Origin: Corallococcus coralloides DSM 2259
GTDB lineage: Bacteria > Myxococcota > Myxococcia > Myxococcales > Myxococcaceae
DNA: 64,000 bases
NCBI RefSeq assembly: GCF_000255295.1
Contig: NC_017030.1
Coordinates: forward strand, 5,974,328-6,038,327
Direction of reading: 5' to 3'
Part shown: in pieces, positions 1-64,000 of the stretch
How the letters are laid out: the number at the start of each line of letters is the position of its first letter
Numbering within the stretch: position 1 is the first letter of the stretch
Position numbers and translations under genes: made by a program
Notes under the pieces: generated by a model
Told to the model about the DNA's origin: nothing
Databases searched by the model: none
What the model saw: the letters and a program-made list of their open reading frames with translations, nothing else

Positions 1-629
1 CAGCGCGTGAAGAGCTCCCACAGCTCCGTGCGCGTCAGCGCCCCACCCTCGCGCCGGCCCTTTCGGCGCAGCGAGCCCAGCGTCTCCGGCGCGTAGTAGC
101 TCGCGCGCCAGGTGACGGCCAGGAGCGCCAGCTGCACATAGCGCAGCGCCAGCGGCCGGCCGGTGTCGCGCAGCGAGCCCTCCGCGTTGCGCTCCAGGAG
201 GTCCGGATCCGCATCCTCGCCGGTGTGCGAGTGGTGCAGCACGTTGTGCTCGAAGACCCACGCCTCTGGCAGCATCCAGTCCAGCCAGTCCACGAACCGG
301 CGGTTCCCCTTCGCGAAGCCCTTGCTGGTGCGCGACGCGGGCATGCCCGGCACGCGGTCATAGCCCCGGTGCCCCACGTGGTGCATGAGCAGCCAGCGCG
401 TGGAGCGGCCCAGGCCCAGCGCCACCGCGGAGAGCGGGTTGGGGGCGATCCACGCCGTGGCCACGCCGAACACCGACGCGACCTTCCCCCAGCGCTCCAT
501 CTTCCGCAGGTGCGCCGCGTCCGCTTCACCCAGGTTCGCGTCCAGCCGGGCGCGCAGCTCCTTCAGCTCCCGGTAGAAGCCCTCCACGTCCACGGAGGCC
601 AGGTCGAAGTCAGGGGCAGCGCGGGACAT
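1..629 (-). CDS. Membrane fatty-acid desaturase-family protein. The CDS is partial: the start codon is at 629..627 and the C-terminus runs off the window start.
   Basis: A hand translation of the minus strand from the ATG at 629 gives MSRAAPDFDLASVDVEGFYRELKELRARL... It contains histidine boxes HHVGH and HNVLHHSH, which are typical of membrane di-iron desaturases or hydroxylases. The ORF track misses it because its stop lies outside the window. Confidence 0.6.
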   Translation of the reverse strand, partial: MSRAAPDFDLASVDVEGFYRELKELRARLDANLGEADAAHLRKMERWGKVASVFGVATAWIAPNPLSAVALGLGRSTRWLLMHHVGHRGYDRVPGMPASRTSKGFAKGNRRFVDWLDWMLPEAWVFEHNVLHHSHTGEDADPDLLERNAEGSLRDTGRPLALRYVQLALLAVTWRASYYAPETLGSLRRKGRREGGALTRTELWELFTR

Positions 630-723
630 GCGAAGAAACTCCTCGGGAGCGGGACGGGGATCCCGTCCAATACGGGCCGCACCGTAGCCTCCGCCCGCGC
701 TCACGCAAAGCGTCACGTCCCGC

Positions 724-1200
724 TCACCCGCTCGCCGGGCGACGGGGCAGCACCAGCTTCGCGACCAGCACCTGCACCACGTCGCCCTTCTGGTTGCGCG
801 TCTCGCTGCGCACGGTGGCGATGCCCCGGTCCGGCCGCGTGCGCGAGGGAGTCACCTCCAGCACCTCGCTCTCCACGTGAAGGACGTCCCCCGGGCGCGT
901 CGGCCTGGGCCAGCGGATGTCCCCGCCCGCCCCCACGATGCCGCCCTTGAAGGGCAGCCCGCTCTGGACGTTGAGCTTCATGGTGATGGCGGCCGTGTGC
1001 CAGCCGCTCGCCGCCAACCCTTCGAACAGCGTGTCCTTCGCCGTGGCGTCGTCCAGATGGAAGCCCTGCGGGTCGAACTCCCGCGCGAAGGCGACAATCT
1101 GCGCCGCGTCCAGCGTGTGCGTGCCGCTGGTGAACTTCTGCCCCACGGACAGGTCGTCCAGGAACAGCTCCTGGCGCCCGCCCTCTGCCGTCGATGCCAT
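724..1200 (-). CDS. MaoC-like (R)-specific enoyl-CoA hydratase / hot-dog fold dehydratase
   Basis: The 158-aa product starts MASTAEGGRQELFLDDLSVGQKFTSG... and ends ...DVLHVESEVLEV, consistent with a MaoC hot-dog fold. It is the C-terminal reading of ORF 724..2502. The ATG at 1200..1198 was verified in the sequence. Confidence 0.8.
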   Translation of the reverse strand: MASTAEGGRQELFLDDLSVGQKFTSGTHTLDAAQIVAFAREFDPQGFHLDDATAKDTLFEGLAASGWHTAAITMKLNVQSGLPFKGGIVGAGGDIRWPRPTRPGDVLHVESEVLEVTPSRTRPDRGIATVRSETRNQKGDVVQVLVAKLVLPRRPASG

Positions 1201-1392
1201 GCCCACGTCCCTCCAGGACGGATGTCCGTACAAATTACGTCCATAATACTTCCAGGCCCGGGACGCTCGTCCAGATGCCACTGTTCTCCAGGGCAAATGG
1301 GGAGCGCCGGTAGGGCAAGCCGGACGCCGAACGTTGAACATCGCGCGCCCGCGCCGTTCGACACGCGTCGAAACAACCAGCGCCCACGGCTC

Positions 1393-2808
1393 GTGGAGTA
1401 TGAGCAGTGCGTGCTTTTCTCCCTCTTCCGCCATCACCTGTCCGTCCTCGCCCTGGTCCTGACGGGCCTGGGGGCCTCCATGGCCCACGCCGACGAGGAC
1501 CTGCCCGTGTCCTCCTCCCTGCGCTCCGAGGTCGGAGACGTGACGGTGGAGGGCGCGAACAAGACGCAGTCCTCGACGGTGCGCTCGTTCGGACAGGTGG
1601 ACGTGGGCGACCCGGTGGACAGCGAGGAACTGGAGAAGGTGGAGCGGCGCCTGTTGGCCACGGGGCTCTTCCAGGATGTCCGTGTCAGCACCGAGCCGAT
1701 GCCCGACGGGCGCGTGCGGCTGGTGCTGCGGGTGAAGGACAAGGCGTCGTGGGTGGTGGCCCCCACGGTGGCCCTGTCCTCCGCGAACACCGGCGGCGGG
1801 CTGCTCTACGCGGAGAACAACCTGGGCGGCCGCGCGAAGAAGTTCGTCGTCGCGGCGCAGGTGAGCACCGGCGAGAGCGGCCTGTACGTGGGCTTCCTGG
1901 ATCCGATCCTCTTCGGCCTGCCGCAGCTCAAGTTCAGCCTGGAGGGGCAGCTGAAGAGCGACCGCGTGGACGAGTACAGCATGGACCCCAGCGAGGACGA
2001 CCCGGAGGTCCTCCGGCGCACGCGCTTCAACTCCGCGTCCCTCAGCGCCGAGCTGGGCTTCATCCTCTTCGAGCGCGTGCGCGCGGCGGCGAAGTACCGC
2101 CTGTCGAGCATCGACGCGAAGACTCCGGACCCGAAGATGCCGGTGACGACGCCGCCCTTCTCCACCGGCCCCGCCATGCGAGACACGTCGCTGCGCCTCA
2201 TGGTGGGCCTGGACACGCGCCAGACGCTGTACGCGGTGACGGAGGGGCTCAACCTGGAGGCCTCCTACGAGGTGTCCACCCCGGATGTGTGGAGCGAGTT
2301 CGACTACCGCAAGTTCGGCCTCCTCTACCGCCACGGCATCCGCTTCTTCGAAGAGAACAACCTGGTGCTGCGCGGAGAGCTGATCCTGGGCACGGACCTG
2401 CCCTTCCAGCAGGAGCTGGTGATGGGCGGCACCACGCTTCGCGGCTTCCAGTACCGGCAGTTCCGCGGCGACAGCCGGCTCACCTTCACGGCCGAGTACC
2501 ACTTCCCCCTCTTCAAGGTGAAGTCGCTGGCCTTCCGGGGAGTGGCCTTCTCCGACACGGGCGCCGTCGCGTGGAAGGACGTGCCCGAGGATGGGATCCT
2601 GCGCGACGCCAACGGACGCGTCATCCGCAACTACCTGCGGGAGACGATCACGGGCCAGAACCCCGTCACCGTGGCCCAGGGCGTGGGCGGGGGCCTGCGG
2701 CTGTACCTCAACAACGTCGTGCTGCCCCTGCTGGGCGTGGACGTCGCCTACGCCGTCAACTCCGGCCAGGTGCGCTTCTACCTCGTGGCCGGAGTCACGC
2801 CCTCCTGA
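1393..2808 (+). CDS. Omp85/BamA-family outer-membrane protein (bacterial surface antigen D15 family), short form
   Basis: It is in frame with ORF 877..2808. GTG starts at 1393 or 1411 precede a signal peptide (LFSLFRHHLSVLALVLTGLGASMAHA). A POTRA-like region is followed by a beta-barrel ending ...VRFYLVAGVTPS. Motifs include GGTTLRGF and the C-terminal aromatic-rich strands. Confidence 0.75.
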   Translation: MEYEQCVLFSLFRHHLSVLALVLTGLGASMAHADEDLPVSSSLRSEVGDVTVEGANKTQSSTVRSFGQVDVGDPVDSEELEKVERRLLATGLFQDVRVSTEPMPDGRVRLVLRVKDKASWVVAPTVALSSANTGGGLLYAENNLGGRAKKFVVAAQVSTGESGLYVGFLDPILFGLPQLKFSLEGQLKSDRVDEYSMDPSEDDPEVLRRTRFNSASLSAELGFILFERVRAAAKYRLSSIDAKTPDPKMPVTTPPFSTGPAMRDTSLRLMVGLDTRQTLYAVTEGLNLEASYEVSTPDVWSEFDYRKFGLLYRHGIRFFEENNLVLRGELILGTDLPFQQELVMGGTTLRGFQYRQFRGDSRLTFTAEYHFPLFKVKSLAFRGVAFSDTGAVAWKDVPEDGILRDANGRVIRNYLRETITGQNPVTVAQGVGGGLRLYLNNVVLPLLGVDVAYAVNSGQVRFYLVAGVTPS

Positions 2809-2817
2809 GGCGGTCCG

Positions 2818-3780
2818 CTAGCCGGCGCGGGCAGCGCTCGCGTCCACTTCCGGCCCAGGCTCCGGAGGCAGCACCACGCCGGGCCACGCCTCCGGCGGCA
2901 GGCCCAGGCTGAACGGCGGCGACTCGCCGCGCACCGTCCACCAGAGCGCCTTGTCCGCGCACAGCGCCTGCGCGATGCGGCCGGAGGTCGTGCGGACGCG
3001 CTCCACGACGGCCTGGTGCTCCTCCGGCGTCTGCGCCTCCAGCATCGCGACCACGTTGTCCCAGACGCGCTGGCGCCAGACGATGAGCATCCGCATCACC
3101 GCCCGCTCCACCACGGGGCGGCTGAAGGGTACCCGCAAGAGCAGCCGCGTGGACGCGCACCGGTAGCGCTCCGCGAGCAGGTCCACGCACTCCGGGATGC
3201 ACGAGCGGAGGATCTCGTTCACGTGGAAGTAGTCGTGCCGGTAGCGCGCCATGCGGCGTGCATCCGCCGGCGGCGACTGGTGGGCGATGTTGTCGTAGAC
3301 GACCATTCCCAGGTCGTGGTTGATGTGGGCGCTCACACCCAGGAGCGCGTCCTGGTACGGCTGCGTGAGGCCCTGGGCCGGGTAATGCGTCGCGAAGCGC
3401 CACGCCGCGGTGGGCAGCGGCAGGTTCTTCAGCGAGTCCCGCACCGCGATGAGTGCCTCTTCCGCGAAGCGGCCCGTCAGGTGCGAAAGCCACTCGGGTT
3501 CGAGAAAGCCGCCCGCGTCCTCCCGGCTCAGCAGGTGGACGACCTTGCGCGTGACGATGGCGTAGATGTCCAGGAAGATGGCGCGTGAGTCATTGCGCGC
3601 GTTCAGCCGGGCGAGGATCTTCTCCAGCCCCTCCAACGCCTCCTCCGCGTTGACAGGATTCCAGAGCACGTCATCCAACCGGATGGGCCCCTGCGCCTCC
3701 GGGGCCTTTGTCTCGTGGAGGTGAAGCGGCTGGGGACGCTGCGACCGGTGAGCCGAGGGGGAGGCTGGTGAAACATTCAT
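2818..3780 (-). CDS. Hypothetical protein (320 aa). It is convergent with the Omp85 gene.
   Basis: A long ORF with codon usage consistent with its neighbours. I recognised no catalytic motif, and the start codon is uncertain. Confidence 0.5.
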   Translation of the reverse strand: MNVSPASPSAHRSQRPQPLHLHETKAPEAQGPIRLDDVLWNPVNAEEALEGLEKILARLNARNDSRAIFLDIYAIVTRKVVHLLSREDAGGFLEPEWLSHLTGRFAEEALIAVRDSLKNLPLPTAAWRFATHYPAQGLTQPYQDALLGVSAHINHDLGMVVYDNIAHQSPPADARRMARYRHDYFHVNEILRSCIPECVDLLAERYRCASTRLLLRVPFSRPVVERAVMRMLIVWRQRVWDNVVAMLEAQTPEEHQAVVERVRTTSGRIAQALCADKALWWTVRGESPPFSLGLPPEAWPGVVLPPEPGPEVDASAARAG

Positions 3781-3937
3781 GGAATGACGCTCCGCGGGGT
3801 GGGGGAACGACTTCGCATGAAAGCTTATCTGAACCTGTACTTCCTGTGACGCCCACCCCCCCGGAAGAAACGTGATGTTTCAACGGACCCCGCGTGTTGA
3901 CACTCACGCGGGGGCCTTTGTCACACCGATGTCAGAC

Positions 3938-5191
3938 TCAGGGCGCGGTGCCTTCACTCACGGTGCCGCCCGTCTTGCCCAGGACGTACTTCGCGAGCGC
4001 CAGGGCGTTGTTCTCATCGACGAGGGACTCGTAGGTGGGCATCTGCGTGCCGGGCTTGAAGGACTCCGGGTTGCGGATCCACTTGGCCACTTCCTCCGGA
4101 GCCTTGCCCTTGGCGCCCTGGAGCTTGGCCTCGTAGGCCTTGCCGGGGGCGTGGCAGGTCGCGCAGCCCAGGGAGCTGAACATCTTCTCCGGGTCGTTGG
4201 AGGGCTCCGCCTTGGGGCGGCCACCGGCGGGAGGCGGCACCACCGTGTCGTTGGGCTTCATGGAGCGCAGGAAGGTGTAGATGGCGGTGAGCTCCACGTC
4301 GTCCGCGTAGCGGTACTTGGGCATGGGCGCGCGCAGGATGTGGCCCGAGGGCGTCACGCCCGTGCGCATGGCGTGCTTGAACTCATCCAGCGTCCACTTG
4401 CCGATGCCGGCCGTCTCGCTGACGGTGATGTTGGGCGACAGCAGCTTGCCCTCGCCGCCCAGCGGCGTCATGTCGAACTCGAAGCCGCCGCTCAGCACGG
4501 TCTCCGGCTTCTGCATCTTCACCGCGCTGCCCTCGAAGCCCGGCGAGTGGCAGAAGACGCAGTCGTAGACGCTGGCGGACACGTAACGGCCGTACTCCAC
4601 GGAGTCCGCCGCCTTCGCGGGCACGGGCACCACTTCCGTGCGGCCCTTGTCGTTGATGCCCATGGCGAAGGAGAACACCATCCGGCCCATGGGGGTCAGC
4701 GTGGAGCGCGGCGGCTGGGACTTCTCCGGCGCGAAGTCCGGGTGGCCGGAGCGCATGAACCCGATGACCGCCGCCAGGTCCTTGTCACCCATGTTGGGGA
4801 ACGCGGGCATGGGGCGCACGTGGTGGTTCTTGTCGATGGAGTTGATCACCATGCGGGCGATCTCCTGGTCCGTCCAGGCGCCCACGCCCTTCTCCGGGTC
4901 GGAGGTGATGTTCGCGGAGTAGAACGTGCCCAGCTCTGGCGGGAAGTCGTGCATCTGCACGCCCGTGGGCTTGGTGTTGCCACCGCCCGCGTGACACTCC
5001 GCGCACACCGCGCGGAACACCTGCTCACCGCGGGCAATGCCCTCCGGCGAGCTGTCGCGCGTGATGTTGGGCAGGGCGACGTTCTCATACGTCTTGTTGA
5101 TCTTGTGGCTGGCCACGCCCATGGCGGTGCCCGCGCCAATCAGGACCAGGGCGACCAACGCACCAATGGCGATCAGGATCTTCTTCATCAT
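3938..5191 (-). CDS. Membrane-anchored tri-heme cytochrome c
   Basis: It starts at MMKKILIAIGALVALVLIGAG, an N-terminal transmembrane anchor. It has three CxxCH motifs: CAECH, CVFCH and CATCH. The length and the three-heme layout resemble the cytochrome subunits of membrane dehydrogenases. Confidence 0.8.
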   Translation of the reverse strand: MMKKILIAIGALVALVLIGAGTAMGVASHKINKTYENVALPNITRDSSPEGIARGEQVFRAVCAECHAGGGNTKPTGVQMHDFPPELGTFYSANITSDPEKGVGAWTDQEIARMVINSIDKNHHVRPMPAFPNMGDKDLAAVIGFMRSGHPDFAPEKSQPPRSTLTPMGRMVFSFAMGINDKGRTEVVPVPAKAADSVEYGRYVSASVYDCVFCHSPGFEGSAVKMQKPETVLSGGFEFDMTPLGGEGKLLSPNITVSETAGIGKWTLDEFKHAMRTGVTPSGHILRAPMPKYRYADDVELTAIYTFLRSMKPNDTVVPPPAGGRPKAEPSNDPEKMFSSLGCATCHAPGKAYEAKLQGAKGKAPEEVAKWIRNPESFKPGTQMPTYESLVDENNALALAKYVLGKTGGTVSEGTAP

Positions 5192-5290
5192 GGGGAACGC
5201 TTCTCCGGATGAACGGGGACGGCACACGGCGCTCCGTCTGCTCCACGGGAGGGAGTGGACGGAGCGCCGGCGTTGGGACGGGTGAGGCGG

Positions 5291-6421
5291 CTACTGGCCC
5301 GGCAGGCAGGTGCTGGGCGGGGGAATCTGGGGCGTCGTCGAGGGCGTCTTGCTGTACATCTGGAGGCCGGCGAACGTCACGCTGCCCGGGGCCACGGGAA
5401 GGTCCAGCGGCTGGAGCACCCACGGGCGCCCTTCCGGGTCGCTCGTGGTGGAGTCCTTCGCTTCGTAGTGGACCACCGGCGGCGGCCCCATCGGCGGCTG
5501 CGGCAGCGGCGGGTGGACGACGGCGACGAGGCCCAGGGAGCTGTTGGGCGCCGGAGGCCCCGGCGGGATGAAGAAGCCTCGCGTGGACTGGAACGGCGCC
5601 AGCGGCGGCGGCAGGACCCCCACGGGCGCCCACTCGATGTTCAGCACGCGGCCCGCGCTGGCCTCCACGGTGGTGTTCGCCGCCGGCACGCGGAAGACCG
5701 GGAAGCCCGGCCGGTACAGCCAGAACACCGTCACGCCGCCGAAGCGGCCCGGGTTGAGCAGGTCCGCCACCGTGGTGGGCGTGCCCTCGGTGGCGGTCAG
5801 GTACTTCGCGACCGCCTCCAGGATGCCCTTGTCGCTCATCTGCAGGGCCTCCAGGCCCACGCAGGCGCTGTGCGCGGGCACCACCGGCCGTACCGTCAGC
5901 GTGGGCACGTAGTTGCCCGCCGGCACGGGCTGCAGCGTCAACATCGGCGGCGGCAGCGGCATGATTCCGTTGTTGGGCAGCGTGCCCTGGGCCCCCCCCA
6001 GCGACAGCACGAAGAATGGTGCGCCCCGGCGCGTGGGCGCCTTGTCCAGGGTCCAGACGCCATTGGCGTCCGACGCCGTGACCACGCCGCCTTCCGCGAG
6101 CACCTGACCCGTGGCGCTGTCCAGCAGGGAGATGGGCGCGTTCTGCACCACCGCGCGCTGCAACAGCGGGCTGAACTCCGCGTACAGCGGCGGCAGCTGG
6201 CACTGCTCGGGCGTCGGCGCGCAGCCGGCCAGGTTGAAGAAGTAGGCCTCCGGGTCCACGGTGAAGCCGGTCAGCCGGGAGGTGAGGCCCTCCGGCTCGC
6301 GGGTTTCATACGTGGGGCGCGGCGTGAAGGTCGACGCCGCGGGGTTGTTGGAGGATTCCTGGCAGCCGGCGTTCAGCAGGGCCGCGCCGAGGAGCGATCC
6401 GAAGAAGAGAGCTCTTTGCAT
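5291..6421 (-). CDS. Lipoprotein of unknown function (376 aa), Pro-rich
   Basis: It has a signal peptide and a lipobox (LLNAGC). The product is proline-rich and has no heme motif. It sits between two cytochrome c genes on the same strand. Confidence 0.6.
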   Translation of the reverse strand: MQRALFFGSLLGAALLNAGCQESSNNPAASTFTPRPTYETREPEGLTSRLTGFTVDPEAYFFNLAGCAPTPEQCQLPPLYAEFSPLLQRAVVQNAPISLLDSATGQVLAEGGVVTASDANGVWTLDKAPTRRGAPFFVLSLGGAQGTLPNNGIMPLPPPMLTLQPVPAGNYVPTLTVRPVVPAHSACVGLEALQMSDKGILEAVAKYLTATEGTPTTVADLLNPGRFGGVTVFWLYRPGFPVFRVPAANTTVEASAGRVLNIEWAPVGVLPPPLAPFQSTRGFFIPPGPPAPNSSLGLVAVVHPPLPQPPMGPPPVVHYEAKDSTTSDPEGRPWVLQPLDLPVAPGSVTFAGLQMYSKTPSTTPQIPPPSTCLPGQ

Positions 6422-6436
6422 GGCGGATTGCTTCCC

Positions 6437-8368
6437 CTACTTCGCGGGGAGGATGTGGCTGGCGGGAAGCTGATCGCCGCCGTGGCAGGTCTGCGCGCAG
6501 TTGCCGAACCGGCTGGGCGTGCCGCGCTGGTTGAAGGCGATCTGGAAGAACTCATCCCCGTGCTGCGAGATGTGGCACGAGCCGCACAGCGACAGGCTGG
6601 GACGCTCCGTGCTCTTGCGCGTCAGGTGGCACACGGTGCAGTCCGCGCGGTTCGCCGGGTAGCTGGGCGAGTTCATGTGGATGCGGTGCACCATCTCCTG
6701 CGTGCGGCCCACCGTGTCCGTGTCGTAGTGGTGGCAGACCTTGCAGCTCTCGATGTGGTCCACCGACAGGCCGTGGCGCAGGTTGTCCAGGGACAGCACG
6801 CCGCGGTGGCAGATCTGGCAGTTGCCCACGTTGCCCGGGTACGTCGTCGACTCGTCCTGGCCCACCTGGAAGAAGAAGGGGTTCATCTTGGCGACGCGCT
6901 CACCCATGGCCGCGCGGTTGAACTTCACCAGCGCCACGTAGGTGCCCGGCTTCGCGTCCGGGGGCAGCGTGAACGTCTGGCGCGTGGGCCACTTGTAGTC
7001 GATGAGACCCGGCGTCAGCCCCGTAAGCGTGGCGTCATCCAGCACGGGGAACGGGAACGGCCGCGCGATGAACTGGGGCTTGTCGCTGGGGTTGCCCAGC
7101 ACCTGGAAGTCCTGGATGGGGCCGGCGATGGCCACGTTGGGGATGGAGTCGTTCTCCATCACGGTCGTGATGACATTGGGGACGAACGTCTGGATGCCGT
7201 TGGCCTGGCCGCCGATGATCTCCCGCGCGCTGGGCAAGAGGTCGCGCGAGTGCAGGTGCGCGCCCGCGCTGTCGCGCAGGTCCACGTAGACGCTCACGTC
7301 CTCGCCGGGCTTGTAGAAGCTGCCCTCCTTCGGAGGAGAGAACACCAGCCGCGAGTCCAGGCCCGGGCTGCACTGCACCGGGTTGCCCGCGTCGTCCGTG
7401 CAGGTGGACGGGCGATCATCCGGGATGACGTACGTGACGGGGAAGAAGAACGGCTTGTCCGGCAGCTGGCTCCAGGTGGCCTTGAGCGCGCCGGGACCCG
7501 ACAGGCGCGGCACGCGCAGCACCTTGAAGGGGTTGGTGCTGCCCACCCAGTCCACGCGCGCGACGGTGCGGGTGATGGCGCTCTGGTCCAGGCCGCCGGT
7601 GAAGCCCGTCACCGTGCCAGGGTCCTTGTCACCGGGGAAGCGCGGCGGCTTCAGGTTCTCCGACCGCCAGGAGAAGCGGCTGTGGCCGGCGTAGGGCGAG
7701 GAGGCCAGGAGCTCCGAGCGCAGGTACGTCTGGCTCGCGCGCGAGGTGCCCGTCTCGTCCAGCACCTCCACCGTGATGGTGTCGTCCTTCACCTTCTGCC
7801 AGTTCGCGTTGCCGAACTGCACCTCGCGGGTCCAGCAGTCCTCCACCGCGCCCGCGAGGCTGTAGAAGCTCCACTCGTCCGGGCCCTGGTTGACGTTGGT
7901 CCAGTCCAGGCCCGCGAACACGGACTGGTTCTTGATCCACGCCAGCGCGGCCGTCTGGTCGTTGGGGTTGTTGTGCTGGTTGACCACGGTCTCCGACACG
8001 GAGAACTGGTTCAGGAAGTACTGGGTGTCCGACAGGATCTGCAGCGTCCCCGTGGGAGGCGACAGCGTCAGCGGGTTCTGCCCGAGCGGCGTGATGCACA
8101 TGTCCGGGTAGTTCACCGGGACGTCGTTGTGCATCAACGGCACGCCGTTCTTCGCCACCATCTGCCCGTTGGGCAGGAAGGCGCAGCCGTTGATGTACTG
8201 GAGGCTCAGGCGGATCGCACCGGAGTTGAGGCCCTGGTACGGGTCGAACCGCTTGGCACCGCGACCCGTGGTGGACCCCTCGTCATCAGTGACCTTGAGG
8301 AGGTTGCAGGACAGCAGGGGCACCAGCAGGGCGCACCACGCGCTCTTCAGCAGGATTGAGCGGTTCAT
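6437..8368 (-). CDS. Multiheme c-type cytochrome lipoprotein (643 aa)
   Basis: It has a lipobox (LLVPLLSC). The N-terminal 480 aa carry no heme motif. The C-terminal 150 aa carry CQICH, CKVCH, CTVCH, CGSCH and a CX3CH-type motif (CAQTCH). Confidence 0.75.
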   Translation of the reverse strand: MNRSILLKSAWCALLVPLLSCNLLKVTDDEGSTTGRGAKRFDPYQGLNSGAIRLSLQYINGCAFLPNGQMVAKNGVPLMHNDVPVNYPDMCITPLGQNPLTLSPPTGTLQILSDTQYFLNQFSVSETVVNQHNNPNDQTAALAWIKNQSVFAGLDWTNVNQGPDEWSFYSLAGAVEDCWTREVQFGNANWQKVKDDTITVEVLDETGTSRASQTYLRSELLASSPYAGHSRFSWRSENLKPPRFPGDKDPGTVTGFTGGLDQSAITRTVARVDWVGSTNPFKVLRVPRLSGPGALKATWSQLPDKPFFFPVTYVIPDDRPSTCTDDAGNPVQCSPGLDSRLVFSPPKEGSFYKPGEDVSVYVDLRDSAGAHLHSRDLLPSAREIIGGQANGIQTFVPNVITTVMENDSIPNVAIAGPIQDFQVLGNPSDKPQFIARPFPFPVLDDATLTGLTPGLIDYKWPTRQTFTLPPDAKPGTYVALVKFNRAAMGERVAKMNPFFFQVGQDESTTYPGNVGNCQICHRGVLSLDNLRHGLSVDHIESCKVCHHYDTDTVGRTQEMVHRIHMNSPSYPANRADCTVCHLTRKSTERPSLSLCGSCHISQHGDEFFQIAFNQRGTPSRFGNCAQTCHGGDQLPASHILPAK

Positions 8369-8651
8369 GGAAGACGAGGCCGGGGGGAGTCAGGGGGAGG
8401 AAAGGGAGCAGGTATCCTCACGCGCGGGCCCACGCGACCCACCCTTCCCGACGCCGCCAACGCTCCGCCACGCGGAGACGGTGAGGCTTGGGAAGGGTTG
8501 GGAGGAGAACACCTCATCGGTTCAAACTGACCACATTATGAGAGTCCGCGCAATTCGTGGACCGCAGATCGCACGAGGGGAATGAGCCCCGCGGGCGGGT
8601 GACTCAGAGCGTCGGATGGGCGCGGCCAACGACAGCCCGGTTCTAGAGCCG

Positions 8652-9578
8652 TCAGAGGCTGAGGCCCGCGGACAGGAGCACGGCGAACACCAGCCCCAGC
8701 CCCGCGGTGCGCCCCAGGTGCGGATTGAGCGCGCCGCCGTCCTCCCGCCAGATGGCGCGGATCTGCACCGCCGCGAGCGGCAGGCCCACCAGCGTGAAGA
8801 GCCACGCGCGCGGATGCGCCGGAGACAGCGCCCAGGCGATGAGCGGCAGCGCGAACGCCCCGGCCACCGCGAGCGTGTACTCCCACTGGCCGAAGCGGCG
8901 GCCGAAGCGCACCACCAGCGTGCGCTTGCCGGCGAGCACGTCCGTCTCACGGTCGCGCAGGTTGTTCACCGCGAGGATGCCCGCGGCGATGAGCCCCATG
9001 GACAGGCCCGCGAGCACCACGTCGCCGGAGAGGCGATGGGTGAGCACCCCGTAGCTGCCGGTGACGCCCAGCAGGCCGGAGATGAGCAGCACCAGCAGGT
9101 CCCCCAGGCCCATGTAGCCCAGCGGCACGGGACCCGCCGAATAGAGGACGGCGCCCGCCAGACACACGGCGCCGCCCACGAGCACGGGCCACCCCCCCGC
9201 CTGCGTCAGGAGCAGCACCGAGAGCGCGGCGCCTGTGAAGGCCAGGGCCGCGGCGCCCGCCACTTCACGTGAGGTCAGCCAGCCCTTCTGCGTGACGCGT
9301 GCGGGCCCCAGCCGGGCCGCGGTGTCCGCGCCGCGCTCGAAGTCCGAGTAGTCGTTCACCAGGTTGCTGACGATCTGCGCCAGCATGAAGCCCACCAGGA
9401 AGGTCAGCGCCGGCACCGGCCGCCAGCCCCCTTCCACGTGGGCGAAGGCCCATCCCACCAGCGTCGGCGCGATGGACGCGGTGAGCGTCTTGGGACGCAG
9501 TGCGACCCACCAGATGCGGGCCAGCGAGGGCTTGGCTTCGACCGCGACACTCGACGACGGGAGACTCGGAGTGGCCAT
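8652..9578 (-). CDS. menA: 1,4-dihydroxy-2-naphthoate polyprenyltransferase (UbiA superfamily)
   Basis: It is a polytopic membrane protein with the MenA/UbiA Asp-rich motif NDYSDFERGAD, and a second motif around NNLRDRETD. Confidence 0.8.
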   Translation of the reverse strand: MATPSLPSSSVAVEAKPSLARIWWVALRPKTLTASIAPTLVGWAFAHVEGGWRPVPALTFLVGFMLAQIVSNLVNDYSDFERGADTAARLGPARVTQKGWLTSREVAGAAALAFTGAALSVLLLTQAGGWPVLVGGAVCLAGAVLYSAGPVPLGYMGLGDLLVLLISGLLGVTGSYGVLTHRLSGDVVLAGLSMGLIAAGILAVNNLRDRETDVLAGKRTLVVRFGRRFGQWEYTLAVAGAFALPLIAWALSPAHPRAWLFTLVGLPLAAVQIRAIWREDGGALNPHLGRTAGLGLVFAVLLSAGLSL

Positions 9579-9834
9579 GGATGTCCGGGGGAGGGCAGCA
9601 GGCGCACGGTAAAGCTACAGGCCCGCGCATCGCAAGAGGAGCCAATGATTCACATCGGTTCTCCTCATGTATCACCTGTCGCATGCCTCCACGCTCTGTC
9701 GCAGACGCAGCGTGTCGACAATGTCCGCCCGGCCTTGATGCGACACAAAGGCAGACGCCAGTCCCACCTCGGGTGAATTCGAGAACAATCAGAAATACAA
9801 GCCATCCCTGCCCATTGGATGCTAGAAGGCGGCC

Positions 9835-10524
9835 ATGAACCCGACCTCCTTCCCTTCCTCCCCTCCCCTTTCGCGCCGGAGCGCTCTCACGCTGCTGGGT
9901 GCGTTCGTGCTCGCGCTCGCCGGCTGTCATCCGGTGCTCTCCATCGAGGATGCGCGTTCGCGCTCCAACGGCTCGGAGGTGACGGTGGAGGGCTCGGTCA
10001 CCGTGGCGCCCGGTACGTTCTCCTCCGCCCTGGGCGATGAGGGCTTCGCCATCCAGGACGACACCGGCGGCCTCTACGTCAAGCTGGAGGAGAAGCTGTC
10101 CTTCGGGCCAGGCGCCCGCGTGCGCGTCACCGGCAAGCTGGATGAGCAGAACCAGCTGCGCATCCTCAAGGGCGTGCCCGAGGACGTGGACCTGAAGTCG
10201 GGCACGGAGCAGGTGTCACCCAAGGAGGTCACCACCGGCGGTGTGAACGAGTCCGTGGAAGGCCAGCTGATCCACGTGAGCGGCGCCATCACGCAGGCGT
10301 TCCAGGACGACTCGCCCTACGGCTACAAGCTCTACATCGACGACGGCACCGGCGAGGTGCAGGTGTTCGTCCACGTCTCCGCCGGATTCGACAAGGCCGC
10401 GCTCCAGGCCCTCACCGTGGGGCAGCGCATCGCCGTGGCGGGGCTGGCCGCGCAGTATGAGACGACCTACGAGGTGGCGCCCCGCATGCCGAGCGACCTC
10501 TCGGTGCAGAACGCCGCGCCCTGA
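9835..10524 (+). CDS. Lipoprotein, OB-fold-like (229 aa)
   Basis: The N-terminus has a Tat-like SRRSALTLLGAFVLALAGC sequence with a lipobox. The remainder is a beta-rich domain. Confidence 0.6.
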   Translation: MNPTSFPSSPPLSRRSALTLLGAFVLALAGCHPVLSIEDARSRSNGSEVTVEGSVTVAPGTFSSALGDEGFAIQDDTGGLYVKLEEKLSFGPGARVRVTGKLDEQNQLRILKGVPEDVDLKSGTEQVSPKEVTTGGVNESVEGQLIHVSGAITQAFQDDSPYGYKLYIDDGTGEVQVFVHVSAGFDKAALQALTVGQRIAVAGLAAQYETTYEVAPRMPSDLSVQNAAP

Positions 10525-10733
10525 CAGCAGGCAGGCGCCCCTGGGTATGTAGCACCCCAGACGCCAGACGCAGGGCCCGCGGGCCGTTGGCTTTCGTGCA
10601 GCGCTCCGGATGTGTGCCTGGGAGCGGATGCACGAAAGCCAACGCGAGCCTGGCAAGCGGACAGGCGGGCAGGTTCCAAGCTTACGGGCAGTGCCAATCC
10701 ATTCGGGTCCCTGGCGGACGAACGAGGGCTGGC

Positions 10734-13184
10734 ATGGACGGACTTCGAGGAACAGCAGCGGTCTTGCTCGCGTGCGCGGGCCTGTGGGCCCCGGGCACCA
10801 CGTGGGCACAGGCACCGGACGAGGACGACTCCGGCGACGTGATGTCGGAGGAGAAGCTGGAGGCCCTGCTCGACACGCCCACGGCACAGCCCTCCCAGGA
10901 CGAGGTGACGGCGGAGGCCTTCGGGCCGGAGCGGCTGTCGTCCTACTTCGCGGAAGGCCTGCTGGCGAAGGCGAAGGCGGAGTTCGACCGCGGCCGGTAC
11001 AAGTCCGCGCGGGCGCTGCTCGCGACGGAGTCTCCCCCTTCCCTCCCCGGCCGCTTCCTCCAGGCGCAGAGCGCGTTCCTCGCGCGCGACTTCGCCACCG
11101 CCGCCGCGGAGTTCACCGCGCTGGCGGAGGACTACGTCCCTTTGCGCGACCACTGCCTGATGAAGGCCGCGCAGTCGCATGAACGGCTGCGCAAGCCGCT
11201 GCGCGCGGCGGAGCAGTATGGTCAGGTGAGCTCCAGCTCCCCGCTCTATCCGGAGGCCCGCTTCACCATGGCGCGCGTGCTCAAGCGCCAGCTGAAGATC
11301 CCCGAGGCGCTGGCCGCGCTCCAGGAGTTCATCGACAACCGGCAGGCCCGCGGGCCGGACGCGCTGCGCATGAAGGCGCTGCTCGCGTACTGCGACCTGG
11401 CGCGCGCGCAGGGCATGTACAACGCCGAGCACCGCGCGCTGCTGGAGGTCTGGGCCACCGCGCCCCTGTCGCCGGAGGCGGACCGTGCGAAGGCCCTGCT
11501 GCGCGACCTGCCCCTGCCCATGAAGTGGCGCGTGCGCCGCGCGGAGGCGCTGGTGGAGCTGCACCAGAACGTCGCCGCCATGAACATGCTGGCCCGCTCA
11601 GGACCCCGCACGGAGCTCCCGGACGAGCTGGCCTGCCGCGCCCAGCTCACCCTGGGCCGCGCCCTGCGCAAGGAGCGCCAGCACCGCCGCGCCATCCAGG
11701 TGCTGGAGCCGGTGGCGCGCGAGTGCCTGTCGCCCGAGCAGCGGCCGCAGGCGCTGTACCTGCTCGCCTATTCGCAGTCCGTGGTGCAGCCGGAAGCGGC
11801 GGTGGAGACGTACGCCGCGCTGGCGAAGGACTACCCGGAGCACGGCTACGCGGACGACGCGCTGTTCTTCGAGGCCTGGACGCAGCAGCGCCTGGGCCGC
11901 GCGGACGAAGCGCTGGAGAACTACGAGGCGCTGGCGAAGCGCTACCCGGCCGGCAACTTCGCCGCCGAGGCCCTCTTCCGCGCCTTCTGGCTGCACCTGC
12001 GCAAGGGTGAGACGCAGCCGGGCCTGGCGTCGCTCATGTCGGTGGAGCAGCTGCCGGAGTCCGCGCGCACCGACGACGCCCTCTGGCGCGCGCGCTACTG
12101 GCAGGCGCGGACCCAGGAGAACGCCGGCGCGCTGGAGCCGGCGCTCGCGCGCTATGAGCTCATCGCCACCGAGCGCCCCACGGCCTGGTACGGGCTCTTG
12201 TCCCGGACGCGGCTGGCGCAGCACGCGCCGGAGCGGCTGGCGCGGCTGACGGAGACCGCCGCGCAGCCGGCCGTGGCGAAGACCGTGAACACCGCCGCGC
12301 CGGCCAACGACGAGGTCTGGCCCCTGCCCCCGGGCCCGCTCCAGAAGGATGCGCGCTTCGCGGCGGGCGTGGAGCTCTTGCGCCTGGGACAGCCGGGCGT
12401 GGTGGAGGAGCTGCTCGCGGTGGACACGCGCGGCCTGGCGGAAGCGCCCGCGCGGCTGCTCTACCAGACCATGCGCCGCACCGGCCGGGGCCGGGCCACG
12501 CGGCAGGTGGCTCGCGTGACGCTGCGCCAGGAGGCCGCCGGCCCGCTCAGCGCCGCGTCCCGTCCGGTGTGGGAGGCGACGTGGCCGCTCGCGTTCCGGC
12601 CGCTCATCCAGAGCTATTCGAAGGCCGCGCGCGTGGACCCCGACCTCCTGCAGGGCCTCATCCGCGAGGAGAGCCGGTTCAACCCGCGCGCGCGTTCGTC
12701 CACCGGCGCGCTGGGGCTCGCGCAGCTGATGCCCACGACGGCGCAGGCGGTGGCGGACTCGCTCAAGCTGGCGTCGTTCGAGATGTCGTCGCTGCTCCAG
12801 CCCGCGCCCAACATCCGGCTGGGGGCGGCGTACCTGGGCTCGCTGCTCAAGCACTTCGACGGCAACCCCGCCTACGCGGTGGCCGCCTACAACGCGGGCC
12901 CCGCGGCGGTGGAGCGCTGGCGCAAGGCCCTGCCCCAGGCGGAGCTGGACGAGTGGGTGGAGCACATCGCCTTCGATGAGACCCGCGACTACGTGAAGCG
13001 CGTGCTCAGCAGCTACAGCGCCTACAAGCTGCTCTACGCCAACGAGGTCCCCGCCTCCTTCGCGCCCGCCCGCAAGGCCCCGCTGGAGGCCGTGCGCACG
13101 CCCACGATGAACCCCGCCACGGGCGTGGGCGGCAGCGGCCGGAACGTGGCGACGCCCACGTCCTCCGTCTCCGGGAGACGCTAG
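10734..13184 (+). CDS. Soluble lytic murein transglycosylase (Slt70-like: superhelical TPR-like N-domain plus a C-terminal SLT domain)
   Basis: It starts at the ATG at 10734 (MDGLRGTAAVLLACAGLWAPGTTWAQA, a signal peptide). The SLT catalytic region reads GLIREESRFNPRARSSTGALGLAQLMP ... AYNAGP. Confidence 0.85.
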   Translation: MDGLRGTAAVLLACAGLWAPGTTWAQAPDEDDSGDVMSEEKLEALLDTPTAQPSQDEVTAEAFGPERLSSYFAEGLLAKAKAEFDRGRYKSARALLATESPPSLPGRFLQAQSAFLARDFATAAAEFTALAEDYVPLRDHCLMKAAQSHERLRKPLRAAEQYGQVSSSSPLYPEARFTMARVLKRQLKIPEALAALQEFIDNRQARGPDALRMKALLAYCDLARAQGMYNAEHRALLEVWATAPLSPEADRAKALLRDLPLPMKWRVRRAEALVELHQNVAAMNMLARSGPRTELPDELACRAQLTLGRALRKERQHRRAIQVLEPVARECLSPEQRPQALYLLAYSQSVVQPEAAVETYAALAKDYPEHGYADDALFFEAWTQQRLGRADEALENYEALAKRYPAGNFAAEALFRAFWLHLRKGETQPGLASLMSVEQLPESARTDDALWRARYWQARTQENAGALEPALARYELIATERPTAWYGLLSRTRLAQHAPERLARLTETAAQPAVAKTVNTAAPANDEVWPLPPGPLQKDARFAAGVELLRLGQPGVVEELLAVDTRGLAEAPARLLYQTMRRTGRGRATRQVARVTLRQEAAGPLSAASRPVWEATWPLAFRPLIQSYSKAARVDPDLLQGLIREESRFNPRARSSTGALGLAQLMPTTAQAVADSLKLASFEMSSLLQPAPNIRLGAAYLGSLLKHFDGNPAYAVAAYNAGPAAVERWRKALPQAELDEWVEHIAFDETRDYVKRVLSSYSAYKLLYANEVPASFAPARKAPLEAVRTPTMNPATGVGGSGRNVATPTSSVSGRR

Positions 13185-13231
13185 CGGCTCACGCCGGACG
13201 GGAAGCGCATCCCCGTCCGGCGCGGTCGTGA

Positions 13232-14047
13232 CTACTTCGCGCCCGTGGGCTGGGTGATGGACTCGGAGCGGATGGTGTACTCGCCGGCGATGGCGTTCGT
13301 GTCGATGCCCGTGAAGTGACGGTACGGGTACGCGCCATCCGCGACGGTCTCGATGAACTCCACCGAGTCACCGGTGACGGACTTGCCGTCGATGTTCACG
13401 GTGAAGGTGGTCTTCTCCGAGTCCACGCGCCACACGCACGCGCCCACGTTCGTCTCCGCGGAGCCGGTGGACAGCCCGTCGATGTCGAAGTCGTTCAGGA
13501 AGTGGTGGTGCATCTCCGCCCAGCGGAGGAAGTCCCGCCAGTTGGTGAAGGTGATCATCAGCCCGGCCGGCTGGTGGCTGGAGCCCTGGAGCACGCCGCC
13601 CCGGTAGATGTTCATCCGGTACGCGGAGCCGCCCGGCGAGCCCGTGAACGTGGGCAGCATGTTGACCGTGTTCGCCTCGCGGCCCGGCATCACCTTCAGC
13701 GTGCTGACGACCTGGTCGCCATCACGCGCGGCCAGCTGGTAGCCGCCCTGCGCCCCCAGGCTCGCCGCCACGCGCTGCTCCCACTTCACGGCCTTCGTGA
13801 AGCTGCTGGAGATGCCGTCCTTCTGGGTCGTGAGGTTGGACACCGCCAGCCCGTCCGCGACGGAATCCAGCCTCGCGCGGCCCAGCGCGCAGCTGGTGAT
13901 GCCCTCGAACTTCTTCACGCACTGGGTCGCCGCGGCTTCCTGCGCGTTCAGGGAACCGGAGGCCTGGCCGTCGTCGGCACCGCCCGCGCAACCCGTGATG
14001 CTCAGCAGCATGGAAGCCAGCAGGGAACCCGTGATCTTCAGATGCAT
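13232..14047 (-). CDS. Lipoprotein of unknown function (271 aa)
   Basis: It has a signal peptide and a lipobox (LLSITGC). I recognised no catalytic motif. Confidence 0.6.
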   Translation of the reverse strand: MHLKITGSLLASMLLSITGCAGGADDGQASGSLNAQEAAATQCVKKFEGITSCALGRARLDSVADGLAVSNLTTQKDGISSSFTKAVKWEQRVAASLGAQGGYQLAARDGDQVVSTLKVMPGREANTVNMLPTFTGSPGGSAYRMNIYRGGVLQGSSHQPAGLMITFTNWRDFLRWAEMHHHFLNDFDIDGLSTGSAETNVGACVWRVDSEKTTFTVNIDGKSVTGDSVEFIETVADGAYPYRHFTGIDTNAIAGEYTIRSESITQPTGAK

Positions 14048-14365
14048 CCGCTACCTCATCGTGTGGGGTGGACTGCACGCGGCCCCACTGCACCCCTCGC
14101 GCCAACACGCCAAGTCCGTCTGTTTCACTCGTGCCATTCAATGATTGAGAAAACGGAGTAGCGCTGGGAGTCACATGAAACATGCGATTTGTAGCAAGCC
14201 CGGTCTCACACGGAGCGTCAGGACGTCGCACCCGCGGGCGCGGTCTTGAAACGGGGATTCAAGGGATGAACCGGACGCGGGCGGAACTTTGCCGTGACGC
14301 ACAACTCCGCGGGGGGTTCGACGGATAATCTGGGGAGCGCGGTTCCTCCCCCCGGACACCCCACC

Positions 14366-15805
14366 ATGGCATCGAAGATCAACGACAGCTCGCGTCCCCT
14401 CACCTCCGTCTCGCGGCTGTCCTCGCAGGACGCCCGGACGACGGAGGCGAAGGCCCGGAACCGCCCCCTCGCGTTCAAGGACGGCTTCGAGTCCTCCAGC
14501 AGCACGCGCCCCGCGCCCGGCCAGCTGCCGCGCCTGCCCGCGCCGCCGCCGATTCTGGGGCTGCCCGCGCCCACCACCCCGACTCCGGCGCCGACGACGC
14601 CCGTGCCTCCGGAGGCGCCCACCGAGCCGCCCGTCTCGGCCGACTCGGATCCGATGACGCACCTCGAGTACCTGGCCTCGGACGCGCTGCAGGGCCGTGA
14701 CAGCCCCTCCGCGGGCCTGGATGCGGCTTCCGTCTACGTGCAGGCCCACGCGGAGAAGTACGGGCTCGTGGGGCCCAACAGCAACAACCCGGAGAACCCC
14801 TTCCAGCAGCGGTTCAACGTCTACTCGTGGCTGGGCGCGGACAAGGCGGGCGAGACGGCCGGCGCGGCCCATGCCGGGCATGGGCATGCCGAGCACAAGC
14901 AGTTCGGCCACACGATGTTCCAGGAGGGCTTCTACCTGGACGAGAAGATGCCCAAGGACACGCTGAAGAAGCTCAACCAGCAGTACGAGCAGACGATGAA
15001 GGCGGCGGGCCAGTCCATTGTGCCGGCGCGCGCGGGCAAGCAGCGCAGCGTGGAGGAGCTCAAGCAGGTGGCCACGGCCACGGGCCAGGCGGTGAACACC
15101 ATGGCCCTGCTGCCCGGCACCGGCCCTCACAAGGACGAGGTCATCGTGGTGATGGCCCACCTGGACCACGTGGGCGTGGACCGCAAGGGCAACGCGTACA
15201 ACGGCGCGGACGACAACGCGTCCGGCAGCGCGGTGCTGATGGCGGCGGTGCCGGAGCTGGCGGAGGCCGCGAAGAACGGCAAGCTGGACCGCTCCGTGCT
15301 CTTCATCTGGACGGGCGCGGAGGAGAAGGGCCTGGTGGGCTCGCAGTACTTCGTGGACCACCCCATCCCCGGCCTGGAGCTGAAGAACATCGCCGGCGTC
15401 ATCAACACGGACATGGTGGGCCGCTGGGATGATCAGCGCCTGTCCGTGGTGGACACCAACACCAAGGGCCAGCCCAACTACTTCCGCGACGTGGTGGATC
15501 AGGCGAACCAGCAGCTGGCGGATCCGTTCGACCGCATCAACCGCGACATCAACGTCTACCGCGACCGGCAGGACGGCGCGTCCTTCGGACGCAAGGGCGA
15601 GGACGTGCTCTTCCTCTTCGAGGGCCTGTCCAACCCCGAGGGCGGCGGCGACCTCATCCCCGAGTACCACCGGCAGGATGACGACATCGACAAGATCATC
15701 AAGGACAACGGCGGCAACAAGCCCCGCCGCGTGAAGGACCTGCTCCTCAACGTCATCAACCTGGCGGCGAACCGCACCACGGAGCCGCAGCAGCCGCAGA
15801 AGTAG
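14366..15805 (+). CDS. M28-family zinc aminopeptidase with a disordered Pro/Thr-rich N-terminal extension
   Basis: It is in frame with ORF 14294. M28 motifs are present: HLDHVG, ADDNASGSAVL, GAEEKGLVGS and NTDMVG. No classical signal peptide follows the ATG at 14366. Confidence 0.85.
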   Translation: MASKINDSSRPLTSVSRLSSQDARTTEAKARNRPLAFKDGFESSSSTRPAPGQLPRLPAPPPILGLPAPTTPTPAPTTPVPPEAPTEPPVSADSDPMTHLEYLASDALQGRDSPSAGLDAASVYVQAHAEKYGLVGPNSNNPENPFQQRFNVYSWLGADKAGETAGAAHAGHGHAEHKQFGHTMFQEGFYLDEKMPKDTLKKLNQQYEQTMKAAGQSIVPARAGKQRSVEELKQVATATGQAVNTMALLPGTGPHKDEVIVVMAHLDHVGVDRKGNAYNGADDNASGSAVLMAAVPELAEAAKNGKLDRSVLFIWTGAEEKGLVGSQYFVDHPIPGLELKNIAGVINTDMVGRWDDQRLSVVDTNTKGQPNYFRDVVDQANQQLADPFDRINRDINVYRDRQDGASFGRKGEDVLFLFEGLSNPEGGGDLIPEYHRQDDDIDKIIKDNGGNKPRRVKDLLLNVINLAANRTTEPQQPQK

Positions 15806-15822
15806 CTGTGCGCGGCCCCCTT

Positions 15823-15848
15823 CCGCCGGAAAGGAGCCCTTCCGGCGG
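15823..15848. terminator. GC-rich hairpin (9-bp perfect stem ccgccggaa/ttccggcgg, 8-nt loop) between the convergent M28 and desaturase genes. It is a putative bidirectional terminator.
   Basis: The inverted repeat was read directly from the sequence. Neither side has a strong U-tract. Confidence 0.4.
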
Positions 15849-15875
15849 GAGCTTCCAGCGGGGACAGCGGGACCG

Positions 15876-16775
15876 CTAGGCGGCCAGCTTCTCCCCGCTG
15901 CCTTCCACGGTCCTGCCGGAGAGCGCGGCGACCTCGTGCTCGCTCAGCACGAGCTTCTCCTCGGAGCCGCGCCACACGAACGGGATGCCCGGCTGGCGGT
16001 ACAGGTTCGAGGGGATCTCCTGCGCCAGCTGCGCGTGCAGCTCCGGCAGCTTGGACCAGTGCAGCCCGTGCCGCGTGTGATGCGCGGTGTGGTAGCCCAG
16101 GTTGCCCGTCATCAGGTTGTAGCCCTTGTGGAGGATGTTGTACGAGGCCTCCGAGTGGTTGGCCGTCTCCAGGCCCACGTGGTGGAAGTACGTGGCCCAG
16201 GTCGTCACGTAGAGCGACGCCATCATGGGCAGGAGGAACACGAAGAGCGCGTTGTAGGGGTTCACCCAGAACAGGCCCGCCAGCAGCACCACCTGGAGCA
16301 CGGCCATCCAGACGAACGTGCGCAGCGCCTTGGGGTGATGCTTCCTGCCCACCTGGAACGCGCGCGGGTACGCGGTCAGCGCCGTGCCCAGCGAGTACTC
16401 CACCTCGCCCATCGTCGAGCCGTCATCCCGCTTCCAGCGCGACTCGTCCTGCGTCTGGTCCAGGTAGTTCTTGTGGTGGCCCAGCACGTGGTGGAGGAAC
16501 CACGCCTGCGACGTCACGCCCGTCTGGAAGCCGAAGACGATCTCCAACAGCCGGTTGGGCAGCGCGTGCTTGAAGAAGGACAGGTGCTGGTGGTGGTGGT
16601 TCCACGAGCAGATCCACCCCTTGGGGATGATGCCCAGCCCGAACCACAGCACCGGCACCCACCAGCTGCGCGCCGTGAGGAACACCGTCATGTCGAGCGC
16701 GAAGACGCCAAGGAACATCAGGACCGGGATGCGATCTTCAGGGTGCCGGAACAGGGTCATGCGCCTTCCGTACAA
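15876..16775 (-). CDS. Membrane fatty-acid desaturase / hydroxylase-family protein (299 aa)
   Basis: It has three His boxes (HHHQH, HHVLGHH, HTAHHTRH) and hydrophobic transmembrane segments. The start is at 16775 or 16760. Confidence 0.8.
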   Translation of the reverse strand: MYGRRMTLFRHPEDRIPVLMFLGVFALDMTVFLTARSWWVPVLWFGLGIIPKGWICSWNHHHQHLSFFKHALPNRLLEIVFGFQTGVTSQAWFLHHVLGHHKNYLDQTQDESRWKRDDGSTMGEVEYSLGTALTAYPRAFQVGRKHHPKALRTFVWMAVLQVVLLAGLFWVNPYNALFVFLLPMMASLYVTTWATYFHHVGLETANHSEASYNILHKGYNLMTGNLGYHTAHHTRHGLHWSKLPELHAQLAQEIPSNLYRQPGIPFVWRGSEEKLVLSEHEVAALSGRTVEGSGEKLAA

Positions 16776-16916
16776 GGGGGCCAGGGGAAAAATGCCGATT
16801 TTCCAACTGTAGGCTGTCAGCCCCTATGCCGAACAGCCCACCCTTGCCTGCCTGCACGTTCCACACTGGCGGTAAACCACGTAGTCGCGTTGAACTTGTC
16901 TTTCCACATTTCCAAG

Positions 16917-16937
16917 AATCACAGACCTGCTTTGTGA
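16917..16937. promoter_or_regulatory. Imperfect palindrome ATCACAGA-cctgc-TTTGTGAT in an AT-richer patch, 45 bp upstream of the HO-like gene and within the divergent promoter region
   Basis: The arms were read from the sequence and match 7 of 8. The TCACA/TGTGA half-sites are in everted order relative to a CRP-type site. Confidence 0.3.
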
Positions 16938-16979
16938 TAAACGCCGACCCAGCCCTTTTGGACCAACCTGGAGGCGGCA

Positions 16980-17642
16980 ATGCGGAACCAGACCATCGAG
17001 GCGGCACTGGCGAAGAATTCCCACCGTGAGCAGCTGATCAAGCACCGGTTCTTCGAGGTGGTGGACGAGAAGGCCTTCAGCCGCGACCAGGCGGAGCTGG
17101 TCCTGGGTCAGTGGTGGCACCCCCTGCACTACTTCCCCACCTTCCTGGGCAAGCTCATCGCCGTCTGCCCGCAGATGGAGATGAAGACGGCGGTGACGCA
17201 CATCCTCAACCAGGAGGTGGGCGAGGGAGACCCGGCGAGAGCGCACGAGCGCTTCTTCATCCAGACGATGACGGACGCGGGCTTCACCAAGGCGGGCGTG
17301 TCCGAGGCGGACATGACGCCCGCGACGCGCCGGCTCATCGACGGGTACCAGCGCTCCACGGACAGCCACCTCACGGGCCTGGGCTTCCTCTACGGCACGG
17401 AGGTGGCGGACCTCACCATGGTGGCCAAGCTGGGCAAGCTGGTGCGCCGCACCACGGGCCTCAAGGCGCTGCCCTGGGTGGACATCCACGTGAAGCAGGA
17501 GCCGGACCACGTGGAGACGGCCGGCCACACCATGGGCCTCGCGTACACGGACGAGGAGCTGGCCACCATCACCCGCGGTGCGGAAGAGATGTGGCAGCTG
17601 TGGGTGGGATTCTTCGAGGAGCTGCGCAACCGCGTCGTCTGA
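16980..17642 (+). CDS. Heme-oxygenase-like fold protein (TenA/PqqC/CADD/HDO family iron-containing redox enzyme), 220 aa
   Basis: It is an all-helical protein with conserved Glu/His spacing (HILNQEVGE, AHERFF, LYGTEVADL, HVKQEPDHVE), consistent with a di-iron HO-like oxidase. Confidence 0.65.
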   Translation: MRNQTIEAALAKNSHREQLIKHRFFEVVDEKAFSRDQAELVLGQWWHPLHYFPTFLGKLIAVCPQMEMKTAVTHILNQEVGEGDPARAHERFFIQTMTDAGFTKAGVSEADMTPATRRLIDGYQRSTDSHLTGLGFLYGTEVADLTMVAKLGKLVRRTTGLKALPWVDIHVKQEPDHVETAGHTMGLAYTDEELATITRGAEEMWQLWVGFFEELRNRVV

Positions 17643-17818
17643 GCGGCTCCTCGCGTCAAGCGCAACCCCCCGGAATCCGTACGTTTTCGTACGGAACACT
17701 GGCGAATCTCTCCAGGTAGGGTAGTCACTCCCGCGTCACGGGAGTGTCACCCCCCAGAGGCGCCACCCCCTCCCGCGGCGGATAGCTCCTGTCCCTCCAG
17801 GCGCCGAGGGAGATCCCC

Positions 17819-18445
17819 ATGCTCGAAAAGCTGATGCCGAAGTCGGACGAGTTCTTCGACGACTTCGACGCGCAATGCGCCAGAACTGTCGAGGGAGCAA
17901 AGCTCCTACACGAGCTCCTGAGCGACTTCCGGGACGTGCCCACACGCGTCCAGGCCCTCAAGGACGTGGAGCACAAGGGTGACGAGGTCACCCATACGGC
18001 CTTCAACCGGCTGCACCAGCAGTTCATCACCCCGTTCGACCGGGGGCAGATCCACACGCTGCTGTCGCGCATCGACGACGTGCTGGACCTGACCAACGCG
18101 GCGGCGGCCCGGCTGCTCTACTACGAGATTGAATCCACCCGGGCGGACGCCACGGAGCTGGCGCGGCTCCTGGTGCTCTCCACGCAGAAGGTGCAGGAGG
18201 TCGTCGCGGCGCTGCGGCTCATCAAGAAGCCGGAGCAGATCCTCGCGGGCTGCATGGAGATCAAGCGCCTGGAGACCCAGGCGGATGAAGTCCTGCGCGC
18301 GGGCATGGGGCGGCTGTTCAAGAGCGGCGTGGATACCCTGACCATCATCAAGTGGAAGGAGATCTACGACCTCATCGAGACGGCCACCGACAAGTGCCAG
18401 GGCGTGGCCAACGTCATCGAAGGCGTCGTGCTGGAGCACTCCTGA
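17819..18445 (+). CDS. DUF47-family protein, a PhoU-like regulator paired with a PiT transporter
   Basis: The product contains MLEKLMPKSDEFFDDFDAQCARTVEGAKLL... The gene sits immediately upstream of the PiT gene. Confidence 0.8.
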   Translation: MLEKLMPKSDEFFDDFDAQCARTVEGAKLLHELLSDFRDVPTRVQALKDVEHKGDEVTHTAFNRLHQQFITPFDRGQIHTLLSRIDDVLDLTNAAAARLLYYEIESTRADATELARLLVLSTQKVQEVVAALRLIKKPEQILAGCMEIKRLETQADEVLRAGMGRLFKSGVDTLTIIKWKEIYDLIETATDKCQGVANVIEGVVLEHS

Positions 18446-18446
18446 G

Positions 18447-19472
18447 ATGCTGCTCGCAGCGGTCGTCACCATCGTCGCCGTCGCGCTCATCTTCGATTTC
18501 ATCAATGGATTCCACGACGCGGCGAACTCCATCGCCACCGTGGTGTCCACGCGCGTGCTGTCGCCGAACCTGGCCGTGGCCTGGGCGGCGTTCTTCAACT
18601 TCATCGCGGCCTTCGCGGGCGGCGTGCACGTGGCCAACACCATGGGCAAGGGCATCATCAACTTCGAGATGCTCCGGGCCGCCGGCCCCACCGCGGTGCT
18701 GATGGTCATCTTCGCGTCGCTGATGGGCGCCATCGTCTGGAACCTGCTCACCTGGTGGTGGGGGCTGCCCTCGTCGTCGTCGCACGCGCTGGCGGGCGGG
18801 ATGATTGGCGCCACCCTGCCCGTCCTGGGCTTCGAGGGCCTGGTGGGCAGCGGCATCGCGCGCATCGCGGCCTTCATCGTGCTGTCGCCGCTCATCGGCA
18901 TGACGCTGGGCATCGGGATGATGCTGGCCAGCACCTGGGCGGTGCACCGTCAGACGCCGCTGCGCGTGGACACCTGGTTCCGCAGGCTGCAGCTGGTGTC
19001 GTCCGCCATCTTCTCCTTCAGCCACGGCACCAACGACGCGCAGAAGGTCATGGGCATCATCGCGGTGGTGCTCTTCGGCACCATCTGGCGCGACCGCCCG
19101 TTCCACATCGACTGGTGGATGATCATCTCCTGCCACGCCGCCATCGCGCTGGGCACCTTCTTCGGCGGCTGGCGCATCATCCGCACCATGGGCCACAGCC
19201 TCACGAAGCTGGCGCCCATTGGCGGCTTCAGCGCGGAGACGGGCGGCGGCGTCACCATCATCGCGCTGGCGGAGCTGGGCATCCCCGTCTCCACCACGCA
19301 CACCATCACCGGCGCCATCGTCGGCGTGGGGTCCACGCGCGGCTGGCGTGCCGTGAAGTGGGGCACCGCCGGCCGCATCATCTGGGCGTGGGTGTTCACC
19401 ATCCCCGCCGCCGCGCTGGTGTCCGTGCTCGTCTACGGAATCACGCTGGCCGTCGTTCGGCTGGTGGGCTGA
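18447..19472 (+). CDS. Inorganic phosphate transporter, PiT (PHO4) family
   Basis: It has the GFHDAANSIAT and GTNDAQKVMGII signature repeats and about 10 transmembrane segments. Confidence 0.9.
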   Translation: MLLAAVVTIVAVALIFDFINGFHDAANSIATVVSTRVLSPNLAVAWAAFFNFIAAFAGGVHVANTMGKGIINFEMLRAAGPTAVLMVIFASLMGAIVWNLLTWWWGLPSSSSHALAGGMIGATLPVLGFEGLVGSGIARIAAFIVLSPLIGMTLGIGMMLASTWAVHRQTPLRVDTWFRRLQLVSSAIFSFSHGTNDAQKVMGIIAVVLFGTIWRDRPFHIDWWMIISCHAAIALGTFFGGWRIIRTMGHSLTKLAPIGGFSAETGGGVTIIALAELGIPVSTTHTITGAIVGVGSTRGWRAVKWGTAGRIIWAWVFTIPAAALVSVLVYGITLAVVRLVG

Positions 19473-19483
19473 AGAAAGCCCCG

Positions 19484-19510
19484 GGCGCGGGGGAGAGAGT
19501 CCCCCGCGCC
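19484..19510. terminator. GC hairpin (11-bp perfect stem ggcgcggggga/tcccccgcgcc, 5-nt loop) between the convergent PiT and membrane-protein genes
   Basis: The inverted repeat was read directly. The minus-strand transcript has a ctttctt tract after it. Confidence 0.45.
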
Positions 19511-19523
19511 ACCCGCGGCTGCC

Positions 19524-21311
19524 CTACTGGACGACGCGGACGTTGAGGGCCGACGACGGTCCGCCCACGGCCGGCGGCACCCAGGGCACCACCTTCTTGT
19601 TCTGCCACTGGACCAGCTTCAGCGACGGGTCCTCCAGCGGCACGTCGAAGGTGTAGGAGATGCGCGTGGGGCCCTGCGCGTCCGCCTCTTCAATCTTCAC
19701 CTTCATGCCCTTCATGTCGAACTCGTCGCCCTGGCGCACCGGGTGGCGCGCGGCGCGGTGGATGCGCTCCTCCACGGAGTCCAGGAAGTGGCCGCCATGG
19801 GTGAGCGACAGCTCCAGCGAGTTGGGGCCGGTGCGCGTCACCTTCTGCTCGTAGAGCGAATAGGACAGCACCCACCAGGCCTTCGGCAGCGGCTGGCCCG
19901 AGGACCACCAGCGCACAGAGCCGTAGATGCCGACGATGCCGTTGGGGGCGTTGAGCACCACCACGCGCTGGTTGGGGAGCTTCTCCTCCTCGAACGCCTC
20001 CTCGTAGCGCGCCTGCACGCGCCCCATGAGCGCGTCCGCCTGGGAGTACTGGTCCATGGTCTGCCACCAGATGTACGGCGCGCCCACGACGTGGATGATG
20101 GCCATCACCGCCGCGCCGGCCAGCACCGCGCCCGCGCGGAACGCCTTCGCCCGCCCCTTCCACGCGTGGCGCAGCACCACGGCCAGGCCCACCGCCGTGC
20201 CCAGGCTGGGCACGATGAGCGTGCGCGAGCCGGCGAAGGCGGAGTTGGACAGCCACGTGGACACGAACGCGCCCGTCAGCATCCAGCCCACCGTGCGCCG
20301 CTCCGCGGCCTCCAGCCGGGGCCACACGCCCCACACGAGCAGCGCGAACAGCGTCAGGCCCACCGCGCCCAGAATCGTGAAGAGGGGCACCAGGGACTGG
20401 TCGAAGATGAAGTCCGGGGGCGCGTTCAGCGTCAGGCCCGCGATGGCGGCCGGGACGCGCCCGAGCATCGCCTGGAACCACGCCACGGGCGTCCCCAGCG
20501 CGTCCAGGTACATGTCCGAGCCACCCGCGCCGTAGCCCATGGCCCGGTACGCCGCGAAGTAGATGGCCATCAGCACGCCGAAGGGGATGAGCCCCTTGAG
20601 CTTGTCCTTCGCCTGCCCCGGGCCGGAGAAGGCCTCGTAGGCCAGCACGTACGGGCTGAGGATGACCATCGTCTCGCCGCACAGGAGCGCGAGCGTGAAG
20701 GACACCAGCGCGCCCACCAGCGCGTTCTTGCGCCCCTGCTCCCGCCACTGGATGTGGAAGTAGAGACCGAGGACGCCGAACATCAGGGACATCACCACGC
20801 TGCGGTAGGACAGCCAGCCCAGCACCGCCGCGTGCGAGCCCCAGATGGCGAAGAGGACCATCGCCACGCCCGCCACCGCCGTGGGCAGCACGCGCTTGAA
20901 CAGCACGCCCGCCAGCGCCACCAGGCCCACGTACCAGAGCAACGAGTGGAGCTGGTAGGCCTCCGAGACGCGGTTGTAGAGCAGGTGATCCAGTCCGTAG
21001 AGCAGGCTGCCCAGGGGCCGGAAGAACGAGACGCGCACGGTGGGCTCCACCCACCACGGGAAGACGCCCACCTCCGCCAGCCGCAGCGTGTGCTCCGGGA
21101 TGCCCGTGGCCGTGCGGTACACGTCCAGGTGCGTGTTGCCCAGCGGCGCGGGCGGCGGAATGTTGTCCCAGACGCCCAGCCAGATGAAGTCATCCGGCAT
21201 GAACCCCGAGCGCAACGCCGTCGCGCCCAGCGCCAGCGCGAAGACGATGGAAATCCAGAAGTAGCGCTTAAACGGCCAACCCGGGGCGGTTGGCGAAGGT
21301 GAAGTATCCAT
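19524..21311 (-). CDS. Polytopic integral membrane protein with a C-terminal periplasmic domain (595 aa). It may be a GT-C/ArnT-like glycosyltransferase or a YfhO-like protein.
   Basis: It has about 11 predicted transmembrane helices, followed by a soluble region of about 180 aa. No definitive motif was found. Confidence 0.55.
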   Translation of the reverse strand: MDTSPSPTAPGWPFKRYFWISIVFALALGATALRSGFMPDDFIWLGVWDNIPPPAPLGNTHLDVYRTATGIPEHTLRLAEVGVFPWWVEPTVRVSFFRPLGSLLYGLDHLLYNRVSEAYQLHSLLWYVGLVALAGVLFKRVLPTAVAGVAMVLFAIWGSHAAVLGWLSYRSVVMSLMFGVLGLYFHIQWREQGRKNALVGALVSFTLALLCGETMVILSPYVLAYEAFSGPGQAKDKLKGLIPFGVLMAIYFAAYRAMGYGAGGSDMYLDALGTPVAWFQAMLGRVPAAIAGLTLNAPPDFIFDQSLVPLFTILGAVGLTLFALLVWGVWPRLEAAERRTVGWMLTGAFVSTWLSNSAFAGSRTLIVPSLGTAVGLAVVLRHAWKGRAKAFRAGAVLAGAAVMAIIHVVGAPYIWWQTMDQYSQADALMGRVQARYEEAFEEEKLPNQRVVVLNAPNGIVGIYGSVRWWSSGQPLPKAWWVLSYSLYEQKVTRTGPNSLELSLTHGGHFLDSVEERIHRAARHPVRQGDEFDMKGMKVKIEEADAQGPTRISYTFDVPLEDPSLKLVQWQNKKVVPWVPPAVGGPSSALNVRVVQ

Positions 21312-21531
21312 GTTTCAAAGATCTATCAGCCCGCCCCCCACACGAGATAGGTCCTCCTGGGTCGTCCGCTGCCACCGGAAACGCGCGGAGAGTGCGGCGC
21401 GCGCGACGGAGATCCTTTGCCACCGCCCGGACTCCGGGTGATCCTCCACCGACGAAGGGGGACGCGGTCCGGCAGGTGAAAACACGAACGCGAGCGCCCG
21501 TTGCAGCCGCGCCGCCGCCGGGCCCGCTCGC

Positions 21532-22947
21532 ATGCGCATCGCCATCATCGCCACGTACACCCATCCGACCCGGCTGCGAATCAAGGAACCCTCCATCATG
21601 CAGTCCTCCGTGCCGGAGCTCATCGCGGGCCTGTGCCCGGAGCACGCGCAGGTGGAGATCTTCAACGAGAAGGAGGCGGACCTGCCGTTGGACCGGCACT
21701 GGGACCTCGTCTTCTTCTCGTACCTGCACTCGTATTACGAGCACACCAAGGTCCTCTCCACCCTCTTCCGTCAGCGCGGCATGACGACGGTGGCGGGAGG
21801 CCGGCACGCGAGCCACTTCCCCGACGACGCGGCGAAGTACTTCGACGCGGTCATCACCGGGGAGCCGGAGTCCAACGTGCCCGCGCTCATCGCGGACTTC
21901 GAGAAGGGCGAACTCAAGCCCCGCTACAGCCTGCCGTCGCAGGGGGCCGCGGCCATCCGGCCATACCGCTACGAGCTCATCGACTTCACGCACAACAAGG
22001 TGCGCCTGCCGGGCATCGAGGCGTCGCGCGGCTGCCCCTTCACGTGCAACTTCTGCGTGCTCACCGGCCACGAGCGCTACCGCTTCCGGCCCATCCCGGA
22101 GGTCATCGACGAAATCCAGACGCGCATGCGCTGGAACCCGAACTTCCTGGGGCTGATGGGGGACGCGTTCGTCTTCCTGGACAACAACCTGGGCGGCTCG
22201 CCCAAGTACCTGCGCGCGCTGTGCGAAGCGCTCATCCCCTTGAAGAAGACCTGGGGCTGCGCGCTCACCTTCAACGTGCTCAAGGACGAGTCGCTGGTGA
22301 AGCTGATGGCGAAGGCGGGCTGCCGCTACGTCTACACCGGCCTGGAGTCGCTCAACCCGGACTCGCTCAAGGCGATGAACAAGGGCCAGAACAAGCTGTC
22401 GGAGGTGGACGCCGTCATCCGCCGCGTCTTCTCCGCCGGCATCCTGCTGTCGTTCGGACTCATCGTCGGCTCGGACGGCGACACCAACGAGTACCTGCAC
22501 CGGCTGCCGGACTACCTGGCGGACCTGAAGTACTTCTCCGTCACGTTCCTGGGCATCGTGTGCCCGTATCCGGAGACGCCCTTCTTCCGAGAGCTCAAGG
22601 CCGAGGACCGGCTTCTGCCCGGCACCACCAGCCGCGACTACGACGGCTACACGCTGTGCCACCGGCCCAAGCAGATGCACGCGTCGGAGGTGGTGGAGCA
22701 CTTCCAGCGGCTGTGCCGCACGTTGGGGAGCCTGCCCAACATCGCGCGGCACTACGCGTCCAAGCTGATGATGAGCGACCTGCCCCGCTACAAGCAGACC
22801 ATCCTCTTCTCCGGGCCCGAAATCGTCAGCATCCGCAACCCGGTGAAGAACCCGGAGCGCCGCTACATCGCGGGGCTGGATGCCATCGAGGCGTGGGACG
22901 CGGAGCGGATGCCCGCGCTGGGCCTCACGCCGCAGGTCCTGACCTGA
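21532..22947 (+). CDS. B12-binding-domain radical SAM protein (class B)
   Basis: The N-terminus has a cobalamin-binding-like Rossmann region. The radical SAM cluster motif is CPFTCNFC (CxxxCxxC). Confidence 0.85.
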   Translation: MRIAIIATYTHPTRLRIKEPSIMQSSVPELIAGLCPEHAQVEIFNEKEADLPLDRHWDLVFFSYLHSYYEHTKVLSTLFRQRGMTTVAGGRHASHFPDDAAKYFDAVITGEPESNVPALIADFEKGELKPRYSLPSQGAAAIRPYRYELIDFTHNKVRLPGIEASRGCPFTCNFCVLTGHERYRFRPIPEVIDEIQTRMRWNPNFLGLMGDAFVFLDNNLGGSPKYLRALCEALIPLKKTWGCALTFNVLKDESLVKLMAKAGCRYVYTGLESLNPDSLKAMNKGQNKLSEVDAVIRRVFSAGILLSFGLIVGSDGDTNEYLHRLPDYLADLKYFSVTFLGIVCPYPETPFFRELKAEDRLLPGTTSRDYDGYTLCHRPKQMHASEVVEHFQRLCRTLGSLPNIARHYASKLMMSDLPRYKQTILFSGPEIVSIRNPVKNPERRYIAGLDAIEAWDAERMPALGLTPQVLT

Positions 22948-23836
22948 GCCGGGACGGCAGGCGCACGTCCCACGCCAGCCCCAGGGCCTGGAGCGCCCGG
23001 ATGAAGAGCCAACCCGGGTCCCACTGCCACCACACCCAGCCGTGCCGAGCGGACGCGGGGAAGGCGTGGTGGTTGTTGTGCCAGCCCTCGCCCAGCGCGA
23101 GCACGCTCACCCACCACACGTTGCGGCTGAGGTCGCGCGTGTCGTGGACGCGGTGGCCGAACGCCGCGTGGCACACCGAGTTCACCGCATAGGTGCTCTG
23201 CATCCAGCACACCACGGGCAGGAAGAAGTACGCGGGCACCGTGCGCCAGCCGAAGGTCAGCCCCACGAAGAGCACCCCCAGCACCTGCGGCGCGATGCGG
23301 TAGCGCAAAAGCCAATGGTAGTAGCCGTCATCCGCCATGTCGCGGCACCAGGTGCGCCAGCCGTCCTCTTCGGTGGAGGCCTCGTTGAGGATCCACCCCA
23401 TGTGCGCGTACCAGAAGCCGCGCACCGGCGAGTGCACGTCCCCGTCCGCGTCCGCCTTCGCGTGGTGCAGCCGGTGGTTCGCGGCCCACAGGAGCGGGCT
23501 GCCCTGCGCCGTGAGCATGGCCACCGTCACCAGCGCGTACTCCACCCAGCGGGGGCACGCGAAGGCGCGGTGGCACAGGAGCCGGTGCAGCCCCACCGTC
23601 GTGCCCAGGCCAATGGACACGTACACGGCCAGCGCCACCGGCAGCGCGTACGGCGGCCAGGGCAGGAAGAACGCCAGCGCGGCCAGCCCGTGGACCACGA
23701 GCATGTAGCTGACGATGACGGGACTGAGCTGGAAGCGGAGCGGCGCGGTGATCATGGCCCGGTGCGGTGGTCGAGGAAGAAGCACGCAGTCTAGGGGCCC
23801 CGCCTGACGGGACAAGGAATGCGCCCGGCGCGTCAC
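22925..23836 (-). CDS. Acyl-CoA (stearoyl-CoA-type, delta-9) desaturase-family protein
   Basis: It has the His boxes HRLLCH, HRLHH and HNNHH and four transmembrane segments. The start is ambiguous between 23836 and 23755 (MITAPLRF). The gene overlaps or abuts the cyclase stop, and its 3' end overlaps the convergent radical SAM gene by 23 bp. Confidence 0.85.
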   Translation of the reverse strand: MTRRAHSLSRQAGPLDCVLLPRPPHRAMITAPLRFQLSPVIVSYMLVVHGLAALAFFLPWPPYALPVALAVYVSIGLGTTVGLHRLLCHRAFACPRWVEYALVTVAMLTAQGSPLLWAANHRLHHAKADADGDVHSPVRGFWYAHMGWILNEASTEEDGWRTWCRDMADDGYYHWLLRYRIAPQVLGVLFVGLTFGWRTVPAYFFLPVVCWMQSTYAVNSVCHAAFGHRVHDTRDLSRNVWWVSVLALGEGWHNNHHAFPASARHGWVWWQWDPGWLFIRALQALGLAWDVRLPSRLRSGPAA

Positions 23837-26800
23837 ATCACGCGGGCGTCACGGACCCGGGCGGCCTGGGCCGCCATGAGCGCCTCGGCCGGCGGGGCCT
23901 GGAGCGTGGCCTGGAAGCGGTCCACTCGGCGCAGCTCCGCGCGGGCCTCCACCTCCGTGAAGATGGCGCGCGCACGGGCGAGGAAGTCCTCGCGCCGGTG
24001 CGGCAGGGCCACCGCCGCGTCGAAGTAGGCCACGCCCGTCTCCCAGCGGTTGGGGCTCTTCTCCAGGACGGCGATGGCCTCCAGGAACACCGGCTCCGCG
24101 GCCTTCGGGCCCTTGCGCAGGGCCAGCGAGCGCGCCGTCACGCGCAGCGCCGGGCCCTTCAGGTACGGATAGAGCCGCGCGATGACGCGCGCCTTGATGC
24201 AGGACAGGCGGACGATCTTCAGCAGCTCCTTGCGCGGCACCACCGTGGCGCCCTCCTCCAGCGCGAAGAGGGCCGCCTCCGCCGCGTCCACCAGCCCCAC
24301 CTGGAGGAAGGGCACCAGCACCTGGTAGCTCCAGATGCTCTTGAAGCAGCGCACCGCGACGAGCGCCGCCTCCTCCACCTGGTGCTCGCGCACCGTGACG
24401 TTGGCCAGGTGGTTGAGGCTCGCGCACTGGTTGGCCAGGTCCGCCACCTCTTCGCTGATGCGCAGGCCCTGCTCCAGCTCCGCGCACAGTTCGCCCACGT
24501 CGCCTTCGCCCATGAGGTAGCGGCACATGGGCGCCCACGAGTGCGCCCAGCCCTGGTGCATCAGCGCGTTGAGCTCCACGCCAATGGTCCCCATCTGCTC
24601 GTAGAGCGCCACCGCCGTGCGGAAGCGCGAGTGGAGGAACTCGCCCGTGGCCTGCATCATCAGCGACGTCTGGCGCTCCCAGCGCTCGCCCACCTGGCGC
24701 AGCGTGGAGACGGCCTCCTCCTGGAAGGTGCGCGCGCGCTCCAGCTCGTTGGCGAAGAAGGCCTGGATGCCCAGGCGGCTGAGCGCGAGCCCCTCCGCCA
24801 CGGGGTCCTTGGAGCGGCGCGCGTACTCCAGCGCCTTCTCGCAGTGGTAGCGCGCGCGCTTGAGCAGTCCCGCGCCGAACAGGAGCGTGCCGTAGTAGCC
24901 GCGCGCCAGGCTGATGGCGTAGTCGCTGCGCGAGCGCTCCGCCATGTTGGTGGACACCAGCGTCGCCCAGGTGAGCTTGGTGATGTCCGCGAAGTAGTAG
25001 ATGCGGATGAGCGAGTTGAGCGTGGACAGCTGCTGCAGGTAGTTGCCCAGCCTCGCCGCCGGCAGCGGGCGCAGGATGAAGGGCAACAGCGACGCGAGCC
25101 CTCGCAGCAGGAGATTGGCCAGCGTGCGCAGGCCCAGCGCGGCCAGGCTCCCCGGGAGGCTGCGGCCCCTCAGCACCAGCGACTTCTCCAGGTGCTGCGT
25201 GGCGAGCGCGGACTCGCCCTTCTCCTGGTGCGCGCGGCCCAGGCCCAGGTGCAGCTCCGCCTGGCGGGGGATCTCCTCCTCGTCCACCAGGCACTGTTCG
25301 AACATCAGGATGGCGTTGGCGTAGTGGCCCGCCTGGAGGAGCGTCTCCGCCAGTTCCTGCATCACCCGGCGCGTCTGGAGCAGCGTCACCTCCGGGTCCA
25401 CCGGGACGACGGTGCCGAGCAGCTCCAGGCCCCGGTTGTAGTGGTAGAGCGCGTCGTCGTTCGCGTACTGCGCCCGCGCGCTGCGGGCCGCCATCAGCGT
25501 GTACTCCAGGCCCTTGTCCTCCACGTTGCCCGCAAGGAAGTGGAACGCGAGCAGACCCGCGGAGCCCGCGAGGTTGTCGTTGGCGCGGGCCTCCAGGTAG
25601 CGCGCGAGCCGGCGGTGCAGGTCCTCACGCGCCGACACCAGCAGCGTGTTGTAGGCCACGTCGCGGATGACGATGTGCTTGAAGAGGCAGGTGTACGGCT
25701 CCTCCGTCTCCAGCAGGATGAGGCCCAGGCGCTGCAGCGTGTCCATGGCCTCGCGCAGCACGCGGTGGCCCAGGGTGGGCACCAGCGCCGCAACGGCGTC
25801 CAGCGTGAAGATGCGCCCGATGACGGACGCCACCTTCACCACCAGCTTCTCCGTCTCGCTGAGCAGGTCGATGCGCGACAGCACCACGTCCTGGATGGAG
25901 TCCGGCAGCAGCAGGTCCTGCAGGCCGCGCTTCAGCTCCATCCGCTGCGAGCCGGGCTCCACCGGCCCCAGGTAGCCCTGCTCCGCCAGGCCCTCCACGA
26001 TGGATTCGATGAAGAACGGGTTGCCCTGCACCTTCGCGAGCAGCCGGTCCTCCAGCGCGACGTCCGGCGGCGTCAGTCGCAGGTGCACGCGCAGGAGCGC
26101 CCGCGTGTCCTCGTCGTCCAGGCTCGACAGGTCCACCGGGACGAACTCCGGCAGGTCGCGCAGCCCGCGGAGCTGGTCGCCCGGGCGCATCGTCGCCAGC
26201 ACCATGATGCGGTGCGAGCCCACGCGCAGCGCCAGGTACTGGAGCAGGTCCAGCGAGATGTAGTCCGCCCAGTGCAGGTCCTCGAAGTAGAGCAGCAGCG
26301 GCTGCGCGCGGCTGAGCTTCTCCAGGAGCTGGAAGACGATTTGAAACACCTTCTGTTGCTTGCGACGCGCGTCGATGCCCGCGGTGGCGGACGTCTCCTC
26401 CAGCGCGATGCCGAGGATGCCCGCGACCACGGGGATCCACTCCGGCCCCACGTCCTCCAGGCCTTCCAGCCCCTGCCGCAGGCGCGCGAGCTGCGCGTCG
26501 GTGTCGTCCGAGTCGTGCAGTCCGAACGCCTGGAGCAGCACCTCCTTCCAGGGGAAGAAGGGGGTGAAGGCCTCGTAGGAATAGCAGACGCCGTACAGCG
26601 CCCGGGCGCCGCCCTCCTCCGCGTCCTCCAGCACGCGCGCGCCCAGCCGCGACTTGCCGATGCCCGCCTCGCCGGACACCACGCTCACGCGGCCCTGGCC
26701 CGCGAAGGCCGCGGTGAGCGATTCGTGCAGCACGTTCAGCTCGCGGCTGCGGCCGATGATGTCGCCCCGGCCCTTGATGAAGAGGCCTCGGCGCGTCTCT

Positions 26801-28134
26801 CCCAGCAGCCGGTACACCGGCACCGAGCGGGAGACGCCCTTGAGCTTCGCGTCCTCCACGAACTCGGTGGCGAAGCCGCCCTGCTGCGAGCGCGCCTGGG
26901 TGTTGGCGCACAGGTGCACGCCGTCCTGGCGTCCGCCGTGCGTCATCAGGCGCGCGGCCATGTTCACGACCTCGCCCAGCGCGGAGTAGCCCTTGCGCGT
27001 GGGCGAGCCCATGTCCCCGCAGTAGGCGTGGCCGGTGGCGATGCCGATCTGCAGCTCATCCAGGAAGGGGAACTGCTCCCGGGCCTTGAGCAGCTTGCAG
27101 GCCAGCCGGCACGCCAGCACCTCCTTGTTCTGCTGGGCGGTGGGCGCGCCGAACAGGACGTAGAGCACGTTGCCCTTGTCCGTGAAGTCCGTCATCAGCA
27201 GCACGCCGCCGTGGTGGGCGGACTCGCGCTGGACGTATTCGTAATAGGCGTTGAGGTCGCGGGTGAAGGCGTCCGGATCCGTGTCCGCCTGCGCGTGCGT
27301 GAAGCGCACGAAGAAGCAGGTGACGTCGCGGAAGTCGCCCGCGAACTCCTGGTGCGCGGTGGTGATCTTCGTGAAGAGCACCGGGTGCAACAGCAGCGCG
27401 CACCGGCCCACCAGCTCCGCTCCGCCCGTGGGCGCGGGCAGCGGGCGCTTCACCGACTCCACCGGCGCGTCGAGCGCCAGCCGGTGGTTGCCGCCCTCGC
27501 GCGGCTCACCCTTGCGCGCGGACTCCGGCAGCGCCGCCCAGGCGCGCGGGCTGAGGACGACCTCCGACACCGTGGCCTGCTTCTCCGCGCCCACCGCCTG
27601 CGCCAGCGGCTCGCCCACGAGCGCCGGGTGCATCCACAGGCCGGTGCCGCCCATCATGATGCGGGTGGCCTCACCGAACCCGATGCCGATGCGCGACGAC
27701 ACGCCGAAGCGCTGGCCCAACAGCTCCAGCCGGGCGAAGCGCGCGAGCCTGCGCTGCACGTGCAGCGCGCACACCGCCGCTCGCTGCACGACGTCGGTGT
27801 CGGCCTCCTCGGGCGCGGCCTCGAAGCACGCGAGGATGGAGTCGCCAGCGAACTGGTAGATGTCCCCGCCGTGGTCGCGGACCACGTCGATCATCTCCGT
27901 GTAGTAGTTCGTCAGCAGGCGCTGGAGCGCGTCGATGCCGCGCGGGCCCGCGCCGCTCAGCCCCACCACGATGGGCGTGAAGCCCGCGATGTCCAGCAGC
28001 AGGATGGCGCCCCGCACCCCCTCGGCCCGGGGCAGCGCGTCCGCCTCCTGGCTCCCGAGCCGCGCGAGGATGGCCGCCGGCATGTAGGGCGCCAGCATCG
28101 CGACAGCGGGATCAATGGGCTGCGTGGAGGGCAT
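23833..28134 (-). CDS. Multidomain signalling protein: two tandem class III adenylyl/guanylyl cyclase (CHD) domains, an AAA+ (STAND-like) ATPase and a TPR superhelical C-terminal region (1433 aa)
   Basis: The first CHD domain reads GAILLLDIAGFTPIV...FAGDSILACF. The second reads FRDVTCFFVRFTHAQ...GDMGSP...GEVVNMAARLM. The Walker A motif is GEAGIGKSRL. The C-terminal 600 aa are helical repeats. There is no LuxR-type HTH at the C-terminus. Confidence 0.85.
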   Translation of the reverse strand: MPSTQPIDPAVAMLAPYMPAAILARLGSQEADALPRAEGVRGAILLLDIAGFTPIVVGLSGAGPRGIDALQRLLTNYYTEMIDVVRDHGGDIYQFAGDSILACFEAAPEEADTDVVQRAAVCALHVQRRLARFARLELLGQRFGVSSRIGIGFGEATRIMMGGTGLWMHPALVGEPLAQAVGAEKQATVSEVVLSPRAWAALPESARKGEPREGGNHRLALDAPVESVKRPLPAPTGGAELVGRCALLLHPVLFTKITTAHQEFAGDFRDVTCFFVRFTHAQADTDPDAFTRDLNAYYEYVQRESAHHGGVLLMTDFTDKGNVLYVLFGAPTAQQNKEVLACRLACKLLKAREQFPFLDELQIGIATGHAYCGDMGSPTRKGYSALGEVVNMAARLMTHGGRQDGVHLCANTQARSQQGGFATEFVEDAKLKGVSRSVPVYRLLGETRRGLFIKGRGDIIGRSRELNVLHESLTAAFAGQGRVSVVSGEAGIGKSRLGARVLEDAEEGGARALYGVCYSYEAFTPFFPWKEVLLQAFGLHDSDDTDAQLARLRQGLEGLEDVGPEWIPVVAGILGIALEETSATAGIDARRKQQKVFQIVFQLLEKLSRAQPLLLYFEDLHWADYISLDLLQYLALRVGSHRIMVLATMRPGDQLRGLRDLPEFVPVDLSSLDDEDTRALLRVHLRLTPPDVALEDRLLAKVQGNPFFIESIVEGLAEQGYLGPVEPGSQRMELKRGLQDLLLPDSIQDVVLSRIDLLSETEKLVVKVASVIGRIFTLDAVAALVPTLGHRVLREAMDTLQRLGLILLETEEPYTCLFKHIVIRDVAYNTLLVSAREDLHRRLARYLEARANDNLAGSAGLLAFHFLAGNVEDKGLEYTLMAARSARAQYANDDALYHYNRGLELLGTVVPVDPEVTLLQTRRVMQELAETLLQAGHYANAILMFEQCLVDEEEIPRQAELHLGLGRAHQEKGESALATQHLEKSLVLRGRSLPGSLAALGLRTLANLLLRGLASLLPFILRPLPAARLGNYLQQLSTLNSLIRIYYFADITKLTWATLVSTNMAERSRSDYAISLARGYYGTLLFGAGLLKRARYHCEKALEYARRSKDPVAEGLALSRLGIQAFFANELERARTFQEEAVSTLRQVGERWERQTSLMMQATGEFLHSRFRTAVALYEQMGTIGVELNALMHQGWAHSWAPMCRYLMGEGDVGELCAELEQGLRISEEVADLANQCASLNHLANVTVREHQVEEAALVAVRCFKSIWSYQVLVPFLQVGLVDAAEAALFALEEGATVVPRKELLKIVRLSCIKARVIARLYPYLKGPALRVTARSLALRKGPKAAEPVFLEAIAVLEKSPNRWETGVAYFDAAVALPHRREDFLARARAIFTEVEARAELRRVDRFQATLQAPPAEALMAAQAARVRDARVM

Positions 28135-28152
28135 CCGTCAGGGGCTTTCCGC

Positions 28153-28554
28153 TCAGGACAGGCTGGCGTAGCGCAGGTACAGGGCGCCCAGGCACATGGC
28201 GCCGTAGAGGGGGATTTCCGCCGTCTCCGTCCAGGGCTGCTGCTTCTTCAGCGCGCCCCAGATGTGCACCGCCGTCATCAGGCCGCCAATGAGCCCGATG
28301 AGCTCGAAGATGACCAGGTGGCTCTTGGGGTCCGGGATGAACTGCACCACCGCGATGATGACGGACAGCGCCAGGCCGCCCAGGCAGCGCGCGAAGTAGA
28401 CCGTCAAGTCGTTGTTGCCCGTGGGCAGCTCCCACCCGAACCAACGCGCCCAGCGCAGCGGGATGAACATCAACGGCAGTGCGTAGACGACCAGGAAGAC
28501 CGAGGTGGAGACCGCGAGGAACCAGCTGGCCAGCGGATAGTCGGGGTTGATCAT
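28153..28554 (-). CDS. Small hydrophobic membrane protein (133 aa, about 4 transmembrane segments)
   Basis: The ATG at 28554 was verified. The product (MINPDYPLASWFLAVSTSVFLVVYALPLMF...) lies 18 bp upstream of the cyclase gene on the same strand. Confidence 0.5.
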   Translation of the reverse strand: MINPDYPLASWFLAVSTSVFLVVYALPLMFIPLRWARWFGWELPTGNNDLTVYFARCLGGLALSVIIAVVQFIPDPKSHLVIFELIGLIGGLMTAVHIWGALKKQQPWTETAEIPLYGAMCLGALYLRYASLS

Positions 28555-28688
28555 GATGGCGGACGTGATGGGTGACGGACGTGCACCCGCGGCGCACACC
28601 CCTCCCCACGCCGTCCATCCTAGAATCTTTTGCCACCCCGTGGGGCGGCTTCCCCCCCGCCAAGGCCCTGCTTGAGCCCGCCTGCCGC

Positions 28689-29219
28689 CTAGCGGGTGGC
28701 GGCCAGGAGGAACTCGGCCACCCGCTCCAGGGAGGTGGTGCGCTCGGCCTCCGCCGGGAAGCGCCGGAACACCTCCAGTGGCCCGTGGAGGATGAGCGGC
28801 TTGCCATAGCGCAAGGCCAGGACGGCCTCCGCGGCGGTGCCGGCGCCCCCGGGCAGCGCGACCAGCGCATGCGGCGTCAGCACGTTGATGTGGTTGCGGC
28901 TCATGGGGTCCGTGCCCTGCTCCCCGCTGAGCGGCAGGTGCGTGTAGATGGGGATTTCGATGTCCGTGTTCGGGTAGCCGGGCCGGGGCTGGTAGCGGCC
29001 ATCCGCGCCCACGGTGCCGGGGATGATGCCGATGGCCGCCCCCCGCCGCCCCTCCACCTGGACGAAGGCGCCCGCCGCCGCGCTCATGGCGCCGCCGCCC
29101 GCGCCGGTGAGCAGGTCGAACCCGGCCTCCGCGATCCACCGCGCCAGGGGGACGACCCACTCTTCGTGAGAGTGCGCCCCGGAGCCGAACACTCCGATGA
29201 TGCGGCGGTGTCTGCGCAT
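28689..29219 (-). CDS. LOG-family (TIGR00725-like) Rossmann-fold nucleotide-binding protein
   Basis: It has IGVFGSG near the N-terminus, then GAGGGAMSAAAGA and a PGGAGT motif. This is the lysine-decarboxylase-like/LOG fold. Confidence 0.75.
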   Translation of the reverse strand: MRRHRRIIGVFGSGAHSHEEWVVPLARWIAEAGFDLLTGAGGGAMSAAAGAFVQVEGRRGAAIGIIPGTVGADGRYQPRPGYPNTDIEIPIYTHLPLSGEQGTDPMSRNHINVLTPHALVALPGGAGTAAEAVLALRYGKPLILHGPLEVFRRFPAEAERTTSLERVAEFLLAATR

Positions 29220-29461
29220 GACTGCGTCCTCCCCGAAAAACTGGAACTACGTGAGCCCCTGTTCCATGCGAATCCCCGGCCAACGCCGCAAGGGCTCACG
29301 GACCGGCGTGCGTCCTGATTCCCGTCCACCCGTGGAAGGTGCGCGGCGCGAGCGTCGGCCAGCCGTCGCTTCCCTCCTCCCGGAGCGCCAGACGTTCCCG
29401 CACGACCCGTGATGTCGGACCCCTCCTCTACCTTCCTCGCAGGTGAGCAAGGAGGCTGCCC

Positions 29462-29767
29462 ATGTTCGACGCCTGTGGAGGTTGTGAGCGCCGTGGCACC
29501 GCCGGAGAGGTGTTCGACTGGTGCGCGCACTGCGAATTGTCCCTGTGCCCCGGCTGCCTCCAGCGCGGCTGCTGCGGCAGCGTGCCCGCGGACTCCGGGC
29601 GGGGCGCCCCCAGGGAGCTGCCCGACCCGCCACCTCCCGAGCGGGAGGCCCTGCCGGAGGACTTCGGGGGCCGCTGCTGCACGCGCGCCCGCGCGGTGGC
29701 GTGCTCCTGCGCCTTCCACTGGGTCTGCACGCGCCACGGCGACCTGCACGTGGGCACCCACGACTGA
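29462..29767 (+). CDS. Small Cys-rich protein (101 aa, about 15 Cys), a possible zinc-ribbon protein
   Basis: CxxC-type spacing is visible in CGGCERRG...CAHCELSLCPGCLQRGCCG. There is a competing off-frame ORF at the same locus. The call is weak. Confidence 0.3.
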   Translation: MFDACGGCERRGTAGEVFDWCAHCELSLCPGCLQRGCCGSVPADSGRGAPRELPDPPPPEREALPEDFGGRCCTRARAVACSCAFHWVCTRHGDLHVGTHD

Positions 29768-29854
29768 GGGCGTTGACACACGGGCGGCCTGTCCACGAGG
29801 TTTCCGCCTGCTTTCAGGCATTCCCGCCCGGACACAGCACGGAGCACGAACACC

Positions 29855-30247
29855 ATGGGTCTCGCCGAACGGTCGGAACTTGCCGCGTTCAAGAAGGACT
29901 CCCTCGACGCGAAGGTGGCGGAGCTGAAGGAGGCCGCGGCGGGCGCGGACATCCAGGTGACGCTGGACGAGGCGAGCTTCACCAGCACGGCCGCCATCCA
30001 GATGCTCTCCAACGGCGTCTTCGACCGGCTCATCGACGACATGAAGTCCGTCTGTAGCGACGCCATCGGAAAGCAGGCCGTCCGGGAAGGCCTCCAGACG
30101 TTGCACATCGTCCACAAGGACGCGCCGGGCTTCACGCTGGAGCTGACGGGCGGCACGCTCACCCTGCGCGCGAAGCTGGACGGCTCGCTCGGCGAGGACC
30201 TGCCGGGCTACGGCCAGTACAGGGCCTTCCTGCTGAAGAAGCTGTAG
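29855..30247 (+). CDS. Hypothetical protein (130 aa)
   Basis: It is an intact ORF in an otherwise gene-free gap. Its composition is normal. Confidence 0.45.
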   Translation: MGLAERSELAAFKKDSLDAKVAELKEAAAGADIQVTLDEASFTSTAAIQMLSNGVFDRLIDDMKSVCSDAIGKQAVREGLQTLHIVHKDAPGFTLELTGGTLTLRAKLDGSLGEDLPGYGQYRAFLLKKL

Positions 30248-30320
30248 GGCCCACACGGCTTCACGGACCGGAGGGACGCTTTGTCAGCGGTGTCCTCCGG
30301 CCCGGGTCATTCCGTCTGGC

Positions 30321-33300
30321 TCAGGGCACGTCCAGCGCGACGCCCTGCCCCGGGACGGCCATCACCCAGCGGACGACGTCCGGCTTGCCGCCGCAGGTGA
30401 CGCGCACCTCGAACTCGCGCCCCGCGGGCATCTGGCTGGACAGGGGCGTCTGGCCCTCCAGCACCTGCGAGCCCAACGCCACGCGGCAGCCCTGGGCACC
30501 GGTGACGCTGAGCGTGCCCCGGGCATCCGCCTGGGGCGGGGCGTCCGCGAGCGTGCGCAGGTCGATGTGCTCCGACTTCGGCACCTTGCCGAAGCGGTGC
30601 AGCTTGCCGTCCACGGCCGTGGAGATGAGCCAGCCGGAGGTGCCCTCGGGCAGGCCCTGGCTCGCATCCAGCCGCACGCCGGACACGTAGACGCGCTCGC
30701 CCTCCTGGGCGTTGCGCACCTCCACGCCGCCCTTGGGCAGCAGGAACACCAGCGCGAGCCCCGCGAGCACCAGGCCCACGCCCCCCACGATGAGCCCCTT
30801 GCGCTGGCCGGGCGTTATGCCCTTCCCCGTCGCTTCGGCGGCGGGCGCGGAAGCCGCGGAGGAGACCGCGTGGACGGGGGCCGGCGGCGCGGCCACGGGA
30901 GCCGCCGGAGGCCGCGCGGGAGGAGCCACGGGGGCCGTGACCGGCGGAGGCGGCGGCGCGGACATGGGCGCGGGGGGGTGTCCCCCATAGGCCGCGTGGG
31001 TGCCCGTCGTCGGCGACGCATGGGAGCCCAGGGGCGGCTGCTGAGGGGCGCTTCCCTGCGGTGCGTGGGCGGCACCGTATTGCGCGTGGGTGCCTCCATG
31101 CTGCGGCGGGGGCGGCACGGCGGACACAGGGGGCGGCGGCGGGGCCGCGGTCAGGGGGGCGACGGAGGGCACCGACACCGACGGACGCGCGGGCGCCTGC
31201 GGTGGGGGGCCCACGCGCGTGGGCACGTTGGCGGACGCCGCGGGGCGCACCGCGGTGGGCGGCGGCAGCGGCGACGTGGGCGAAGCCGCGGCAGGGCGCG
31301 ACGGACGGGGCGCGGCCACGGGCGGTGCCACCGGAGGCGCGGCGGCCACGGGCGGCGCCACCGGGGGCGAGTTGACGGAGACGACCTCGGTTCCGCGCTC
31401 GGCGGGCTCCGGCGGGGAGGCCACCGGGGGCGGCTCCATCCGGGGCATGCTGCCGGAACCGCCGCGCACGGGCGGCCGGGACAGGTCCGACGGGGCCCGC
31501 ATGTCGCTGCCCGAGCCCGTGCCCGGGTTGCGCGAGTGCGAGCCCGTCCCCGGCATCAGCGCCCGGGGGTTGGAGCCCGTCCCCGAGCCGGCGATGGACG
31601 ACGGCGCGTACTCGGAGAGCCGGTCGCCCAGCGCCTCCTTGAAGAACTGCGCCACCGACGCGGGCGACGAGGACAGCCGGTGGTGCGCGATGACGGCCTC
31701 GATCTCCTCGCGCATCGCCGCCGCGGAGGGCGTGCGCCGCGCCGGGTCCTTCACCAGCGCGCGGAGGATCAGGTCCGACACGTCCTGCGGGATGTGGGGC
31801 CGCAGCTGCGAGGGCACCGGCGCGGGCTCGCGCACGATGGCCGCGAGCGTGGCCGCGTCATGATCCCTGCGGAACGGCAGCTGGCCGGTGAGCAGTTCGA
31901 AGAGCACCACGCCCAGCGCGAACACGTCGTTGCGCCAGTCCAGCGGGCGGCCGCTGGCGGCCTCCGGGGAGAGGTACGAAATCTTCCCCTTGATGACGCC
32001 CGCCTGCGTGTGCTCCTCGCCCTGCACCTTGGCGATGCCGAAGTCCGACAGCTTGATGGCGCCGTCCAGCGACACCAGCACGTTGTGGGGGCTGACGTCG
32101 CGGTGCACCACCGGGTGCGCCGTGCCGGACGGGTCCACGTAGCTGTGCGCGTAGTGCAGGCCCGCGGCCACCTCCGCCACGATGCGCAGCGCGTGCTCCA
32201 GCGGCAGCGCCATGCCCTTGCGGCGCAGCTCCGTGAGCAGGCGCTTGAGGTCCGGGCCGCGCACGTACTCCATCAGGATGTACGCCACGCCGTCCGTCAC
32301 GCCCACGTCGAAGGTCTGCACGACGTTGGGGTGCGTGAGGCGCGCGTTGGCGCGGGCCTCCGCGAAGAGCATGTCGACGAACTCAGGATTCTCAGCGAAC
32401 TGCGCGAGAATCTTCTTCATCACCACGAACTTCTCGAAGCCCTTCACGCCCTGCTGCTTGGCGAGGAAGACCTCCGCCATGCCGCCCTGCCCCAGCCGGC
32501 GGATGATCTGCAGCCGCGCGCTGTTGTTGTGCGTGTCCGTGGCTGACGAACCCCGGGCGCCGGGGTCCTGGTTCGTGGAGCCGAAGAGGTACTGGCTGAG
32601 CGCGCGCTGCTCCAGCGCCTCGATGTCCTCCAGCGGCTTGTCGGTGAGCGGCGTGCGCGCGAGCAGCCCCTGGAACTGCGCGAGCGCCGGAGCCCGGGCG
32701 CTGCCGCCGCAGACGGGGCACACGCGCTCCATGGTGCCCTTGGCGCGCAGCACCTCCAGGTACTCGGAGGTCTGGATGCGCTGGTGGGTGACCTGACCGC
32801 AGTTGCGGCAGTCACACGGCAGCCACAGCGTGGCCAGCTTCGCCGGCAGCGCCTTGGTGGACTTCGCCAGCACCGCCAGCAGCGGCGGCGGAACGCGGCA
32901 GAGCACCACCTGGGCGCCCTGCGACGCCACCTCCAGCACCTGTTCGATGCGCGGCAGCGCTTCCTGCTCCACCACGCTCACGTGGCAGCAGTCGAACGCG
33001 ACGCGCCCCTCCAGGCCGGACGCCAGCCGGCGCACGTTGAGGTCGGCCTTGAGCGTGCTGGCCAGGGTGATGAAGGTGATGTCGTCCTGGACGATCTTCA
33101 GGTGCGACGCGAGCTCGGACGGCTCCGACGGGATGCCGGAGCGCAGGTAGCGCAGCACCGCCGGATCCACCGCGGAGAACTGCTGGCGGCGCGCGAAGTC
33201 GAAGAACTCCGTGGGCTCGTCCGCGAACTCCAGCGGCTGGGCGCACACCGGACACTGGTGCGGCGGGGCCCCGCCCTGCTCCAGCACCTTCGCCTCCTCC

Positions 33301-33671
33301 ACCAGGCGGACCAGCCGCAGCCGGTCCTCCTTGCAGAAGCGGCACGTGTACGGCGCCAGCAGCGAGAGCACGCGCGCGACGCCCGCGAAGCCCTCCACCA
33401 TGTTGAGCTGATCCACCACCACCGGCGGCGCGTTGACGACGTACAGCCCCGACACGCCCTGCGGCGGGTGGCCGGCGAACTCAATCCACCGGCGCACACC
33501 GAAGGAGCTGATCCGCTCCACCAGGCCCAGGTCCACCACCACCAGGCCCTGGATGCCCTTGGAGGCCGGTGAGAGGGGGAAGGTTTCGTCGATCACCCCG
33601 GCCACGCGCACGTGGGTCAGACTGCCCACGCGCAGGGAGGTGATGCTGGCATTGGAAGTTTGGCTCTCCAC
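30321..33671 (-). CDS. Hanks-type Ser/Thr protein kinase (1116 aa). Domain order: tandem STAS-like domains each followed by a C4 zinc ribbon, the kinase domain, a Pro-rich linker, a transmembrane helix, and a C-terminal periplasmic beta domain.
   Basis: Kinase motifs present are GQGGMAEVFLAK (Gly loop), VMK, HRDVSPHNVLV, DFGIA and SPE. The N-terminal region reads ...ITSLRVGSLTHVRVAGVIDETF...CRFC...CPVC, and again ...ITFITLASTLKADLNV...CDCRNC...CPVC. The transmembrane helix is LIVGGVGLVLAGLALVFLL. Confidence 0.9.
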   Translation of the reverse strand: MESQTSNASITSLRVGSLTHVRVAGVIDETFPLSPASKGIQGLVVVDLGLVERISSFGVRRWIEFAGHPPQGVSGLYVVNAPPVVVDQLNMVEGFAGVARVLSLLAPYTCRFCKEDRLRLVRLVEEAKVLEQGGAPPHQCPVCAQPLEFADEPTEFFDFARRQQFSAVDPAVLRYLRSGIPSEPSELASHLKIVQDDITFITLASTLKADLNVRRLASGLEGRVAFDCCHVSVVEQEALPRIEQVLEVASQGAQVVLCRVPPPLLAVLAKSTKALPAKLATLWLPCDCRNCGQVTHQRIQTSEYLEVLRAKGTMERVCPVCGGSARAPALAQFQGLLARTPLTDKPLEDIEALEQRALSQYLFGSTNQDPGARGSSATDTHNNSARLQIIRRLGQGGMAEVFLAKQQGVKGFEKFVVMKKILAQFAENPEFVDMLFAEARANARLTHPNVVQTFDVGVTDGVAYILMEYVRGPDLKRLLTELRRKGMALPLEHALRIVAEVAAGLHYAHSYVDPSGTAHPVVHRDVSPHNVLVSLDGAIKLSDFGIAKVQGEEHTQAGVIKGKISYLSPEAASGRPLDWRNDVFALGVVLFELLTGQLPFRRDHDAATLAAIVREPAPVPSQLRPHIPQDVSDLILRALVKDPARRTPSAAAMREEIEAVIAHHRLSSSPASVAQFFKEALGDRLSEYAPSSIAGSGTGSNPRALMPGTGSHSRNPGTGSGSDMRAPSDLSRPPVRGGSGSMPRMEPPPVASPPEPAERGTEVVSVNSPPVAPPVAAAPPVAPPVAAPRPSRPAAASPTSPLPPPTAVRPAASANVPTRVGPPPQAPARPSVSVPSVAPLTAAPPPPPVSAVPPPPQHGGTHAQYGAAHAPQGSAPQQPPLGSHASPTTGTHAAYGGHPPAPMSAPPPPPVTAPVAPPARPPAAPVAAPPAPVHAVSSAASAPAAEATGKGITPGQRKGLIVGGVGLVLAGLALVFLLPKGGVEVRNAQEGERVYVSGVRLDASQGLPEGTSGWLISTAVDGKLHRFGKVPKSEHIDLRTLADAPPQADARGTLSVTGAQGCRVALGSQVLEGQTPLSSQMPAGREFEVRVTCGGKPDVVRWVMAVPGQGVALDVP

Positions 33672-33675
33672 CCGC

Positions 33676-34518
33676 CTACCCTCGTTCCAGACTGAACAGC
33701 AGCGACTTGGGCTGCGCGGCCCGGCGGCGAGCGTCGCCCAGGTCCACCCCGCAGGCGAACTGCGTGCGCTTTCCCGGAGTCACCCGCACCGCCACCACGT
33801 CGCTGTGCTCCAGGATGCGCCGCAAACCCAGGCCCGCGCCACCACCCGAAGCATCCACCTGCGCCTTCTCACCCCAAGCCTTCACGACCCGCACCAACGG
33901 TGACACCGACAGGCGGCCGAAGCGGTCCGTTGCCTCCAGCCACGCTCGGCCATCCGCCACCGCCCAGGACAGCAGGCAGCGATCATCATCCGCCACCGAC
34001 TGCACCTGGCCGCGCCGATGGGCGTACTTCGGCTCGCCGCTTCCGTCCACTGGCGCGTCGAGCAGGGCGTTCACTCCAATCTCATGGACGACATCCGCCA
34101 CCCGGCTGGCCGCGCCCTTGGAGCCGCCGGCCTGGAGGACGGCCTCGGCCGCGCGCTCGCCCACGGCCGTCACCTCCGCCACGCTGCCCAGCCACGCCAC
34201 GGACGTGGCGGCCTCCTGGGGGATCATGGGCTCGCCGCGCAGCAGCGCGCTCAACAGCCGCGCCTCCCAGGCGGACGGCTGGCCGCCCTCGCGGGTGGCC
34301 AAGAGCAGCGCCGGAGGACGGCGTTCCAGGAGCGCGGCGTGGGCGGGGGTGAACCGCCCGTCGAACAGCACCAGCCGCGGCGCCGCGTCGTCACCGCGCC
34401 CCAACAACAGGCCGTCCCGGGCCAGCACTCCGGAGGCCTTCTCCAGCGCCTCCGGCGTGAGCGTCGTGTCCGGCGTCAACTTCAGGGGAGCATCCTTCAC
34501 GGCGGCGACGGTATCCAA
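33676..34518 (-). CDS. Hypothetical protein (280 aa). Its stop is 4 nt before the kinase start.
   Basis: The ORF is tightly coupled to the downstream kinase gene. I recognised no motif. Confidence 0.55.
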   Translation of the reverse strand: MDTVAAVKDAPLKLTPDTTLTPEALEKASGVLARDGLLLGRGDDAAPRLVLFDGRFTPAHAALLERRPPALLLATREGGQPSAWEARLLSALLRGEPMIPQEAATSVAWLGSVAEVTAVGERAAEAVLQAGGSKGAASRVADVVHEIGVNALLDAPVDGSGEPKYAHRRGQVQSVADDDRCLLSWAVADGRAWLEATDRFGRLSVSPLVRVVKAWGEKAQVDASGGGAGLGLRRILEHSDVVAVRVTPGKRTQFACGVDLGDARRRAAQPKSLLFSLERG

Positions 34519-34526
34519 ACAGGGCC

Positions 34527-37151
34527 CTAATAATGGAGCCGGACTTCGGTGAAGACGCCCAGCGGCGGGGCGGGGAAGCCGTGGGACTCCTCGTACTTCG
34601 CGTTGAAGAGGTTGGTCCCCAACAGCGACACCGCCACGCGCTCGTGGACGTTGAAGCCCACACGCGCGGTCGCGGTGATGTAGCTGGGCAGCTTCACGCG
34701 GGTGGTGGTGCCGGCGTTCTCGTCCACCACGAAGCCCGGATCGTACCGGGCGCCCACGAACAGGCCGTAGAGCTCCACGAAGGCGAACTTGCCGATGTTG
34801 GTGCGGCCGCGCAGGTAGACGCGGTGGCTGGGCGCGTAGTCCAGCGGGTAGCCGGCCCCGCCGCCCACCGGCAGCGCCTGGGCGTCCAGGAACTGGTAGG
34901 CCACGTCGAAGGACGAGTTGATGGACGGCACCTGCGCCGCGGCTTCCGCCTCGAAGCCCGCCACGCGCGCGTCGCCCAGGTTCTTGAACTGGGACGTAGA
35001 GCCGAAGAGGAGCTCCTGATTGATGAAGTTGCGGGCGCGGTTGTAGAAGCCCGTGCCCGTCAGGCGCACCCTGCGGTCCAGCGGCCAGAAGTCCACCGCC
35101 GCCTCCACCGTGTCCAGCGTCTCCGCGCGCAGGGCCGGGTTGCCCAACAGCGTCGCGGCGTACATCTGCTGGTTGATGGCCAGCTCCGCCAGCGTGGGCG
35201 CGCGGAAGGCGCGGCCGTAGTTGGTGCGCAGCGTGAGCAGCTCCGGGATGGCGTGGAACACGACGCTGGCGCGCGGGGACACCTGATCCGTCTTCGCCTC
35301 CCAGACCTTGGAGGGGATCTGGTAGTTGTCGTAGCGGGCGCCCGCGCCCACCACCAGCCGCTCCGTGATGCGGTACTCGGCGTCCACGAAGCCGCCCACG
35401 ATGGTCTGCTTCGTGTCGTCCAGGGTCAGGCCGGGCAGAATGTTCTGGTTGTTCACCTGGTCGGCCTTGATGTCGCCGCCGACGGTGACGGAGAGCTTGT
35501 CCAGGGAGAACAGGGCGCGCGCCTCACCGCCCAGGCGGCTGCGCTTGCCGAGCGTGTCCTCCAGCGCGCCGGTGATCTCATTCTCCAGCGTCACGTTGCG
35601 GCGCTTGAAGAACGCGTAGCCCTGGGCGAACACGCGCACGTTGTCCGTCACCTGCTGATCCAGCTGCAGGGCGGCGTTCAGGTTCTGGACGTGCTCGTTG
35701 TCCTGCGCGGTGTAGTGGCAGCGGCCGCAGTTGCCCACGGTGGAGATGTTCTGACCGCCGGGCCGGCCGATGTTGCCGTCCGTGAAGTCCGCGTCCAGCG
35801 CGAGGGGGCCCACGCGGACCTTGCCGTTCACCTGGTGGACCAGCGAGTCCTCGTTGGTGTCCGTCTGGTTCAGCTGCGGGTTGTTGAAGAGCTGCGGGCC
35901 GTCCGAGCCGAAGCCGTAGTAGCCGAGCAGCGCCTCCACCGGGCCGCCGCGGCCGGCGACGTTGGTCTGCAGGCGCCAGGTCTTGTCCTGGCCCGCGAGG
36001 ATGCGCGCGTCGGCGCCCACGTTCTGGCCCTTGGCGATGAGATCCGCGGGCTGGCGCTCGATGATGTTGATGACGCCGCTGAAGGCGTTGGAGCCGTAGA
36101 GCGAGGAGCCCGGGCCGCGGATGACTTCCACCTGCTTCAGGTTGGTGAGCGGCGTCGTCTCATCCGCGTAGAACTGGCCCGTCCACGGGTCCGTCAGCGG
36201 ACGGCCGTCCTTGAGGAGCAGGAGGCGGTTGGACAGGTAGTTGGAGCCCAGGCCGCGCGCGCTCACCGCCGCCTTGCGCATGGAGCCCCGGCGGCACTCC
36301 ATGCCGGGGAAGTACTGGATGGCCTCGCAGAGCGAGAACTGGCCGGTGCCTTCCAGTTCCTCCGCGGGAATCCAGGACACCGTGAGGGGCACGTCGGAGA
36401 TGCGCTGGCTGCGCTTGGACGCCGTGGTGACGACGGCCTCGCTCAGCGCCAGGTTGATGTTCTGCTCCAGGTCGTCGCCACCGCCCAGGTCCGGGCCGTC
36501 CAGGCCGGAGAGGCTGGAGGGCGGCGGCAGCGCGCGGTCGGTGGTGGGCTCCGTGAAGGGCGCGCGGTCCGGGACGTTGTCCGCCGTGCGCGGCTGCGAC
36601 GCCGGCAGCATCGCGCCGGTCCCCAGCGCGGGCGCGGGCGGCGGGTTGGACGGGATGTCCGACGTCAGCGGCCCGTCATATGGCGACGGCGAGGCGGGCG
36701 AGGCCACGGGCAGCGGATCCGACACGGACGGCCCCGGGCCGACCATGGGTGCGGGAGGCGCGGGCTGCGGCTCGGCGGCGAGCGCCGGCTCCTGCGGCGA
36801 GACGGGCTCGTCCGTGGGAACGGGCTCCACGTCCACCGGCGGGGGCGGCGTCTTCGCGCCCCGGCGCGTCTTCGCCGTGCGCGGAGGCTTCGTCCCCGGG
36901 GTGGCCTTGGCGCCCGGAGTGGCGGGCTTGGCGCCCGGGGTGGTGGCCGCGCGCTTGCGCGGGGCCTTGGTCTTCGTCTTGGGGGCGGGCTCCTGGGCCT
37001 CCTGGGCCTGGGCCGTCTCCATTGCGAAAAGGGACAGGGCGCAGACCACCAGGGTGAGGCACGCGCGCGCGCCCAGCCGACCGGCAAACCCCTTCACCGC
37101 GTTGGTGCGCGATCCACCGTACTCAGTCGAGTCCATCGTTCTCAATTCCAC
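34527..37151 (-). CDS. TonB-dependent outer-membrane receptor with a low-complexity Pro/Ala/Lys/Thr-rich N-terminal extension of about 200 aa
   Basis: It has a signal peptide (...CALSLFAMETAQA). The plug region reads VVTTASKRSQRISDVPLTVSWI ... IEVIRGPGSSLYGSNAFSGVINII. The C-terminus is a beta-barrel ending EVRLHY. Confidence 0.85.
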   Translation of the reverse strand: MELRTMDSTEYGGSRTNAVKGFAGRLGARACLTLVVCALSLFAMETAQAQEAQEPAPKTKTKAPRKRAATTPGAKPATPGAKATPGTKPPRTAKTRRGAKTPPPPVDVEPVPTDEPVSPQEPALAAEPQPAPPAPMVGPGPSVSDPLPVASPASPSPYDGPLTSDIPSNPPPAPALGTGAMLPASQPRTADNVPDRAPFTEPTTDRALPPPSSLSGLDGPDLGGGDDLEQNINLALSEAVVTTASKRSQRISDVPLTVSWIPAEELEGTGQFSLCEAIQYFPGMECRRGSMRKAAVSARGLGSNYLSNRLLLLKDGRPLTDPWTGQFYADETTPLTNLKQVEVIRGPGSSLYGSNAFSGVINIIERQPADLIAKGQNVGADARILAGQDKTWRLQTNVAGRGGPVEALLGYYGFGSDGPQLFNNPQLNQTDTNEDSLVHQVNGKVRVGPLALDADFTDGNIGRPGGQNISTVGNCGRCHYTAQDNEHVQNLNAALQLDQQVTDNVRVFAQGYAFFKRRNVTLENEITGALEDTLGKRSRLGGEARALFSLDKLSVTVGGDIKADQVNNQNILPGLTLDDTKQTIVGGFVDAEYRITERLVVGAGARYDNYQIPSKVWEAKTDQVSPRASVVFHAIPELLTLRTNYGRAFRAPTLAELAINQQMYAATLLGNPALRAETLDTVEAAVDFWPLDRRVRLTGTGFYNRARNFINQELLFGSTSQFKNLGDARVAGFEAEAAAQVPSINSSFDVAYQFLDAQALPVGGGAGYPLDYAPSHRVYLRGRTNIGKFAFVELYGLFVGARYDPGFVVDENAGTTTRVKLPSYITATARVGFNVHERVAVSLLGTNLFNAKYEESHGFPAPPLGVFTEVRLHY

Positions 37152-37371
37152 GAGGGGGAAGCAGGGATGTCCGCGGTCGTTGCGCCAGGAACCAGTGCCG
37201 GTGTGGCTGGCAATCGTTCTCAGGGACGAGTTTCCACCCCTGAACGGTGGCGTTCCGCTCGACTTCTCAAATTACCGCAATAACTCGCCTTAGGCCAAGT
37301 CATGGCTGTCGATCGCGGTGAAACACACGCACGGTGGCTGGGCGCCGTGCGCGGATCAACTCACGCCGCAA

Positions 37372-38298
37372 TCAGTCATCCGGCTGTTCGGCGGAGACGG
37401 ACAGGTCGTCCGCGAACGGCGGCAGGGCAGGACCCAGCGACTCGGACTGGACGAGCACGGGCGTCTCCACCCGCAGGTCGGGGGCGTCCGCGAGGACGGG
37501 CTGACGGCGCGGGGGGCCCTGGGTGACGAGCTTCCGGAAGTCCTCGAACTCGCGGCCCTGGATGCGGGCGAAGGCGTCGAACGGGGCGACCGCACCCACG
37601 GAGGACAGGGACTGGGACAACGCGTCTCCCCCGCCCTTCAGGTCCACCAGCACGGCGCCCGGCACCCGGCTGCTCTTGAAGAGCACCCGCATGTCCCTGG
37701 GCACGTGCGCCACCGGGACGAGCGCGGCCTCCGCGCCCTTGGCCTCCAGCATCTTCACCGCCGACTCCACGTTGGGCACCGGCACCAGCTTGAAGTGCTT
37801 CTGGGCATCCAGGTCACCGCCCAGCACGACGTGGGAGACGAACTTGGGGTCCGCGGAGCCCGCGCCCTTGACCAGCGCCATGCGCTTGCCGGCGAGGTCC
37901 TTCACGGTGCCCTTCTGGAGGGAGATGATGGCCCAGCGCTGCTGCGTCTCACCGGCGCGCGGCGCGTACGCCACCGGCTCCGCCTTGGCGCCCAGCTGCA
38001 CCGCGGCCCAGCCATCCACCACGGCGAAGTCGAGCTGCCCCTCCCCCACCGCCTTGGAGAAGTCCTCGTAGCGGCCGAAGCTCTTGGCGCCGACGGGGCG
38101 GCCCAGGCTGGCCTCCAGCTTCTGGGCGAGCGCCTCCGCGTACTGGAAGCGCTCCTGGCCGTCCGACAGCGTGGTGGCGAGGAACACGCCCAGCGTGGCC
38201 TTCTTCGGCGCGGCGGAAGCGGGGCTGGCAACGGAAACGGCGAACAGCGCGGCGGCGAGCAGGAGGCTCCCCCGCGCGACAAGGGATGGCGTCTTCAC
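37372..38298 (-). CDS. PhnD/SsuA-like periplasmic substrate-binding protein (phosphonate/phosphite ABC-type SBP fold)
   Basis: It starts at a GTG that overlaps the upstream TPR stop (GTGA). It has a signal peptide (MKTPSLVARGSLLLAAALFAVSVASPASA). No cognate permease or ATPase gene is adjacent. Confidence 0.65.
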   Translation of the reverse strand: MKTPSLVARGSLLLAAALFAVSVASPASAAPKKATLGVFLATTLSDGQERFQYAEALAQKLEASLGRPVGAKSFGRYEDFSKAVGEGQLDFAVVDGWAAVQLGAKAEPVAYAPRAGETQQRWAIISLQKGTVKDLAGKRMALVKGAGSADPKFVSHVVLGGDLDAQKHFKLVPVPNVESAVKMLEAKGAEAALVPVAHVPRDMRVLFKSSRVPGAVLVDLKGGGDALSQSLSSVGAVAPFDAFARIQGREFEDFRKLVTQGPPRRQPVLADAPDLRVETPVLVQSESLGPALPPFADDLSVSAEQPDD

Positions 38299-40808
38299 GG
38301 CGTCTCCTCCGCGACCCCATTGGCCGGCGAGACGCCCTGCGCGTCACCCAGTCCATAGAGGCCCTGCAATCGGTCCTTCCATTCCCGCACCTGGGCGGCG
38401 CGGGGGGCCGCGCCAGAGGCCAGGTAGCGGCGCCAGGCGTCCACGGCCTCGGCGGGTTCATGCCGGCGCTCCTGAGCATCAATGCCCAGGTTGAGCGAGG
38501 CGAGGGGCACGGCGGTCTCCAGGCGCTTCCACGTCGCGAGCGCCGAGGCGCTCTCGCCCTGGCGCCAGTCCACGCACGCCAGGTTGTGCTGCACCAGCGC
38601 GTCATCCGGCGTCGCGGCGAGCGCGGCCTTCAGCGCCTTCTCCGACGCCTTCATGTTGCCGGAGGCGTACGCGAGCGCCGCCTCACGCCGCAGCAGCGCG
38701 CCGGTGAGGTTGCCCATCCACTTCGGCTGCCCGGGCATGGGCTTCTTCTGGGCGGTGGTGAGCAGCTTGCGCGAGGGCGCGACCTTGCCCTGGCGGTAGA
38801 GCACCCACGCGTCCGCGAGCGTGCGCGTGTTGGGCCACGCCCATTCCGGCGCGGGCGTGAGGGAGCGCTTGATGCCCGCGGTGGCCTCCGCGAACCGCCC
38901 TTCTTCCGCGCGCGTGAGCGCCCGGGCGAAGGTGGCCAGCTTCGCCAGGTCCGCGCGCTTGCCGGTGCCCAGGCGGTCCACCGCGTCCAGGTCCCGGTTC
39001 GCCGCGGCCGCGTCGCCCGTCTCCAGCTTCGCCAGGGCCCGGCGAACCAGCACGCGGGGCAGGTTCGCCTCCGCCACCTTCGCGGCCGTCTTGGAGGGCC
39101 CCGCGTCCGTCAGCCGCTGCACGGCGGCGTCCACCTGGCCCAGCTCCACCTCCGCGAGCGCGGCGCCCGCGGACGCTTCCGCGCGCTGATCCGGCTCCTG
39201 CGTGGCCTCACCGGACTGATTGAACGCGGCGAGCGCGGCCTGCGCGTCGCCACCACCCAGCCGGGCGTAGCCCAAGAGCAGGTGCTCGCGCCAGGTCACG
39301 CCCGGCAGCGTCACCGCGCCCTCCAGCACCTTGCGGGCCTCCGCGTACTGGCGGCTGTCCAGCAGCGCCGCGCCCAGCCGGCGGGCCATGGGCACGGAGC
39401 GGTCCAGGTCATACGCGCGGCGCAGGTCGCGCACGGCGTCTTCCAGGCGCTGGGTGCCGGCGCGGTCGCGCGCGCGGTGGGCCAGGGCGCGGGCCAGCCA
39501 CTGCTTCGCGCCGGGGTGGCCGGGTTCGACCTGGAGCGCGCTGCCGTAGTCCTCGATGGCCTGATCCCACTGGCCGGTGGCGAAGTGATCCGCGCCCAGC
39601 AGCATGTGGCCCAGCGCCTGACGCGGGGCCATCTCCACCACGCGCCGGTGCACCTCCACCGCGCGCTGGTAGCGGCCGGCGCGGCGGTTGACGGAGCCCA
39701 GCGTCGCCCACAGCTCCAGGCTGCCGCCGCCCGACTTCACGGCGGACTCCAGGAACTGGATGGCCTCTTCATGGCGCGCCTGCGCCTGGAGCGCCTTGCC
39801 CACGGCGATCTGCCCCATCAGCAGGCCCGGCTGCAGCTCCAGCACCTTGCGGAACTCCGCCTCCGCCTGCGCGGGCTGCTTCTGCGCGAGCCGCACGTCA
39901 CCCAGCAAGAGGTGCGCGGCGGGCGTGGAGCCCAGCTTCATCAGGGCGGTGGCCTGCAGGTCCGCGCGCGGCACGTCGCCCGCGGCGAGGTACAGGCGCG
40001 CGAGGCGCTCCTTCGGCTCCGCCACCTGCGGGAACTTCGTCACCAGCCGCTCCAGGAGCGCGCGGGACTCCGGCACGTGGCCTTCCATCTCCAGCACGGC
40101 CGCGAGGCCGATCTGCGCCGTCGCGGACTCGGCCCGGCCGGCCTGCGCCTTCTCGAACGAGGCGCGCGCGGCACCAGCGTCCCGGCGGATGAGGTGCGCC
40201 TTGCCCAGGAGCTCGTGGATCTGGAAGTCGTTGCCCGCGAGCTTCTCCGGACGCAGCACCAGGTAGCGCTGCAGCCGCGTCACGGCCCGGTTCCCGTCCT
40301 GGACGTACAGGTAGTAGCTGGCCAGGTAGTAGTGGACGATGAGGTGGTCCGGCTGATCCGCGGCGGCCACCTGCTCCAGCACCGGCACCGCCTCCTGGAA
40401 GCGGCGCAGCTTGAAGTACGCGGTGCCCAGCGGATACGCGAGCGACAGGTCCTGCGGGTTCTGCGCGAACACCGGCTGAAGGCGCGTCGCCGTGCGCTGG
40501 AAGTCCTGGAGCGCGTTGGCAGCGCTGCCCAGGCCCACGGCGGCGAACACGGACTGCGGCTCCTGCGCGAGCGCCTGCTCGAAGAGCTGGAGCGCCTTCT
40601 TGAACTTCTCCTCCGCCTCCTTCTTGTCGCCCTTGGCGAGGGCGGCGTTGGCGGACACCAGGACCTGCTCGCCCTGCTCCGTCATGCGCTGAGCTTCGGT
40701 GGCGGGCGGCGGGCGGAACTGGGCGAGCGCCGCCGGCGGGCCGGCCAGGGTGGCCAGCAGGGCGAGCGCGGTGCAGACGCGGCGCGGGGAACGGTTGAAT
40801 GGGCGCAT
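38295..40808 (-). CDS. Secreted tetratricopeptide-repeat protein (about 837 aa)
   Basis: It starts at the ATG at 40808 (MRPFNRSPRRVCTALALLATLAGPPAALA, a signal peptide). More than 15 TPR-like helical repeats follow. Confidence 0.8.
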   Translation of the reverse strand: MRPFNRSPRRVCTALALLATLAGPPAALAQFRPPPATEAQRMTEQGEQVLVSANAALAKGDKKEAEEKFKKALQLFEQALAQEPQSVFAAVGLGSAANALQDFQRTATRLQPVFAQNPQDLSLAYPLGTAYFKLRRFQEAVPVLEQVAAADQPDHLIVHYYLASYYLYVQDGNRAVTRLQRYLVLRPEKLAGNDFQIHELLGKAHLIRRDAGAARASFEKAQAGRAESATAQIGLAAVLEMEGHVPESRALLERLVTKFPQVAEPKERLARLYLAAGDVPRADLQATALMKLGSTPAAHLLLGDVRLAQKQPAQAEAEFRKVLELQPGLLMGQIAVGKALQAQARHEEAIQFLESAVKSGGGSLELWATLGSVNRRAGRYQRAVEVHRRVVEMAPRQALGHMLLGADHFATGQWDQAIEDYGSALQVEPGHPGAKQWLARALAHRARDRAGTQRLEDAVRDLRRAYDLDRSVPMARRLGAALLDSRQYAEARKVLEGAVTLPGVTWREHLLLGYARLGGGDAQAALAAFNQSGEATQEPDQRAEASAGAALAEVELGQVDAAVQRLTDAGPSKTAAKVAEANLPRVLVRRALAKLETGDAAAANRDLDAVDRLGTGKRADLAKLATFARALTRAEEGRFAEATAGIKRSLTPAPEWAWPNTRTLADAWVLYRQGKVAPSRKLLTTAQKKPMPGQPKWMGNLTGALLRREAALAYASGNMKASEKALKAALAATPDDALVQHNLACVDWRQGESASALATWKRLETAVPLASLNLGIDAQERRHEPAEAVDAWRRYLASGAAPRAAQVREWKDRLQGLYGLGDAQGVSPANGVAEETP

Positions 40809-40816
40809 GCGGTTCG

Positions 40817-42622
40817 TCACGGCGAGGGTGCGGGGCTGAATTCGGCGACGATGACGGTGATGTCATCGCGCTGGGGCTGGCCGGCGCTGTACGCGCGCAC
40901 GTCCGCGAGGAGCGCGTCGCGAAGAGCATCGGCGGGGAGGTGGGCGTGGGCCTGGAGCGCGGCGGCCAGTCGCTGCGTGCCGTAGAGCCGGTTGGCGCCG
41001 TCGCGCGCCTCGGTGAGGCCGTCCGTGTACCAGACGATGATGTCGCCGGGGCTCAGCTGCGCCTGGCGCGACGTGAACTGCGACGCGACGTTCGCGCCCA
41101 GCAGCGGACCGCGCGCCGGCAGCGACGCCATCTGCCGCGTGTTCCGGTTGTAGATGGCCGCCGCCGGGTGGGCGCCCGCCGCGTAGTCGATGCTGCCGCT
41201 GTACACGTCGATGACCGCGAGCGCGCTGGACATCTGGTGCTCGCCGCGGCCCACGTTGGCCAGCGTCACGTTGAGCGCGGTGATCAGCATCTGCGCGTGC
41301 ACCTGCGACGGCTCGCGCAGCGTCATGGCGGAGGCGAAGCCGCTGGTGGCGCTGGTGGCGACCAGCGACGTGGACAGACCGTGGCCCGTCACGTCTCCGA
41401 TGCCAATCACCACGCGCCGGTCATCCAGCGCGGCGCGGAACCACCAGTCGCCGCCGCATGCGTCCGCGGGCACCACCAGCCCGGCGAGCCGCAGCGGGCC
41501 CACCGTCACGGCCTCGCGGCCCGGCAGGAGCGTCTCCTGCACCGTGCGCGCGAGCGACACCTCGCGCTCCAGCTGCGCCTTGGCGCGCACGTCCTCCAGC
41601 AGGACCTTGATGCGCTCCGCCATGTGGTTGAACACCACGCCCAGCGTCGTCACCTCGCGGCCCGCGCCCGGCGCCGTGCCCGCGCGGGCGCCCAGGTCAC
41701 CGGCGGCCAACTGCATCACGCGGTGGGTGAGCACGCCCAGCGGCTTGGTGATGCGGCGGCTCTGGAACGCGGCCAGCACGCCGGCCAGCACCACGAAGCC
41801 CAGGCCCAGCCCCACGATGCGCAGCGTGTTGGCGCGCACGGAGGCGCGGTTGTTCTCCTCCAGTTCGTGCAGCTGCTTCTGCAGGTCCTCCAGCGAGTAG
41901 CTGATGACCACCACGCCCTTGCCGGACTGCGAGCCGTAGTCGAGCGGCTCCTGGAACTCGAAGACGGGCTGGCCCTGGAAGAAGGCGCTGGCCCAGCGGC
42001 GCTCCGCGGTGCGGCCTCCGGAGGATTCGCCCAGCTTGGCGGACGGGTCGCTGTCCGCGACGAGCTGCCCGTCCGCGTCGAACATCTGCACGCGCAGGAT
42101 GTTGTGGTTGTCCGCGATGATGGAGCGCGCCACTTCCGTGAGGAACGCGTAGTTGTTGTCACGCAGGCTGGTGGCGGAGGTGAGCGCCAGCGTGTGGCTC
42201 ACCGTCTGGCCCAGCTCTCGCGCCTGGGACTGGAGCCGCTGCGTGAAGCGGTCCGACGTCGCGGTGAGCTGCGCCTCCGTCGTCTTCGCGGACAGCGCGG
42301 CCAGCAGGCCGACAATCACGATGACCAGCGCGCCCGTGGTGAGCAGCAGCAGCTGATCCAACCGCAGCCCGCGGATGGCCGCCACGTTGGGCAGCTCTCC
42401 GGCCTCCATGGGCGCGATGACCGTGCTCGTGGGCTCCGCGGCCGGCAGCCCCAGCGCGCCGGTCAGCCGGGTGGCCGTGTTCTCCCCGCGCAGGGCGGTG
42501 AGCTCCCGGGAATGGGTTCCGGTGTACTCCGGAGGAGGAGGCGGGGTGCCGGGCGCCGCATCGGACGCATCGGGAGATTCAGGGGCGGGGTCGAGGCGCG
42601 TGTTCGTACGGGACAAAGGCAC
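40817..42622 (-). CDS. PP2C-type (SpoIIE/RsbU-family) serine phosphatase with a periplasmic sensor domain, a transmembrane segment and a HAMP domain
   Basis: There are two transmembrane segments, LLLTTGALVIVIVGLLAAL and LRIVGLGLGFVVLAGVLAAF. A HAMP-like linker follows. PP2C motifs are GGDWW, GDVTGHG and WYTDGLTEA. Confidence 0.85.
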   Translation of the reverse strand: MPLSRTNTRLDPAPESPDASDAAPGTPPPPPEYTGTHSRELTALRGENTATRLTGALGLPAAEPTSTVIAPMEAGELPNVAAIRGLRLDQLLLLTTGALVIVIVGLLAALSAKTTEAQLTATSDRFTQRLQSQARELGQTVSHTLALTSATSLRDNNYAFLTEVARSIIADNHNILRVQMFDADGQLVADSDPSAKLGESSGGRTAERRWASAFFQGQPVFEFQEPLDYGSQSGKGVVVISYSLEDLQKQLHELEENNRASVRANTLRIVGLGLGFVVLAGVLAAFQSRRITKPLGVLTHRVMQLAAGDLGARAGTAPGAGREVTTLGVVFNHMAERIKVLLEDVRAKAQLEREVSLARTVQETLLPGREAVTVGPLRLAGLVVPADACGGDWWFRAALDDRRVVIGIGDVTGHGLSTSLVATSATSGFASAMTLREPSQVHAQMLITALNVTLANVGRGEHQMSSALAVIDVYSGSIDYAAGAHPAAAIYNRNTRQMASLPARGPLLGANVASQFTSRQAQLSPGDIIVWYTDGLTEARDGANRLYGTQRLAAALQAHAHLPADALRDALLADVRAYSAGQPQRDDITVIVAEFSPAPSP

Positions 42623-42959
42623 ACCTGGGGGAGCCCGCGTCGGAGAAACGCGGTCGGAGCGGGGCGGACTCTATCTCACTTCCTGATTGACGCGAGGAGT
42701 CCACCTGTCGGGCGATTCCTCGCGGCCGCCCCCTCACCTGGCCCCCCAACGGCCGTGCGATCAGCCCGGACCGGGAGCGTCCGAACGCCCCGGGAAGCAG
42801 CACGTCACGGGGCATGGATGAGTTCCGCTCATTGCCGCGTCGCGCCACCCGGGGGCCGAAAGGTGATGGAGAACACCCGTGACATCAGGGTCCTTGAGTC
42901 GGGAGGCCGCGTTCGGAGTATAGGGGCGTCCCTTTCTTTCCCTTCGAGGTCCTCCGCCC

Positions 42960-43967
42960 GTGTCACGGCCCCGGTTGATCAAAGAAAACTCCGCGCCGCT
43001 CTCCCTGCCCCGAGAGCAGCTCATCCGCATCCATGACCTGATGGTGAAGGCGCGCGTCCTGGAGGAGCGCCTGATCCAGATGTACAAGCAGGGTCACGGC
43101 TACTTCTGGATCGGCGGTCCCGGTGAGGAGGCGTTCAACGTCCCCTTGGGCCTGCTGATGAAGGTCGGCGAGGGCCCGGCCTACGACTACCTGCACGCGC
43201 ACTACCGCCAGTCCGCGACGCTGCTCGCCATGGGCGAGGAGCCCATCGGGGCGCTGCGGCAGATGAAGAACACGGCCACGGACCCCTACTCCGGCGGCCG
43301 CAACTTCGCGGGCCACTTCAGCCGGCGCTCGAAGAACATCGCGCCCGTCACCTCCCCCATCGAGGTGCAGTACGCCATCGCGCCGGGCACGGCCATGGCC
43401 CAGAAGCGCCACGGCGGCGACGGCATCACCATCGTCACCGGCGGCGACGCGGGCACGGCCGAGGGCGATTTCGCCAGCTGCCTCATCTGGAGCAGCCGCC
43501 CGGCGAACCCCCTGCCCATCCTGATCATCGTCACCAACAACAAGTGGGGCATCAGCACCACTTCGGACGGCCAGCACGGCGAGACGAACATCAGCGACCG
43601 CGCGCGCGCCTTCAACATCCAGGCGAAGACCATCAACGGCAATGATCCGGTGGAGTCCTACCAGGAGCTCCAGGCCGCGATGGAGTACGTGCGCAAGGAG
43701 CGCAAGCCCTTCTTCATCGAGGCGCGCGTGTCGCGCCTGTACGGGCACTCGTCCGCGTCCGGCGCCAACTTCGTGAACGAGGAGCAGGACTGCCTGCGCC
43801 TGTTCGAGGCGCGGCTGGAGCAGGAAGGCGTCCTCAGCCGCGAGCAGATGGACGAGGCGCGCAACCGCTACTCCGAGGAGCTGGCCGCCGCGGCGCGCAC
43901 CGTGCGCGACGAGCCGCAGCCCTCTGGCGACTCCATCTGGGAACACATCTACGCGGAGAAGAAATAA
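42960..43967 (+). CDS. 2-oxoacid dehydrogenase E1 component alpha subunit (TPP-dependent)
   Basis: The TPP-binding region reads GGDGITIVTGGDAGTAEGDF...IVTNNKWGIST. Confidence 0.9.
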   Translation: MSRPRLIKENSAPLSLPREQLIRIHDLMVKARVLEERLIQMYKQGHGYFWIGGPGEEAFNVPLGLLMKVGEGPAYDYLHAHYRQSATLLAMGEEPIGALRQMKNTATDPYSGGRNFAGHFSRRSKNIAPVTSPIEVQYAIAPGTAMAQKRHGGDGITIVTGGDAGTAEGDFASCLIWSSRPANPLPILIIVTNNKWGISTTSDGQHGETNISDRARAFNIQAKTINGNDPVESYQELQAAMEYVRKERKPFFIEARVSRLYGHSSASGANFVNEEQDCLRLFEARLEQEGVLSREQMDEARNRYSEELAAAARTVRDEPQPSGDSIWEHIYAEKK

Positions 43968-43969
43968 CC

Positions 43970-45025
43970 ATGGCGAACATGGCACAGGCCATCCGCATGG
44001 CCCTGCACTACGCGGAAGAGAACCTGGGCGTCACCGACATCTTCGGCGAGGATGTGGGCGCCCCGCTGGGCGGCGTCTTCACCTGCACGCAGGGCCTGAA
44101 GACGGCGTGGAACAGCCCCCTGGACGAGCGCGGCATCATCGGCGCGGCCATGGGCCTGGCGATGGCGGGCCACCGCCCGGTCGCGGAGATCCAGTTCTGC
44201 GACTACATCTACAACACCATCGACCTGCTCAAGCTGGCGGGCAACACGCACTGGTCCACGAACGGTGACTGGGCGGTGCCCATGGTGGTGCGCACGCCCG
44301 TGGGCAGCGGCATCCGCGGGTCGCTGTACCACTCGCATTCCTTCGACGCGACGATGACGCACATCCCCGGCTGGAAGGTCGTCATGCCCTCCACGCCGCT
44401 GGACGCGTACGGCCTGCTCATCTCCGCGTGCCAGGACCCCAACCCGGTCATGTTCCTGGAGCCCAAGGCGCTCTTGCGCGTGAAGGGCGAGGAGCGCATC
44501 CCCGGCGAGCCCGAGGACGACCGCGCGCTGTCGAAGATGATCGACGCGCCCCTGGGTGACCGCTCGCAGTGGAAGCCCCAGTGGCCCCTGGTGGAGGCGT
44601 TCGCCGTCCCCATTGGCAAGGGCAAGCTCGTGCGCGAGGGCACCCAGGCCACGGTCATCAGCTACGGCCGCACCATGCCCCTGTGCATCAAGGCCGCCGC
44701 CCAGCTGGCGGAGGAAGGCCTGAGCGTGGAGGTCATCGACCTGCGCTCGCTCTGGCCGTACGACTGGGAGATGATCAAGGCCTCCGTCCAGAAGACGGGC
44801 CGCGTGCTCTTCGTCAACGAGGACACGGAGGTCACCAACTTCGGCGAGCACCTGGTCCGGCGCACCGTGGAGGAGCTGTTCTACTCGCTGCTCGCGCCGC
44901 CCCGGCTGGTCGCCGGCAAGTTCGTCCCGGGCATCGGCCTGGCGGACGCGCTGGAGATGGCGTCCGTGCCGCAGCAGAACGACATCACCACCGCCCTGCG
45001 CTCGCTCTGCCGCGAGCAGCCGTAG
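43970..45025 (+). CDS. 2-oxoacid dehydrogenase E1 component beta subunit
   Basis: It has a transketolase-like pyrimidine-binding fold (FGEDVG...GGVF, DTPISE-like region). The start lies 3 nt after the alpha subunit stop. Confidence 0.9.
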   Translation: MANMAQAIRMALHYAEENLGVTDIFGEDVGAPLGGVFTCTQGLKTAWNSPLDERGIIGAAMGLAMAGHRPVAEIQFCDYIYNTIDLLKLAGNTHWSTNGDWAVPMVVRTPVGSGIRGSLYHSHSFDATMTHIPGWKVVMPSTPLDAYGLLISACQDPNPVMFLEPKALLRVKGEERIPGEPEDDRALSKMIDAPLGDRSQWKPQWPLVEAFAVPIGKGKLVREGTQATVISYGRTMPLCIKAAAQLAEEGLSVEVIDLRSLWPYDWEMIKASVQKTGRVLFVNEDTEVTNFGEHLVRRTVEELFYSLLAPPRLVAGKFVPGIGLADALEMASVPQQNDITTALRSLCREQP

Positions 45026-45142
45026 GCCGGCTGAGGTTCCGCCCACACCGCAGAAAGACATCTGGGCCGCCGTTCCTCTTTGGAGGCCGGCGGCCCTGTC
45101 GTTAGAATCCAAACTTCCGTGTCCCAGCCCATCGTCCGCACC

Positions 45143-45610
45143 ATGACCCCCGCCCCAGACGCCAACGCCTTCAGGATCCGCCGCGCGCGCCGTGGCGACG
45201 CCGAGGTCATGGCCCAGCTGCTGCGCGAGCTGGGCTACCCCCAGGGCACCGATCAGCAGACGGTGCACTGGGTCATCAGCCATCCGGAGATTGAAATCTT
45301 CGTCGCGGGAGACCCCCAGGACCGCGCGGTGGGCATGGTGTCCTTCTCCCACCGGCCGCAGCTGCGGCTGCGCGGGCGCGTGGCCACCGTGGACGAGCTG
45401 GTGGTGTCCGAGGGCTGGCGCCGCCGGGGCGTGGGCCGCGCGCTGCTCGCGCAGGTGGCGCAGCGGGGCAAGGTGCTGAGCGTGAAGCAGCTGCAGCTCA
45501 TCGCCCCCATCAACGTCACCGAGGAGACGCGCGCCTTCTACCGGGCGTGCGGCTACGTGGAAGGTGACTCCGGGGTGTTCCGCCACTCGGAGTACGAGCC
45601 CCAGAAGTAG
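45143..45610 (+). CDS. GNAT-family N-acetyltransferase
   Basis: The acetyl-CoA binding motif is VSEGWRRRGVGRALL. The ATG at 45143 (MTPAPDANAF) is preferred over the ORF-track start at 45080. Confidence 0.8.
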   Translation: MTPAPDANAFRIRRARRGDAEVMAQLLRELGYPQGTDQQTVHWVISHPEIEIFVAGDPQDRAVGMVSFSHRPQLRLRGRVATVDELVVSEGWRRRGVGRALLAQVAQRGKVLSVKQLQLIAPINVTEETRAFYRACGYVEGDSGVFRHSEYEPQK

Positions 45611-45667
45611 CGGGGTGCCGCGAGGGCCCGGCATCACGGCCGGGCGCCTCCCGCGGCGAATGCAGCT

Positions 45668-46024
45668 TCAGCGCTTGAAGCTCGCGATGACGCGGCGCAG
45701 GCGCTCGTGGTCCTCTTCGCTCACGTCGATGAAGCGCACGCCGATGGCCTCCGCCTCGTCGCGCACCCAGGCGACGACGCCGGTGAGGTGGAACTCCTCC
45801 CCGTCGATGACCATGGCCAGCCGCACCTGAGCGCCCACGTCGTAGGACTTGCGCGTGCGCAGGCAAAGGCCACCCGCGGACACATTCAGGGAGTAGGCCC
45901 GCAGCGCACGCGCCGCGTCCTCCATCTGCTCGAAGCGCACTTCGAACCGCGCCGCCACGCGCTCCTCGGCGCGGCGGTTCATGTACGGGTCTGGCTCCAC
46001 CGGACCATCCAACTTCGTGTTCAT
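45668..46024 (-). CDS. PilZ-domain protein (c-di-GMP binding)
   Basis: It has RRAEERV (RxxxR) and a DVSAGG (DxSxGG) motif. The internal ATG at 46024 has a purine-rich RBS-like stretch upstream. The alternative start is 46087. Confidence 0.7.
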   Translation of the reverse strand: MNTKLDGPVEPDPYMNRRAEERVAARFEVRFEQMEDAARALRAYSLNVSAGGLCLRTRKSYDVGAQVRLAMVIDGEEFHLTGVVAWVRDEAEAIGVRFIDVSEEDHERLRRVIASFKR

Positions 46025-46151
46025 GCGCACCCTGACCCCCTCGGTTCTCGGACCGGAAGTGTCGGCTGGTTTCCAGGCCCGGTTCAAGGGCCCCCGGACA
46101 ACGGAATGGCTCGTGTAAGTCCCAGGCTACTTCGACGCCAGGAGTTTCCGG

Positions 46152-47042
46152 ATGAGTGCACGTCTCGTGTTGTTGGGTGGAGCCTTGATGCTGGGGCTGT
46201 GGGTGGCGGGCTGCGATGACGGCGAGACTGTCCGCCCGCCAACGGATGGGGGGACGACCCTGGATTCCGGGACCGACGCCGGAGATTCCGGGACTGTCAA
46301 TCCTGGTGATGGCGGCGGCGGGAGCTCCGACTTCGCGTGCAACGTGGCGAAGCAGGAGGGCTGCGCCGCGGGCCAGAGCTGTCTGTACACGGACCTGGCG
46401 GATGGCGGCACGGGCAGCCAGTGCTTCGAGGCCGCGTGCGACGTGGTCCGCCAGGACTGTCCGTCCGGACAGCGGTGCACCTACGTGGGAACCGACGGCG
46501 GCACCACCGCGCGCCAGTGCGTCGCCGCGGGCACCGCCACGGAAGGAGCGGCCTGCACGCTGGCCGAGTCGCCTCCGGGCCAGACGTATGACACGTGCGC
46601 TTCGGGCCTGTACTGCAAGGACGAGTCGCAGGACGACGGCGGCCTGGCCTTCTTCTGCCGCAAGCTGTGCCACGCGCCGTCCGACTGCGGCTCCGGCGAG
46701 TGCAACACCGTGCTGCGACTGTCCGGCACGCGCGAGCTGCCGCTGGTGTGCGGCCCCGCGTCCGCGCGGTGCGATCCATTCGCGCAGGACTGCGAGAGCC
46801 CGCTGGCCTGCTACCCCGCAGCCAACGGCGCGGTGTGCGCGGGTCAGGGGTCGCTGACGGAAGGCACCGCGTGCGAGTTCAGCAACCAGTGTTCACGGGG
46901 CAGCACCTGCGTGATGACCGGCGGCAGCGGCACGTGCCGGACGCTGTGCCGCCTGCCCGCGGGCTCACCGGGGTGCTCGAACGGGGCGACCTGCCGGGCC
47001 ATCAACAACAACAACAGCGACGTGGGAGCCTGCGTCCCGTAG
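46152..47042 (+). CDS. Cys-rich secreted lipoprotein with internal repeats (296 aa, about 38 Cys)
   Basis: The lipobox is LGLWVAGC. Repeated modules of C-x(n)-GQ-x-C-x-Y...G-x-C recur about 5 times. Confidence 0.7.
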   Translation: MSARLVLLGGALMLGLWVAGCDDGETVRPPTDGGTTLDSGTDAGDSGTVNPGDGGGGSSDFACNVAKQEGCAAGQSCLYTDLADGGTGSQCFEAACDVVRQDCPSGQRCTYVGTDGGTTARQCVAAGTATEGAACTLAESPPGQTYDTCASGLYCKDESQDDGGLAFFCRKLCHAPSDCGSGECNTVLRLSGTRELPLVCGPASARCDPFAQDCESPLACYPAANGAVCAGQGSLTEGTACEFSNQCSRGSTCVMTGGSGTCRTLCRLPAGSPGCSNGATCRAINNNNSDVGACVP

Positions 47043-47258
47043 GCAACGGATTGCCCACGGAAGGAAGCGCCCCTTCCCGGGGTGGCGAGCGCGCGGGTCC
47101 TTCAAGGGCCCGGCCCGCCACCTCGAGGGGGAAGTCCTGCGCCGTCCGTGCCCGGCCTGGGGATGTTCACGGCCTGCCGCGATTGGCGCGCGGCATGAAT
47201 CCCCGGGTCGCCACGCGGGAGCATCGTGCACATTGTCTTGCGCCGGGAGGTCGTGGGC

Positions 47259-48536
47259 ATGGGTCTGAGGAAGGCGCTGCGCTGGGGGTACTTCGGGGCC
47301 CTGGGCGTGCTGGTGGGGTGTGGAGGCATGGACGACGGCCGCGCTCCGGAGGATGTCTACGAGCCGGGCCGTACGGACGCGGAGGTCACCGCGCCCGCGG
47401 CCACGGAGTCCGTGGAGGCCGCGCCCACGCTGACGCTGCATGACGGTCACCGGGTGCAGGCCACGCCGCCCGTGGCTCCCCTGCCCGCCCGGTTCCAGCC
47501 CGCCTTCCATCAGTCGCTGCGCGAATCCGTCTCCGTGGGGAGCGTCACCACGTACCGCATCAAGGTACCCATGGGGCGTGCGGGCAGCCGCGTGCGCGTC
47601 ACCTTCCGCTCCGGCGACGGCAGCCTGACGCTACAGCGGGCCACGGTGGCGAAGGCCGGCGCCAATGGCGCGCTGGACTCCGCGCCGGTGGCGCTCACCT
47701 TCGGCGGCAACACGGGCTTCACCACGGGCACGCGCACGCTGGTGACGTCGGATCCGGTCGCGTTCCCGGTGGGCTTCCGCGACGAGGTGGCCATCTCCTT
47801 CGAGGTGAAGGGCGCGCTGGGCAAGAGCCGCATCCAGGCGTTCCCGGACAGCTGGATGAGGACCGGCGCCTACGCGACGACGCAGGGCGCGCTGGGCGGC
47901 CAGGCCTGGGAGTACGCCACGGGCGTGGCGACGGTGGACGTGGAAGGCGCGCCGGGCCGGGCCTTCGTCGCCATTGGAGACAGCATCACCGAGGGCTACA
48001 CGGGCACGTGGAACGACACGCGCAACGCGTGGCCGTCCCGGGTGGAGAAGCAGCTCGGGGTGCCGGTGGTGAACTCGGGCGCGTCCGGGCAGGGCTTCTG
48101 GGACGCGAACCTCCAGCTGCCGCAGGAGGTGCTCTCCCTGCAGGGCGTCACCGACTGCATCGTCCTCTTGGGCGTCAACGACCTGGCCGCGGAGGGCATG
48201 ACGGTGCCGAAGCTGCAGCAGCGCATGACGCAGCTGCTGGATCAGCTCCAGCCCGTGTGCAAGCTGTGGGTGAGCACGCTCCTGCCCAAGGAGAAGATGG
48301 GCGCGGACGGCGGGGACTTCGCGCTGATGAAGGCCCAGCGCCAGGAGTTCAACGCGTGGCTGCGCTCCCTGACGCGCGCGCAGATCATCGACCTGGAGGC
48401 CGTGACGCGGCAGCCGGGCAACGTGGACCTCTTCATCGACGGGCTGGAGGTGGACGGCATCCACCCGTCCGTGGAAGGCCACCGGGTCATGGCGGACGAG
48501 GTGGCGCGGACCCTCAAGGCGAAGGGCGCCCTGTAG
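47259..48536 (+). CDS. SGNH/GDSL-family hydrolase lipoprotein
   Basis: The lipobox is GALGVLVGC. The GDSITEG block contains the catalytic Ser. GVND and DGIHP blocks lie downstream. Confidence 0.75.
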   Translation: MGLRKALRWGYFGALGVLVGCGGMDDGRAPEDVYEPGRTDAEVTAPAATESVEAAPTLTLHDGHRVQATPPVAPLPARFQPAFHQSLRESVSVGSVTTYRIKVPMGRAGSRVRVTFRSGDGSLTLQRATVAKAGANGALDSAPVALTFGGNTGFTTGTRTLVTSDPVAFPVGFRDEVAISFEVKGALGKSRIQAFPDSWMRTGAYATTQGALGGQAWEYATGVATVDVEGAPGRAFVAIGDSITEGYTGTWNDTRNAWPSRVEKQLGVPVVNSGASGQGFWDANLQLPQEVLSLQGVTDCIVLLGVNDLAAEGMTVPKLQQRMTQLLDQLQPVCKLWVSTLLPKEKMGADGGDFALMKAQRQEFNAWLRSLTRAQIIDLEAVTRQPGNVDLFIDGLEVDGIHPSVEGHRVMADEVARTLKAKGAL

Positions 48537-48636
48537 CGCCTGCCCGGCTGGAAAGCGCACGGGGGGTTTGAATAGGTTCGCGGGCGTTGCGTCCAGGCGG
48601 TGTTCCCGTCTTCCCCAACTCCCGGAGCTTTCTCCC

Positions 48637-48993
48637 ATGCGCACCCTTCCCGCCGCCCTCGCCTTCGTCGCCTGCCTCGCCCTGCCCTCCCTTGCCCACG
48701 CGGCATCGCTGCGGTGTGGCAACAAGCTCGTGTCGGAAGGGGCGTCGCAGACGGATGCGGTGGCCAAGTGCGGCCAGCCCGTGTCGACCGAGACCAAGCG
48801 CGAGCGCGTGACCACCAAGTCCCGCGATGGCAGGGGGGACGGGTCGCGCCGCGAAGGGAACTCCACGGAGTACTCGGCCTCCAGCACCGTGGAGGAGTGG
48901 ACCTACAATTTCGGGCCCAACCGGCTCATGCAGATCGCCATCTTCCGAGACGGCCTGCTGGTGGACGTGCGCAGCGGTGGCTACGGCTACTGA
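48637..48993 (+). CDS. DUF2845-family small secreted protein, tandem copy 1
   Basis: It has a signal peptide (MRTLPAALAFVACLALPSLAHA). The mature protein has two conserved Cys and the motif EEWTYNFGPNRL...FRDG.LVDV. Confidence 0.7.
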   Translation: MRTLPAALAFVACLALPSLAHAASLRCGNKLVSEGASQTDAVAKCGQPVSTETKRERVTTKSRDGRGDGSRREGNSTEYSASSTVEEWTYNFGPNRLMQIAIFRDGLLVDVRSGGYGY

Positions 48994-49072
48994 TGCCGTT
49001 TCCCCGGGGCGGTTGAATAATTTCGGGGCCGCCGCGTCCAGGCCGTGTTCCCTCCTCCCCGGAGCGTCCCCT

Positions 49073-49426
49073 GTGCGCACCCTTTCCGCCGCGCTCGTCG
49101 CCACCTGCCTCGCCCTGCCCTCCCTCGTCCACGCCTCCGCGCTGCGCTGTGACAACAAGATCGTGTCGGAAGGAGCTTCGCAGGTGGACGCGCTGGCCAA
49201 GTGTGGTCAGCCCGTGACGAAGCAGAGCAGGACGGAGTACGTGACCCACAAGGTCAAGGAAGGGGCGCGGGGTGAGACGCGCTACGGGGAGGCCTCCACG
49301 GAGATCACCACCTCCACGACCGTGGAGGAGTGGACCTATAACTTCGGGCCCCACCGGCTGATTCAGGTGGCCATCTTCCGTGACGGCCGCCTGGTGGACG
49401 TGCGCAGCGGTTCCTACGGCTACTGA
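49073..49426 (+). CDS. DUF2845-family small secreted protein, tandem copy 2 (GTG start)
   Basis: It is about 70% identical to copy 1 in protein sequence. The approximately 70 bp upstream are also duplicated (ggtttgaata..gcgtccaggc.gtgttccc). Confidence 0.65.
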   Translation: MRTLSAALVATCLALPSLVHASALRCDNKIVSEGASQVDALAKCGQPVTKQSRTEYVTHKVKEGARGETRYGEASTEITTSTTVEEWTYNFGPHRLIQVAIFRDGRLVDVRSGSYGY

Positions 49427-51330
49427 GGCCCCAGGTGCTGCTCCAGCAGCTGGCGCATGAACGCCGGCCGCTGACGCAGCGTCTCCCGGAAGGACTCGAG
49501 GTTCGCGCGCCAGGCCTCCACGGAGGCCGGCTGGCTCCAGCGCGCCACCTGCTCAGGCATCTCCAGCGCGAGCGCCTCCGCCGCCGCGTCCAGGGCCGCC
49601 GTCACCCGCTCCGCGGCGAAGGTGTGCTCGGTGTGCCAGAGGAAGCGCTCGACGAAGCGGGCCTTGAACTCCGGCGACTGGAGCAGCCCCCTCAAGAGCA
49701 GCGTGGACCAGGCCCCCACCTCTGATTGGGCGTCCAGCACGCGCCCCAGGCTGTCCTGGTCCGGGCCGGAGGCCATGGCGAAGTCCAGGTCGTACACGAG
49801 CCAGCGCCAACGGCCGTCGTGTCCCAGGGGCGCGTCCGGCTCGAGCTTCTTCGTGCGCAGCCGCCAGAACTTCACGTTGTTCTCCGGCCAGTCCGTGTTG
49901 CCCAGGTAGAGCTGCGCGACCTGGTATTCGATGAAGTCCTCCACGTCCATCCGCGCGCGCACCCAGGAGTAATGCTCCGGCACCGACAGGTCGTGCGTCG
50001 CCACGTAGTCGACGAGCTCCTGGTAGGGCTGCTCGTCCCCGTCCTCTCCCACGTCCAGGATCCCGGAGCCCTCCAGGATGACGGCCTTCTTGCGGTCCAC
50101 GCCGTAGTGCGACGCCAGGTAGTACTCGTCCAGGCGCTCGCGCAGCTCGTGCAGGCCCCAGTACTCGCCGTTGAGGAACACGAGCGTGGGGCGGCAGGCC
50201 TGGAGCGCGAGCCGCGTCTCGGCCAGCAGTCCCTGCAGCACGCAGTCGCGCAGCTTGGTGACGCCCTGGTCCTGTCCGGACGTGCGCACGATCATCCGGG
50301 TGAACTCCGTCACCGGGGAGCCGGGGAACACCGGCCCCGCGAACGTCTTCGGGCCGTAGTCCTCCTTCGCGTACAGCCGCAGGCTCTTCTGCGGCATCAC
50401 CGCGCTGCCCGTGCCGTGGATGCGCACGCCCGCGTCCTGGTCGAACACGCGCTGGCCGGAGGTTTCGAACCACTCCACGTGGACGGGGCGCTCCCACTCC
50501 TTGCCGTTCTGCAGGTAGTTGGCCGCGAACGGATCATCGGGCCGGGCCTCGGCGGCGAGGCCCGGGACGTAGATGCCCGTCACCGGGTCGAAGAAGTTTG
50601 CCGCGTCGGTGACCAGCGACAGCACCGGCAGTGAGTACGGCTCCCGGCCAATGACGAACGTGCGCGTGCGGACCGGACCCACCGGCTCAGCGCCCGCGAA
50701 CTGCCGGTAGCGCACCACCACGACCTGCGGCGGCGCCTCCAGCGGCGCGACCCACCGCAAGACCTCCTCGGCATCGGGCTTCGTCGTGGGGATGAAGGAC
50801 CACCGCACCGGAGGCGTGGAGCGCGCCAGCAGCGCGATGGGAGCGGTGTAGCGCGACGACTCGGGCGTGGGCGTGGAGCCGTCCCGCGTGAAGTACGTCC
50901 GCAACCCCTGGGCCGTGGGCAACGCCAGCAGCGTCTCCGGCTGATAGAGCCCGGGCCGCGCGTCGAACGTCAGGTGCTGGAAGTCGACGCGGGCCCTCGC
51001 CTCGGCGCCCTGCCTGTCGCGCGCCACCACCTCCAGCCCCAGCGCGCGCCGGCCCGGCCACCAGGGCAGGCTCCAGCGGCCACTGTCGATGTCGGCATGG
51101 CCCAGGAAGCGCCCGTCCTCGTACACCTCCACCCGTGACGTGCCGGCGTCGCTCGCCACCGTGCCGAACAGCCGGTTCGTGTCCGGTTCGTGCCCGTCGA
51201 TGGTGACGCGAAGCCCGGAGGGCGGTGGAAGCTCGGCCTCGTTCAGCCGCCGCTCGGGGGCGGGCTCACAGCCGGACCCGGCGAGGACGACGAGACCCAG
51301 GAAGAAGGACGCAAGAAGACGGAGACGCAT
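49420..51330 (-). CDS. CotH-like kinase-family lipoprotein (putative)
   Basis: The lipobox is LAGSGC. The size and the conserved central region (FLNGEYWGLHELRERLDEYY...DW.ENN.KFWR) resemble CotH-domain proteins. The assignment rests on memory, not a search. Confidence 0.5.
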   Translation of the reverse strand: MRLRLLASFFLGLVVLAGSGCEPAPERRLNEAELPPPSGLRVTIDGHEPDTNRLFGTVASDAGTSRVEVYEDGRFLGHADIDSGRWSLPWWPGRRALGLEVVARDRQGAEARARVDFQHLTFDARPGLYQPETLLALPTAQGLRTYFTRDGSTPTPESSRYTAPIALLARSTPPVRWSFIPTTKPDAEEVLRWVAPLEAPPQVVVVRYRQFAGAEPVGPVRTRTFVIGREPYSLPVLSLVTDAANFFDPVTGIYVPGLAAEARPDDPFAANYLQNGKEWERPVHVEWFETSGQRVFDQDAGVRIHGTGSAVMPQKSLRLYAKEDYGPKTFAGPVFPGSPVTEFTRMIVRTSGQDQGVTKLRDCVLQGLLAETRLALQACRPTLVFLNGEYWGLHELRERLDEYYLASHYGVDRKKAVILEGSGILDVGEDGDEQPYQELVDYVATHDLSVPEHYSWVRARMDVEDFIEYQVAQLYLGNTDWPENNVKFWRLRTKKLEPDAPLGHDGRWRWLVYDLDFAMASGPDQDSLGRVLDAQSEVGAWSTLLLRGLLQSPEFKARFVERFLWHTEHTFAAERVTAALDAAAEALALEMPEQVARWSQPASVEAWRANLESFRETLRQRPAFMRQLLEQHLGPQ

Positions 51331-51408
51331 GAGGGTCTCCGTCCTGTACCAGACAATGCTTTGACCTCACACCGCCTTGTGACACAGCGCGGCGGGAGGC
51401 CCCTGCCC

Positions 51409-52131
51409 TCAGGTGGGGGGCGCGGTGGCTTCGAGCAGGCCGTGCTTCTGGAGGAGCGCGGCCAGCGCGGGCGGCGCGAGCATCCAGTCCTCGCGCGTGG
51501 GCACCCAGCGCACGGGGGCACCGGCGGCGGCGAGCCTCGCGTTCACCTCCGCGATCATCGGGGCGAAGGTGGGCTGGGGCACGTCCCAGCTGCCCACTCC
51601 CGCCTGGACCTCCACGGCCCCGGGCTCCACGCGCACCGCGGGCTGGCCCTGCACCGGCTGGATGGCGAACCCCGGCAGGTACGGCTGCATGGCGGCGGAC
51701 AGGCGCTCCAGCAGCGTCGGGTCCTCAAAGGGGTGGGCGCCCTCCAGGTCGAAGAAGGTGGGCAGCTGCGCCTGGAGCTCGTCGCGCAGCGGGTCGTCCT
51801 TGCTGTCGCGCCAGGCATGCTCGGCCAGGACGCGGGCCTCGTGGGGGATGCGGATCTCCCAGCGCTCCAGGAGCGCGAGCAGCTCCGCCACGCGCTCCAC
51901 CTCCTCCCACGGAGGCTCCACGCGCGTGAGCCAGGCCACCTCCGACACCGTCTGTCCCCGGCGAAGGCCCGTCACCCGGTCCCCCTTGCGCAGCTGGAAG
52001 GGCGGCGCATCGGTGAACTCCGGATCCGGATAGAGGGCGGTGTGCAGCAACCCCGTGCCCTCTTCCGGGCGCACGCGCGCGAAGCCGTGCTTGGGGTTGA
52101 TCTCCTCCACGACGAACGTCTCCTGGGCCAT
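51409..52131 (-). CDS. Hypothetical protein (240 aa)
   Basis: It is an intact ORF, 10 nt downstream of ppc on the same strand. Confidence 0.5.
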   Translation of the reverse strand: MAQETFVVEEINPKHGFARVRPEEGTGLLHTALYPDPEFTDAPPFQLRKGDRVTGLRRGQTVSEVAWLTRVEPPWEEVERVAELLALLERWEIRIPHEARVLAEHAWRDSKDDPLRDELQAQLPTFFDLEGAHPFEDPTLLERLSAAMQPYLPGFAIQPVQGQPAVRVEPGAVEVQAGVGSWDVPQPTFAPMIAEVNARLAAAGAPVRWVPTREDWMLAPPALAALLQKHGLLEATAPPT

Positions 52132-52141
52132 GATCTCTTCT

Positions 52142-54811
52142 CTAACCGGTGTTCCGCATGCCCGCAGCGATGCCGTTGAGCGCCAGGAGGAGCGGCCGGT
52201 CGCACTCCGCGTCCCCGTCCCGCTTGCGCTTGAGCAGCTCCACCTGGAGGAAGGACATGGGGTCCACGTAGGGGTTGCGCAGCGCGATGCTCCGCTGCAG
52301 CTGCGGGTTGTTGTCCAACAGCTTCGCCTCCCCCGTGATCGTCTTCACCGCGCGGCGCGTGCGGGAGTGCTCCTGCTGGATGCGCAGCCACAGGGGCCGC
52401 GTGGACGCGGGGGCCAGCTTCGCGTACCGCGCCGCGATGGCCATGTCCGTCTTGGCCAGCACCATGGTCACGTTGTCGATGACCGCGCGGAAGAAGGGCC
52501 ATTCCTTGTACATGCGCTGCAGGAGCGCCGCGCCCTCCGGCGTGGCCGCGGACTCCTCCAGCGCGCTGCCCACGCCGTACCAGGCCGGGAGGATGGCGCG
52601 CGTCTGCGTCCACGCGAAGCTCCACGGGATGGCGCGCAGCGTGTCCAGCCCGCCCGCCTTGCGCTTGCTGGGGCGCGAGCCGATGGGCAGCGCGGAGATC
52701 TCCTCCACGGGCGTGCCCTTCATGAAGAACTCCACGAAGCCCGGGTCCTCCCAGACGAGCGCGCGGTACGCCTTGCGGCCGGACTCCGCCAGCGCGTCGA
52801 AGGCGGCGCGGAAGGCGGACTCGTCCTCCGGGGACGGGCGCGGCTGCGCGTCCAGCGTGTGCAGCAGCACGCCGCCCACCACCAGCTCCAGCGTGCGCTG
52901 GGTGAGCTCCGGGCGCGCGTACTTGTGGTCCATCGCCTCGCCCTGTTCGGTGGCCTTGTAGGCGCCGGCCACCGTGCCCGGCGGCAGCGCGAGGATGGCC
53001 GTCTGGGCGGGGCCGCCGCCGCGCGCCACCGTCTCCCCGCGGCCGTGGAACAGGCGCAGGGGCACGTCGTTCTCGTCCGCCACCTGCGTGAGCGCCACCT
53101 GGGCGCGGTACAGCGCGGCGCTCGCGGCGAGCAGGCCCACCTCCTTGCCGGAGTCGCTGTAGCCCACCATCACCTCCTGCACCCCACGGCCCTTCAGGTG
53201 CTGGCGGTACTCCGGGTGCGCGAAGAGCTGGCGCAGCACGTCCGGCCCGCCGTCCAGCGCGCCCAGCTGCTCGAAGAGCGGCGCCACGTCCACGGTGGCG
53301 CACTGCCGCTCCTTGTCCCAGAGCCCCGCGTGCTTCAGGCACTGGAACGCCGCCAGCACGTCATCCGCGGTGGAGGCCATGGAGAGGATGAGCGTGCGGC
53401 ACACGGACTCGCCGCCCTCGTCCTGGCCCTCGCGCAGCTTCGCCAGCACCTCCAGCAGCCGCTGGCCGCCCTCGGTGGGGGCCGGTCCGCCGCTGAAGGA
53501 CGCCGCCGCGCTCACCGCGTCCTCCGCGGGAGCCCGCACCTCCAGCTCGCCCAGGCCCAGGCCCAGCGCGCGCACGCGCTCGGACATGCGGCGCACCTCG
53601 CGCAGGCCCGCGTGCTCCGCTCTCGCCGCGAAGAGCGACCGCTCCAGCACCGCCAGGTCATCCCCCAGCGCCTCCGGTGACCGGTAGGCCCCTGCCGGCA
53701 GCGTGGACTCCCTTCCCTGCCGCCGCGCGAGCACGTGCTCCAGCGCCAGCGTCAGCCGCTCCTCCATGAAGCGCAGCTTGCGGCGCCACGGCTCGCCCAG
53801 CGTGCGCGGGCCCTGCTGCTTCGCCACGTCCGGCAGCGCCTTCGCGTCCTCCTCCAGCGAGCGCTCCAATTCCTGCGTGGGGCGCGCGTGCCGCTCCGAC
53901 TGGGACAGCATCCCGCCCAGCCGCTCCACGTCGCGCAGGAGCAGCCGCAGGCCCCGGGCGCGGTGCGCGCGCAGCGTGTCCGCGAACACCTCTGGCGTCA
54001 CCAGCGGGTTGCCGTCCATGTCGCCGCCCACCCACGAGTGCACGCGCACGGGCGTGTCCAGCGCGCCCAGGGGCTCGCCGTAGGCGCGCTCGAAGGCCCA
54101 GTCCAGCGCCTCCGGCAGCCGGGCCACCGGCTCCGCCAGCATCTCCTCCACGTACCAGTGGACGTTCTTCACCTCGTCGCCCACGGTGGGGCGCTCGCGG
54201 CGCAATTCGTCCGTCTGCCACAGCGCGGTGATCTCCTCGCGCATGGCGGTGAGGTTCGCGGCGGACTCGCGCGGGGTGAGCGTGCACCGGTCGCGCTCTT
54301 CCAGCAGCATGGCCAGCCGGTAGAGCTTCTCCAGCAGCGTGCGGCGCACCGCCTGGGTCGGGTGCGCGGTGAACGTCAGCGTCACCTTCAGCGTCCCCAG
54401 CGTTTCACGCACCTTGTCGGCGCTGACGCCCGCGGCCTTCAGCGCCAGCAGCGTGGACTCCAGCGACCCCTTCTGGGGCCGGGTGGCGGTGGGGCTCGCG
54501 TGGGCCCGCGCGCGGCGGATGCGGTGGTGCTGCTCCGCAAGGTTGACCAACTGGAAGTAGACGGAGAAGGCGCGCAGCACCGGCTCCACCTGTTCCGACG
54601 GCAGCCGCCGCAACACCGCCGCCAGCTCCGCTGCCGCGGCGCGTCGTCCGGCCACCGGGCCCCGCCGGCGCTGGATGGCCAGGTGGCGGACCTCCTCCTC
54701 CTTGTCGAACAGGGCCTGCCCCTCCTGTTCCACCAACACCTCACCCAACAGCCGGCCCAAGAGCCGGACATCCCGCCGCAGCGGGGGATCCACGGGACGT
54801 GTACGCGCCAT
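52142..54811 (-). CDS. ppc: Phosphoenolpyruvate carboxylase
   Basis: The PEPC signatures VGYSDSGKEVG and FHGRGETVARGGGP are present. The 889-aa length fits the family. Confidence 0.95.
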   Translation of the reverse strand: MARTRPVDPPLRRDVRLLGRLLGEVLVEQEGQALFDKEEEVRHLAIQRRRGPVAGRRAAAAELAAVLRRLPSEQVEPVLRAFSVYFQLVNLAEQHHRIRRARAHASPTATRPQKGSLESTLLALKAAGVSADKVRETLGTLKVTLTFTAHPTQAVRRTLLEKLYRLAMLLEERDRCTLTPRESAANLTAMREEITALWQTDELRRERPTVGDEVKNVHWYVEEMLAEPVARLPEALDWAFERAYGEPLGALDTPVRVHSWVGGDMDGNPLVTPEVFADTLRAHRARGLRLLLRDVERLGGMLSQSERHARPTQELERSLEEDAKALPDVAKQQGPRTLGEPWRRKLRFMEERLTLALEHVLARRQGRESTLPAGAYRSPEALGDDLAVLERSLFAARAEHAGLREVRRMSERVRALGLGLGELEVRAPAEDAVSAAASFSGGPAPTEGGQRLLEVLAKLREGQDEGGESVCRTLILSMASTADDVLAAFQCLKHAGLWDKERQCATVDVAPLFEQLGALDGGPDVLRQLFAHPEYRQHLKGRGVQEVMVGYSDSGKEVGLLAASAALYRAQVALTQVADENDVPLRLFHGRGETVARGGGPAQTAILALPPGTVAGAYKATEQGEAMDHKYARPELTQRTLELVVGGVLLHTLDAQPRPSPEDESAFRAAFDALAESGRKAYRALVWEDPGFVEFFMKGTPVEEISALPIGSRPSKRKAGGLDTLRAIPWSFAWTQTRAILPAWYGVGSALEESAATPEGAALLQRMYKEWPFFRAVIDNVTMVLAKTDMAIAARYAKLAPASTRPLWLRIQQEHSRTRRAVKTITGEAKLLDNNPQLQRSIALRNPYVDPMSFLQVELLKRKRDGDAECDRPLLLALNGIAAGMRNTG

Positions 54812-55006
54812 AACGGACCGGAACCGTAGTCCTTTGGCCCCCCACCGCCCCTACCCATTCTTGAATCTTCGACCGCCAGCCGACGGATGACCCACTCCGT
54901 CCTTGCAGGAAAAATTCAACCACCCGGTCTTCCCAAAAGGTCGAGCCTTCCACTAGAAAGTGGGCACTCCCGGACCCCGCCGGGATGTCTGACCTGACCC
55001 TAAGGA

Positions 55007-57364
55007 GTGGCAATGCGGAAAAACCCATCTTGGCTGGCCCTGGGCCTGCTGACGCTCGCGGCGCCGTCGGCGTACGCGGAGCGCGCGTGGTACGAGAAGC
55101 CGCAACCTGACGTCGCCGCGCCGTCCACCAAGCTGCGCAAGGCAGTTGTGCAGGACATCACGGACGACCTGCCCCACCGTCTGGGTGAGCAGCAGAAGGA
55201 GCTGAAGGCGCAGGCGCTGCAGATGCGCCTGGAGGGTCGCGGTCAGCCGGGCCGGGTGCAGAAGCTGGCCAACGGCAAGTTCGTGGAGCTGGAGCTGCAG
55301 CGCACGGACCGCATCTTCGTCATCCTGGTGGAGTACGGCACGCAGATCCACCCGGTGTTCGGCAACCCCGCCACCAACCCGGGCGGCAACATCCCCGGCC
55401 CGCTGCACAACGAGATTCCGGCCCCTGACCGCTCGGTGGACAACACCACCATCTGGCAGCCGAACTACGACCGGGCGCACTTCGAGAAGCTCTACTTCGA
55501 CACCACTCCGGGCGCGGACTCGGTGGCGAACTTCTACAAGGCCGCGTCGTCCGGCCGCTACACCGTGTCCGGCACGGTGTCCGAGTGGGTGAAGGTGCCG
55601 TACAACGCCGCCCGCTACGGCAACAACCTGTGCGGCAGCTCCAGCTGCTCCAACTCCGTGTGGCCGCTCATCAGCGACGCCATCAAGGCGTGGACGAACG
55701 CCCAGCTGGCCGCCGGCAAGACGCCCGCGGAGATCAAGGCGTACCTGGACACGTTCGACACGTGGGACCGGTACGACCACGACGGCGACGGCAACTTCGA
55801 CGAGCCGGACGGCTACATCGACCACTTCCAGATCGTCCACGCCGGCATGGGTGAGGAAGTCGGCGGCGGCGCGCAGGGCCCCAACGCCGTGTGGAGCCAC
55901 CGCTGGTTCGCGTACAGCAACGGCACGGGCCCGGATGGCATCGGCCCCGCGTACAACCAGAACGGCGGCACGCGCTTCGGCACGGGCATCGACAAGTGGG
56001 TGGGCGACTACACCATCCAGCCGGAGAACGGCGGACTGGGCGTGTTCGCGCACGAGTACGGCCACGACCTGGGCCTGCCGGACCACTACGACACGACGAA
56101 CGCGGCGGACAACGGGACGGGCTTCTGGACCATCATGTCGTCCGGCTCGTACCTGAACGACGGCACCACGGACATCGGCAGCCGTCCGGGTGACTTCTTC
56201 GCCTGGGACAAGCTGCAGCTGGGCTGGCTGGACTACGCCACCACGGACGCGGGCCTGTACTCGTACCACAACCTGGGTCCCGCGGAGTTCACGTCCGCGA
56301 ACGCGAAGCAGGCGCTCGTGGTGAAGCTGCCCGGCAAGCCCGTGCTTCAGCCCACCACCCCCCCCTACGAGGGCCAGGGCATGTGGCAGGGCGGCCAGGG
56401 CAACAACCTGGACCGCGTGCTCGAGAAGACGGTGAAGCTGCCGAACAAGAAGCCCATCACCTTCTCCTTCCAGACCTGGTTCGACATCGAGGAGGACTGG
56501 GACTACGCCTACGTCGCCCTCTCCGTGGACGGTGGCCCGTTCGTGAACCTGCCCAGCCCCGTGAGCCGCACCACGAACCCGTGGGGCAACAACCTGGGCA
56601 ACGGCATCACCGGCACGTCCGGCGGTTGGATTCCCCTGGAGTTCGACCTGTCCGCCCACGCGGGCAAGACCGTCACGCTGAAGATCCGCTACAAGACGGA
56701 CGCGGCGGAGTTCAACAAGGGCTTCCTGGTGGACTTCGTGCAGCTGTGGGCGAAGAACACCTACGTCTTTGGTGACGACGGCGAGTGGGGCCACAAGTGG
56801 TGGGACAAGTCGACGTTCTTCGTGACGGACGGCACCAACACCCTCTACGACAACTACTACCTGGCCGAGTGGCGCCAGTTCCGCGGCTACGACGAGGGTC
56901 TGGCCACGGGTCCCTACAACTACGGCTTCAGCGCGGATGGCCTGGTGGACTGGGCGGAGCGCTACTCGTACAACCCCGGCCTGCTGATCACCTACTGGGA
57001 CACGTCGCAGTCGAACAACAACGTGTCGCAGCACCCGGGCTCGGGCCGCATCCTGCCCGTCGACTCGCGCCCGCAGCCCCTGCAGCGCAGCGACGGCCGC
57101 TACTGGTCCGGCCGCGTGCAGACGCACGACGCGACGTTCGGTCTGGAGCCCAGCTTCCCGCTGTCGCTCAAGCCCAACGGCTTCCCGCGCAACGAGTACC
57201 CCTCGCAGCCCGCGGTGCCGGTGTTCAACGACACGAACGAGTTCTGGTCCGCCACGCAGCCGTACGCCGGCGTGAAGGTCCCGAAGACGGGCACCATCAT
57301 CGAGGTGCTGTCGACGAACGCCGACCAGACCGTGATGGAAGTCCAGGTGCGTCCGGTCGATTGA
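55007..57364 (+). CDS. M6-family (immune inhibitor A-like) secreted metalloprotease
   Basis: It has a signal peptide. The zinc-binding motif is HEYGHDLGLPDHYD. The 785-aa length matches InhA-like peptidases. Confidence 0.9.
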   Translation: MAMRKNPSWLALGLLTLAAPSAYAERAWYEKPQPDVAAPSTKLRKAVVQDITDDLPHRLGEQQKELKAQALQMRLEGRGQPGRVQKLANGKFVELELQRTDRIFVILVEYGTQIHPVFGNPATNPGGNIPGPLHNEIPAPDRSVDNTTIWQPNYDRAHFEKLYFDTTPGADSVANFYKAASSGRYTVSGTVSEWVKVPYNAARYGNNLCGSSSCSNSVWPLISDAIKAWTNAQLAAGKTPAEIKAYLDTFDTWDRYDHDGDGNFDEPDGYIDHFQIVHAGMGEEVGGGAQGPNAVWSHRWFAYSNGTGPDGIGPAYNQNGGTRFGTGIDKWVGDYTIQPENGGLGVFAHEYGHDLGLPDHYDTTNAADNGTGFWTIMSSGSYLNDGTTDIGSRPGDFFAWDKLQLGWLDYATTDAGLYSYHNLGPAEFTSANAKQALVVKLPGKPVLQPTTPPYEGQGMWQGGQGNNLDRVLEKTVKLPNKKPITFSFQTWFDIEEDWDYAYVALSVDGGPFVNLPSPVSRTTNPWGNNLGNGITGTSGGWIPLEFDLSAHAGKTVTLKIRYKTDAAEFNKGFLVDFVQLWAKNTYVFGDDGEWGHKWWDKSTFFVTDGTNTLYDNYYLAEWRQFRGYDEGLATGPYNYGFSADGLVDWAERYSYNPGLLITYWDTSQSNNNVSQHPGSGRILPVDSRPQPLQRSDGRYWSGRVQTHDATFGLEPSFPLSLKPNGFPRNEYPSQPAVPVFNDTNEFWSATQPYAGVKVPKTGTIIEVLSTNADQTVMEVQVRPVD

Positions 57365-57400
57365 TTGTCTGACCGTCGTCACCGCTGAGCAGTGAAGGAA

Positions 57401-57440
57401 GGCCGGTCCCGCTTCGATGCGGGGCCGGCCTTTTGCTTTT
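57401..57440 (+). terminator. Rho-independent terminator downstream of the M6 protease gene
   Basis: The stem ggccggtcccgc / gcggggccggcc has one G-U wobble. The loop is ttcgat, followed by a ttttgctttt tract. Confidence 0.7.
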
Positions 57441-57505
57441 CGGGTTGAAGGAATCCGGACACCCGGAGCGCGACCCGGGATGACGGACGCGCGCGGGGCG
57501 CTACG

Positions 57506-58480
57506 GTGCCCGCCATGGCCGAGTGCCCCGTGGGAGCGCCCTCCTCCCCTTCCCCTCCTCCCGAGCCGCCCTCCGACGTCGCGCGAACCGTGGCGCTGGA
57601 GCCCGCGGATCCCATCAGCGTGCTCAACCAGGCGTTCCGCGACGCGTACGCCGCGCGCCGCGAGGCCGTGCTGTCCCGCATGGGGCCCGTCATCGCGCAG
57701 ATCGACGACGTGCTCATCCTGCGCATGCGCGGCCAGCGCTTCGAGGCGCCCGCGCGCACGCGCCGCTACCACGAGTACAAGTCCATCACCCACGTGCCGC
57801 TCGCGCTCCACATCCTGCTCGCCAGCAAGGACGCGCTCGATGAGGAGACGCGCACGCGGCTCACCACCTTGCGCGGCCTCATCACCGCATCGCGCGGGAG
57901 CCTGGAGGGCCGGGGCCTTCCGGCCGAAGCCCTGGCGCGGCAGCACCGCCTGCTCGACGCGTCGCTCGCGCTCGTGGACGGCGTGCTGGCGGCGGACCGG
58001 GTGACGCAGGCGGAGCTCTCCGCGTTCATCCACGCCCGGGTGCCGGACCTGCTGAAGAACGCCGAGGACGCGGCGAGGGATCAGATCGACACCATGCATG
58101 CCTCGGTCGAGGCGTGGAAACGCCAGATGACCGCGGACGAGCGCGGCCAGCTGCGCGCCGTGGTGGCCGCGTCGCACATGTCGCGGCCCGGCAACGTGGC
58201 CGCGCAGTACTTCTCCATCACCCTGGGCGACACGTGGGAGGGGCGCTTCCACGAGGAGGACCAACAGCCCGGCAAGCGCGTGCTCTCCTCGGAGGCGACG
58301 TTCGACGAGCCGTCGGCGTTCGCGTTGCTGGCCACGCACGTGCTGGACGCGAACACGTCGCGCGGCATCTTCGGCGAGGAGACGCGCATGGCGAGGGACC
58401 TGCTCGCGGACGCGGCCGAGCGCATCCTCGCGGGCATGTTCCAGACGTCGCCCCAGCCGCCCGGCACGAGCGCGCCGTAG
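57506..58480 (+). CDS. Hypothetical protein (324 aa), helical
   Basis: It is an intact ORF with a Pro-rich N-terminus. No motif was found. Confidence 0.45.
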   Translation: MPAMAECPVGAPSSPSPPPEPPSDVARTVALEPADPISVLNQAFRDAYAARREAVLSRMGPVIAQIDDVLILRMRGQRFEAPARTRRYHEYKSITHVPLALHILLASKDALDEETRTRLTTLRGLITASRGSLEGRGLPAEALARQHRLLDASLALVDGVLAADRVTQAELSAFIHARVPDLLKNAEDAARDQIDTMHASVEAWKRQMTADERGQLRAVVAASHMSRPGNVAAQYFSITLGDTWEGRFHEEDQQPGKRVLSSEATFDEPSAFALLATHVLDANTSRGIFGEETRMARDLLADAAERILAGMFQTSPQPPGTSAP

Positions 58481-58486
58481 CGGCTT

Positions 58487-60181
58487 TCAGGGGCGCGTGA
58501 GCGGCAGCTCCACCATGAACGTCGCGCCCTCGCCCAGACAGCTGTCCAGGGACACGCGCCCGCCCTCGGCCTCCACGATGGTGCGGGTGAGGTAGAGCCC
58601 CAGGCCCAGGCCGCCATAGTGGCGCTCGGACACCGCGCGGCCGTAGCGCTCGAAGAGGCGGGGCCGCTGCTCCGGCGAGATGCCGATGCCCCCGTCGCGC
58701 ACCGTGAGCCGCGCCACGGACCCGTCCGCCACGAGCCGCACGGACACCGGCGTCCCGGCGCCGTACTTGAGGGCGTTGTCCAGCAGGTGATCCAACACCT
58801 GCGCCAGCCGTGCCCGGTCGAAGCACCCGCGCACCACCCCCGGGGCCTCCACCTGGAACTCGCAGTGCTCCAGGGCGAACCGGGGCGCGAACGTCGTGGC
58901 CACCTCGCGCACCACCTCCGCGACGTCTACCTCCTCGCGCTGCAGGCGGAAGGTGCCGGCGCTGATGCGCGACACGTCCAGCAGGTCGTTCATCAGCTCC
59001 GTGAGCCGGCGGACCTGGCGGTGCCCCGTCTCCACGTGGGCCTCGATGACCGGGGCCAGTGGCGAGTCCGGATGAGACTTCACCGCGCGCGACAGCGCCT
59101 GGAGCTTCAGGCTCAGCGGCGTCAGCGGCGTCTTCAGCTCGTGGCTCGCGACGGAGAGGAACTCGTCGCGCAGGCGGATGGCGTCGCGCGCGCCCTGGAG
59201 CAGCCGCGCGTTGTCCACCGCGAGCGCGGCCACGTTCGCCAGCTCCTGGGCGAACCGCAGGTCCTCGTCGCGATACCGGCGGCTGGAGGTGGTGACCAGG
59301 AAGGTCAGCGCGCCCAGGATGTGGCCCCGGGCCATGAGCGGCACGGTGAGCAGCGAACGGATGCCCACCCGGCGCATCGTCTCCAGGTGCTGCGCGTCCT
59401 GCGCCACGGCCTGCATCTCCGCGTCCGTGACCTCCGGCACCAGGGTGGACCGGCCGGTCGCCAGCGCCACCGCGGGCGGATAGACGGGCCGCTCCTGGGG
59501 CACCGGCCTCAGCCGCTGCACGGTGGCCGCGAGCGGCGCATGCGAGGGATCCGCGGCCACCACCTGGACGCGCTCGAAGTGGCCATCCGGGTGCAGCATG
59601 TCCACGATGCACCAGTCCGCGAGCGCCGACACCGACAGGTTCGCCAGCGACGCCAGCGTGGCGGAGGCGTCCAGCGACGACGCGAACAGCTCGCTGGCCC
59701 GCGCCAGGAACTCGGCGCGCTCCTCGCCCAGGGCCTGCGCCTGGATGTCCACGCAGGTGCCCACCCACTCGCGCACGGAGCCGTCCGGCCCCAGCACCGG
59801 CATGCCGCGCGCGAGCATCCACACGTACGTGCCATCCACGCGGCGCAGCCGGTAGCGCGTGGCGAAGAGCTGCGTCCCCGCCTTGGCCCGCTGCCACGCC
59901 GCCAGGGCCCCGGCCCGGTCATCCGGGTGCAGGGCGAGGAGCCACCCCTGGTTGCGCATCTGCTCCGCCGTCTGGCCGGTGAAGGCCGTCCACGACGCAG
60001 AGACGGGCGTCAGCGCGTCCCTGGCGGGGTTCGTCGACCAGGTGACCTGCGCCGCGGTCTCCAGCAACCGGTGGAGCCGCTCGGTCTCCTGGCGCAGCCG
60101 GGCCACCTCCTCGCGCAAGGCGCCCTCGGCATCGGCGGGAGGCGTGGAGACGCGGCTCGGGTCCAGGAGGGGGGACGTCAT
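58487..60181 (-). CDS. PAS/GAF-containing sensor histidine kinase (orphan, cytoplasmic)
   Basis: The H-box is ASHELKTPL. HATPase_c motifs are DNALKYG and GGLGLGL. There is no transmembrane segment and no adjacent response regulator. Confidence 0.85.
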   Translation of the reverse strand: MTSPLLDPSRVSTPPADAEGALREEVARLRQETERLHRLLETAAQVTWSTNPARDALTPVSASWTAFTGQTAEQMRNQGWLLALHPDDRAGALAAWQRAKAGTQLFATRYRLRRVDGTYVWMLARGMPVLGPDGSVREWVGTCVDIQAQALGEERAEFLARASELFASSLDASATLASLANLSVSALADWCIVDMLHPDGHFERVQVVAADPSHAPLAATVQRLRPVPQERPVYPPAVALATGRSTLVPEVTDAEMQAVAQDAQHLETMRRVGIRSLLTVPLMARGHILGALTFLVTTSSRRYRDEDLRFAQELANVAALAVDNARLLQGARDAIRLRDEFLSVASHELKTPLTPLSLKLQALSRAVKSHPDSPLAPVIEAHVETGHRQVRRLTELMNDLLDVSRISAGTFRLQREEVDVAEVVREVATTFAPRFALEHCEFQVEAPGVVRGCFDRARLAQVLDHLLDNALKYGAGTPVSVRLVADGSVARLTVRDGGIGISPEQRPRLFERYGRAVSERHYGGLGLGLYLTRTIVEAEGGRVSLDSCLGEGATFMVELPLTRP

Positions 60182-60190
60182 CGCGGTGCC

Positions 60191-61207
60191 TCAGTACACG
60201 TTGTACTTGGCTCGAAGCGCTTCGTGCTCCTGCGCGTTGCGCGACGGGTGGAGGACCTTCTGCGCGTCGTGCAGGTAGTACCAGTAGTCACTCTTCACGG
60301 GCCGCAGCGCCGCGAGCAGCGAGTCCACCGTGGGCGCGCCAATGGGGCCCGGCGGCAGGCCCGCGCGGGTGCGCGAGTTCCACGGATCCGAGTTGTCCCG
60401 CAGCCGCTTGAGGAACGCCTTGCGGTCGTTCCACTCGGCCAGCTCGTAGCGGCTGGTGGCGTCCACGCCCAGCGGGAAGCCCTTGTCCACGCGCTTCCAG
60501 AGGATGCCCGCGACGAGCGCGCGCTGGGAGGGCACCGGCTCCTCGCGCTCCAGCATGGAGGCCATCACGACGATGTCGTGCAGCGACCGGCCGCTCTTGG
60601 CGATCTCGTCCTTGTGCGCGTCGTAGAAGCGGGCGCGGAAGGTGTCGATCTGCCGCTGGATGAACGCCTCCACCTTGAAGTTGTCCGCGATGATCCCGTA
60701 CGTCTCCGGGTAGAGGTAGCCCTCCAGGCTGCGCGTGGGCAGCGGGAACGGCGCGGCGAAGTTGCTCGTGCGGCTGGCCGCGGCGATGTACTCGCCCGGC
60801 TTGATGAGGCCCTGGGCGGCGAGCACCTGGTCGGTGTCGCGCAGGCGCCAGCCTTCAATCATCGCGAAGGGCACGTCCTCCGGCAGCGGCTGGCCTTCCA
60901 GGGCGGTGGCCAATTCCGCGACGGAGGCGGTGGGGCTGAGCATGAAGCGGCCCGCCTTCACGTTGAGGCTGCCCCTGCGCCACAGGTGGAAGCGCCAGAC
61001 GTTGGGGTCGTCCAGGAAGCCCTGGGCCTGGAGCTGCTGGCCCAGCGAGCGCGCGGACGCGCCCTTCTTCACCACGAACTCCCTGGGAGCCGGATCCGCC
61101 GCCGTGTGCGGCGCGGTGGTGGCGTTCTGGAAGTGCATGAACACGCCGCCTGCACCCGCGACCGCCAGGACGATGAGCACGACGAGCGCGACCAGGATCT
61201 TCTTCAT
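60191..61207 (-). CDS. mltG: Endolytic murein transglycosylase MltG (YceG-like)
   Basis: It has an N-terminal transmembrane anchor (MKKILVALVVLIVLAVAGAG). The YceG domain motifs are LEGYLYPETY and MASMLEREE. Confidence 0.85.
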   Translation of the reverse strand: MKKILVALVVLIVLAVAGAGGVFMHFQNATTAPHTAADPAPREFVVKKGASARSLGQQLQAQGFLDDPNVWRFHLWRRGSLNVKAGRFMLSPTASVAELATALEGQPLPEDVPFAMIEGWRLRDTDQVLAAQGLIKPGEYIAAASRTSNFAAPFPLPTRSLEGYLYPETYGIIADNFKVEAFIQRQIDTFRARFYDAHKDEIAKSGRSLHDIVVMASMLEREEPVPSQRALVAGILWKRVDKGFPLGVDATSRYELAEWNDRKAFLKRLRDNSDPWNSRTRAGLPPGPIGAPTVDSLLAALRPVKSDYWYYLHDAQKVLHPSRNAQEHEALRAKYNVY

Positions 61208-61342
61208 ATGGGGCGCCAACCTATCAAAGGCCCTGACGCTTCCAACGAGATCCACCGTGCGCCCGGCCGGGCAGGCGGACGCAAGCGCCCCCTTCTCAAC
61301 ACCCAGCGATGGAGGCGCCCCTTCCCCCGCGCCTCGTCTAGG

Positions 61343-62257
61343 ATGACGGCCTTGTTCGTCGACCCCCGCCGGCTCGAAACCTTCCGCGTCGTCGCATCGA
61401 CCGGGCAGATCTCCGCCGCCTCCCGCCTGCTGCACCTGTCGCAGCCCGCCGTCACCGCGCAGGTCCGGCAACTGGAGGCGGACTGCGGCCAACCCCTGCT
61501 CGTGCGCACCGCACGCGGGGTGCGGCTGAACGCGGCGGGGCGAGTGCTCTTCGACTACGCCCAACGCATCCATGGCCTGCTGGACGAGGCGGCGCTCGCC
61601 ATCGCGGCCGAGGAGACCCTCACCGGCGAGTTGGTGCTGGCGGCGAGCACCACCGTCGCCAATGCCATCGTGCCGGGCCTGCTGGCGTCCTTCCTGCGCA
61701 CGCACCGCGAGCTCCAGGTCCGTCTGGAAGTGGGCAATACACGCGAGGTGCTGACGTGGTTGTCGGAGGGCCGGGTACCGCTGGGGCTGGTGGAGGGCCA
61801 CGCGCGGGCGCCCGGCATCCGGCTGGAGCGCTACCTGGATGACGAGCTGGTGCCGGTGGTCTCGTCACAGGGACCGGCGGAGTGGTCGCGCGTCCGCACC
61901 ATGGACGCGCTGCGGGAGGTGCCACTGCTGTGGCGCGAGCAGGGCTCCGGCACGCGCGCCGTGCTGGACCGGGCGCTGCGCAAGGCGGGCGTGCGCAAGG
62001 GCCCCCAACGCGGAGACCTCCAGCTGGGCAGCACCGAGGCCATCAAACGGGCCGTGTCCCTGGGCCTGGGCGTGGCGCTGTTGTCCCGCTGGAGCATCGA
62101 CGGCGAGCTGTCCCTCGGCCGGTTCCAGGTGCTGCCCGTGCCGGGGCTGCGCATCCCGCGAGCGTTCTCCTGGGCCCTGCCCGTGGCCGAGCCATCCGGA
62201 GCCGCGGGCCGCTTCCTGCGCCATGCCCGCGCCACGCCCCCGGTGCTGCTGCCCTGA
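61343..62257 (+). CDS. LysR-family transcriptional regulator
   Basis: The N-terminal HTH reads LETFRVVASTGQISAASRLLHLSQPAVTAQVRQLE. A LysR substrate-binding domain follows. Confidence 0.9.
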   Translation: MTALFVDPRRLETFRVVASTGQISAASRLLHLSQPAVTAQVRQLEADCGQPLLVRTARGVRLNAAGRVLFDYAQRIHGLLDEAALAIAAEETLTGELVLAASTTVANAIVPGLLASFLRTHRELQVRLEVGNTREVLTWLSEGRVPLGLVEGHARAPGIRLERYLDDELVPVVSSQGPAEWSRVRTMDALREVPLLWREQGSGTRAVLDRALRKAGVRKGPQRGDLQLGSTEAIKRAVSLGLGVALLSRWSIDGELSLGRFQVLPVPGLRIPRAFSWALPVAEPSGAAGRFLRHARATPPVLLP

Positions 62258-62376
62258 GCCCAAGGCTCACGCAGCCTGGCCGCGCCATGCCCGTGCCTTC
62301 GCCGCATGGCCCAAGTCGCGCCCTGCCCGCGCCACGCCCCCGGTGCTGCTGCCTTGAGCCCGCGGCTCACGCAGCC
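62221..62376. repeat. Approximately 100-bp tandem duplication (about 1.5 copies) spanning the 3' ends of the convergent LysR and YeiH genes. It contains a 52-bp direct repeat (62225..62276 and 62325..62376) that is about 92% identical.
   Basis: Direct comparison shows gcccgcgccacgcccccggtgctgctgcc(c/t)tgagcc(caag/cgcg)gctcacgcagcc twice. Each copy contains an in-frame stop codon. Confidence 0.7.
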
Positions 62377-63347
62377 CACCCCAGCCGCAGCGCACCCAGG
62401 CACAGGCCCGCCATGAGCAGCCACAGCGCCACCGCCTGCGCGAGCGGACGAAGGCCCACGGCCCGCAGCGTTTCGCGCGTCAGCCCCGCCCCCAGCAGGA
62501 ACAGCGTCACCACGAGCAACTGCCGGGCGACGGCCGCCACGCCCTGTCCCACTGGCGCGAGCACGGGGAACAGCGTCACGACCGCCGCCGCGCCGAGGAA
62601 CCCGGCGATGAACCACGGCCGGCGCACCCGCCCCGTCACCGCGTGGCCCTCGCTCCGCCGCCACGCGGCCAGGCCCACCGTCAGAGGGAGGATCCACAGG
62701 GCACGCGCCAGCTTCACGGGCGTGGCCACCGCCAGGGCCTCGGGGCCGTAGCGCAGCGCCGCGCCCACCACGGAGCTGGTGTCGTGGATGGCCATCGCGC
62801 ACCACAGGCCGAACTGGTGCGGCGTCAGCCCCACCGCGTGGCCCACGACAGGGAAGACGAACAGCGCCACCGCGTTGAGCAGGAACACCGTGCCCAGGGC
62901 CACGGACGTCTCATGCGCCTGGGGCCGCAGCACCGGCACCACCGCCGCGATGGCGCTCCCGCCGCAGATGGCCGTGCCCACGCTGATGAGCAGGCCCGTC
63001 ACGCGGGGCACGCCCAGCAGCCGGGCGAGCCCCACGCCCAGCGTCAGGCACAGCGCGATGCCCACCACCGTGTAGCCCAGCCCCTCACGTCCTGCCGCGA
63101 GCACCGTGCGCAGGTCCATGCCCGCGCCCAGCCCCACCACCGCCAGGGACAACAGCCGGGGCGTCAGCGCCCGCGTCGTCCCGGCGAAGGGATTGCCCGC
63201 GGTCAGGGCCACGCACAGCCCCGCGAGCAGGGCCACGCCGGTGGAGACGAAAGGAAGCAGACAGAGCGCCGCGCCAAGCGGCATCAGGACGTGCCCGGCC
63301 GTCCAGGGCCGGGGACGGACAACGGGAAGCGGCGGAGGCGTTTCCAT
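62367..63347 (-). CDS. YeiH/UPF0324-family putative sulfate exporter membrane protein
   Basis: It has 9 to 10 transmembrane segments and conserved Gly-rich TM motifs (GTAICGGSAIAAV). Confidence 0.75.
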   Translation of the reverse strand: METPPPLPVVRPRPWTAGHVLMPLGAALCLLPFVSTGVALLAGLCVALTAGNPFAGTTRALTPRLLSLAVVGLGAGMDLRTVLAAGREGLGYTVVGIALCLTLGVGLARLLGVPRVTGLLISVGTAICGGSAIAAVVPVLRPQAHETSVALGTVFLLNAVALFVFPVVGHAVGLTPHQFGLWCAMAIHDTSSVVGAALRYGPEALAVATPVKLARALWILPLTVGLAAWRRSEGHAVTGRVRRPWFIAGFLGAAAVVTLFPVLAPVGQGVAAVARQLLVVTLFLLGAGLTRETLRAVGLRPLAQAVALWLLMAGLCLGALRLGWAA

Positions 63348-63404
63348 GCGCCAGGAGATGCGCCTGACAGCCTCCGGGCACCAGATGTCAGAAGCGATAA
63401 GCCA

Positions 63405-64000
63405 TCAGCTTTCTGGATGGCTCGTGAGGATGTGCAGGGACAGCTCGTTGGGGGTGAGGACTTCACAGCCGTCGCGGGTGACGAGCACGGTGTGTTCGAA
63501 CTGGGCGGACAGGCTGCCGTCCGCGGTCACGACGGTCCACCCATCCGGCATCATCCGGATGTCCGGGCGCCCCAGGTTGATCATGGGCTCGATGGTGATG
63601 ACCATCCCGGATTTCAGCGTGATGCCCGTGCCCGCCCTGGCCACGTGCGGCACGTGCGGCTCCCCGTGCATCTGCCTGCCGATGCCGTGGCCGCCGAACT
63701 CCTCCACCACGCTGCACCCCTCCGCCTTCGCCAGCGCCATCACCGCCGCGCCAATGTCCCCCAGCCGCGCGCCGTGCCGCACCACGGACACCCCCACGTC
63801 CCGGCAGCGCCGCGCCACGTCCACCACGTGCTTCGCGTCCGCGGAGACCTCGCCAATCATGAACGTGGCGGACGTGTCGCCGTGGAAGCCGTCCAGGTGC
63901 GTCGTCACGTCCACGTTGACGATGTCGCCGGGGTTCAGCACTTCATCCGTGCGCGGGATGCCATGGCACACCACGTGGTTGCGGCTGGTGCACACCGTGG
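63405..64000 (-). CDS. map: Methionine aminopeptidase type I (partial; the N-terminus lies beyond the window end)
   Basis: Metal-ligand motifs are present: DIVNVDVT, HLDGFHGD, HGIGRQMHE-like and EPM. Confidence 0.9.
   Translation of the reverse strand, partial: TVCTSRNHVVCHGIPRTDEVLNPGDIVNVDVTTHLDGFHGDTSATFMIGEVSADAKHVVDVARRCRDVGVSVVRHGARLGDIGAAVMALAKAEGCSVVEEFGGHGIGRQMHGEPHVPHVARAGTGITLKSGMVITIEPMINLGRPDIRMMPDGWTVVTADGSLSAQFEHTVLVTRDGCEVLTPNELSLHILTSHPES

Follow-up and report, generated by a model that had tools for sequence, protein, structure and literature searches.

A five-haem lipoprotein of Corallococcus coralloides related to OmcA/MtrC-type cytochromes, its haem-free partner, and a possible menaquinone-linked electron relay

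The surface cytochromes OmcA, MtrC, MtrF and UndA of Shewanella carry 10 or 11 haems in two five-haem domains (II and IV) that alternate with beta-barrels (I and III). To our knowledge, nearly all described cytochromes of the extracellular multihaem type come from iron oxidisers and from anaerobes that reduce metals. The Shewanella CymA-MtrCAB pathway depends on menaquinone and links a membrane-anchored, quinol-linked cytochrome to an outer-membrane lipoprotein multihaem cytochrome. A different group, the tri-haem cytochrome subunits of quinone-coupled dehydrogenases (PDB 8gy2_B, 8hdd_B and 7w2j_C), consists of membrane-associated proteins with three class-I haem c domains, each with a CxxCH motif and a Met ligand. 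Here, a locus of Corallococcus coralloides DSM 2259 is compared with these systems.

The window, meaning the whole 64-kb stretch of DNA that was analysed, holds four relevant genes. All lie on the minus strand with confirmed coordinates and are transcribed in the order menA, the 643-aa lipoprotein gene, the 376-aa lipoprotein gene and the tri-haem cytochrome gene. Their features, in window positions, are as follows.

9578..8652, minus strand: menA, 1,4-dihydroxy-2-naphthoate polyprenyltransferase, 308 aa
8369..8651, minus strand: intergenic region between menA and the 643-aa gene, 283 bp, which may hold the cassette's own promoter
8368..6437, minus strand: COCOR_04735, 643-aa lipoprotein with lipobox LLSC21, four CxxCH motifs and one CAQTCH motif
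6440..6841, minus strand: predicted five-haem domain of COCOR_04735, residues about 510-643
6820-6806, 6745-6731, 6640-6626 and 6586-6572, minus strand: CxxCH motifs of COCOR_04735
6499-6482, minus strand: CAQTCH motif of COCOR_04735
6421..5291, minus strand: COCOR_04734, 376-aa Pro-rich haem-free lipoprotein with lipobox NAGC20
5227..3938, minus strand: open reading frame of the cytochrome COCOR_04733; the deposited protein of 417 aa starts at the MMKK codon at 5191 (5191..3938)
5005-4991, 4561-4547 and 4165-4151, minus strand: the three CxxCH haem motifs of COCOR_04733

The preliminary description had reported three co-directional cytochrome-set genes beginning with the tri-haem protein; their presence and shared strand hold, but the real order is the reverse. 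Seven of the 12 CxxCH motifs found across six frames of the 64 kb fall inside the 643-aa and tri-haem genes. In the 283-bp region upstream of the 643-aa gene, neither a sigma-70-like nor a terminator-like site was found, and a search of this region against Rfam returned no match. A literature search found no paper on COCOR_04733, COCOR_04735 or the paralogous Myxococcus xanthus set MXAN_1610-1613.

The haem motifs of COCOR_04735 (CQICH517, CKVCH542, CTVCH577, CGSCH595 and CAQTCH624) all fall within residues 517-629, and residues 1-516 contain none, so the motif scan bears out the earlier observation of four CxxCH sites and one CX3CH site behind a haem-free N-terminal region. The protein is built of a flexible tether (residues ~22-45), three beta-rich domains (~50-505) and the C-terminal haem domain. 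Generic Ig/macroglobulin-like beta domains make up the N-terminal part, for which a putative binding role is plausible. Among 61 homologues, three of the haem motifs are invariant and the other two at least 90% conserved, as are the candidate distal histidines H532, H561, H564, H603 and H638. Lipobox residue C21 is likewise at least 90% conserved in the family. Five haem motifs, and no more, hold throughout, and even distant members retain the CX3CH motif. Among Corallococcus orthologues, dN/dS ranges from 0.29 to 0.55. The match of five conserved distal histidines to five haems favours the assignment of COCOR_04735, predicted from its sequence, as a five-haem, all bis-His cytochrome.

Several comparisons point to the OmcA/MtrC cytochromes as the relatives of this domain. 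Of the 61 family members, 59 match PF22113, the Pfam model of domains II and IV, with E <= 0.01 (the lowest being 3.2e-8). COCOR_04735 itself scores 22.5 bits, below the cut-off of 30; against TIGR03507, the model of the OmcA/MtrC decahaem family, it reaches 13.7 bits, far below the cut-off of 209.3. The family profile finds MtrC (E 0.006) and MtrF (E 0.016) in the PDB, with colinear CxxCH motifs and distal His. The five-haem domain is colinear with domain II of MtrC/MtrF, sharing four CxxCH motifs, an 'HG' and a 'VHxxH'. When searched against 1.84 billion representatives, the profile retrieves 10-haem lipoproteins at E values of about 1e-10 to 1e-14, and these match TIGR03507 at 1e-35 to 1e-52, which links the five-haem family to it transitively. 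By these homologies, COCOR_04735 is a single-module five-haem relative of the decahaem surface cytochromes OmcA, MtrC and UndA, with extra N-terminal domains.

COCOR_04734 is a haem-free lipoprotein of three beta-sandwiches, with 15.2% Pro and no haem motif in the motif scan. Its gene begins 15 bp past the stop codon of the 643-aa gene. In gene calls from Myxococcaceae and Archangiaceae, the 643-aa gene has the 376-aa gene immediately behind it in 49 of 53 copies, at a median gap of 15 bp, and the pair is retained in 50 of 52 loci from Corallococcus, Myxococcus, Archangium, Hyalangium, Vitiosangium, Pyxidicoccus, Citreicoccus and MAGs. COCOR_04734 is the obligate partner of COCOR_04735. The trio that had been proposed as a functional unit did not survive this co-occurrence check: the conserved unit is the pair, and the third cytochrome is exchangeable. 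In M. xanthus, Lys at position +2 of a lipoprotein signals inner-membrane retention and Ala at +7 signals sorting to the matrix (PMC3222651). Neither signal is present in COCOR_04735 or COCOR_04734, and outer-membrane sorting is therefore the default expectation for both.

The third partner varies by clade. It can be a tri-haem cytochrome, a di-haem lipoprotein with a Rieske oxygenase, or a CCP/MauG di-haem protein with a TonB-dependent receptor. Some c-type cytochrome (tri-haem, di-haem lipoprotein, CCP/MauG or another di-haem protein) stands next to the pair in nearly every clade, which fits an electron-transfer hub with exchangeable partners. Several clades have no adjacent cytochrome, and the Archangium loci have only a cytoplasmic Rieske oxygenase upstream. 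Within 10 kb of the pair, across the 52 loci, there is no MtrA/MtrB-type porin-cytochrome and no further gene with more than two CxxCH motifs. An outer conduit is therefore not demonstrated, and of the likeness to extracellular conduits drawn earlier, the part that stands is the relation of the haem domain to MtrC, MtrF, OmcA and UndA. One distant relative adjoins a candidate fused porin-cytochrome and YceI. Unexpectedly, an invariant CGRCH motif occurs in the TonB-dependent receptors beside paralogous pairs, and in one receptor within the window. Taken together, the contexts of the paralogous pairs hint at iron or peroxide-related chemistry.

COCOR_04733, identical in sequence to AFE07984.1 ('putative cytochrome c'), carries the haem motifs CAECH63, CVFCH211 and CATCH343, with an 'MP' methionine downstream of each (at 128, 290 and 384, respectively), and matches PF13442 and PF00034. 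Its best PDB match is the beta subunit of glucose dehydrogenase (8hdd_B, E 5e-20), followed by the cytochrome subunits of fructose dehydrogenase (7w2j_C, E 5e-18) and quinone-dependent alcohol dehydrogenase (8gy2_B, E 1e-16); the homology spans ~310 residues and all three domains. Two of the three proteins thus have recognisable characterised relatives in profile and PDB searches, where the preliminary description could name none. A 23-residue hydrophobic segment at the N-terminus, with no lipobox, is either an uncleaved anchor or a cleavable signal peptide. Orthologues in the men-linked clade adjoin the pair and share a length of 400-418 aa, three CxxCH motifs and a hydrophobic N-terminus. 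In 25 of 52 loci a tri-haem cytochrome of the same cluster adjoins the pair, and whether it lies upstream or downstream depends on the clade. Neighbours of the tri-haem gene in the window and related loci are the lipoprotein pair, DUF5995, Omp85 and menA or menF; no catalytic (PQQ or FAD) dehydrogenase gene was found in these neighbourhoods. An assignment of COCOR_04733 as a subunit of a dehydrogenase encoded elsewhere, raised earlier as the case against a shared module, is disfavoured, as adjacency to the pair in that many loci and in several gene orders argues against it. The idea of a quinol-linked membrane cytochrome gains from the homology, which places COCOR_04733 in a family of quinone-coupled membrane subunits. 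Direct electron exchange with membrane quinone may be proposed from this homology, the membrane anchor and the adjacency of men genes.

The identity of menA is secure (TIGR00751, 172.6 bits against a cut-off of 102.15; PF01040 UbiA, E 2.9e-28), and it lies, as first described, directly upstream on the same strand, 283 bp from the cassette. It is the sole men gene in the window. menA adjoins the cassette in all orthologous Corallococcus loci, and this adjacency is restricted to Corallococcus. More broadly, men genes (menF, menD or menA) are linked to the cassette in one clade, in four different arrangements. The linkage may be explained by inherited synteny, or by decay of an ancestral insertion in a men cluster.

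The gene content, the haem motifs with their ligands, the homologies and the strict co-occurrence of the pair are shown, and the motifs and homologies support the original notion of a c-type cytochrome electron-transfer set. The reading we put forward, tentatively and as somewhat short of probable, is a membrane-tethered periplasmic or outer-membrane electron relay with a two-lipoprotein core, tied in Corallococcus to the menaquinone pool through COCOR_04733. In this core, the five haems of COCOR_04735 would be carried by three beta-rich domains and a flexible lipid tether. Its partner COCOR_04734 would be translated together with it and would probably bind to it, whether as adaptor, anchor or substrate-binding partner. 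COCOR_04733, a putative membrane-anchored tri-haem His/Met cytochrome c, would couple the relay to the respiratory chain in Corallococcus, and the quinone would be menaquinone; menA, immediately upstream, encodes its prenyltransferase. Electrons would move in either direction along a chain made up of the menaquinol/menaquinone pool, tri-haem cytochrome and five-haem lipoprotein, and a periplasmic or cell-surface redox substrate would form its end or its start. Since His/Met class-I haems usually have higher potentials than bis-His multihaem domains and menaquinone, outward flow from menaquinol through the tri-haem to the five-haem protein would be partly uphill; flow in the opposite direction, or transfer to terminal oxidases, is no less possible.

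By analogy with TbpB, HmuY and SusD, the pair could instead be a surface- or periplasm-exposed accessory of TonB-dependent uptake of metal or haem. COCOR_04735 would then reduce ferric iron or another metal before import, with reducing power drawn in Corallococcus from the quinol pool via the tri-haem cytochrome. We consider this unlikely for the window's cassette, though paralogous loci speak for it. In the deepest clade (L001, L033, L037, L041, L043 and L045, and also in L015), a TonB-dependent receptor and a CCP/MauG di-haem lipoprotein are the pair's immediate neighbours; L001 additionally encodes HmuY and a second receptor, and a distant family member (35% identity) is followed by a receptor 9 bp downstream. 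These receptors carry the conserved CxxCH, and their nearest solved relatives are the catecholate/haem receptors Cir, PhuR and ShuA. However, neither the window's own clade nor the Myxococcus/Archangium clade has a receptor adjacent to the pair, the core CxxCH-bearing orthologue sits megabases away in a conserved signalling operon in Myxococcus sp. Y35 and Archangium minus, and no siderophore or Fur-related genes were identified beside the cassette. A bolder proposal makes the five-haem lipoproteins surface partners of TonB-dependent-receptor-like barrels with covalent haem c (invariant GNCGRCH). Lipoproteins and barrels together would give aerobic myxobacteria a new type of outer-membrane electron conduit, an alternative to MtrAB and Cyc2, and the Corallococcus tri-haem/menA cassette would be its menaquinol-wired version; we regard this as a long shot.

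Electron uptake or detoxification, in which the quinone pool takes no part, would have the five-haem lipoprotein oxidise a periplasmic or external reductant, for example Fe(II), reduced humics or phenazines, or prey-derived compounds, and pass electrons through the tri-haem protein to terminal oxidases, or, in CCP-linked clades, to peroxide via a di-haem peroxidase. The order from low-potential bis-His to His/Met class-I haems should be downhill by general haem chemistry, Cytochrome_CBB3-type class-I domains are typical oxidase donors, CCP/MauG partners occur in four loci, and the candidate fused porin-cytochrome beside a distant relative would also fit. This route nonetheless seems quite improbable, given that the tri-haem protein finds its closest characterised relatives among quinone-coupled subunits, that the cassette is next to men genes in one clade and that no oxidase genes are adjacent. 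Co-location could also lack functional meaning: the tri-haem protein would belong to a dehydrogenase or to the general respiratory chain, with menA as a housekeeping neighbour and a structural or otherwise non-redox role for the pair. The exchangeable or missing third gene in many loci and the synteny account of the men linkage agree with this, as does the M. xanthus cytochrome c TfcP, which is reported to have been repurposed for a non-redox role (PMC8833165) and also counts against the relay. Yet cytochromes of the same cluster recur beside the pair despite rearrangements, and purifying selection has kept all five haem sites and five distal His across deep divergence, a pattern not expected of a purely structural role; we hold this account to be very doubtful.

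A conserved, strictly paired, single-module relative of the OmcA/MtrC cytochromes in aerobic predatory soil myxobacteria would matter both for the evolution of these proteins and for the physiology of their hosts. Its unit of beta-domain and five haems could resemble the unduplicated ancestor of MtrC-type decahaem proteins. On the physiological side, iron minerals, humics, peroxide or prey might be partners with which these myxobacteria trade electrons. Should the CxxCH-bearing TonB-dependent receptors prove to be haem proteins, they would constitute a new class of redox protein in the outer membrane. The paralogous set in the model organism M. xanthus makes genetic testing feasible.

Set against known systems, the likeness to TbpB-TbpA, HmuY-HmuR and SusD-SusC lies in a lipoprotein pair directly beside a TonB-dependent receptor, and it is confined to paralogous clades and absent from the window's cassette. 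Unlike TbpB, HmuY and SusD, to which there is no sequence or fold relation, the lipoprotein here is a predicted multihaem cytochrome, and the receptors carry CxxCH. COCOR_04733 shares its three-domain His/Met architecture with the dehydrogenase tri-haem subunits. These have a C-terminal anchor and use ubiquinone, whereas its hydrophobic segment is N-terminal, its partner is the lipoprotein pair, with no catalytic or small-subunit genes nearby, and the host quinone is presumably menaquinone. The relay would be a functional analogue of CymA-MtrCAB in its proposed logic; the cassette lacks a NapC/NirT-type tetrahaem protein, a periplasmic decahaem protein and a 26-strand porin, and the five-haem domain is the only homologous part. 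The closest kinship is with OmcA, MtrC, MtrF and UndA, whose N-terminal lipoprotein signal COCOR_04735 shares. It differs from them in having one module of five haems, a final CX3CH motif, additional N-terminal domains of Ig/macroglobulin-like type, a haem-free lipoprotein as obligate partner and no mtrA/mtrB neighbours, and in contrast to the Shewanella proteins, the hosts of its family are aerobic predatory Myxococcota.

The 64-kb window (G+C approximately 69%) carries four genes transcribed from the minus strand in the order menA, 643-aa lipoprotein, 376-aa lipoprotein and tri-haem cytochrome, with successive gaps of 283, 15, and 99 bp:

9578..8652, minus strand: menA, 1,4-dihydroxy-2-naphthoate polyprenyltransferase, passing the equivalog cut-off
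8368..6437, minus strand: 643-aa lipoprotein (COCOR_04735; exact match to AFE05996.1)
6421..5291, minus strand: 376-aa lipoprotein (COCOR_04734; 100% identity)
5191..3938, minus strand: tri-haem cytochrome, 417 aa (exact match to AFE07984.1, "putative cytochrome c")

Across the six frames of the window, 7 of the 12 CxxCH motifs fall in the 643-aa and tri-haem genes. The motif counts of the preliminary description are exact: four CxxCH and one CX3CH in the C-terminal part of the 643-aa protein, none before them, and three in the tri-haem protein. Among Corallococcus orthologues, dN/dS is 0.29 for the 643-aa gene, 0.55 for the 376-aa gene (the fastest-evolving of the four), 0.32 for the tri-haem gene, and 0.31 for menA. 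Given these counts and a dN/dS range of 0.29–0.55, all four are real genes under purifying selection. A promoter and terminator scan and an Rfam search of window positions 2.7–10.7 kb returned no useful match. The gene set is real, and its first interpretation proved partly right.

A word-indexed search of 5.8 billion clusters returned 73 homologues of the 643-aa protein, all unnamed, and a profile run against 1.84 billion representatives gave 313 matches at E ≤ 0.001. Scanning one genome per species identified 49 loci, which belong without exception to Myxococcaceae, Archangiaceae, and related MAGs; contigs of more distant family members are mostly short or uninformative. In loci annotated by GC3-based gene calling and clustering of the products, a co-directional gene of the 376-aa family lies directly 3' of 49 of the 53 copies of the 643-aa gene (median gap 15 bp, with a 4-bp overlap in six), and by tblastn the 376-aa family is present in 50 of 52 loci. 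The conserved unit is this pair rather than the trio originally proposed, as the third gene is inconstant.

On a neighbour-joining tree built from the 643-aa family, gene contexts fall into coherent clades, among which the gene next to the pair varies. The 417-aa tri-haem cytochrome lies downstream of the pair in Corallococcus, and its orthologue in a Hyalangium-like sister group (382–404 aa, ~42% identity) lies upstream. In the Myxococcus clade (MXAN_1610-1613), the upstream genes encode a Rieske/VanA-type oxygenase, which is translationally coupled, and a 324–330-aa di-haem lipoprotein cytochrome, and Archangium has the Rieske gene alone. The partners in a deep clade are a CCP/MauG di-haem lipoprotein and a TonB-dependent receptor, and unrelated di-haem proteins accompany the pair in other loci. 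In Myxococcus and Archangium, the oxygenase (Rieske/VanA_C) has no signal, and there is a 4-bp overlap with the next gene; a cytoplasmic oxygenase is co-transcribed with exported lipoproteins. The M. xanthus set (locus L031, 7899-12987) adjoins NRPS and TldD/PmbA genes. No paper mentioning MXAN_1610-1613 or COCOR_04733/04735 was found in a literature search.

Downstream of the C. coralloides cassette (the pair plus the third cytochrome) are genes for a 471-aa Omp85/POTRA outer-membrane protein (1393..2808, plus strand) and a DUF5995 protein (2818..3780, minus strand), whose adjacency is kept only within Corallococcus. A block encoding c30 (85 aa, Cys-rich), SLOG, a 133-aa membrane protein, and a 1433-aa cyclase-AAA-TPR protein (23833..29767) lies 15–20 kb from the pair here and directly 3' of it in five homologous loci (L013, L015, L016, L020, and L021). 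Thus, the pair has been displaced within a conserved neighbourhood.

All haem motifs of the 643-aa protein (CQICH, CKVCH, CTVCH, CGSCH, and CAQTCH) lie within residues 517–629; no haem motif precedes residue 517. Three are invariant in the family and the other two are at least 90% conserved, as are the candidate distal histidines H532, H561, H564, H603, and H638. Together, these motifs and histidines imply five bis-His haems. The terminal CX3CH is a family hallmark, retained down to 27–35% identity. A confident AlphaFold model built from 61 sequences (pLDDT 84.6, pTM 0.84) has the lipidated Cys21 leading into a disordered tether, followed by three β-rich domains and a helical C-terminal haem domain.

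The 376-aa partner contains 15.2% proline and no haem motif. Its model (pLDDT 81) consists of transthyretin/CnaB-like sandwiches; structure comparison gave no informative match and sequence-family searches returned no family. Three cysteines that carry no lipid (C67, C187, and C372) are invariant. In M. xanthus, Lys at +2 is reported to direct lipoproteins to the inner membrane and Ala at +7 to the matrix (PMC3222651). Both lipoproteins of the pair lack +2 Lys and +7 Ala, which makes the outer membrane their predicted default destination.

The tri-haem protein is a three-domain class-I cytochrome with the motifs CAECH, CVFCH, and CATCH, each followed downstream by Met-Pro. Its N-terminal 23-residue hydrophobic segment, an anchor or a cleaved signal, is conserved in kind across the clade. 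Among solved structures, it is closest to the cytochrome subunits of the membrane-bound dehydrogenases for glucose, fructose, and alcohol (E 5e-20 to 1e-16). These subunits pass electrons to membrane quinone. Assignment as a quinol peroxidase was rejected, the CCP_MauG match being noise (E 0.041).

menA does lie upstream on the same strand, as first described, but its evidential weight is small. The Hyalangium versicolor cassette is embedded in a complete men cluster next to shikimate genes (menF, cytochrome, 643, 350, menD, menH, menA, menC, menE), and in other loci of this clade menF is downstream or menA is divergent upstream. The four arrangements are confined to one part of the 643-aa tree. 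They are consistent with ancestral insertion into a men cluster and passive decay, which accounts for the linkage as well as functional coupling does. As the only men gene in the window, with a linkage that fits inherited synteny, menA was downgraded as evidence of a dedicated quinone link. Such a link is plausible for the cassette, mainly from the homology of the tri-haem protein.

TonB-dependent receptors form a further association. At seven loci a receptor is encoded beside a pair, and every such receptor has a single CxxCH, aligned at one shared position within (S/T)VGNCGRCH(Y/F)T; at one of these loci, the HmuY-linked receptor has none. A homologue is encoded in the window, and others occur in homologous loci from other genomes and contigs:

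34527..37151, minus strand: window receptor homologue, 874 aa, Plug and barrel, motif at approximately residue 475
30321..42622, minus strand: conserved six-gene operon around the window receptor
L001 11924-14062: CxxCH receptor
L015 3060-5690: CxxCH receptor
L033 204-2318: CxxCH receptor
L037 8310-10484: CxxCH receptor
L041 7871-9979: CxxCH receptor
L043 1-1311: CxxCH receptor
L045 7935-9974: CxxCH receptor
L056 4021-6132: CxxCH receptor

CGRCH is kept in 120 of 120 receptor homologues among the matches listed (58–95% identity). Beside a distant five-haem family member (35% identity), a receptor gene with two CxxCH begins 9 bp later. The window operon encodes, in order, a HAMP/Cache-SpoIIE phosphatase (601 aa), a TPR protein (841 aa), a phosphonate-binding-like periplasmic protein (308 aa), the receptor, a 280-aa protein, and a Ser/Thr kinase (1116 aa). 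The order is identical in Myxococcus sp. Y35 and Archangium minus (L054 and L055), and the operon looks like an outer-membrane-to-cytoplasm signalling system. When the link was tested in reverse, the core receptor orthologue lay megabases from the pair in both complete genomes checked; therefore, the 26-kb proximity in the window probably reflects synteny. True adjacency to pairs is confined to the paralogous receptors. If they bind haem c, the CGRCH receptors would be candidate conduit partners of the five-haem lipoproteins. The literature searched contained no description of TonB receptors bearing haem motifs.

On metagenomic contig L052 (6205-9572), a three-haem relative of the 643-aa protein (27% identity) has a YceI-like (polyisoprenoid-binding) protein gene upstream. 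Between them is encoded a strand-rich 378-aa protein with a signal peptide, an N-terminal CLSCH, and no family match; it is a candidate fused porin-cytochrome of the Cyc2-like kind. L045 (6645-7814) encodes a protein resembling it, 389 aa long and with CNACH in its N-terminal part.

The best-supported reading, offered tentatively at slightly under even chances, makes the cassette a tethered electron relay, in which the quinone pool would connect to the membrane-anchored tri-haem cytochrome, the cytochrome to the five-haem lipoprotein complexed with its haem-free 376-aa partner, and the lipoprotein to a periplasmic or surface substrate, with flow possible in either direction. From the general chemistry of haems, His/Met haems are expected at higher potential than bis-His haems and menaquinone, so outward reduction is favoured no more than inward flow or delivery to oxidases. 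Genes of MtrA/MtrB type, or for any other multihaem protein, are absent within 10 kb at every locus; therefore, any transfer across the outer membrane is hypothetical.

That the pair instead assists TonB-dependent receptors in acquiring metal or haem seems unlikely: the paralogous receptors that adjoin pairs speak for it, and the remoteness of the core receptor speaks against it. Somewhat less probable is an electron-uptake or peroxide route bypassing quinone; the CCP/MauG partner in the deep clade favours it, and the dehydrogenase-type homology of the tri-haem protein does not. Least probable, by a small step, is non-functional co-location or a non-redox role, for which the changing third gene speaks and against which the conserved haem motifs speak.

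PF22113 (MtrC/MtrF domains II/IV) matches 59 of 61 members of the 643-aa family (best E 3.2e-8) and MG2 matches 7 of 61. Against the PDB, the family profile finds MtrC (E 0.006) and MtrF (0.016), in a colinear alignment of the four CxxCH motifs, an "HG" histidine, and a "VHxxH" pair. Structural relatives include OmcA (7.3, 247 aligned, rank 3), MtrC (7.0, 236 aligned, rank 7), and an MtrC domain I-II fragment (6.8, 177 aligned, rank 12); a Foldseek comparison of the 643-aa model with the PDB returned just generic Ig-like multi-domain proteins (TM ~0.12). Among the 1.84 billion representatives, the profile also picks up 10-haem lipoproteins (E 1e-10 to 1e-14), and these match TIGR03507, the OmcA/MtrC model, at E 1e-35 to 1e-52. 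The PF22113, MtrC/MtrF, and TIGR03507 links bear out the proposal of an electron-transfer module related to extracellular-conduit cytochromes. At first no obvious characterised homologue was named for any of the three proteins; two of them do have recognisable characterised relatives. The literature search turned up no account of MtrC-like cytochromes in myxobacteria. The haem-free domains also contain cysteine pairs 62/91 (nt ~8185/8098) and 323/333 (nt ~7402/7372), conserved at 90% or above, one of which is CX9C. In the MtrC family, a β-barrel domain contains a conserved CX8-type disulphide that gates flavin binding.

We read the 643-aa protein as a single-module relative of MtrC/OmcA/UndA, combining a β domain and a five-haem domain. 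It falls below the curated cut-offs and departs from the ten-haem, four-domain definition, which makes it related to that family without belonging to it. Unlike MtrC/OmcA/UndA, it has additional Ig/macroglobulin-like domains.

Follow-up and report, generated by a model that had tools for sequence, protein, structure and literature searches.

Heme-oxygenase-like dimetal oxidases (HDOs) carry out reactions that include C–C cleavage, N-oxygenation, and the formation of nitriles, azetidines, and alkynes. The described systems nearest to the one considered here are BesC, the 4-chloro-allylglycine synthase of Streptomyces cattleya (PDB 7TWA); HrmI and BelK, the lysine N6-oxygenases of the hormaomycin and belactosin pathways (PDB 9N1A); PolF, an azetidine-forming HDO (PDB 9PRR and 9J3V); UndA, a fatty-acid decarboxylase that forms 1-alkenes (PDB 4WWJ and 6P5Q); and the pABA synthase CADD/CT610 (PDB 1RCW and 8VA9), together with the CADD-like protein Npun_F6505. 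HDO enzymes have been described as specialised for amino-acid substrates (PMC13185094).

The window, i.e., the whole 64,000-nucleotide stretch of the Corallococcus coralloides DSM 2259 genome that was analysed, carries an HDO gene transcribed divergently from a membrane desaturase gene. The original prediction treated the two as a co-regulated pair responsible for an undescribed lipid-oxidation or olefin-forming step. We put the probability at about 0.6 that both genes are real but form no functional unit, and that the HDO is an accessory di-iron enzyme with an amino-acid-type substrate, from a clade linked to nonribosomal peptide synthetases (NRPSs). The features of the locus are listed here in order of position.

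15876..16760, minus strand: membrane fatty-acid desaturase/hydroxylase gene, PF00487 (from Pfam, homologues that start with MTLFR, and His boxes)
16786..16804, no strand: desaturase-proximal inverted repeat GGAAAA-N7-TTTTCC (spacer repeat search)
16825..17659, plus strand: 835-bp presence/absence segment with the HDO upstream region, the HDO coding sequence, and 17 bp beyond it (blastn)
16890..16919, plus strand: conserved HDO-upstream block TTGAACTTGTCTTTCCACATTTCCAAGAAT, recognisable in Corallococcus, Citreicoccus, and Pyxidicoccus
16918..16938, no strand: palindrome ATCACAGACCTGCTTTGTGAT, ATCACA-N9-TGTGAT with 6-nt arms, 42 bp upstream of the HDO start codon
16970..16974, plus strand: GGAGG ribosome-binding site, 5 nt before the HDO ATG (read from the sequence)
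16980..17642, plus strand: HDO gene, 220 aa (PF14518 and six invariant ligands)
17819..19472, plus strand: PhoU_div (DUF47) and PHO4 phosphate-transporter genes (Pfam and synteny)

The HDO protein and its described relatives

The HDO protein is identical to C. coralloides AFE05999.1/WP_014397545.1. Its match to PF14518 (Haem_oxygenas_2, E 1e-27) bears out the earlier call of a 220-aa protein of heme-oxygenase-like fold on the plus strand, and the structure model, which is of high confidence, has the all-helical fold of the superfamily. A di-iron oxidase had been suggested from conserved Glu and His positions, and the conservation of these positions held up well. The superfamily's six-residue dimetal set (Glu, His, Glu, His, Asp/Glu, His) is present as E79, H89, E141, H170, E174, and H177, all invariant in 30 sequences reaching down to 48% identity, and the ligand motifs line up with those of BesC in a profile search of PDB sequences. 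The HDO protein is a further member of an already known superfamily. Its gene belongs to a large, widespread, and biochemically uncharacterised clade, with more than 1000 sequences at E ≤ 0.001 and the invariant motifs GQWWHPLHYFP, NQExGEG..AHE, YGTEVADL, and DIHxxQEPxHV.

A single-sequence phmmer search with the HDO protein gave no meaningful match among PDB sequences; the family profile reaches BesC, its top match (E 1.4e-9), and CADD. The same profile search found PolF only weakly, over the C-terminal part (E 0.17), and gave no sequence-level match to HrmI and none to UndA at E ≤ 10. By fold, the model is nearest to HrmI, CADD, BesC, and PolF, and UndA ranks under the amino-acid-acting HDOs. 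Identity to the HDO protein is low throughout: 16–20% for BesC, 16–17% for PolF, 14% for HrmI, and 11–13% for UndA in structural alignments. There are also differences from the better matches. BesC lacks GQWWHPLHYFP, the invariant motif specific to the HDO clade, and bes-type partner genes (halogenase etc.) are not near the HDO gene. HrmI has about 340 aa with extra elements, against 220 aa in the HDO protein. A difference from CADD is the clade's genomic context, NRPS genes rather than folate genes. An UndA-type decarboxylase was considered and rejected, given the lack of a profile match and conserved neighbours that are NRPSs, not lipid genes.

The desaturase and the divergent spacer

The mechanical open reading frame of the desaturase (15876..16775, minus strand) reaches a TTG at 16775. 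The start is likely the ATG at 16760, because homologues begin with MTLFR. The protein matches PF00487 (FA_desaturase) at E 8e-30 and 104.8 bits (cutoff 29.7) and has the three His boxes of that family (HX3H, HX3HH, and HX2HH), at H55/H59, H90/H91/H95/H96, and H224/H227/H228, which are invariant among 23 homologues. The predicted three-His-box membrane desaturase or hydroxylase on the minus strand is in this way well founded. About three strongly hydrophobic segments appear in a crude Kyte–Doolittle scan, and GC3 is 0.97. A plasmanylethanolamine desaturase of the CarF/TMEM189 type (PF10520) was discarded, as PF00487 is the only family that matches at E ≤ 0.01. A single-sequence phmmer search of PDB sequences with the desaturase gave no meaningful match, and a literature search on the Myxococcus desaturase, MXAN_1742, and lipoxygenase–P450–desaturase operons turned up nothing specific. 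Homologues are found at 54–92% identity in Myxococcota and beyond, and those of Myxococcus and Cystobacter (70–77% identity) have other neighbours and no HDO. The gene product is a membrane di-iron desaturase or hydroxylase of acyl chains that is widespread among myxobacteria.

A lipid theme had been read into the wider neighbourhood, with two further desaturases, a MaoC dehydratase, and a B12-dependent radical-SAM protein within 24 kb. One further desaturase (22925..23836) does lie within that distance, with no significant BLASTP similarity to the desaturase at 15876..16760, and so does one radical-SAM gene (21532..22947), in which no B12-binding domain was detected. Neither MaoC nor a third desaturase was found among the window's open reading frames scanned with Pfam. 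The theme is overstated.

The spacer between the divergent genes measures 204 bp from the TTG start and 219 bp from the ATG. It is AT-richer than its surroundings, as predicted, with 56% GC against 70% for the window. The palindrome proposed as a shared operator exists, one base away from the predicted 16917..16937, but little speaks for an operator. Of dinucleotide shuffles of the 204-bp spacer, 51% contain one or more inverted repeats with 6-nt arms and a loop of 0–15 nt; the spacer itself holds three, a count reached by 11% of shuffles, and the palindrome at 16918..16938 is no rarer than chance. The right arm reads TGTGAT in every one of 12 Corallococcus sequences, and the left arm appears as ATCACA, ATCTCA, ATCGCA, ATAGCA, ATGCCA, or ATCGCT. 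Since these changes are uncompensated, only 3 of the 12 have a perfect palindrome. It also falls within the 835-bp segment that is specific to the HDO.

Other elements of the spacer can be assigned to one gene or the other. The TTGAACTTGTCTTTCCACATTTCCAAGAAT block is retained upstream of the HDO although the upstream neighbour gene differs between genera, and is probably a promoter or regulatory sequence of the HDO gene. The GGAGG ribosome-binding site is conserved in all aligned upstream regions. The GGAAAA-N7-TTTTCC repeat lies in a block, GCCGATTTTCCAACTGTAGG, that is kept in an HDO-less locus of Corallococcus sp. BB11-1 (L096); judged by this conservation, it appears to belong to the desaturase side. 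A scan of 15700..17900 for sigma-70 promoters and terminators showed no promoter-like site and no sigma-70 consensus match in the TTGAACTTGTCTTTCCACATTTCCAAGAAT block, and an Rfam scan of 15500..18000 gave no hit close to the gathering scores.

Synteny and the NRPS context

Adjacency of the desaturase and the HDO is found only in Corallococcus. It is kept there in all eight species-representative loci with the left flank present, a count that carries little independent weight because the genomes are closely related. C. exiguus and C. macrosporus do carry the HDO, as an exact-sequence cluster look-up showed. The gene block is also present in Corallococcus sp. BB11-1, but there 71 bp stand in place of the 835-bp segment. 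When 13001..24500 of the window was compared with this locus by blastn, 15917..16824 and 17660..19474 aligned at 88–90% identity, the interval separating them gave no alignment, and a tblastn search of the locus found no HDO remnant. This pattern is that of an accessory single-gene segment that would bring its own upstream region.

The pair also fails to hold together in other genera. In Citreicoccus the order is FMO–HDO–PhoU_div–PHO4, and the gene upstream of the HDO thus encodes a flavin monooxygenase rather than a desaturase. Pyxidicoccus and 60 further loci from other phyla have the HDO beside an NRPS, with no member of this desaturase family nearby. Outside the Corallococcus and Pyxidicoccus loci, a crude regular-expression scan for His boxes picked up no membrane desaturase up to 10 kb from an HDO; the scan overlooked the adjacent desaturase of two Corallococcus loci, and its negative elsewhere is therefore supportive, not conclusive. 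A functional divergon should stay together across independent lineages, yet neither BB11-1 nor Citreicoccus, Pyxidicoccus, or the other 69 loci show the adjacency. The original prediction had named a lack of synteny in related genomes as grounds for giving it up, and this is what was found outside Corallococcus and, with the loss in BB11-1, within it. The pair is consequently not worth pursuing as a lipid or olefin system.

The association that recurs is with NRPS genes. Of the 70 HDO loci outside Corallococcus and Citreicoccus, 61 have an NRPS no more than 5 kb from the HDO, and in 47 the distance is at most 1.5 kb. HDO–NRPS loci come from Acidobacteriota, Eisenbacteria, Dyella, Paraburkholderia, Kofleriaceae, Microcoleus, and Pyxidicoccus, and the NRPS may be co-directional and downstream (n=29) or divergent and upstream (n=28). 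For example, the gene directly after the HDO in the Dyella locus encodes a C-A-T-C-A-T-TE NRPS, and tailoring genes surround the two. The A4 motif of the HDO-adjacent A domains is FDVSFQEL in Proteobacteria and Myxococcota loci and FDxSVEQI, FDLSIWEI, or FDVSVFEI in Acidobacteriota, a difference that suggests the clade may not have a single substrate. No common HDO substrate could be called from the A-domain specificity residues by motif anchoring, as fixed offsets are unreliable.

No NRPS lies within 25 kb of the HDO in the window. In Corallococcus sp. EGB, an MFS_3 gene and a 3431-aa NRPS, with three A-domain motifs in a motif scan, are found 1.33 Mb from the HDO. The EGB MFS_3 is 69% identical to the Pyxidicoccus MFS protein that comes after the HDO, and the NRPS 59% identical, with other myxobacterial NRPSs only moderately lower at 48–54%. 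The HDO and the MFS_3-linked NRPS probably occur in the same genomes, as each is listed on contigs of 9,587,888 and 9,787,125 bp, and several species names recur for both. A related NRPS in Archangium (61% identity) has no HDO within 9 kb. On these circumstantial grounds, the HDO and the distant NRPS may be linked in Corallococcus. The corallorazine (crz) NRPS was considered as the distant partner and set aside, since it is bimodular (PMC11342130), in contrast to the three A-domain motifs of the 3431-aa protein.

Role of the HDO gene and competing explanations

The HDO is most likely an accessory O2-activating di-iron enzyme that acts on an amino-acid-type substrate. By analogy, the six ligands would bind two Fe(II), or Fe/Mn, and the reduced metal cluster would activate O2. 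The enzyme could then oxidise an amino acid, or an intermediate that is derived from one or bound to a carrier; we infer this substrate class because the closest characterised structural relatives, HrmI, BesC, and PolF, oxidise amino acids. The product would be a non-proteinogenic building block for a non-ribosomal peptide. The Corallococcus HDO, which stands apart from any NRPS, may act in trans with the MFS_3–NRPS cluster.

Other explanations have to be weighed against an accessory amino-acid oxidase. The missing NRPS in the window, the presence/absence polymorphism of the HDO inside the genus, and the NRPS clusters in which its relatives sit would all fit a gene left over from an NRPS cluster that was lost or split, carried in Corallococcus as a non-functional or nearly neutral passenger. 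We consider this unlikely, as the 220-codon frame is intact with all ligands kept in 12 of 12 Corallococcus, Citreicoccus, and Pyxidicoccus copies, the conserved upstream block and ribosome-binding site are present, and dN/dS within Corallococcus is 0.09–0.20, values from which the gene appears to be still under purifying selection. Although local co-regulation of the desaturase and HDO may occur within Corallococcus, it is quite unlikely that they form a divergent pair with a shared operator and a new lipid or olefin chemistry: BB11-1 keeps the desaturase block without the HDO, the clade turns to NRPSs elsewhere, the palindrome is unremarkable and poorly conserved, and the profile search leads to BesC and CADD, not UndA. 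The downstream side offers another partner, as PhoU_div–PHO4 is the conserved downstream neighbour of the HDO, and Corallococcus and Citreicoccus share the co-directional HDO–PhoU_div–PHO4 order, with gaps of roughly 130–180 bp. A functional tie, e.g., in a phosphate- or metal-responsive unit, is nonetheless very improbable. In BB11-1 the two transporter genes stand without the HDO, as direct divergent neighbours of the desaturase, with their own upstream block, which is conserved in the window, in loci L014 and L023, and in BB11-1. No PhoU_div–PHO4 neighbours accompany the HDO in the 70 loci of other taxa, and we know of no biochemical link between HDO enzymes and Pit-type transporters.

The HDO protein could also be a fold member of known function, i.e., a CADD-type self-sacrificing pABA synthase, a TenA thiaminase II, or PqqC. 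Source annotations call it a 'TenA family transcriptional regulator' or 'PQQ biosynthesis protein C', CtCADD is among its top structural matches, and TIGR04305 (CADD) matches weakly, at 43.4 bits against a cutoff of 200. Such an assignment is nevertheless the most remote of those weighed here. The Tyr of HTFYVKW, which we take to be the sacrificial Tyr27 of CADD (C. trachomatis numbering), aligns with the invariant Phe25 of the HDO in the HMMER alignment. For CADD Lys152, placed by count from E142 and presumably the other key residue, the HDO has no conserved residue at the corresponding place, 10 positions past the ligand Glu, and the alignment contains no invariant Lys. The TenA catalytic Cys is missing, because no Cys is invariant; C63, the sole Cys of the window protein, is not conserved. 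PF03070 does not match the window protein and matches relatives weakly, no NCBIfam PqqC or TenA model matches at E ≤ 0.1, and among structural matches the dimetal HDOs come ahead of TenA and PqqC. To our knowledge, PqqC and TenA have no six-ligand dimetal set. The HDO protein, with its dimetal ligands kept, is neither of these two, an alternative that the original prediction had itself raised.

A broader proposal is that the clade performs an oxidative amino-acid or peptide transformation that is new for HDOs and feeds widespread NRPS clusters, from which the Corallococcus copy has become uncoupled. We regard this as a tentative possibility, somewhat doubtful as a whole. The clusters meant are those of Acidobacteriota, Eisenbacteria, Xanthomonadales, and Myxococcota; the uncoupled Corallococcus HDO would act in trans or would have taken on a different substrate, conceivably a lipid product of the desaturase next to it.

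The lasting value of the locus lies with the HDO clade, which is large, strongly conserved, biochemically uncharacterised, and almost always found beside NRPS genes. Many of its NRPS loci are in Acidobacteriota, where natural products have barely been explored. Given that HDO enzymes repeatedly carry out unusual amino-acid chemistry, the compact 220-aa protein should be a convenient entry point to the clade's reaction, as a representative predicted to fold well and available from a culturable myxobacterium.

The divergent genes and the family of the oxidase

The divergent genes lie in a region collinear with other Corallococcus genomes, among them that of C. coralloides KYC2213. Both are real, as originally predicted, given their Pfam matches and GC3 of 0.95–0.97, the level of real genes in a 70% GC genome.

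15876..16775, minus strand: desaturase ORF, PF00487 FA_desaturase, E 8e-30
16918..16938: palindrome ATCACA-N9-TGTGAT in the spacer between the genes
16980..17642, plus strand: heme-oxygenase-like dimetal oxidase (HDO) ORF, PF14518 "iron-containing redox enzyme", E 1e-27

The 220-aa HDO product is identical to AFE05999.1/WP_014397545.1 (C. coralloides). In 30 family members, down to 48% identity, E79, H89, E141, H170, E174 and H177 are invariant, and the long motifs GQWWHPLHYFP, NQExGEG..AHE, YGTEVADL and DIHxxQEPxHV are common to all. An AlphaFold2 model from this alignment is confident (pLDDT 92.8, pTM 0.90), and its top Foldseek matches in the PDB are CtCADD, BesC, PolF, HrmI and UndA. Solved structures are reached at the sequence level by the family profile only; the best match is BesC (E 1.4e-9), with the E...H, E and H-x3-E-x2-H motifs lined up.

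TenA proteins appear within the Foldseek top 50, the earliest at rank 17. The HDO is not a TenA, however, because no cysteine is conserved anywhere in the 30-member alignment. The original prediction had named a TenA or PqqC with its catalytic residues as the finding that would count against it; the family is neither, and the reading of the conserved Glu and His residues as those of a dimetal (di-iron) oxidase therefore stands. The CADD subfamily model matches weakly (43 bits; cutoff 200). An invariant Phe occupies the position of what we take to be CADD's sacrificial tyrosine, and the presumed CADD lysine has no conserved counterpart in the family alignment; a CADD-type pABA synthase was rejected on these grounds. 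The protein thus has the tested hallmarks of the superfamily, namely the modeled fold and the ligand set, and lacks the defining features of the CADD, TenA/PqqC and UndA subfamilies. By sequence it belongs to an uncharacterized clade of this known superfamily, with 14–20% identity to any characterized member. The gene is intact, and its dN/dS values (0.09–0.20 within Corallococcus, 0.20 versus Citreicoccus and 0.38 versus Pyxidicoccus) indicate purifying selection.

Association of the oxidase clade with NRPS genes

More than 1000 HDO relatives were found at E ≤ 0.001. The closest form four myxobacterial clusters (80–95% identity), followed by mostly acidobacterial proteins at about 48–58%; a giant NRPS gene is divergent from the HDO in each of three acidobacterial contexts inspected. 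Pyxidicoccus caerfyrddinensis (81% identity) has the order HDO, MFS_3, NRPS, NRPS-TE. We surveyed 80 loci, one genome per species, by tblastn with the window proteins and the Pyxidicoccus NRPS. With Corallococcus and Citreicoccus left out, an NRPS lies within 1.5 kb of the HDO in 47 of 70 loci and within 5 kb in 61, co-directional downstream in 29 loci and divergent upstream in 28. Seven loci gave no NRPS match; in five of these the flank is incomplete on one or both sides.

The Dyella tabacisoli cluster (L080, 4554..19603) is compact, with the order aminotransferase (DegT), sulfotransferase, SDR, methyltransferase, HDO and then a C-A-T-C-A-T-TE NRPS. It also holds a stand-alone adenylating enzyme, is adjoined by a Mu-like transposase and a phage capsid-like ORF, and would offer a handy minimal system in which to identify the reaction of the HDO. 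The A4 motif FDVSFQE(L/M/I) occurs in an A domain near the HDO in 11 comparison loci (L024, L042, L078–L082, L084, L086, L088 and L090), mostly proteobacterial or myxobacterial, and in most of them this is the first domain downstream. The specificity code read from this motif starts D-V-Q, which we take to be typical of Pro-type A domains; most acidobacterial HDO loci carry other A4 motifs.

Because the closest characterized relatives serve peptide natural-product pathways by oxidizing amino acids, and the clade is NRPS-linked, the most probable function, by analogy, is O2-activating oxidation of an amino-acid-type substrate. An Fe2 (or Fe/Mn) site bridged by carboxylates and histidines would activate O2, and oxidation of the substrate would follow.

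No NRPS was found within 25 kb of the HDO in Corallococcus. Corallococcus sp. EGB carries an MFS_3 gene (69% identity to that of Pyxidicoccus) and, directly after it, a 3431-aa NRPS (59% identity to the Pyxidicoccus HDO-linked NRPS, 53% to another Pyxidicoccus NRPS); the HDO is 1.33 Mb away from this cluster. The 3431-aa Corallococcus NRPS has two FDVSFQE(L/M/I) domains. The HDO and this NRPS are recorded on contigs of equal length, so that the same genomes probably carry both, and they share several species names; action of the HDO in trans with the distant cluster is a reasonable lead, no more.

Archangium violaceum (L095, 1..28350) has a 3449-aa NRPS (61% identity to the HDO-linked one of Pyxidicoccus), with no HDO within 9 kb. 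Around it lie LysW/LysX-like, amino-acid kinase, semialdehyde dehydrogenase, split transketolase, sulfotransferase and PAPS/APS genes and a WelO5-like oxygenase, a set that we take to resemble amino-group-carrier-protein pathways to aziridine/azabicyclo amino acids.

Adjacency to the desaturase and the shared spacer

The 3-His-box assignment of the desaturase is borne out by PF00487 and by H55/H59, H90/H91/H95/H96 and H224/H227/H228, invariant in 23 homologues down to 54% identity. CarF/TMEM189, suggested as an option, was rejected by the Pfam family match, and no NCBIfam equivalog matched. Homologues begin MTLFR, which makes the ATG at 16760 the probable true start. The family is widespread in Myxococcota: identity is 92% in C. 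caeni, 74–78% in Cystobacter/Archangium, 70–73% in Myxococcus/Pyxidicoccus and 54–65% in other phyla. Two homologues, 70–73% identical to the window's, end a lipoxygenase-P450-desaturase string:

L012, 1247..7846: Myxococcus sp. SDU36
L097, 1312..7867: Myxococcaceae bacterium GXIMD 01537

The overlap of the desaturase start with the stop codon of the P450 gene points to an oxylipin-type pathway. Upstream lies another lipoxygenase gene, in divergent orientation. No literature on this string was found. The Cystobacter fuscus homologue sits among polysaccharide genes, and none of these three contexts contains an HDO.

In the tblastn survey the desaturase adjoins the HDO in Corallococcus only (8/8 loci with the left flank present), and a crude His-box search of the survey loci turned up no membrane desaturase closer than 10 kb to the HDO outside Corallococcus and Pyxidicoccus. 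In Citreicoccus inhibens (HDO 86%), a flavin monooxygenase and then purine-catabolism genes take the desaturase's place upstream, and the phosphate-transport genes PhoU_div-PHO4 lie downstream, as in the window. The monooxygenase (L009/L023, 8293..9735; 481 aa, Pyr_redox_3/NAD_binding_9, divergent from the HDO) gives a faint Lys/Orn N-oxygenase signal and may be one more remnant of a tailoring-gene set.

Corallococcus sp. BB11-1 shares the gene block yet has no HDO:

BB11-1 block order: SLT-TPR, 271-aa protein, M28 peptidase, desaturase, PhoU_div, PHO4, radical SAM, second desaturase, cyclase

Window positions 15917..16824 and 17660..19474 align by blastn at 88–90% identity. In place of the intervening 835 bp (16825..17659), BB11-1 has 71 unrelated bases and no detectable HDO remnant. 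Since this gap spans all three, the HDO gene, about 155 bp upstream and the palindrome are one presence/absence segment. PhoU_div-PHO4 is here the divergent neighbor of the desaturase and keeps its own conserved upstream block. Loss in BB11-1 is slightly favored over gain in the other genomes, because HDO-PhoU_div-PHO4 is also present in Citreicoccus; either way, the desaturase is independent of the HDO.

The exact palindrome pattern is rare in the window but was judged post hoc. In a fair test on the 204-bp spacer (any inverted repeat with 6-nt arms and a 0–15 nt loop), 51% of dinucleotide shuffles held at least one and 11% reached the observed three. In 12 Corallococcus sequences, neither the right arm nor the TAAAC after it varies. 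The fourth left-arm position varies freely; because these changes are uncompensated, the palindrome is perfect in just 3/12. The same sequences conserve a block, TTGAACTTGTCTTTCCAyATTTCCAAGAAT...TTGTGATAAAC, parts of which can be recognized in front of the Citreicoccus and Pyxidicoccus HDO genes as well, where neighbor genes differ. The likeliest reading is a promoter/regulatory region that belongs to the HDO itself; scans found no sigma-70 consensus and no Rfam element.

The proposed shared operator is thus no rarer than in shuffles, seldom perfect and inside the HDO-specific segment. With synteny failing in related genomes and the HDO clade NRPS-linked, the predicted co-regulated, lipid-oxidizing pair is not supported, and the remaining interest is the NRPS-associated clade, not the adjacency.

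Neighboring genes in the window

Upstream of PhoU_div, 17643..17818 holds a block, CACGGAACACTGGCGAATCTC...GTAGGGTAGTCAC...CGCGTCACGGGAGTGTCAC, kept in the window, C. coralloides KYC2213 and BB11-1 and, to some extent, in Citreicoccus. This block likely acts as promoter/regulatory region for the PhoU_div-PHO4 operon (17819..19472, plus strand). Against window 13001..24500, BB11-1 (L096) is otherwise collinear and shows two indels besides the HDO segment: it is missing a 595-aa membrane-protein gene (19524..21311), and its M28 peptidase and desaturase genes are separated by a Macro-domain gene. The small region around the HDO appears to be an indel hotspot.

At 21532..23836, a radical-SAM gene (471 aa, plus strand) and a second FA_desaturase gene (minus strand; about 276–303 aa, HRLxxH/NNHH-type motif) overlap convergently; Corallococcus sp. 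EGB and BB11-1 have kept the same pair. The two window desaturases have no significant BLASTP similarity, and Pfam found no B12-binding domain in the radical-SAM protein. Three co-directional genes occupy 3938..8368:

di-heme-type cytochrome c, 429 aa
376-aa protein, no Pfam match
643-aa protein, weak MtrC/MtrF-like and cytochrome c3 matches

The three may form an extracellular electron-transfer module.

Follow-up and report, generated by a model that had tools for sequence, protein, structure and literature searches.

A conserved myxobacterial gene cluster encodes a sensor phosphatase, an RsbW-like GHKL protein, and STAS domains built into a Hanks-type kinase

We analyzed in silico a window of 64,000 nucleotides from Corallococcus coralloides DSM 2259 (NC_017030.1, positions 5,974,328 to 6,038,327), in which six minus-strand genes lie head-to-tail from position 42622 to 30321. 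In order, they encode a sensor PP2C phosphatase, a TPR-repeat protein, a PhnD-like binding protein, a TonB-dependent receptor, a GHKL protein, and a Hanks-type kinase. All six open reading frames have coding-type GC3 (0.88-0.96), which supports the six-gene arrangement given in a preliminary description of this DNA. The cluster is flanked by a convergent 130-aa open reading frame on the kinase side (29855-30247, plus strand) and by a divergent E1-dehydrogenase gene on the phosphatase side (starting at 42960, plus strand). The stop codon of the phosphatase gene (TGA, 40819-40817) and the ATG of the TPR gene (40808) have the 8-nt spacing described previously, but their order had been reversed: the ATG lies downstream of the stop. 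An alternative GTG start at 40820, overlapping the phosphatase end, is possible for the TPR gene. As also described, the TPR and PhnD-like genes share a GTGA overlap (38298-38295), and a gap of 220 nt (37152..37371, minus strand) separates the PhnD-like and receptor genes. An internal promoter in this gap may divide the cluster into two transcription units; an Rfam search of the gap gave no match, and no sigma-70-like or terminator-like sites were seen in it. The receptor and GHKL genes are 8 nt apart, and the GHKL and kinase genes 4 nt.

The 601-aa phosphatase (40817..42622, minus strand) comprises a cytoplasmic Pro-rich N-terminus, a transmembrane (TM) helix (residues 91-109), a periplasmic part of ~155 aa, a second TM helix (267-285), a HAMP domain (288-338; Pfam, 3.8e-09), and a SpoIIE-type PP2C domain (400-595). 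TM helices of the cluster proteins were called by hydropathy. The PP2C domain matched the Pfam SpoIIE profile over its full length (1e-38) rather than being of the PstP type (PF00481), which upholds its earlier assignment to the STAS-dephosphorylating SpoIIE/RsbU class. Its periplasmic part weakly resembles Cache domains (dCache_1, 7e-04; sCache_4, 1e-03), with both Pfam matches under cut-off. The HAMP-PP2C layout is SiaA-like, and this region matched the NCBIfam SiaA model partially, at 87 bits against a 700-bit cut-off. According to the available text of a genome survey, M. xanthus has a single SpoIIE-like phosphatase, the orthologue MXAN_4562, and STAS proteins are the usual substrates of SpoIIE-type phosphatases (PMC2887360).

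By hydropathy, a single hydrophobic segment is present at the N-terminus of each of the next three proteins. The exported TPR-repeat protein (38295..40808, minus strand; 837 aa from ATG 40808 or 841 aa from GTG 40820) matches many TPR Pfam families (e.g., TPR_19, 1.1e-31), and its segment (residues 11-29) ends in ALA. The PhnD-like periplasmic substrate-binding protein (37372..38298, minus strand; 308 aa) has a signal-like segment at residues 6-30 and matches Pfam Phosphonate-bd (6.4e-11; 42.5 bits, cut-off 27), and it scores only 23 bits against the NCBIfam PhnD equivalog (cut-off 261). It is an orphan, as ABC permease and ATPase genes are absent from the cluster. The 874-aa receptor (34527..37151, minus strand) consists of a signal sequence, an extension (~51-235), a Plug domain (251-360; Pfam, 2.5e-18), and a barrel (456-848; TonB_dep_Rec_b-barrel, 3.3e-44). 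The extension, correctly noted before as low-complexity, is Pro/Ala/Thr-rich (45 Pro in 185 aa) and appears to carry no signaling domain, because Pfam shows only Plug and barrel at E ≤ 0.1. The top NCBIfam matches of the receptor (heme and TOL_0244 families) were all under cut-off.

The last gene (30321..33671, minus strand) encodes a 1116-aa Hanks-type Ser/Thr kinase with the order STAS1, ribbon 1, STAS2, ribbon 2, kinase, Pro-rich linker, TM helix, and periplasmic domain. Its catalytic domain (residues 388-653; 31713..32510, minus strand) matches Pfam Pkinase (1.2e-41, 143 bits) and contains the Gly loop GQGGMAEV, the Lys of VVMKK, the catalytic loop HRDVSPHN, DFG, and SPE. The HRDVSPHN loop is common to 33 of 75 fused-kinase representatives. 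The parts predicted to follow the catalytic domain were all found: a Pro/Ala-rich linker (71 Pro and 51 Ala in 270 aa), a single TM helix by hydropathy (residues 960-978), and a C-terminal extracytoplasmic domain of ~138 aa (helix and domain, 30324..30794, minus strand). This domain is 34-51% identical across genera beyond Corallococcus and its close relatives, compared with 87-94% within them, and a Pfam search with it gave no match. By eye only, it resembles PEGA.

In structure models, both N-terminal modules of the kinase are STAS domains by fold, and each precedes a four-Cys ribbon, as previously proposed. The protein's own Pfam STAS_2 match is sub-threshold (18.5 bits versus 29.2); among 40 family members at E ≤ 0.001, STAS_2 matched 10 and STAS matched 6 (best 9.3e-10). 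The two modules are mutually homologous (BLASTP E = 3e-06) with their CxxC...CxxC motifs in register. Module 1 (residues ~8-104; 33360..33650, minus strand) keeps the phospho-acceptor position at Ser56 (codon 33504..33506, minus strand), a predicted phosphorylation site within the motif ERISSFGVRRW. HMMER alignments place Ser56 opposite the Ser of MSSAG (4hyl) and of MDSAG (TM1442), and in the structure model it opens a helix (56-67). Together with G58 and W62, it is invariant in alignments of 40 and of 31 divergent family members. Module 2 (residues ~190-284; 32820..33104, minus strand) is degenerate, and its region has profile matches to MlaB (0.014), TM1442, and YchM STAS. At the position matching Ser56 it has Gln, and relatives have Pro, Asp, or Gln. 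The proposal that both STAS domains are phosphatase substrates is therefore tenable for module 1 and not supported for module 2. In ribbon 1 (33222..33359, minus strand), relatives always retain C110 and C140 and nearly always C113 and C143, and the model has beta hairpins at residues 103-110 and 115-122. Ribbon 2 (32682..32819, minus strand) has invariant C288, C318, and C321 and near-invariant C291. Ribbon 1 has weak Pfam zinc-binding matches (zf-Di19, 0.005; rubredoxin-like, 0.042) and may bind metal.

The gene preceding the kinase (33676..34518, minus strand) had been described as hypothetical. Its 280-aa product is now placed in the RsbW/SpoIIAB class by its closest structural relatives, which are specifically STAS-phosphorylating kinases and not histidine kinases. 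An alpha/beta domain (~10-110) at its N-terminus is followed by an ATP-binding domain of the Bergerat fold (~113-277). Searches of Pfam and NCBIfam gave no match, leaving the RsbW/SpoIIAB families undetected by sequence, so kinase activity is suggested solely by fold and motifs. In an alignment of GHKL relatives, E146, N150, A151, D154, A155, and P156 are invariant within an N-box-like motif (residues 146-156, EIGVNALLDAP; 34051..34083, minus strand), which we take to be equivalent to the ExxxNA motif of SpoIIAB. A G2-box-like glycine motif (residues 225-231, GGGAGLG; 33826..33846, minus strand) is likewise invariant and adjoins a low-confidence lid loop (pLDDT < 50 at residues 222-226).

No gene is linked more tightly to the STAS-kinase gene than the GHKL gene, which precedes it in all 57 genome loci with sequence. 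Distant tandem-STAS genes likewise have a GHKL-family gene immediately upstream in 60 of 68 metagenome loci; such a gene also occupies this position in locus L062 (hhalign, 99.4%) and is found inside the cluster in L064, L145, L146, and L147. This linkage extends to subfamilies whose tandem-STAS protein is without a fused kinase. Tandem-STAS architecture is not rare: the module occurs in 2282 cluster representatives, and among the best 150 of these, 75 of 128 long representatives carry a fused Hanks kinase. The six-gene order is complete in at least 39 loci from seven named genera (50-98% protein identity), and M. xanthus has the same order at MXAN_4557-4562, where MXAN_4558 is the GHKL protein and the phospho-acceptor serine of MXAN_4557 is Ser61. 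The preliminary description had made its case depend on STAS-like modules and on co-occurrence of the phosphatase and kinase genes; the modules have the STAS fold, and the two genes are co-encoded across Myxococcaceae and Archangiaceae genera. In a large subfamily of ~740-aa relatives, only 2 of 33 long loci have a PP2C close by, and therefore linkage to a phosphatase does not hold everywhere. The divergent loci L047, L048, L053, L055, and L056 have no receptor, PhnD-like, or TPR genes. Where these envelope genes have been lost, a phosphatase, often with another binding protein, can be found directly upstream of the GHKL gene. The GHKL and STAS-kinase genes stand beside a HAMP-SpoIIE phosphatase in L056, a hybrid HK-4xREC-SpoIIE plus SBP_bac_8 in L048 and L053, and a metallophosphoesterase in L055.

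The three components of a partner switch are all present in this conserved myxobacterial cluster: a sensor phosphatase, a putative RsbW-like kinase that had not been annotated before, and STAS domains. We consider it reasonably probable that they form a partner-switching-type phospho-switch whose regulated output is the membrane Hanks kinase. Because the STAS domains are built into this kinase, the switch probably controls it rather than a sigma factor, and the locus shows no sigma factor or other evident candidate for a second switched partner of GHKL. From the folds, conserved motifs, position of Ser56, and gene linkage observed in silico, we infer which protein phosphorylates which, the direction of regulation, and the entire envelope route as follows. 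The GHKL protein would bind STAS1 and phosphorylate Ser56, and the phosphatase would strip this phosphate on a periplasmic cue sensed by its Cache-like domain. The phospho-state of STAS1, and hence GHKL binding, would set the activity or partner choice of the fused Hanks domain, with unphosphorylated STAS1 as the putative "on" state by analogy with SiaC-SiaD and All4160. STAS2 would not be phosphorylatable and, with the two ribbons, may provide structural or docking elements. The receptor, the orphan PhnD-like protein, and the TPR protein most likely constitute an envelope input, in which a ligand would cross the outer membrane and be presented by the binding protein to the phosphatase sensor or the periplasmic domain of the kinase. 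Envelope gating is the weakest step, because divergent loci lack these three genes, a 220-nt gap interrupts the cluster, and its halves are divergent in locus L058.

Counting against this reading, Ser56 could be phosphorylated by the Hanks domain itself. The preliminary description envisaged a system without a GHKL kinase, in which the Hanks domain phosphorylates the STAS domain or domains of its own chain and the PP2C reverses this; the GHKL protein would then be a phospho-state-dependent binder or irrelevant. STAS and kinase do share one polypeptide, and a PP2C is co-encoded. However, the most conserved neighbor of the STAS gene is a GHKL protein with invariant ATP-site-like motifs that a mere binder would not need, the linkage also holds where no kinase is fused, and the serine is kept in STAS1 only, all of which make autophosphorylation unlikely. 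It is quite unlikely that phosphatase and kinase are an ordinary PknB/PstP-type pair, with the PP2C acting on the Hanks activation loop or substrates, the STAS-ribbon modules serving as a never-phosphorylated ligand-binding, dimerization, or scaffold region, and the GHKL-fold protein as an ATP-binding accessory: Ser56 is invariant across 40 divergent members exactly at the antagonist phospho-site, the phosphatase is not PstP-type, and the GHKL neighbor structurally resembles STAS-phosphorylating kinases best. Least likely of all are two unrelated adjacent units, an envelope uptake set (TPR, PhnD-like, receptor, perhaps the PP2C as regulator) and the GHKL and STAS-kinase pair, which would fit the 220-nt gap, the opposite strands of PP2C-TPR-PhnD and receptor-GHKL-kinase in L058, the receptor-GHKL-kinase loci L050 and L051 (where tblastn of ~3.6 and 4.3 kb of sequence preceding the receptor gene gave no PP2C), and the loss of all four upstream genes in L047 and L055, but not the six-gene order kept across genera, the presence of a phosphatase upstream of the GHKL gene after envelope genes are lost, or the PP2C being the sole M. 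xanthus enzyme of a STAS-directed class (PMC2887360, available text).

A literature search found no experimental study of the tandem STAS-ribbon-Hanks architecture. The 2010 genome survey by Treuner-Lange reported STAS (COG1366) fused to eukaryotic-like kinases in Sorangium cellulosum; its available text gives no mechanism, does not recognize the adjacent GHKL gene, and describes neither the tandem STAS-ribbon module nor the conserved serine (PMC2887360). The Bacillus systems RsbU-RsbV-RsbW and SpoIIE-SpoIIAA-SpoIIAB likewise combine a SpoIIE-class PP2C, a small RsbW/SpoIIAB-class GHKL protein, and a STAS serine at a helix N-terminus. In contrast to them, the Corallococcus cluster has no sigma factor, its STAS domain is not stand-alone but duplicated, with a four-Cys ribbon after each copy and the pair fused to a Hanks kinase, its GHKL protein has an extra ~100-aa N-terminal domain unrecognized by Pfam and NCBIfam models, and its phosphatase, a membrane sensor, has a periplasmic domain. 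Rv1364c of Mycobacterium tuberculosis joins phosphatase, GHKL, and STAS (fused RsbU-RsbW-RsbV) in a sigma factor pathway, whereas the Corallococcus parts are on separate genes and STAS is fused to a Hanks kinase. SiaABCD of Pseudomonas aeruginosa is one of the closest known systems. In the HenR/All4160/Alr3423 system of Anabaena PCC 7120, the regulated enzyme carries a STAS domain as a cis fusion, the conserved serine of this domain is phosphorylated by an RsbW-type serine kinase, a SpoIIE-type phosphatase reactivates it, and a paralogous kinase gene adjoins its own STAS-enzyme gene (PMC13555669). That system differs in its enzyme (a glycosyltransferase), single STAS domain without Cys ribbons, phosphatase input through a receiver domain rather than a periplasmic sensor, and cyanobacterial lineage, but its cis STAS-enzyme fusion with an RsbW-type kinase and a SpoIIE-type phosphatase provides a precedent for the Corallococcus cluster.

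The 280-aa protein encoded between the TonB-dependent receptor and the STAS-kinase, which the preliminary description had listed as hypothetical, is an RsbW/SpoIIAB-class GHKL protein carrying an extra N-terminal alpha/beta domain. It has no match in Pfam, NCBIfam or PDB sequences. Three motifs are invariant across 35 homologues (E146-x3-N150-A-x2-D-A-P, D198-x-F-G and G225-GGAGLG), which we liken to the N, G1 and G2 boxes of GHKL ATPases. Corallococcus strains have proteins 97-98% identical to it, and its family (128 matches; 59 genome loci) was restricted to Myxococcaceae/Archangiaceae-type genomes.

All six minus-strand genes of the cluster (42622 to 30321) were judged real by third-position GC in a window of about 70% G+C, and Pfam upheld the other five assignments on the original list: PP2C, TPR, Phosphonate-bd, TonB receptor and Pkinase. 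An E1-dehydrogenase gene, divergently oriented, borders the cluster at one end and a small convergent ORF at the other. It is flanked by minus-strand genes for a 1433-aa adenylate/guanylate cyclase, AAA_16 and TPR protein (23833-28134), a SLOG cluster-4 protein (28689-29219) and a PilZ-domain protein (45668-46087). Pfam searches of the cluster and its neighbours revealed no sigma factor gene. Junctions are tight, with the sole exception of a 220-nt gap ahead of the receptor gene. One spacing had been inverted: the TPR start codon (ATG, 40808) comes after the PP2C stop (TGA, 40819-40817), rather than the stop lying 8 nt downstream of the start. The idea that the 220-nt gap holds a riboswitch or another RNA element was rejected, as Rfam gave no credible match within 29800-43100, where two weak matches lay on the opposite strand, both far under the gathering score. 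Promoter- and terminator-like patterns in the gap did not exceed the shuffle expectation.

The 1116-aa kinase contains a Pkinase domain at residues 388-653 (143.2 bits against a Pfam cut-off of 31.7), placing it among the Hanks-type kinases, with a GQGGMAEV glycine loop, a VVMKK lysine, HRD, DFG and an APE-like SPE. Its catalytic loop (residues ~520-530, within 31713-32510) reads HRDVSPHN, with serine replacing the usual lysine of HRDxKxxN. Exactly this loop occurred in 33 of 75 fused-kinase representatives (among P0137-P0284, cluster representatives of tandem-STAS proteins), HRDLKPEN in only 2, and the remaining variants counted were mostly HRD[VI][ST]PxN. As originally proposed, a proline-rich segment and a membrane anchor follow the catalytic domain: hydropathy placed a single transmembrane helix at 960-978, between a Pro/Ala-rich linker and an outside domain of about 138 aa.

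The kinase N-terminus had been described as tandem STAS domains with zinc ribbons. Residues ~10-160 and 190-335 are mutually homologous, with CxxC...CxxC in register (BLASTP E 3e-06). On Pfam STAS_2 the kinase itself scored 18.5 bits, under the gathering threshold of 29.2. Among 40 relatives scanned, STAS_2 was found at E ≤ 0.001 in 10 (best 9.3e-10) and STAS in 6, and every significant PDB match to a profile of module 1 alone was a STAS chain. The C2H2 zinc-finger arrays that topped the PDB matches of the tandem-module profile were judged an artefact of the CxxC-about-26-residue-CxxC spacing, which bridges two consecutive fingers; only STAS was significant once the ribbon was removed. The N-terminus therefore qualifies as a STAS-fold antagonist, and the earlier assignment stands at the fold level. 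Zinc binding itself is a prediction from four conserved cysteines per module.

Ser56 of the first module (STAS1) was invariant in 40- and 31-sequence alignments of divergent members, where the surrounding motif is R-[IV]-[ST]-S-F-G-[VI]-R-x-W. HMMER alignments match it to the MSSAG/MDSAG serine of anti-sigma antagonists, and it opens helix 56-67 in the structure model. The equivalent position is the phosphorylation site in those antagonists (SpoIIAA Ser58, RsbV Ser56). An acceptor serine at the start of the second STAS helix was present in module 1 only. Module 2 carries Gln at this position in the window protein and Pro, Asp or Gln among relatives, and hence is not switchable in the manner of STAS1.

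The phosphatase belongs to the SpoIIE/RsbU class, matching Pfam SpoIIE over positions 1-191 of the 192-position profile (133.6 bits, cut-off 25). It also has a HAMP domain and a weak Cache signal in Pfam, and hydropathy indicated two transmembrane helices enclosing a ~155-aa periplasmic domain. The canonical triad of SpoIIE-class PP2C, RsbW-class GHKL protein and STAS domain with acceptor serine is thus complete, which changes the interpretation of the cluster.

A signal-like segment was found by hydropathy in each of the TPR, PhnD-like and receptor proteins, the first of which is long according to Pfam. The PhnD-like protein reached the Pfam family level (42.5 bits, cut-off 27) and did not reach the PhnD equivalog TIGR03431 (23 bits against 261). 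No ABC permease or ATPase genes, phnC and phnE included, were found in the cluster or its neighbours. The low-complexity receptor N-terminus noted from the sequence was borne out: about 200 aa are Pro/Ala/Thr-rich, with Plug starting only at residue 251. Within this region, residues 51-235 (~185 aa; gene 34527-37151) include 45 Pro and have no domain match. The start is uncertain, since the M. xanthus orthologue has 859 or 917 aa depending on the pipeline. FecA-type surface signalling was rejected, as the receptor has Plug and barrel only, with no STN domain, and no ECF/FecR neighbours. Elsewhere, in the divergent related locus L051 (2169-6760), genes for a PLP-dependent enzyme and an ornithine cyclodeaminase-family protein precede a receptor gene that is itself upstream of the GHKL and STAS-kinase genes. 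To us this pair recalls SbnA/SbnB-type siderophore precursor synthesis, and may hint at the type of ligand taken up by the receptor.

Gene linkage was examined across related loci. In 57 of 61 related genome loci the sequence extends beyond the GHKL gene, and in every one of these a tandem-STAS kinase gene comes directly next; the remaining 4 stop at the contig edge. The six-gene order was complete in at least 39 loci at 50-98% protein identity, spanning Corallococcus, Myxococcus, Pyxidicoccus, Archangium, Vitiosangium, Hyalangium and Citreicoccus. In M. xanthus DK1622, MXAN_4557 to MXAN_4562 have the same gene order as the window. Lanthipeptide-dehydratase-like genes (Lant_dehydr_N) adjoin the GHKL and STAS-kinase genes in M. 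xanthus (L002, 14063-20237) and in an unrelated metagenome locus (L147, 996-3440), and are absent from the window.

Divergent loci from metagenome-assembled genomes (MAGs) lacked the TPR, PhnD-like and receptor genes and retained a phosphatase gene immediately ahead of the GHKL gene. Upstream of the GHKL and STAS-kinase pair, L056 encodes a HAMP-SpoIIE protein (2589-4604) and L055 a calcineurin-like metallophosphoesterase (4823-5638). L048 (4565-10005) and L053 (4366-8529) encode a hybrid of 1391 aa (HAMP-HisKA-HATPase-4xREC-SpoIIE) and, after it, an SBP_bac_8 protein.

Searching 1.84 billion cluster representatives with the kinase N-terminus yielded 2282 tandem-module relatives at E ≤ 0.001, of which 882 reached E ≤ 1e-10; word-indexed searches gave 15-16, mostly partial proteins. 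Taxa named among the related sequences were Myxococcaceae, Archangiaceae, Kofleriaceae and "Deltaproteobacteria" MAGs. Among the best 150 of the 2282, a fused Hanks domain was present in 75 of 128 long representatives, with the STAS module N-terminal to the kinase in 67 of these 75. Other tandem-STAS proteins among the 40 relatives scanned had FIST, PDZ or cyclase domains.

A narrow module-1 alignment (A5) found 80 metagenome loci, a sample skewed to a kinase-less subfamily of about 740 aa, and 60 of the 68 loci with at least 1 kb upstream had a same-strand GHKL-family ORF immediately upstream of the tandem-STAS gene. One such neighbour matched the GHKL family profile at 99.4% in hhalign, and four more loci (L064, L145, L146 and L147) had a family member inside the cluster. 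Members of the ~740-aa subfamily (L062, 6216-10722, and most of L065-L144) comprise the tandem STAS-ribbon module and then about 400 aa with no Pfam match. A GHKL-family gene precedes them, a TPR-PEGA protein follows, and usually a stand-alone Hanks kinase gene, with a TPR gene, lies divergent about 2 kb upstream. Of 33 long loci, just 2 had a PP2C gene in the vicinity. A larger cluster in a Kofleriaceae MAG (L146, 5956-17040) encodes, in this order, a SpoIIE phosphatase, a FIST-FIST-tandem-STAS protein of 1648 aa, a Hanks kinase of 357 aa, a tandem-STAS protein of 651 aa and a GHKL-family protein of 327 aa.

The folds, motifs and linkage are in silico observations, and three alternative readings of them were weighed. 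The preliminary description had the Hanks domain phosphorylating its own STAS domains. This leaves unexplained both the conserved ATP-site motifs of the GHKL protein and the near-universal GHKL adjacency, which extends to kinase-less STAS proteins. We disfavour a second reading, in which the STAS domains serve as scaffolds that carry no phosphate and the PP2C targets the kinase activation loop, given invariant Ser56, the SpoIIE class of the PP2C and the RsbW-specific fold match of the GHKL protein. Conserved gene order in seven genera and the phosphatase kept in divergent loci likewise speak against two unrelated units.

In the mechanism that we propose, modelled on RsbU/V/W, SiaABC and All4160/Alr3423/HenR, the GHKL protein would bind STAS1 and phosphorylate Ser56. 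The membrane PP2C would strip this phosphate upon a periplasmic cue, and the state of STAS1 would gate the fused Hanks kinase. The enzymology and the sign of regulation are inferred, as is any second partner that the GHKL protein may have; the fused Hanks domain is a candidate for this switched partner. The envelope proteins may deliver the cue, as suggested by the orphan binding protein without transporter genes adjoining the sensor and by the recurrence of a different binding protein in L047, L048 and L053. This is the weakest step of the mechanism, since the genes are dispensable in divergent loci, the 220-nt gap intervenes, and the two halves lie on opposite strands in L058; the receptor also has no FecA-type signalling domain.

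Myxobacteria have about a hundred eukaryote-like kinases and, to our knowledge, almost none has a known input. Here, a kinase with a model-organism orthologue, MXAN_4557, comes with readable upstream logic: the organism's only SpoIIE-type sensor phosphatase, a predicted dedicated RsbW-like kinase that annotation pipelines overlooked entirely, and a single invariant serine to mutate. This provides a testable hypothesis that partner-switching, classically a means of sigma-factor control, gates Hanks-kinase signalling. Since thousands of sequence clusters contain the GHKL and tandem-STAS cassette, with differing outputs, a result for one member would annotate a large "hypothetical" family and contribute a new class of partner-switching output. 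A broader reading is possible, although we consider it rather unlikely as a whole: that GHKL plus tandem STAS/four-Cys-ribbon forms a partner-switching class of its own across the Myxococcota, missed by Pfam and NCBIfam models and absent from the papers searched, wiring into Hanks kinases (fused or adjacent) and FIST, PDZ and cyclase proteins, and that in the Myxococcus/Corallococcus version the receptor and orphan binding protein signal via the sole SpoIIE phosphatase to the kinase, with the ribbons perhaps a metal or redox input.

In the largely open-access literature searched, MXAN_4557-4562 appeared only in proteomic listings of the receptor and a phosphatome survey, with no papers found on MXAN_4557, MXAN_4558 or the cassette, and nothing relevant on a known PhnD/TonB-receptor/sensor module. 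A 2010 genome survey recorded STAS-kinase fusions and named no SpoIIE-like phosphatase in M. xanthus other than MXAN_4562 (PMC2887360). In Anabaena All4160/Alr3423/HenR, a glycosyltransferase carries a fused STAS domain that an RsbW-type kinase phosphorylates and a SpoIIE-type phosphatase reactivates (PMC13555669). Partner-switching with non-sigma outputs (SiaABCD) or cis-fused STAS domains (All4160) is already established, and all component kinds are known. The cluster differs from SiaABCD in lacking the set of a SiaA at or above the NF038263 equivalog cut-off, a SiaC of the DUF1987 type and the diguanylate cyclase SiaD, and from classical systems, in which the GHKL partner is a sigma factor. 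What is new relative to these systems is the recognition of an unannotated RsbW-class family that is almost always paired with a tandem STAS/four-Cys-ribbon module, the use of a Hanks kinase as fused output, and a conserved, envelope-linked six-gene version in Myxococcus and Corallococcus.
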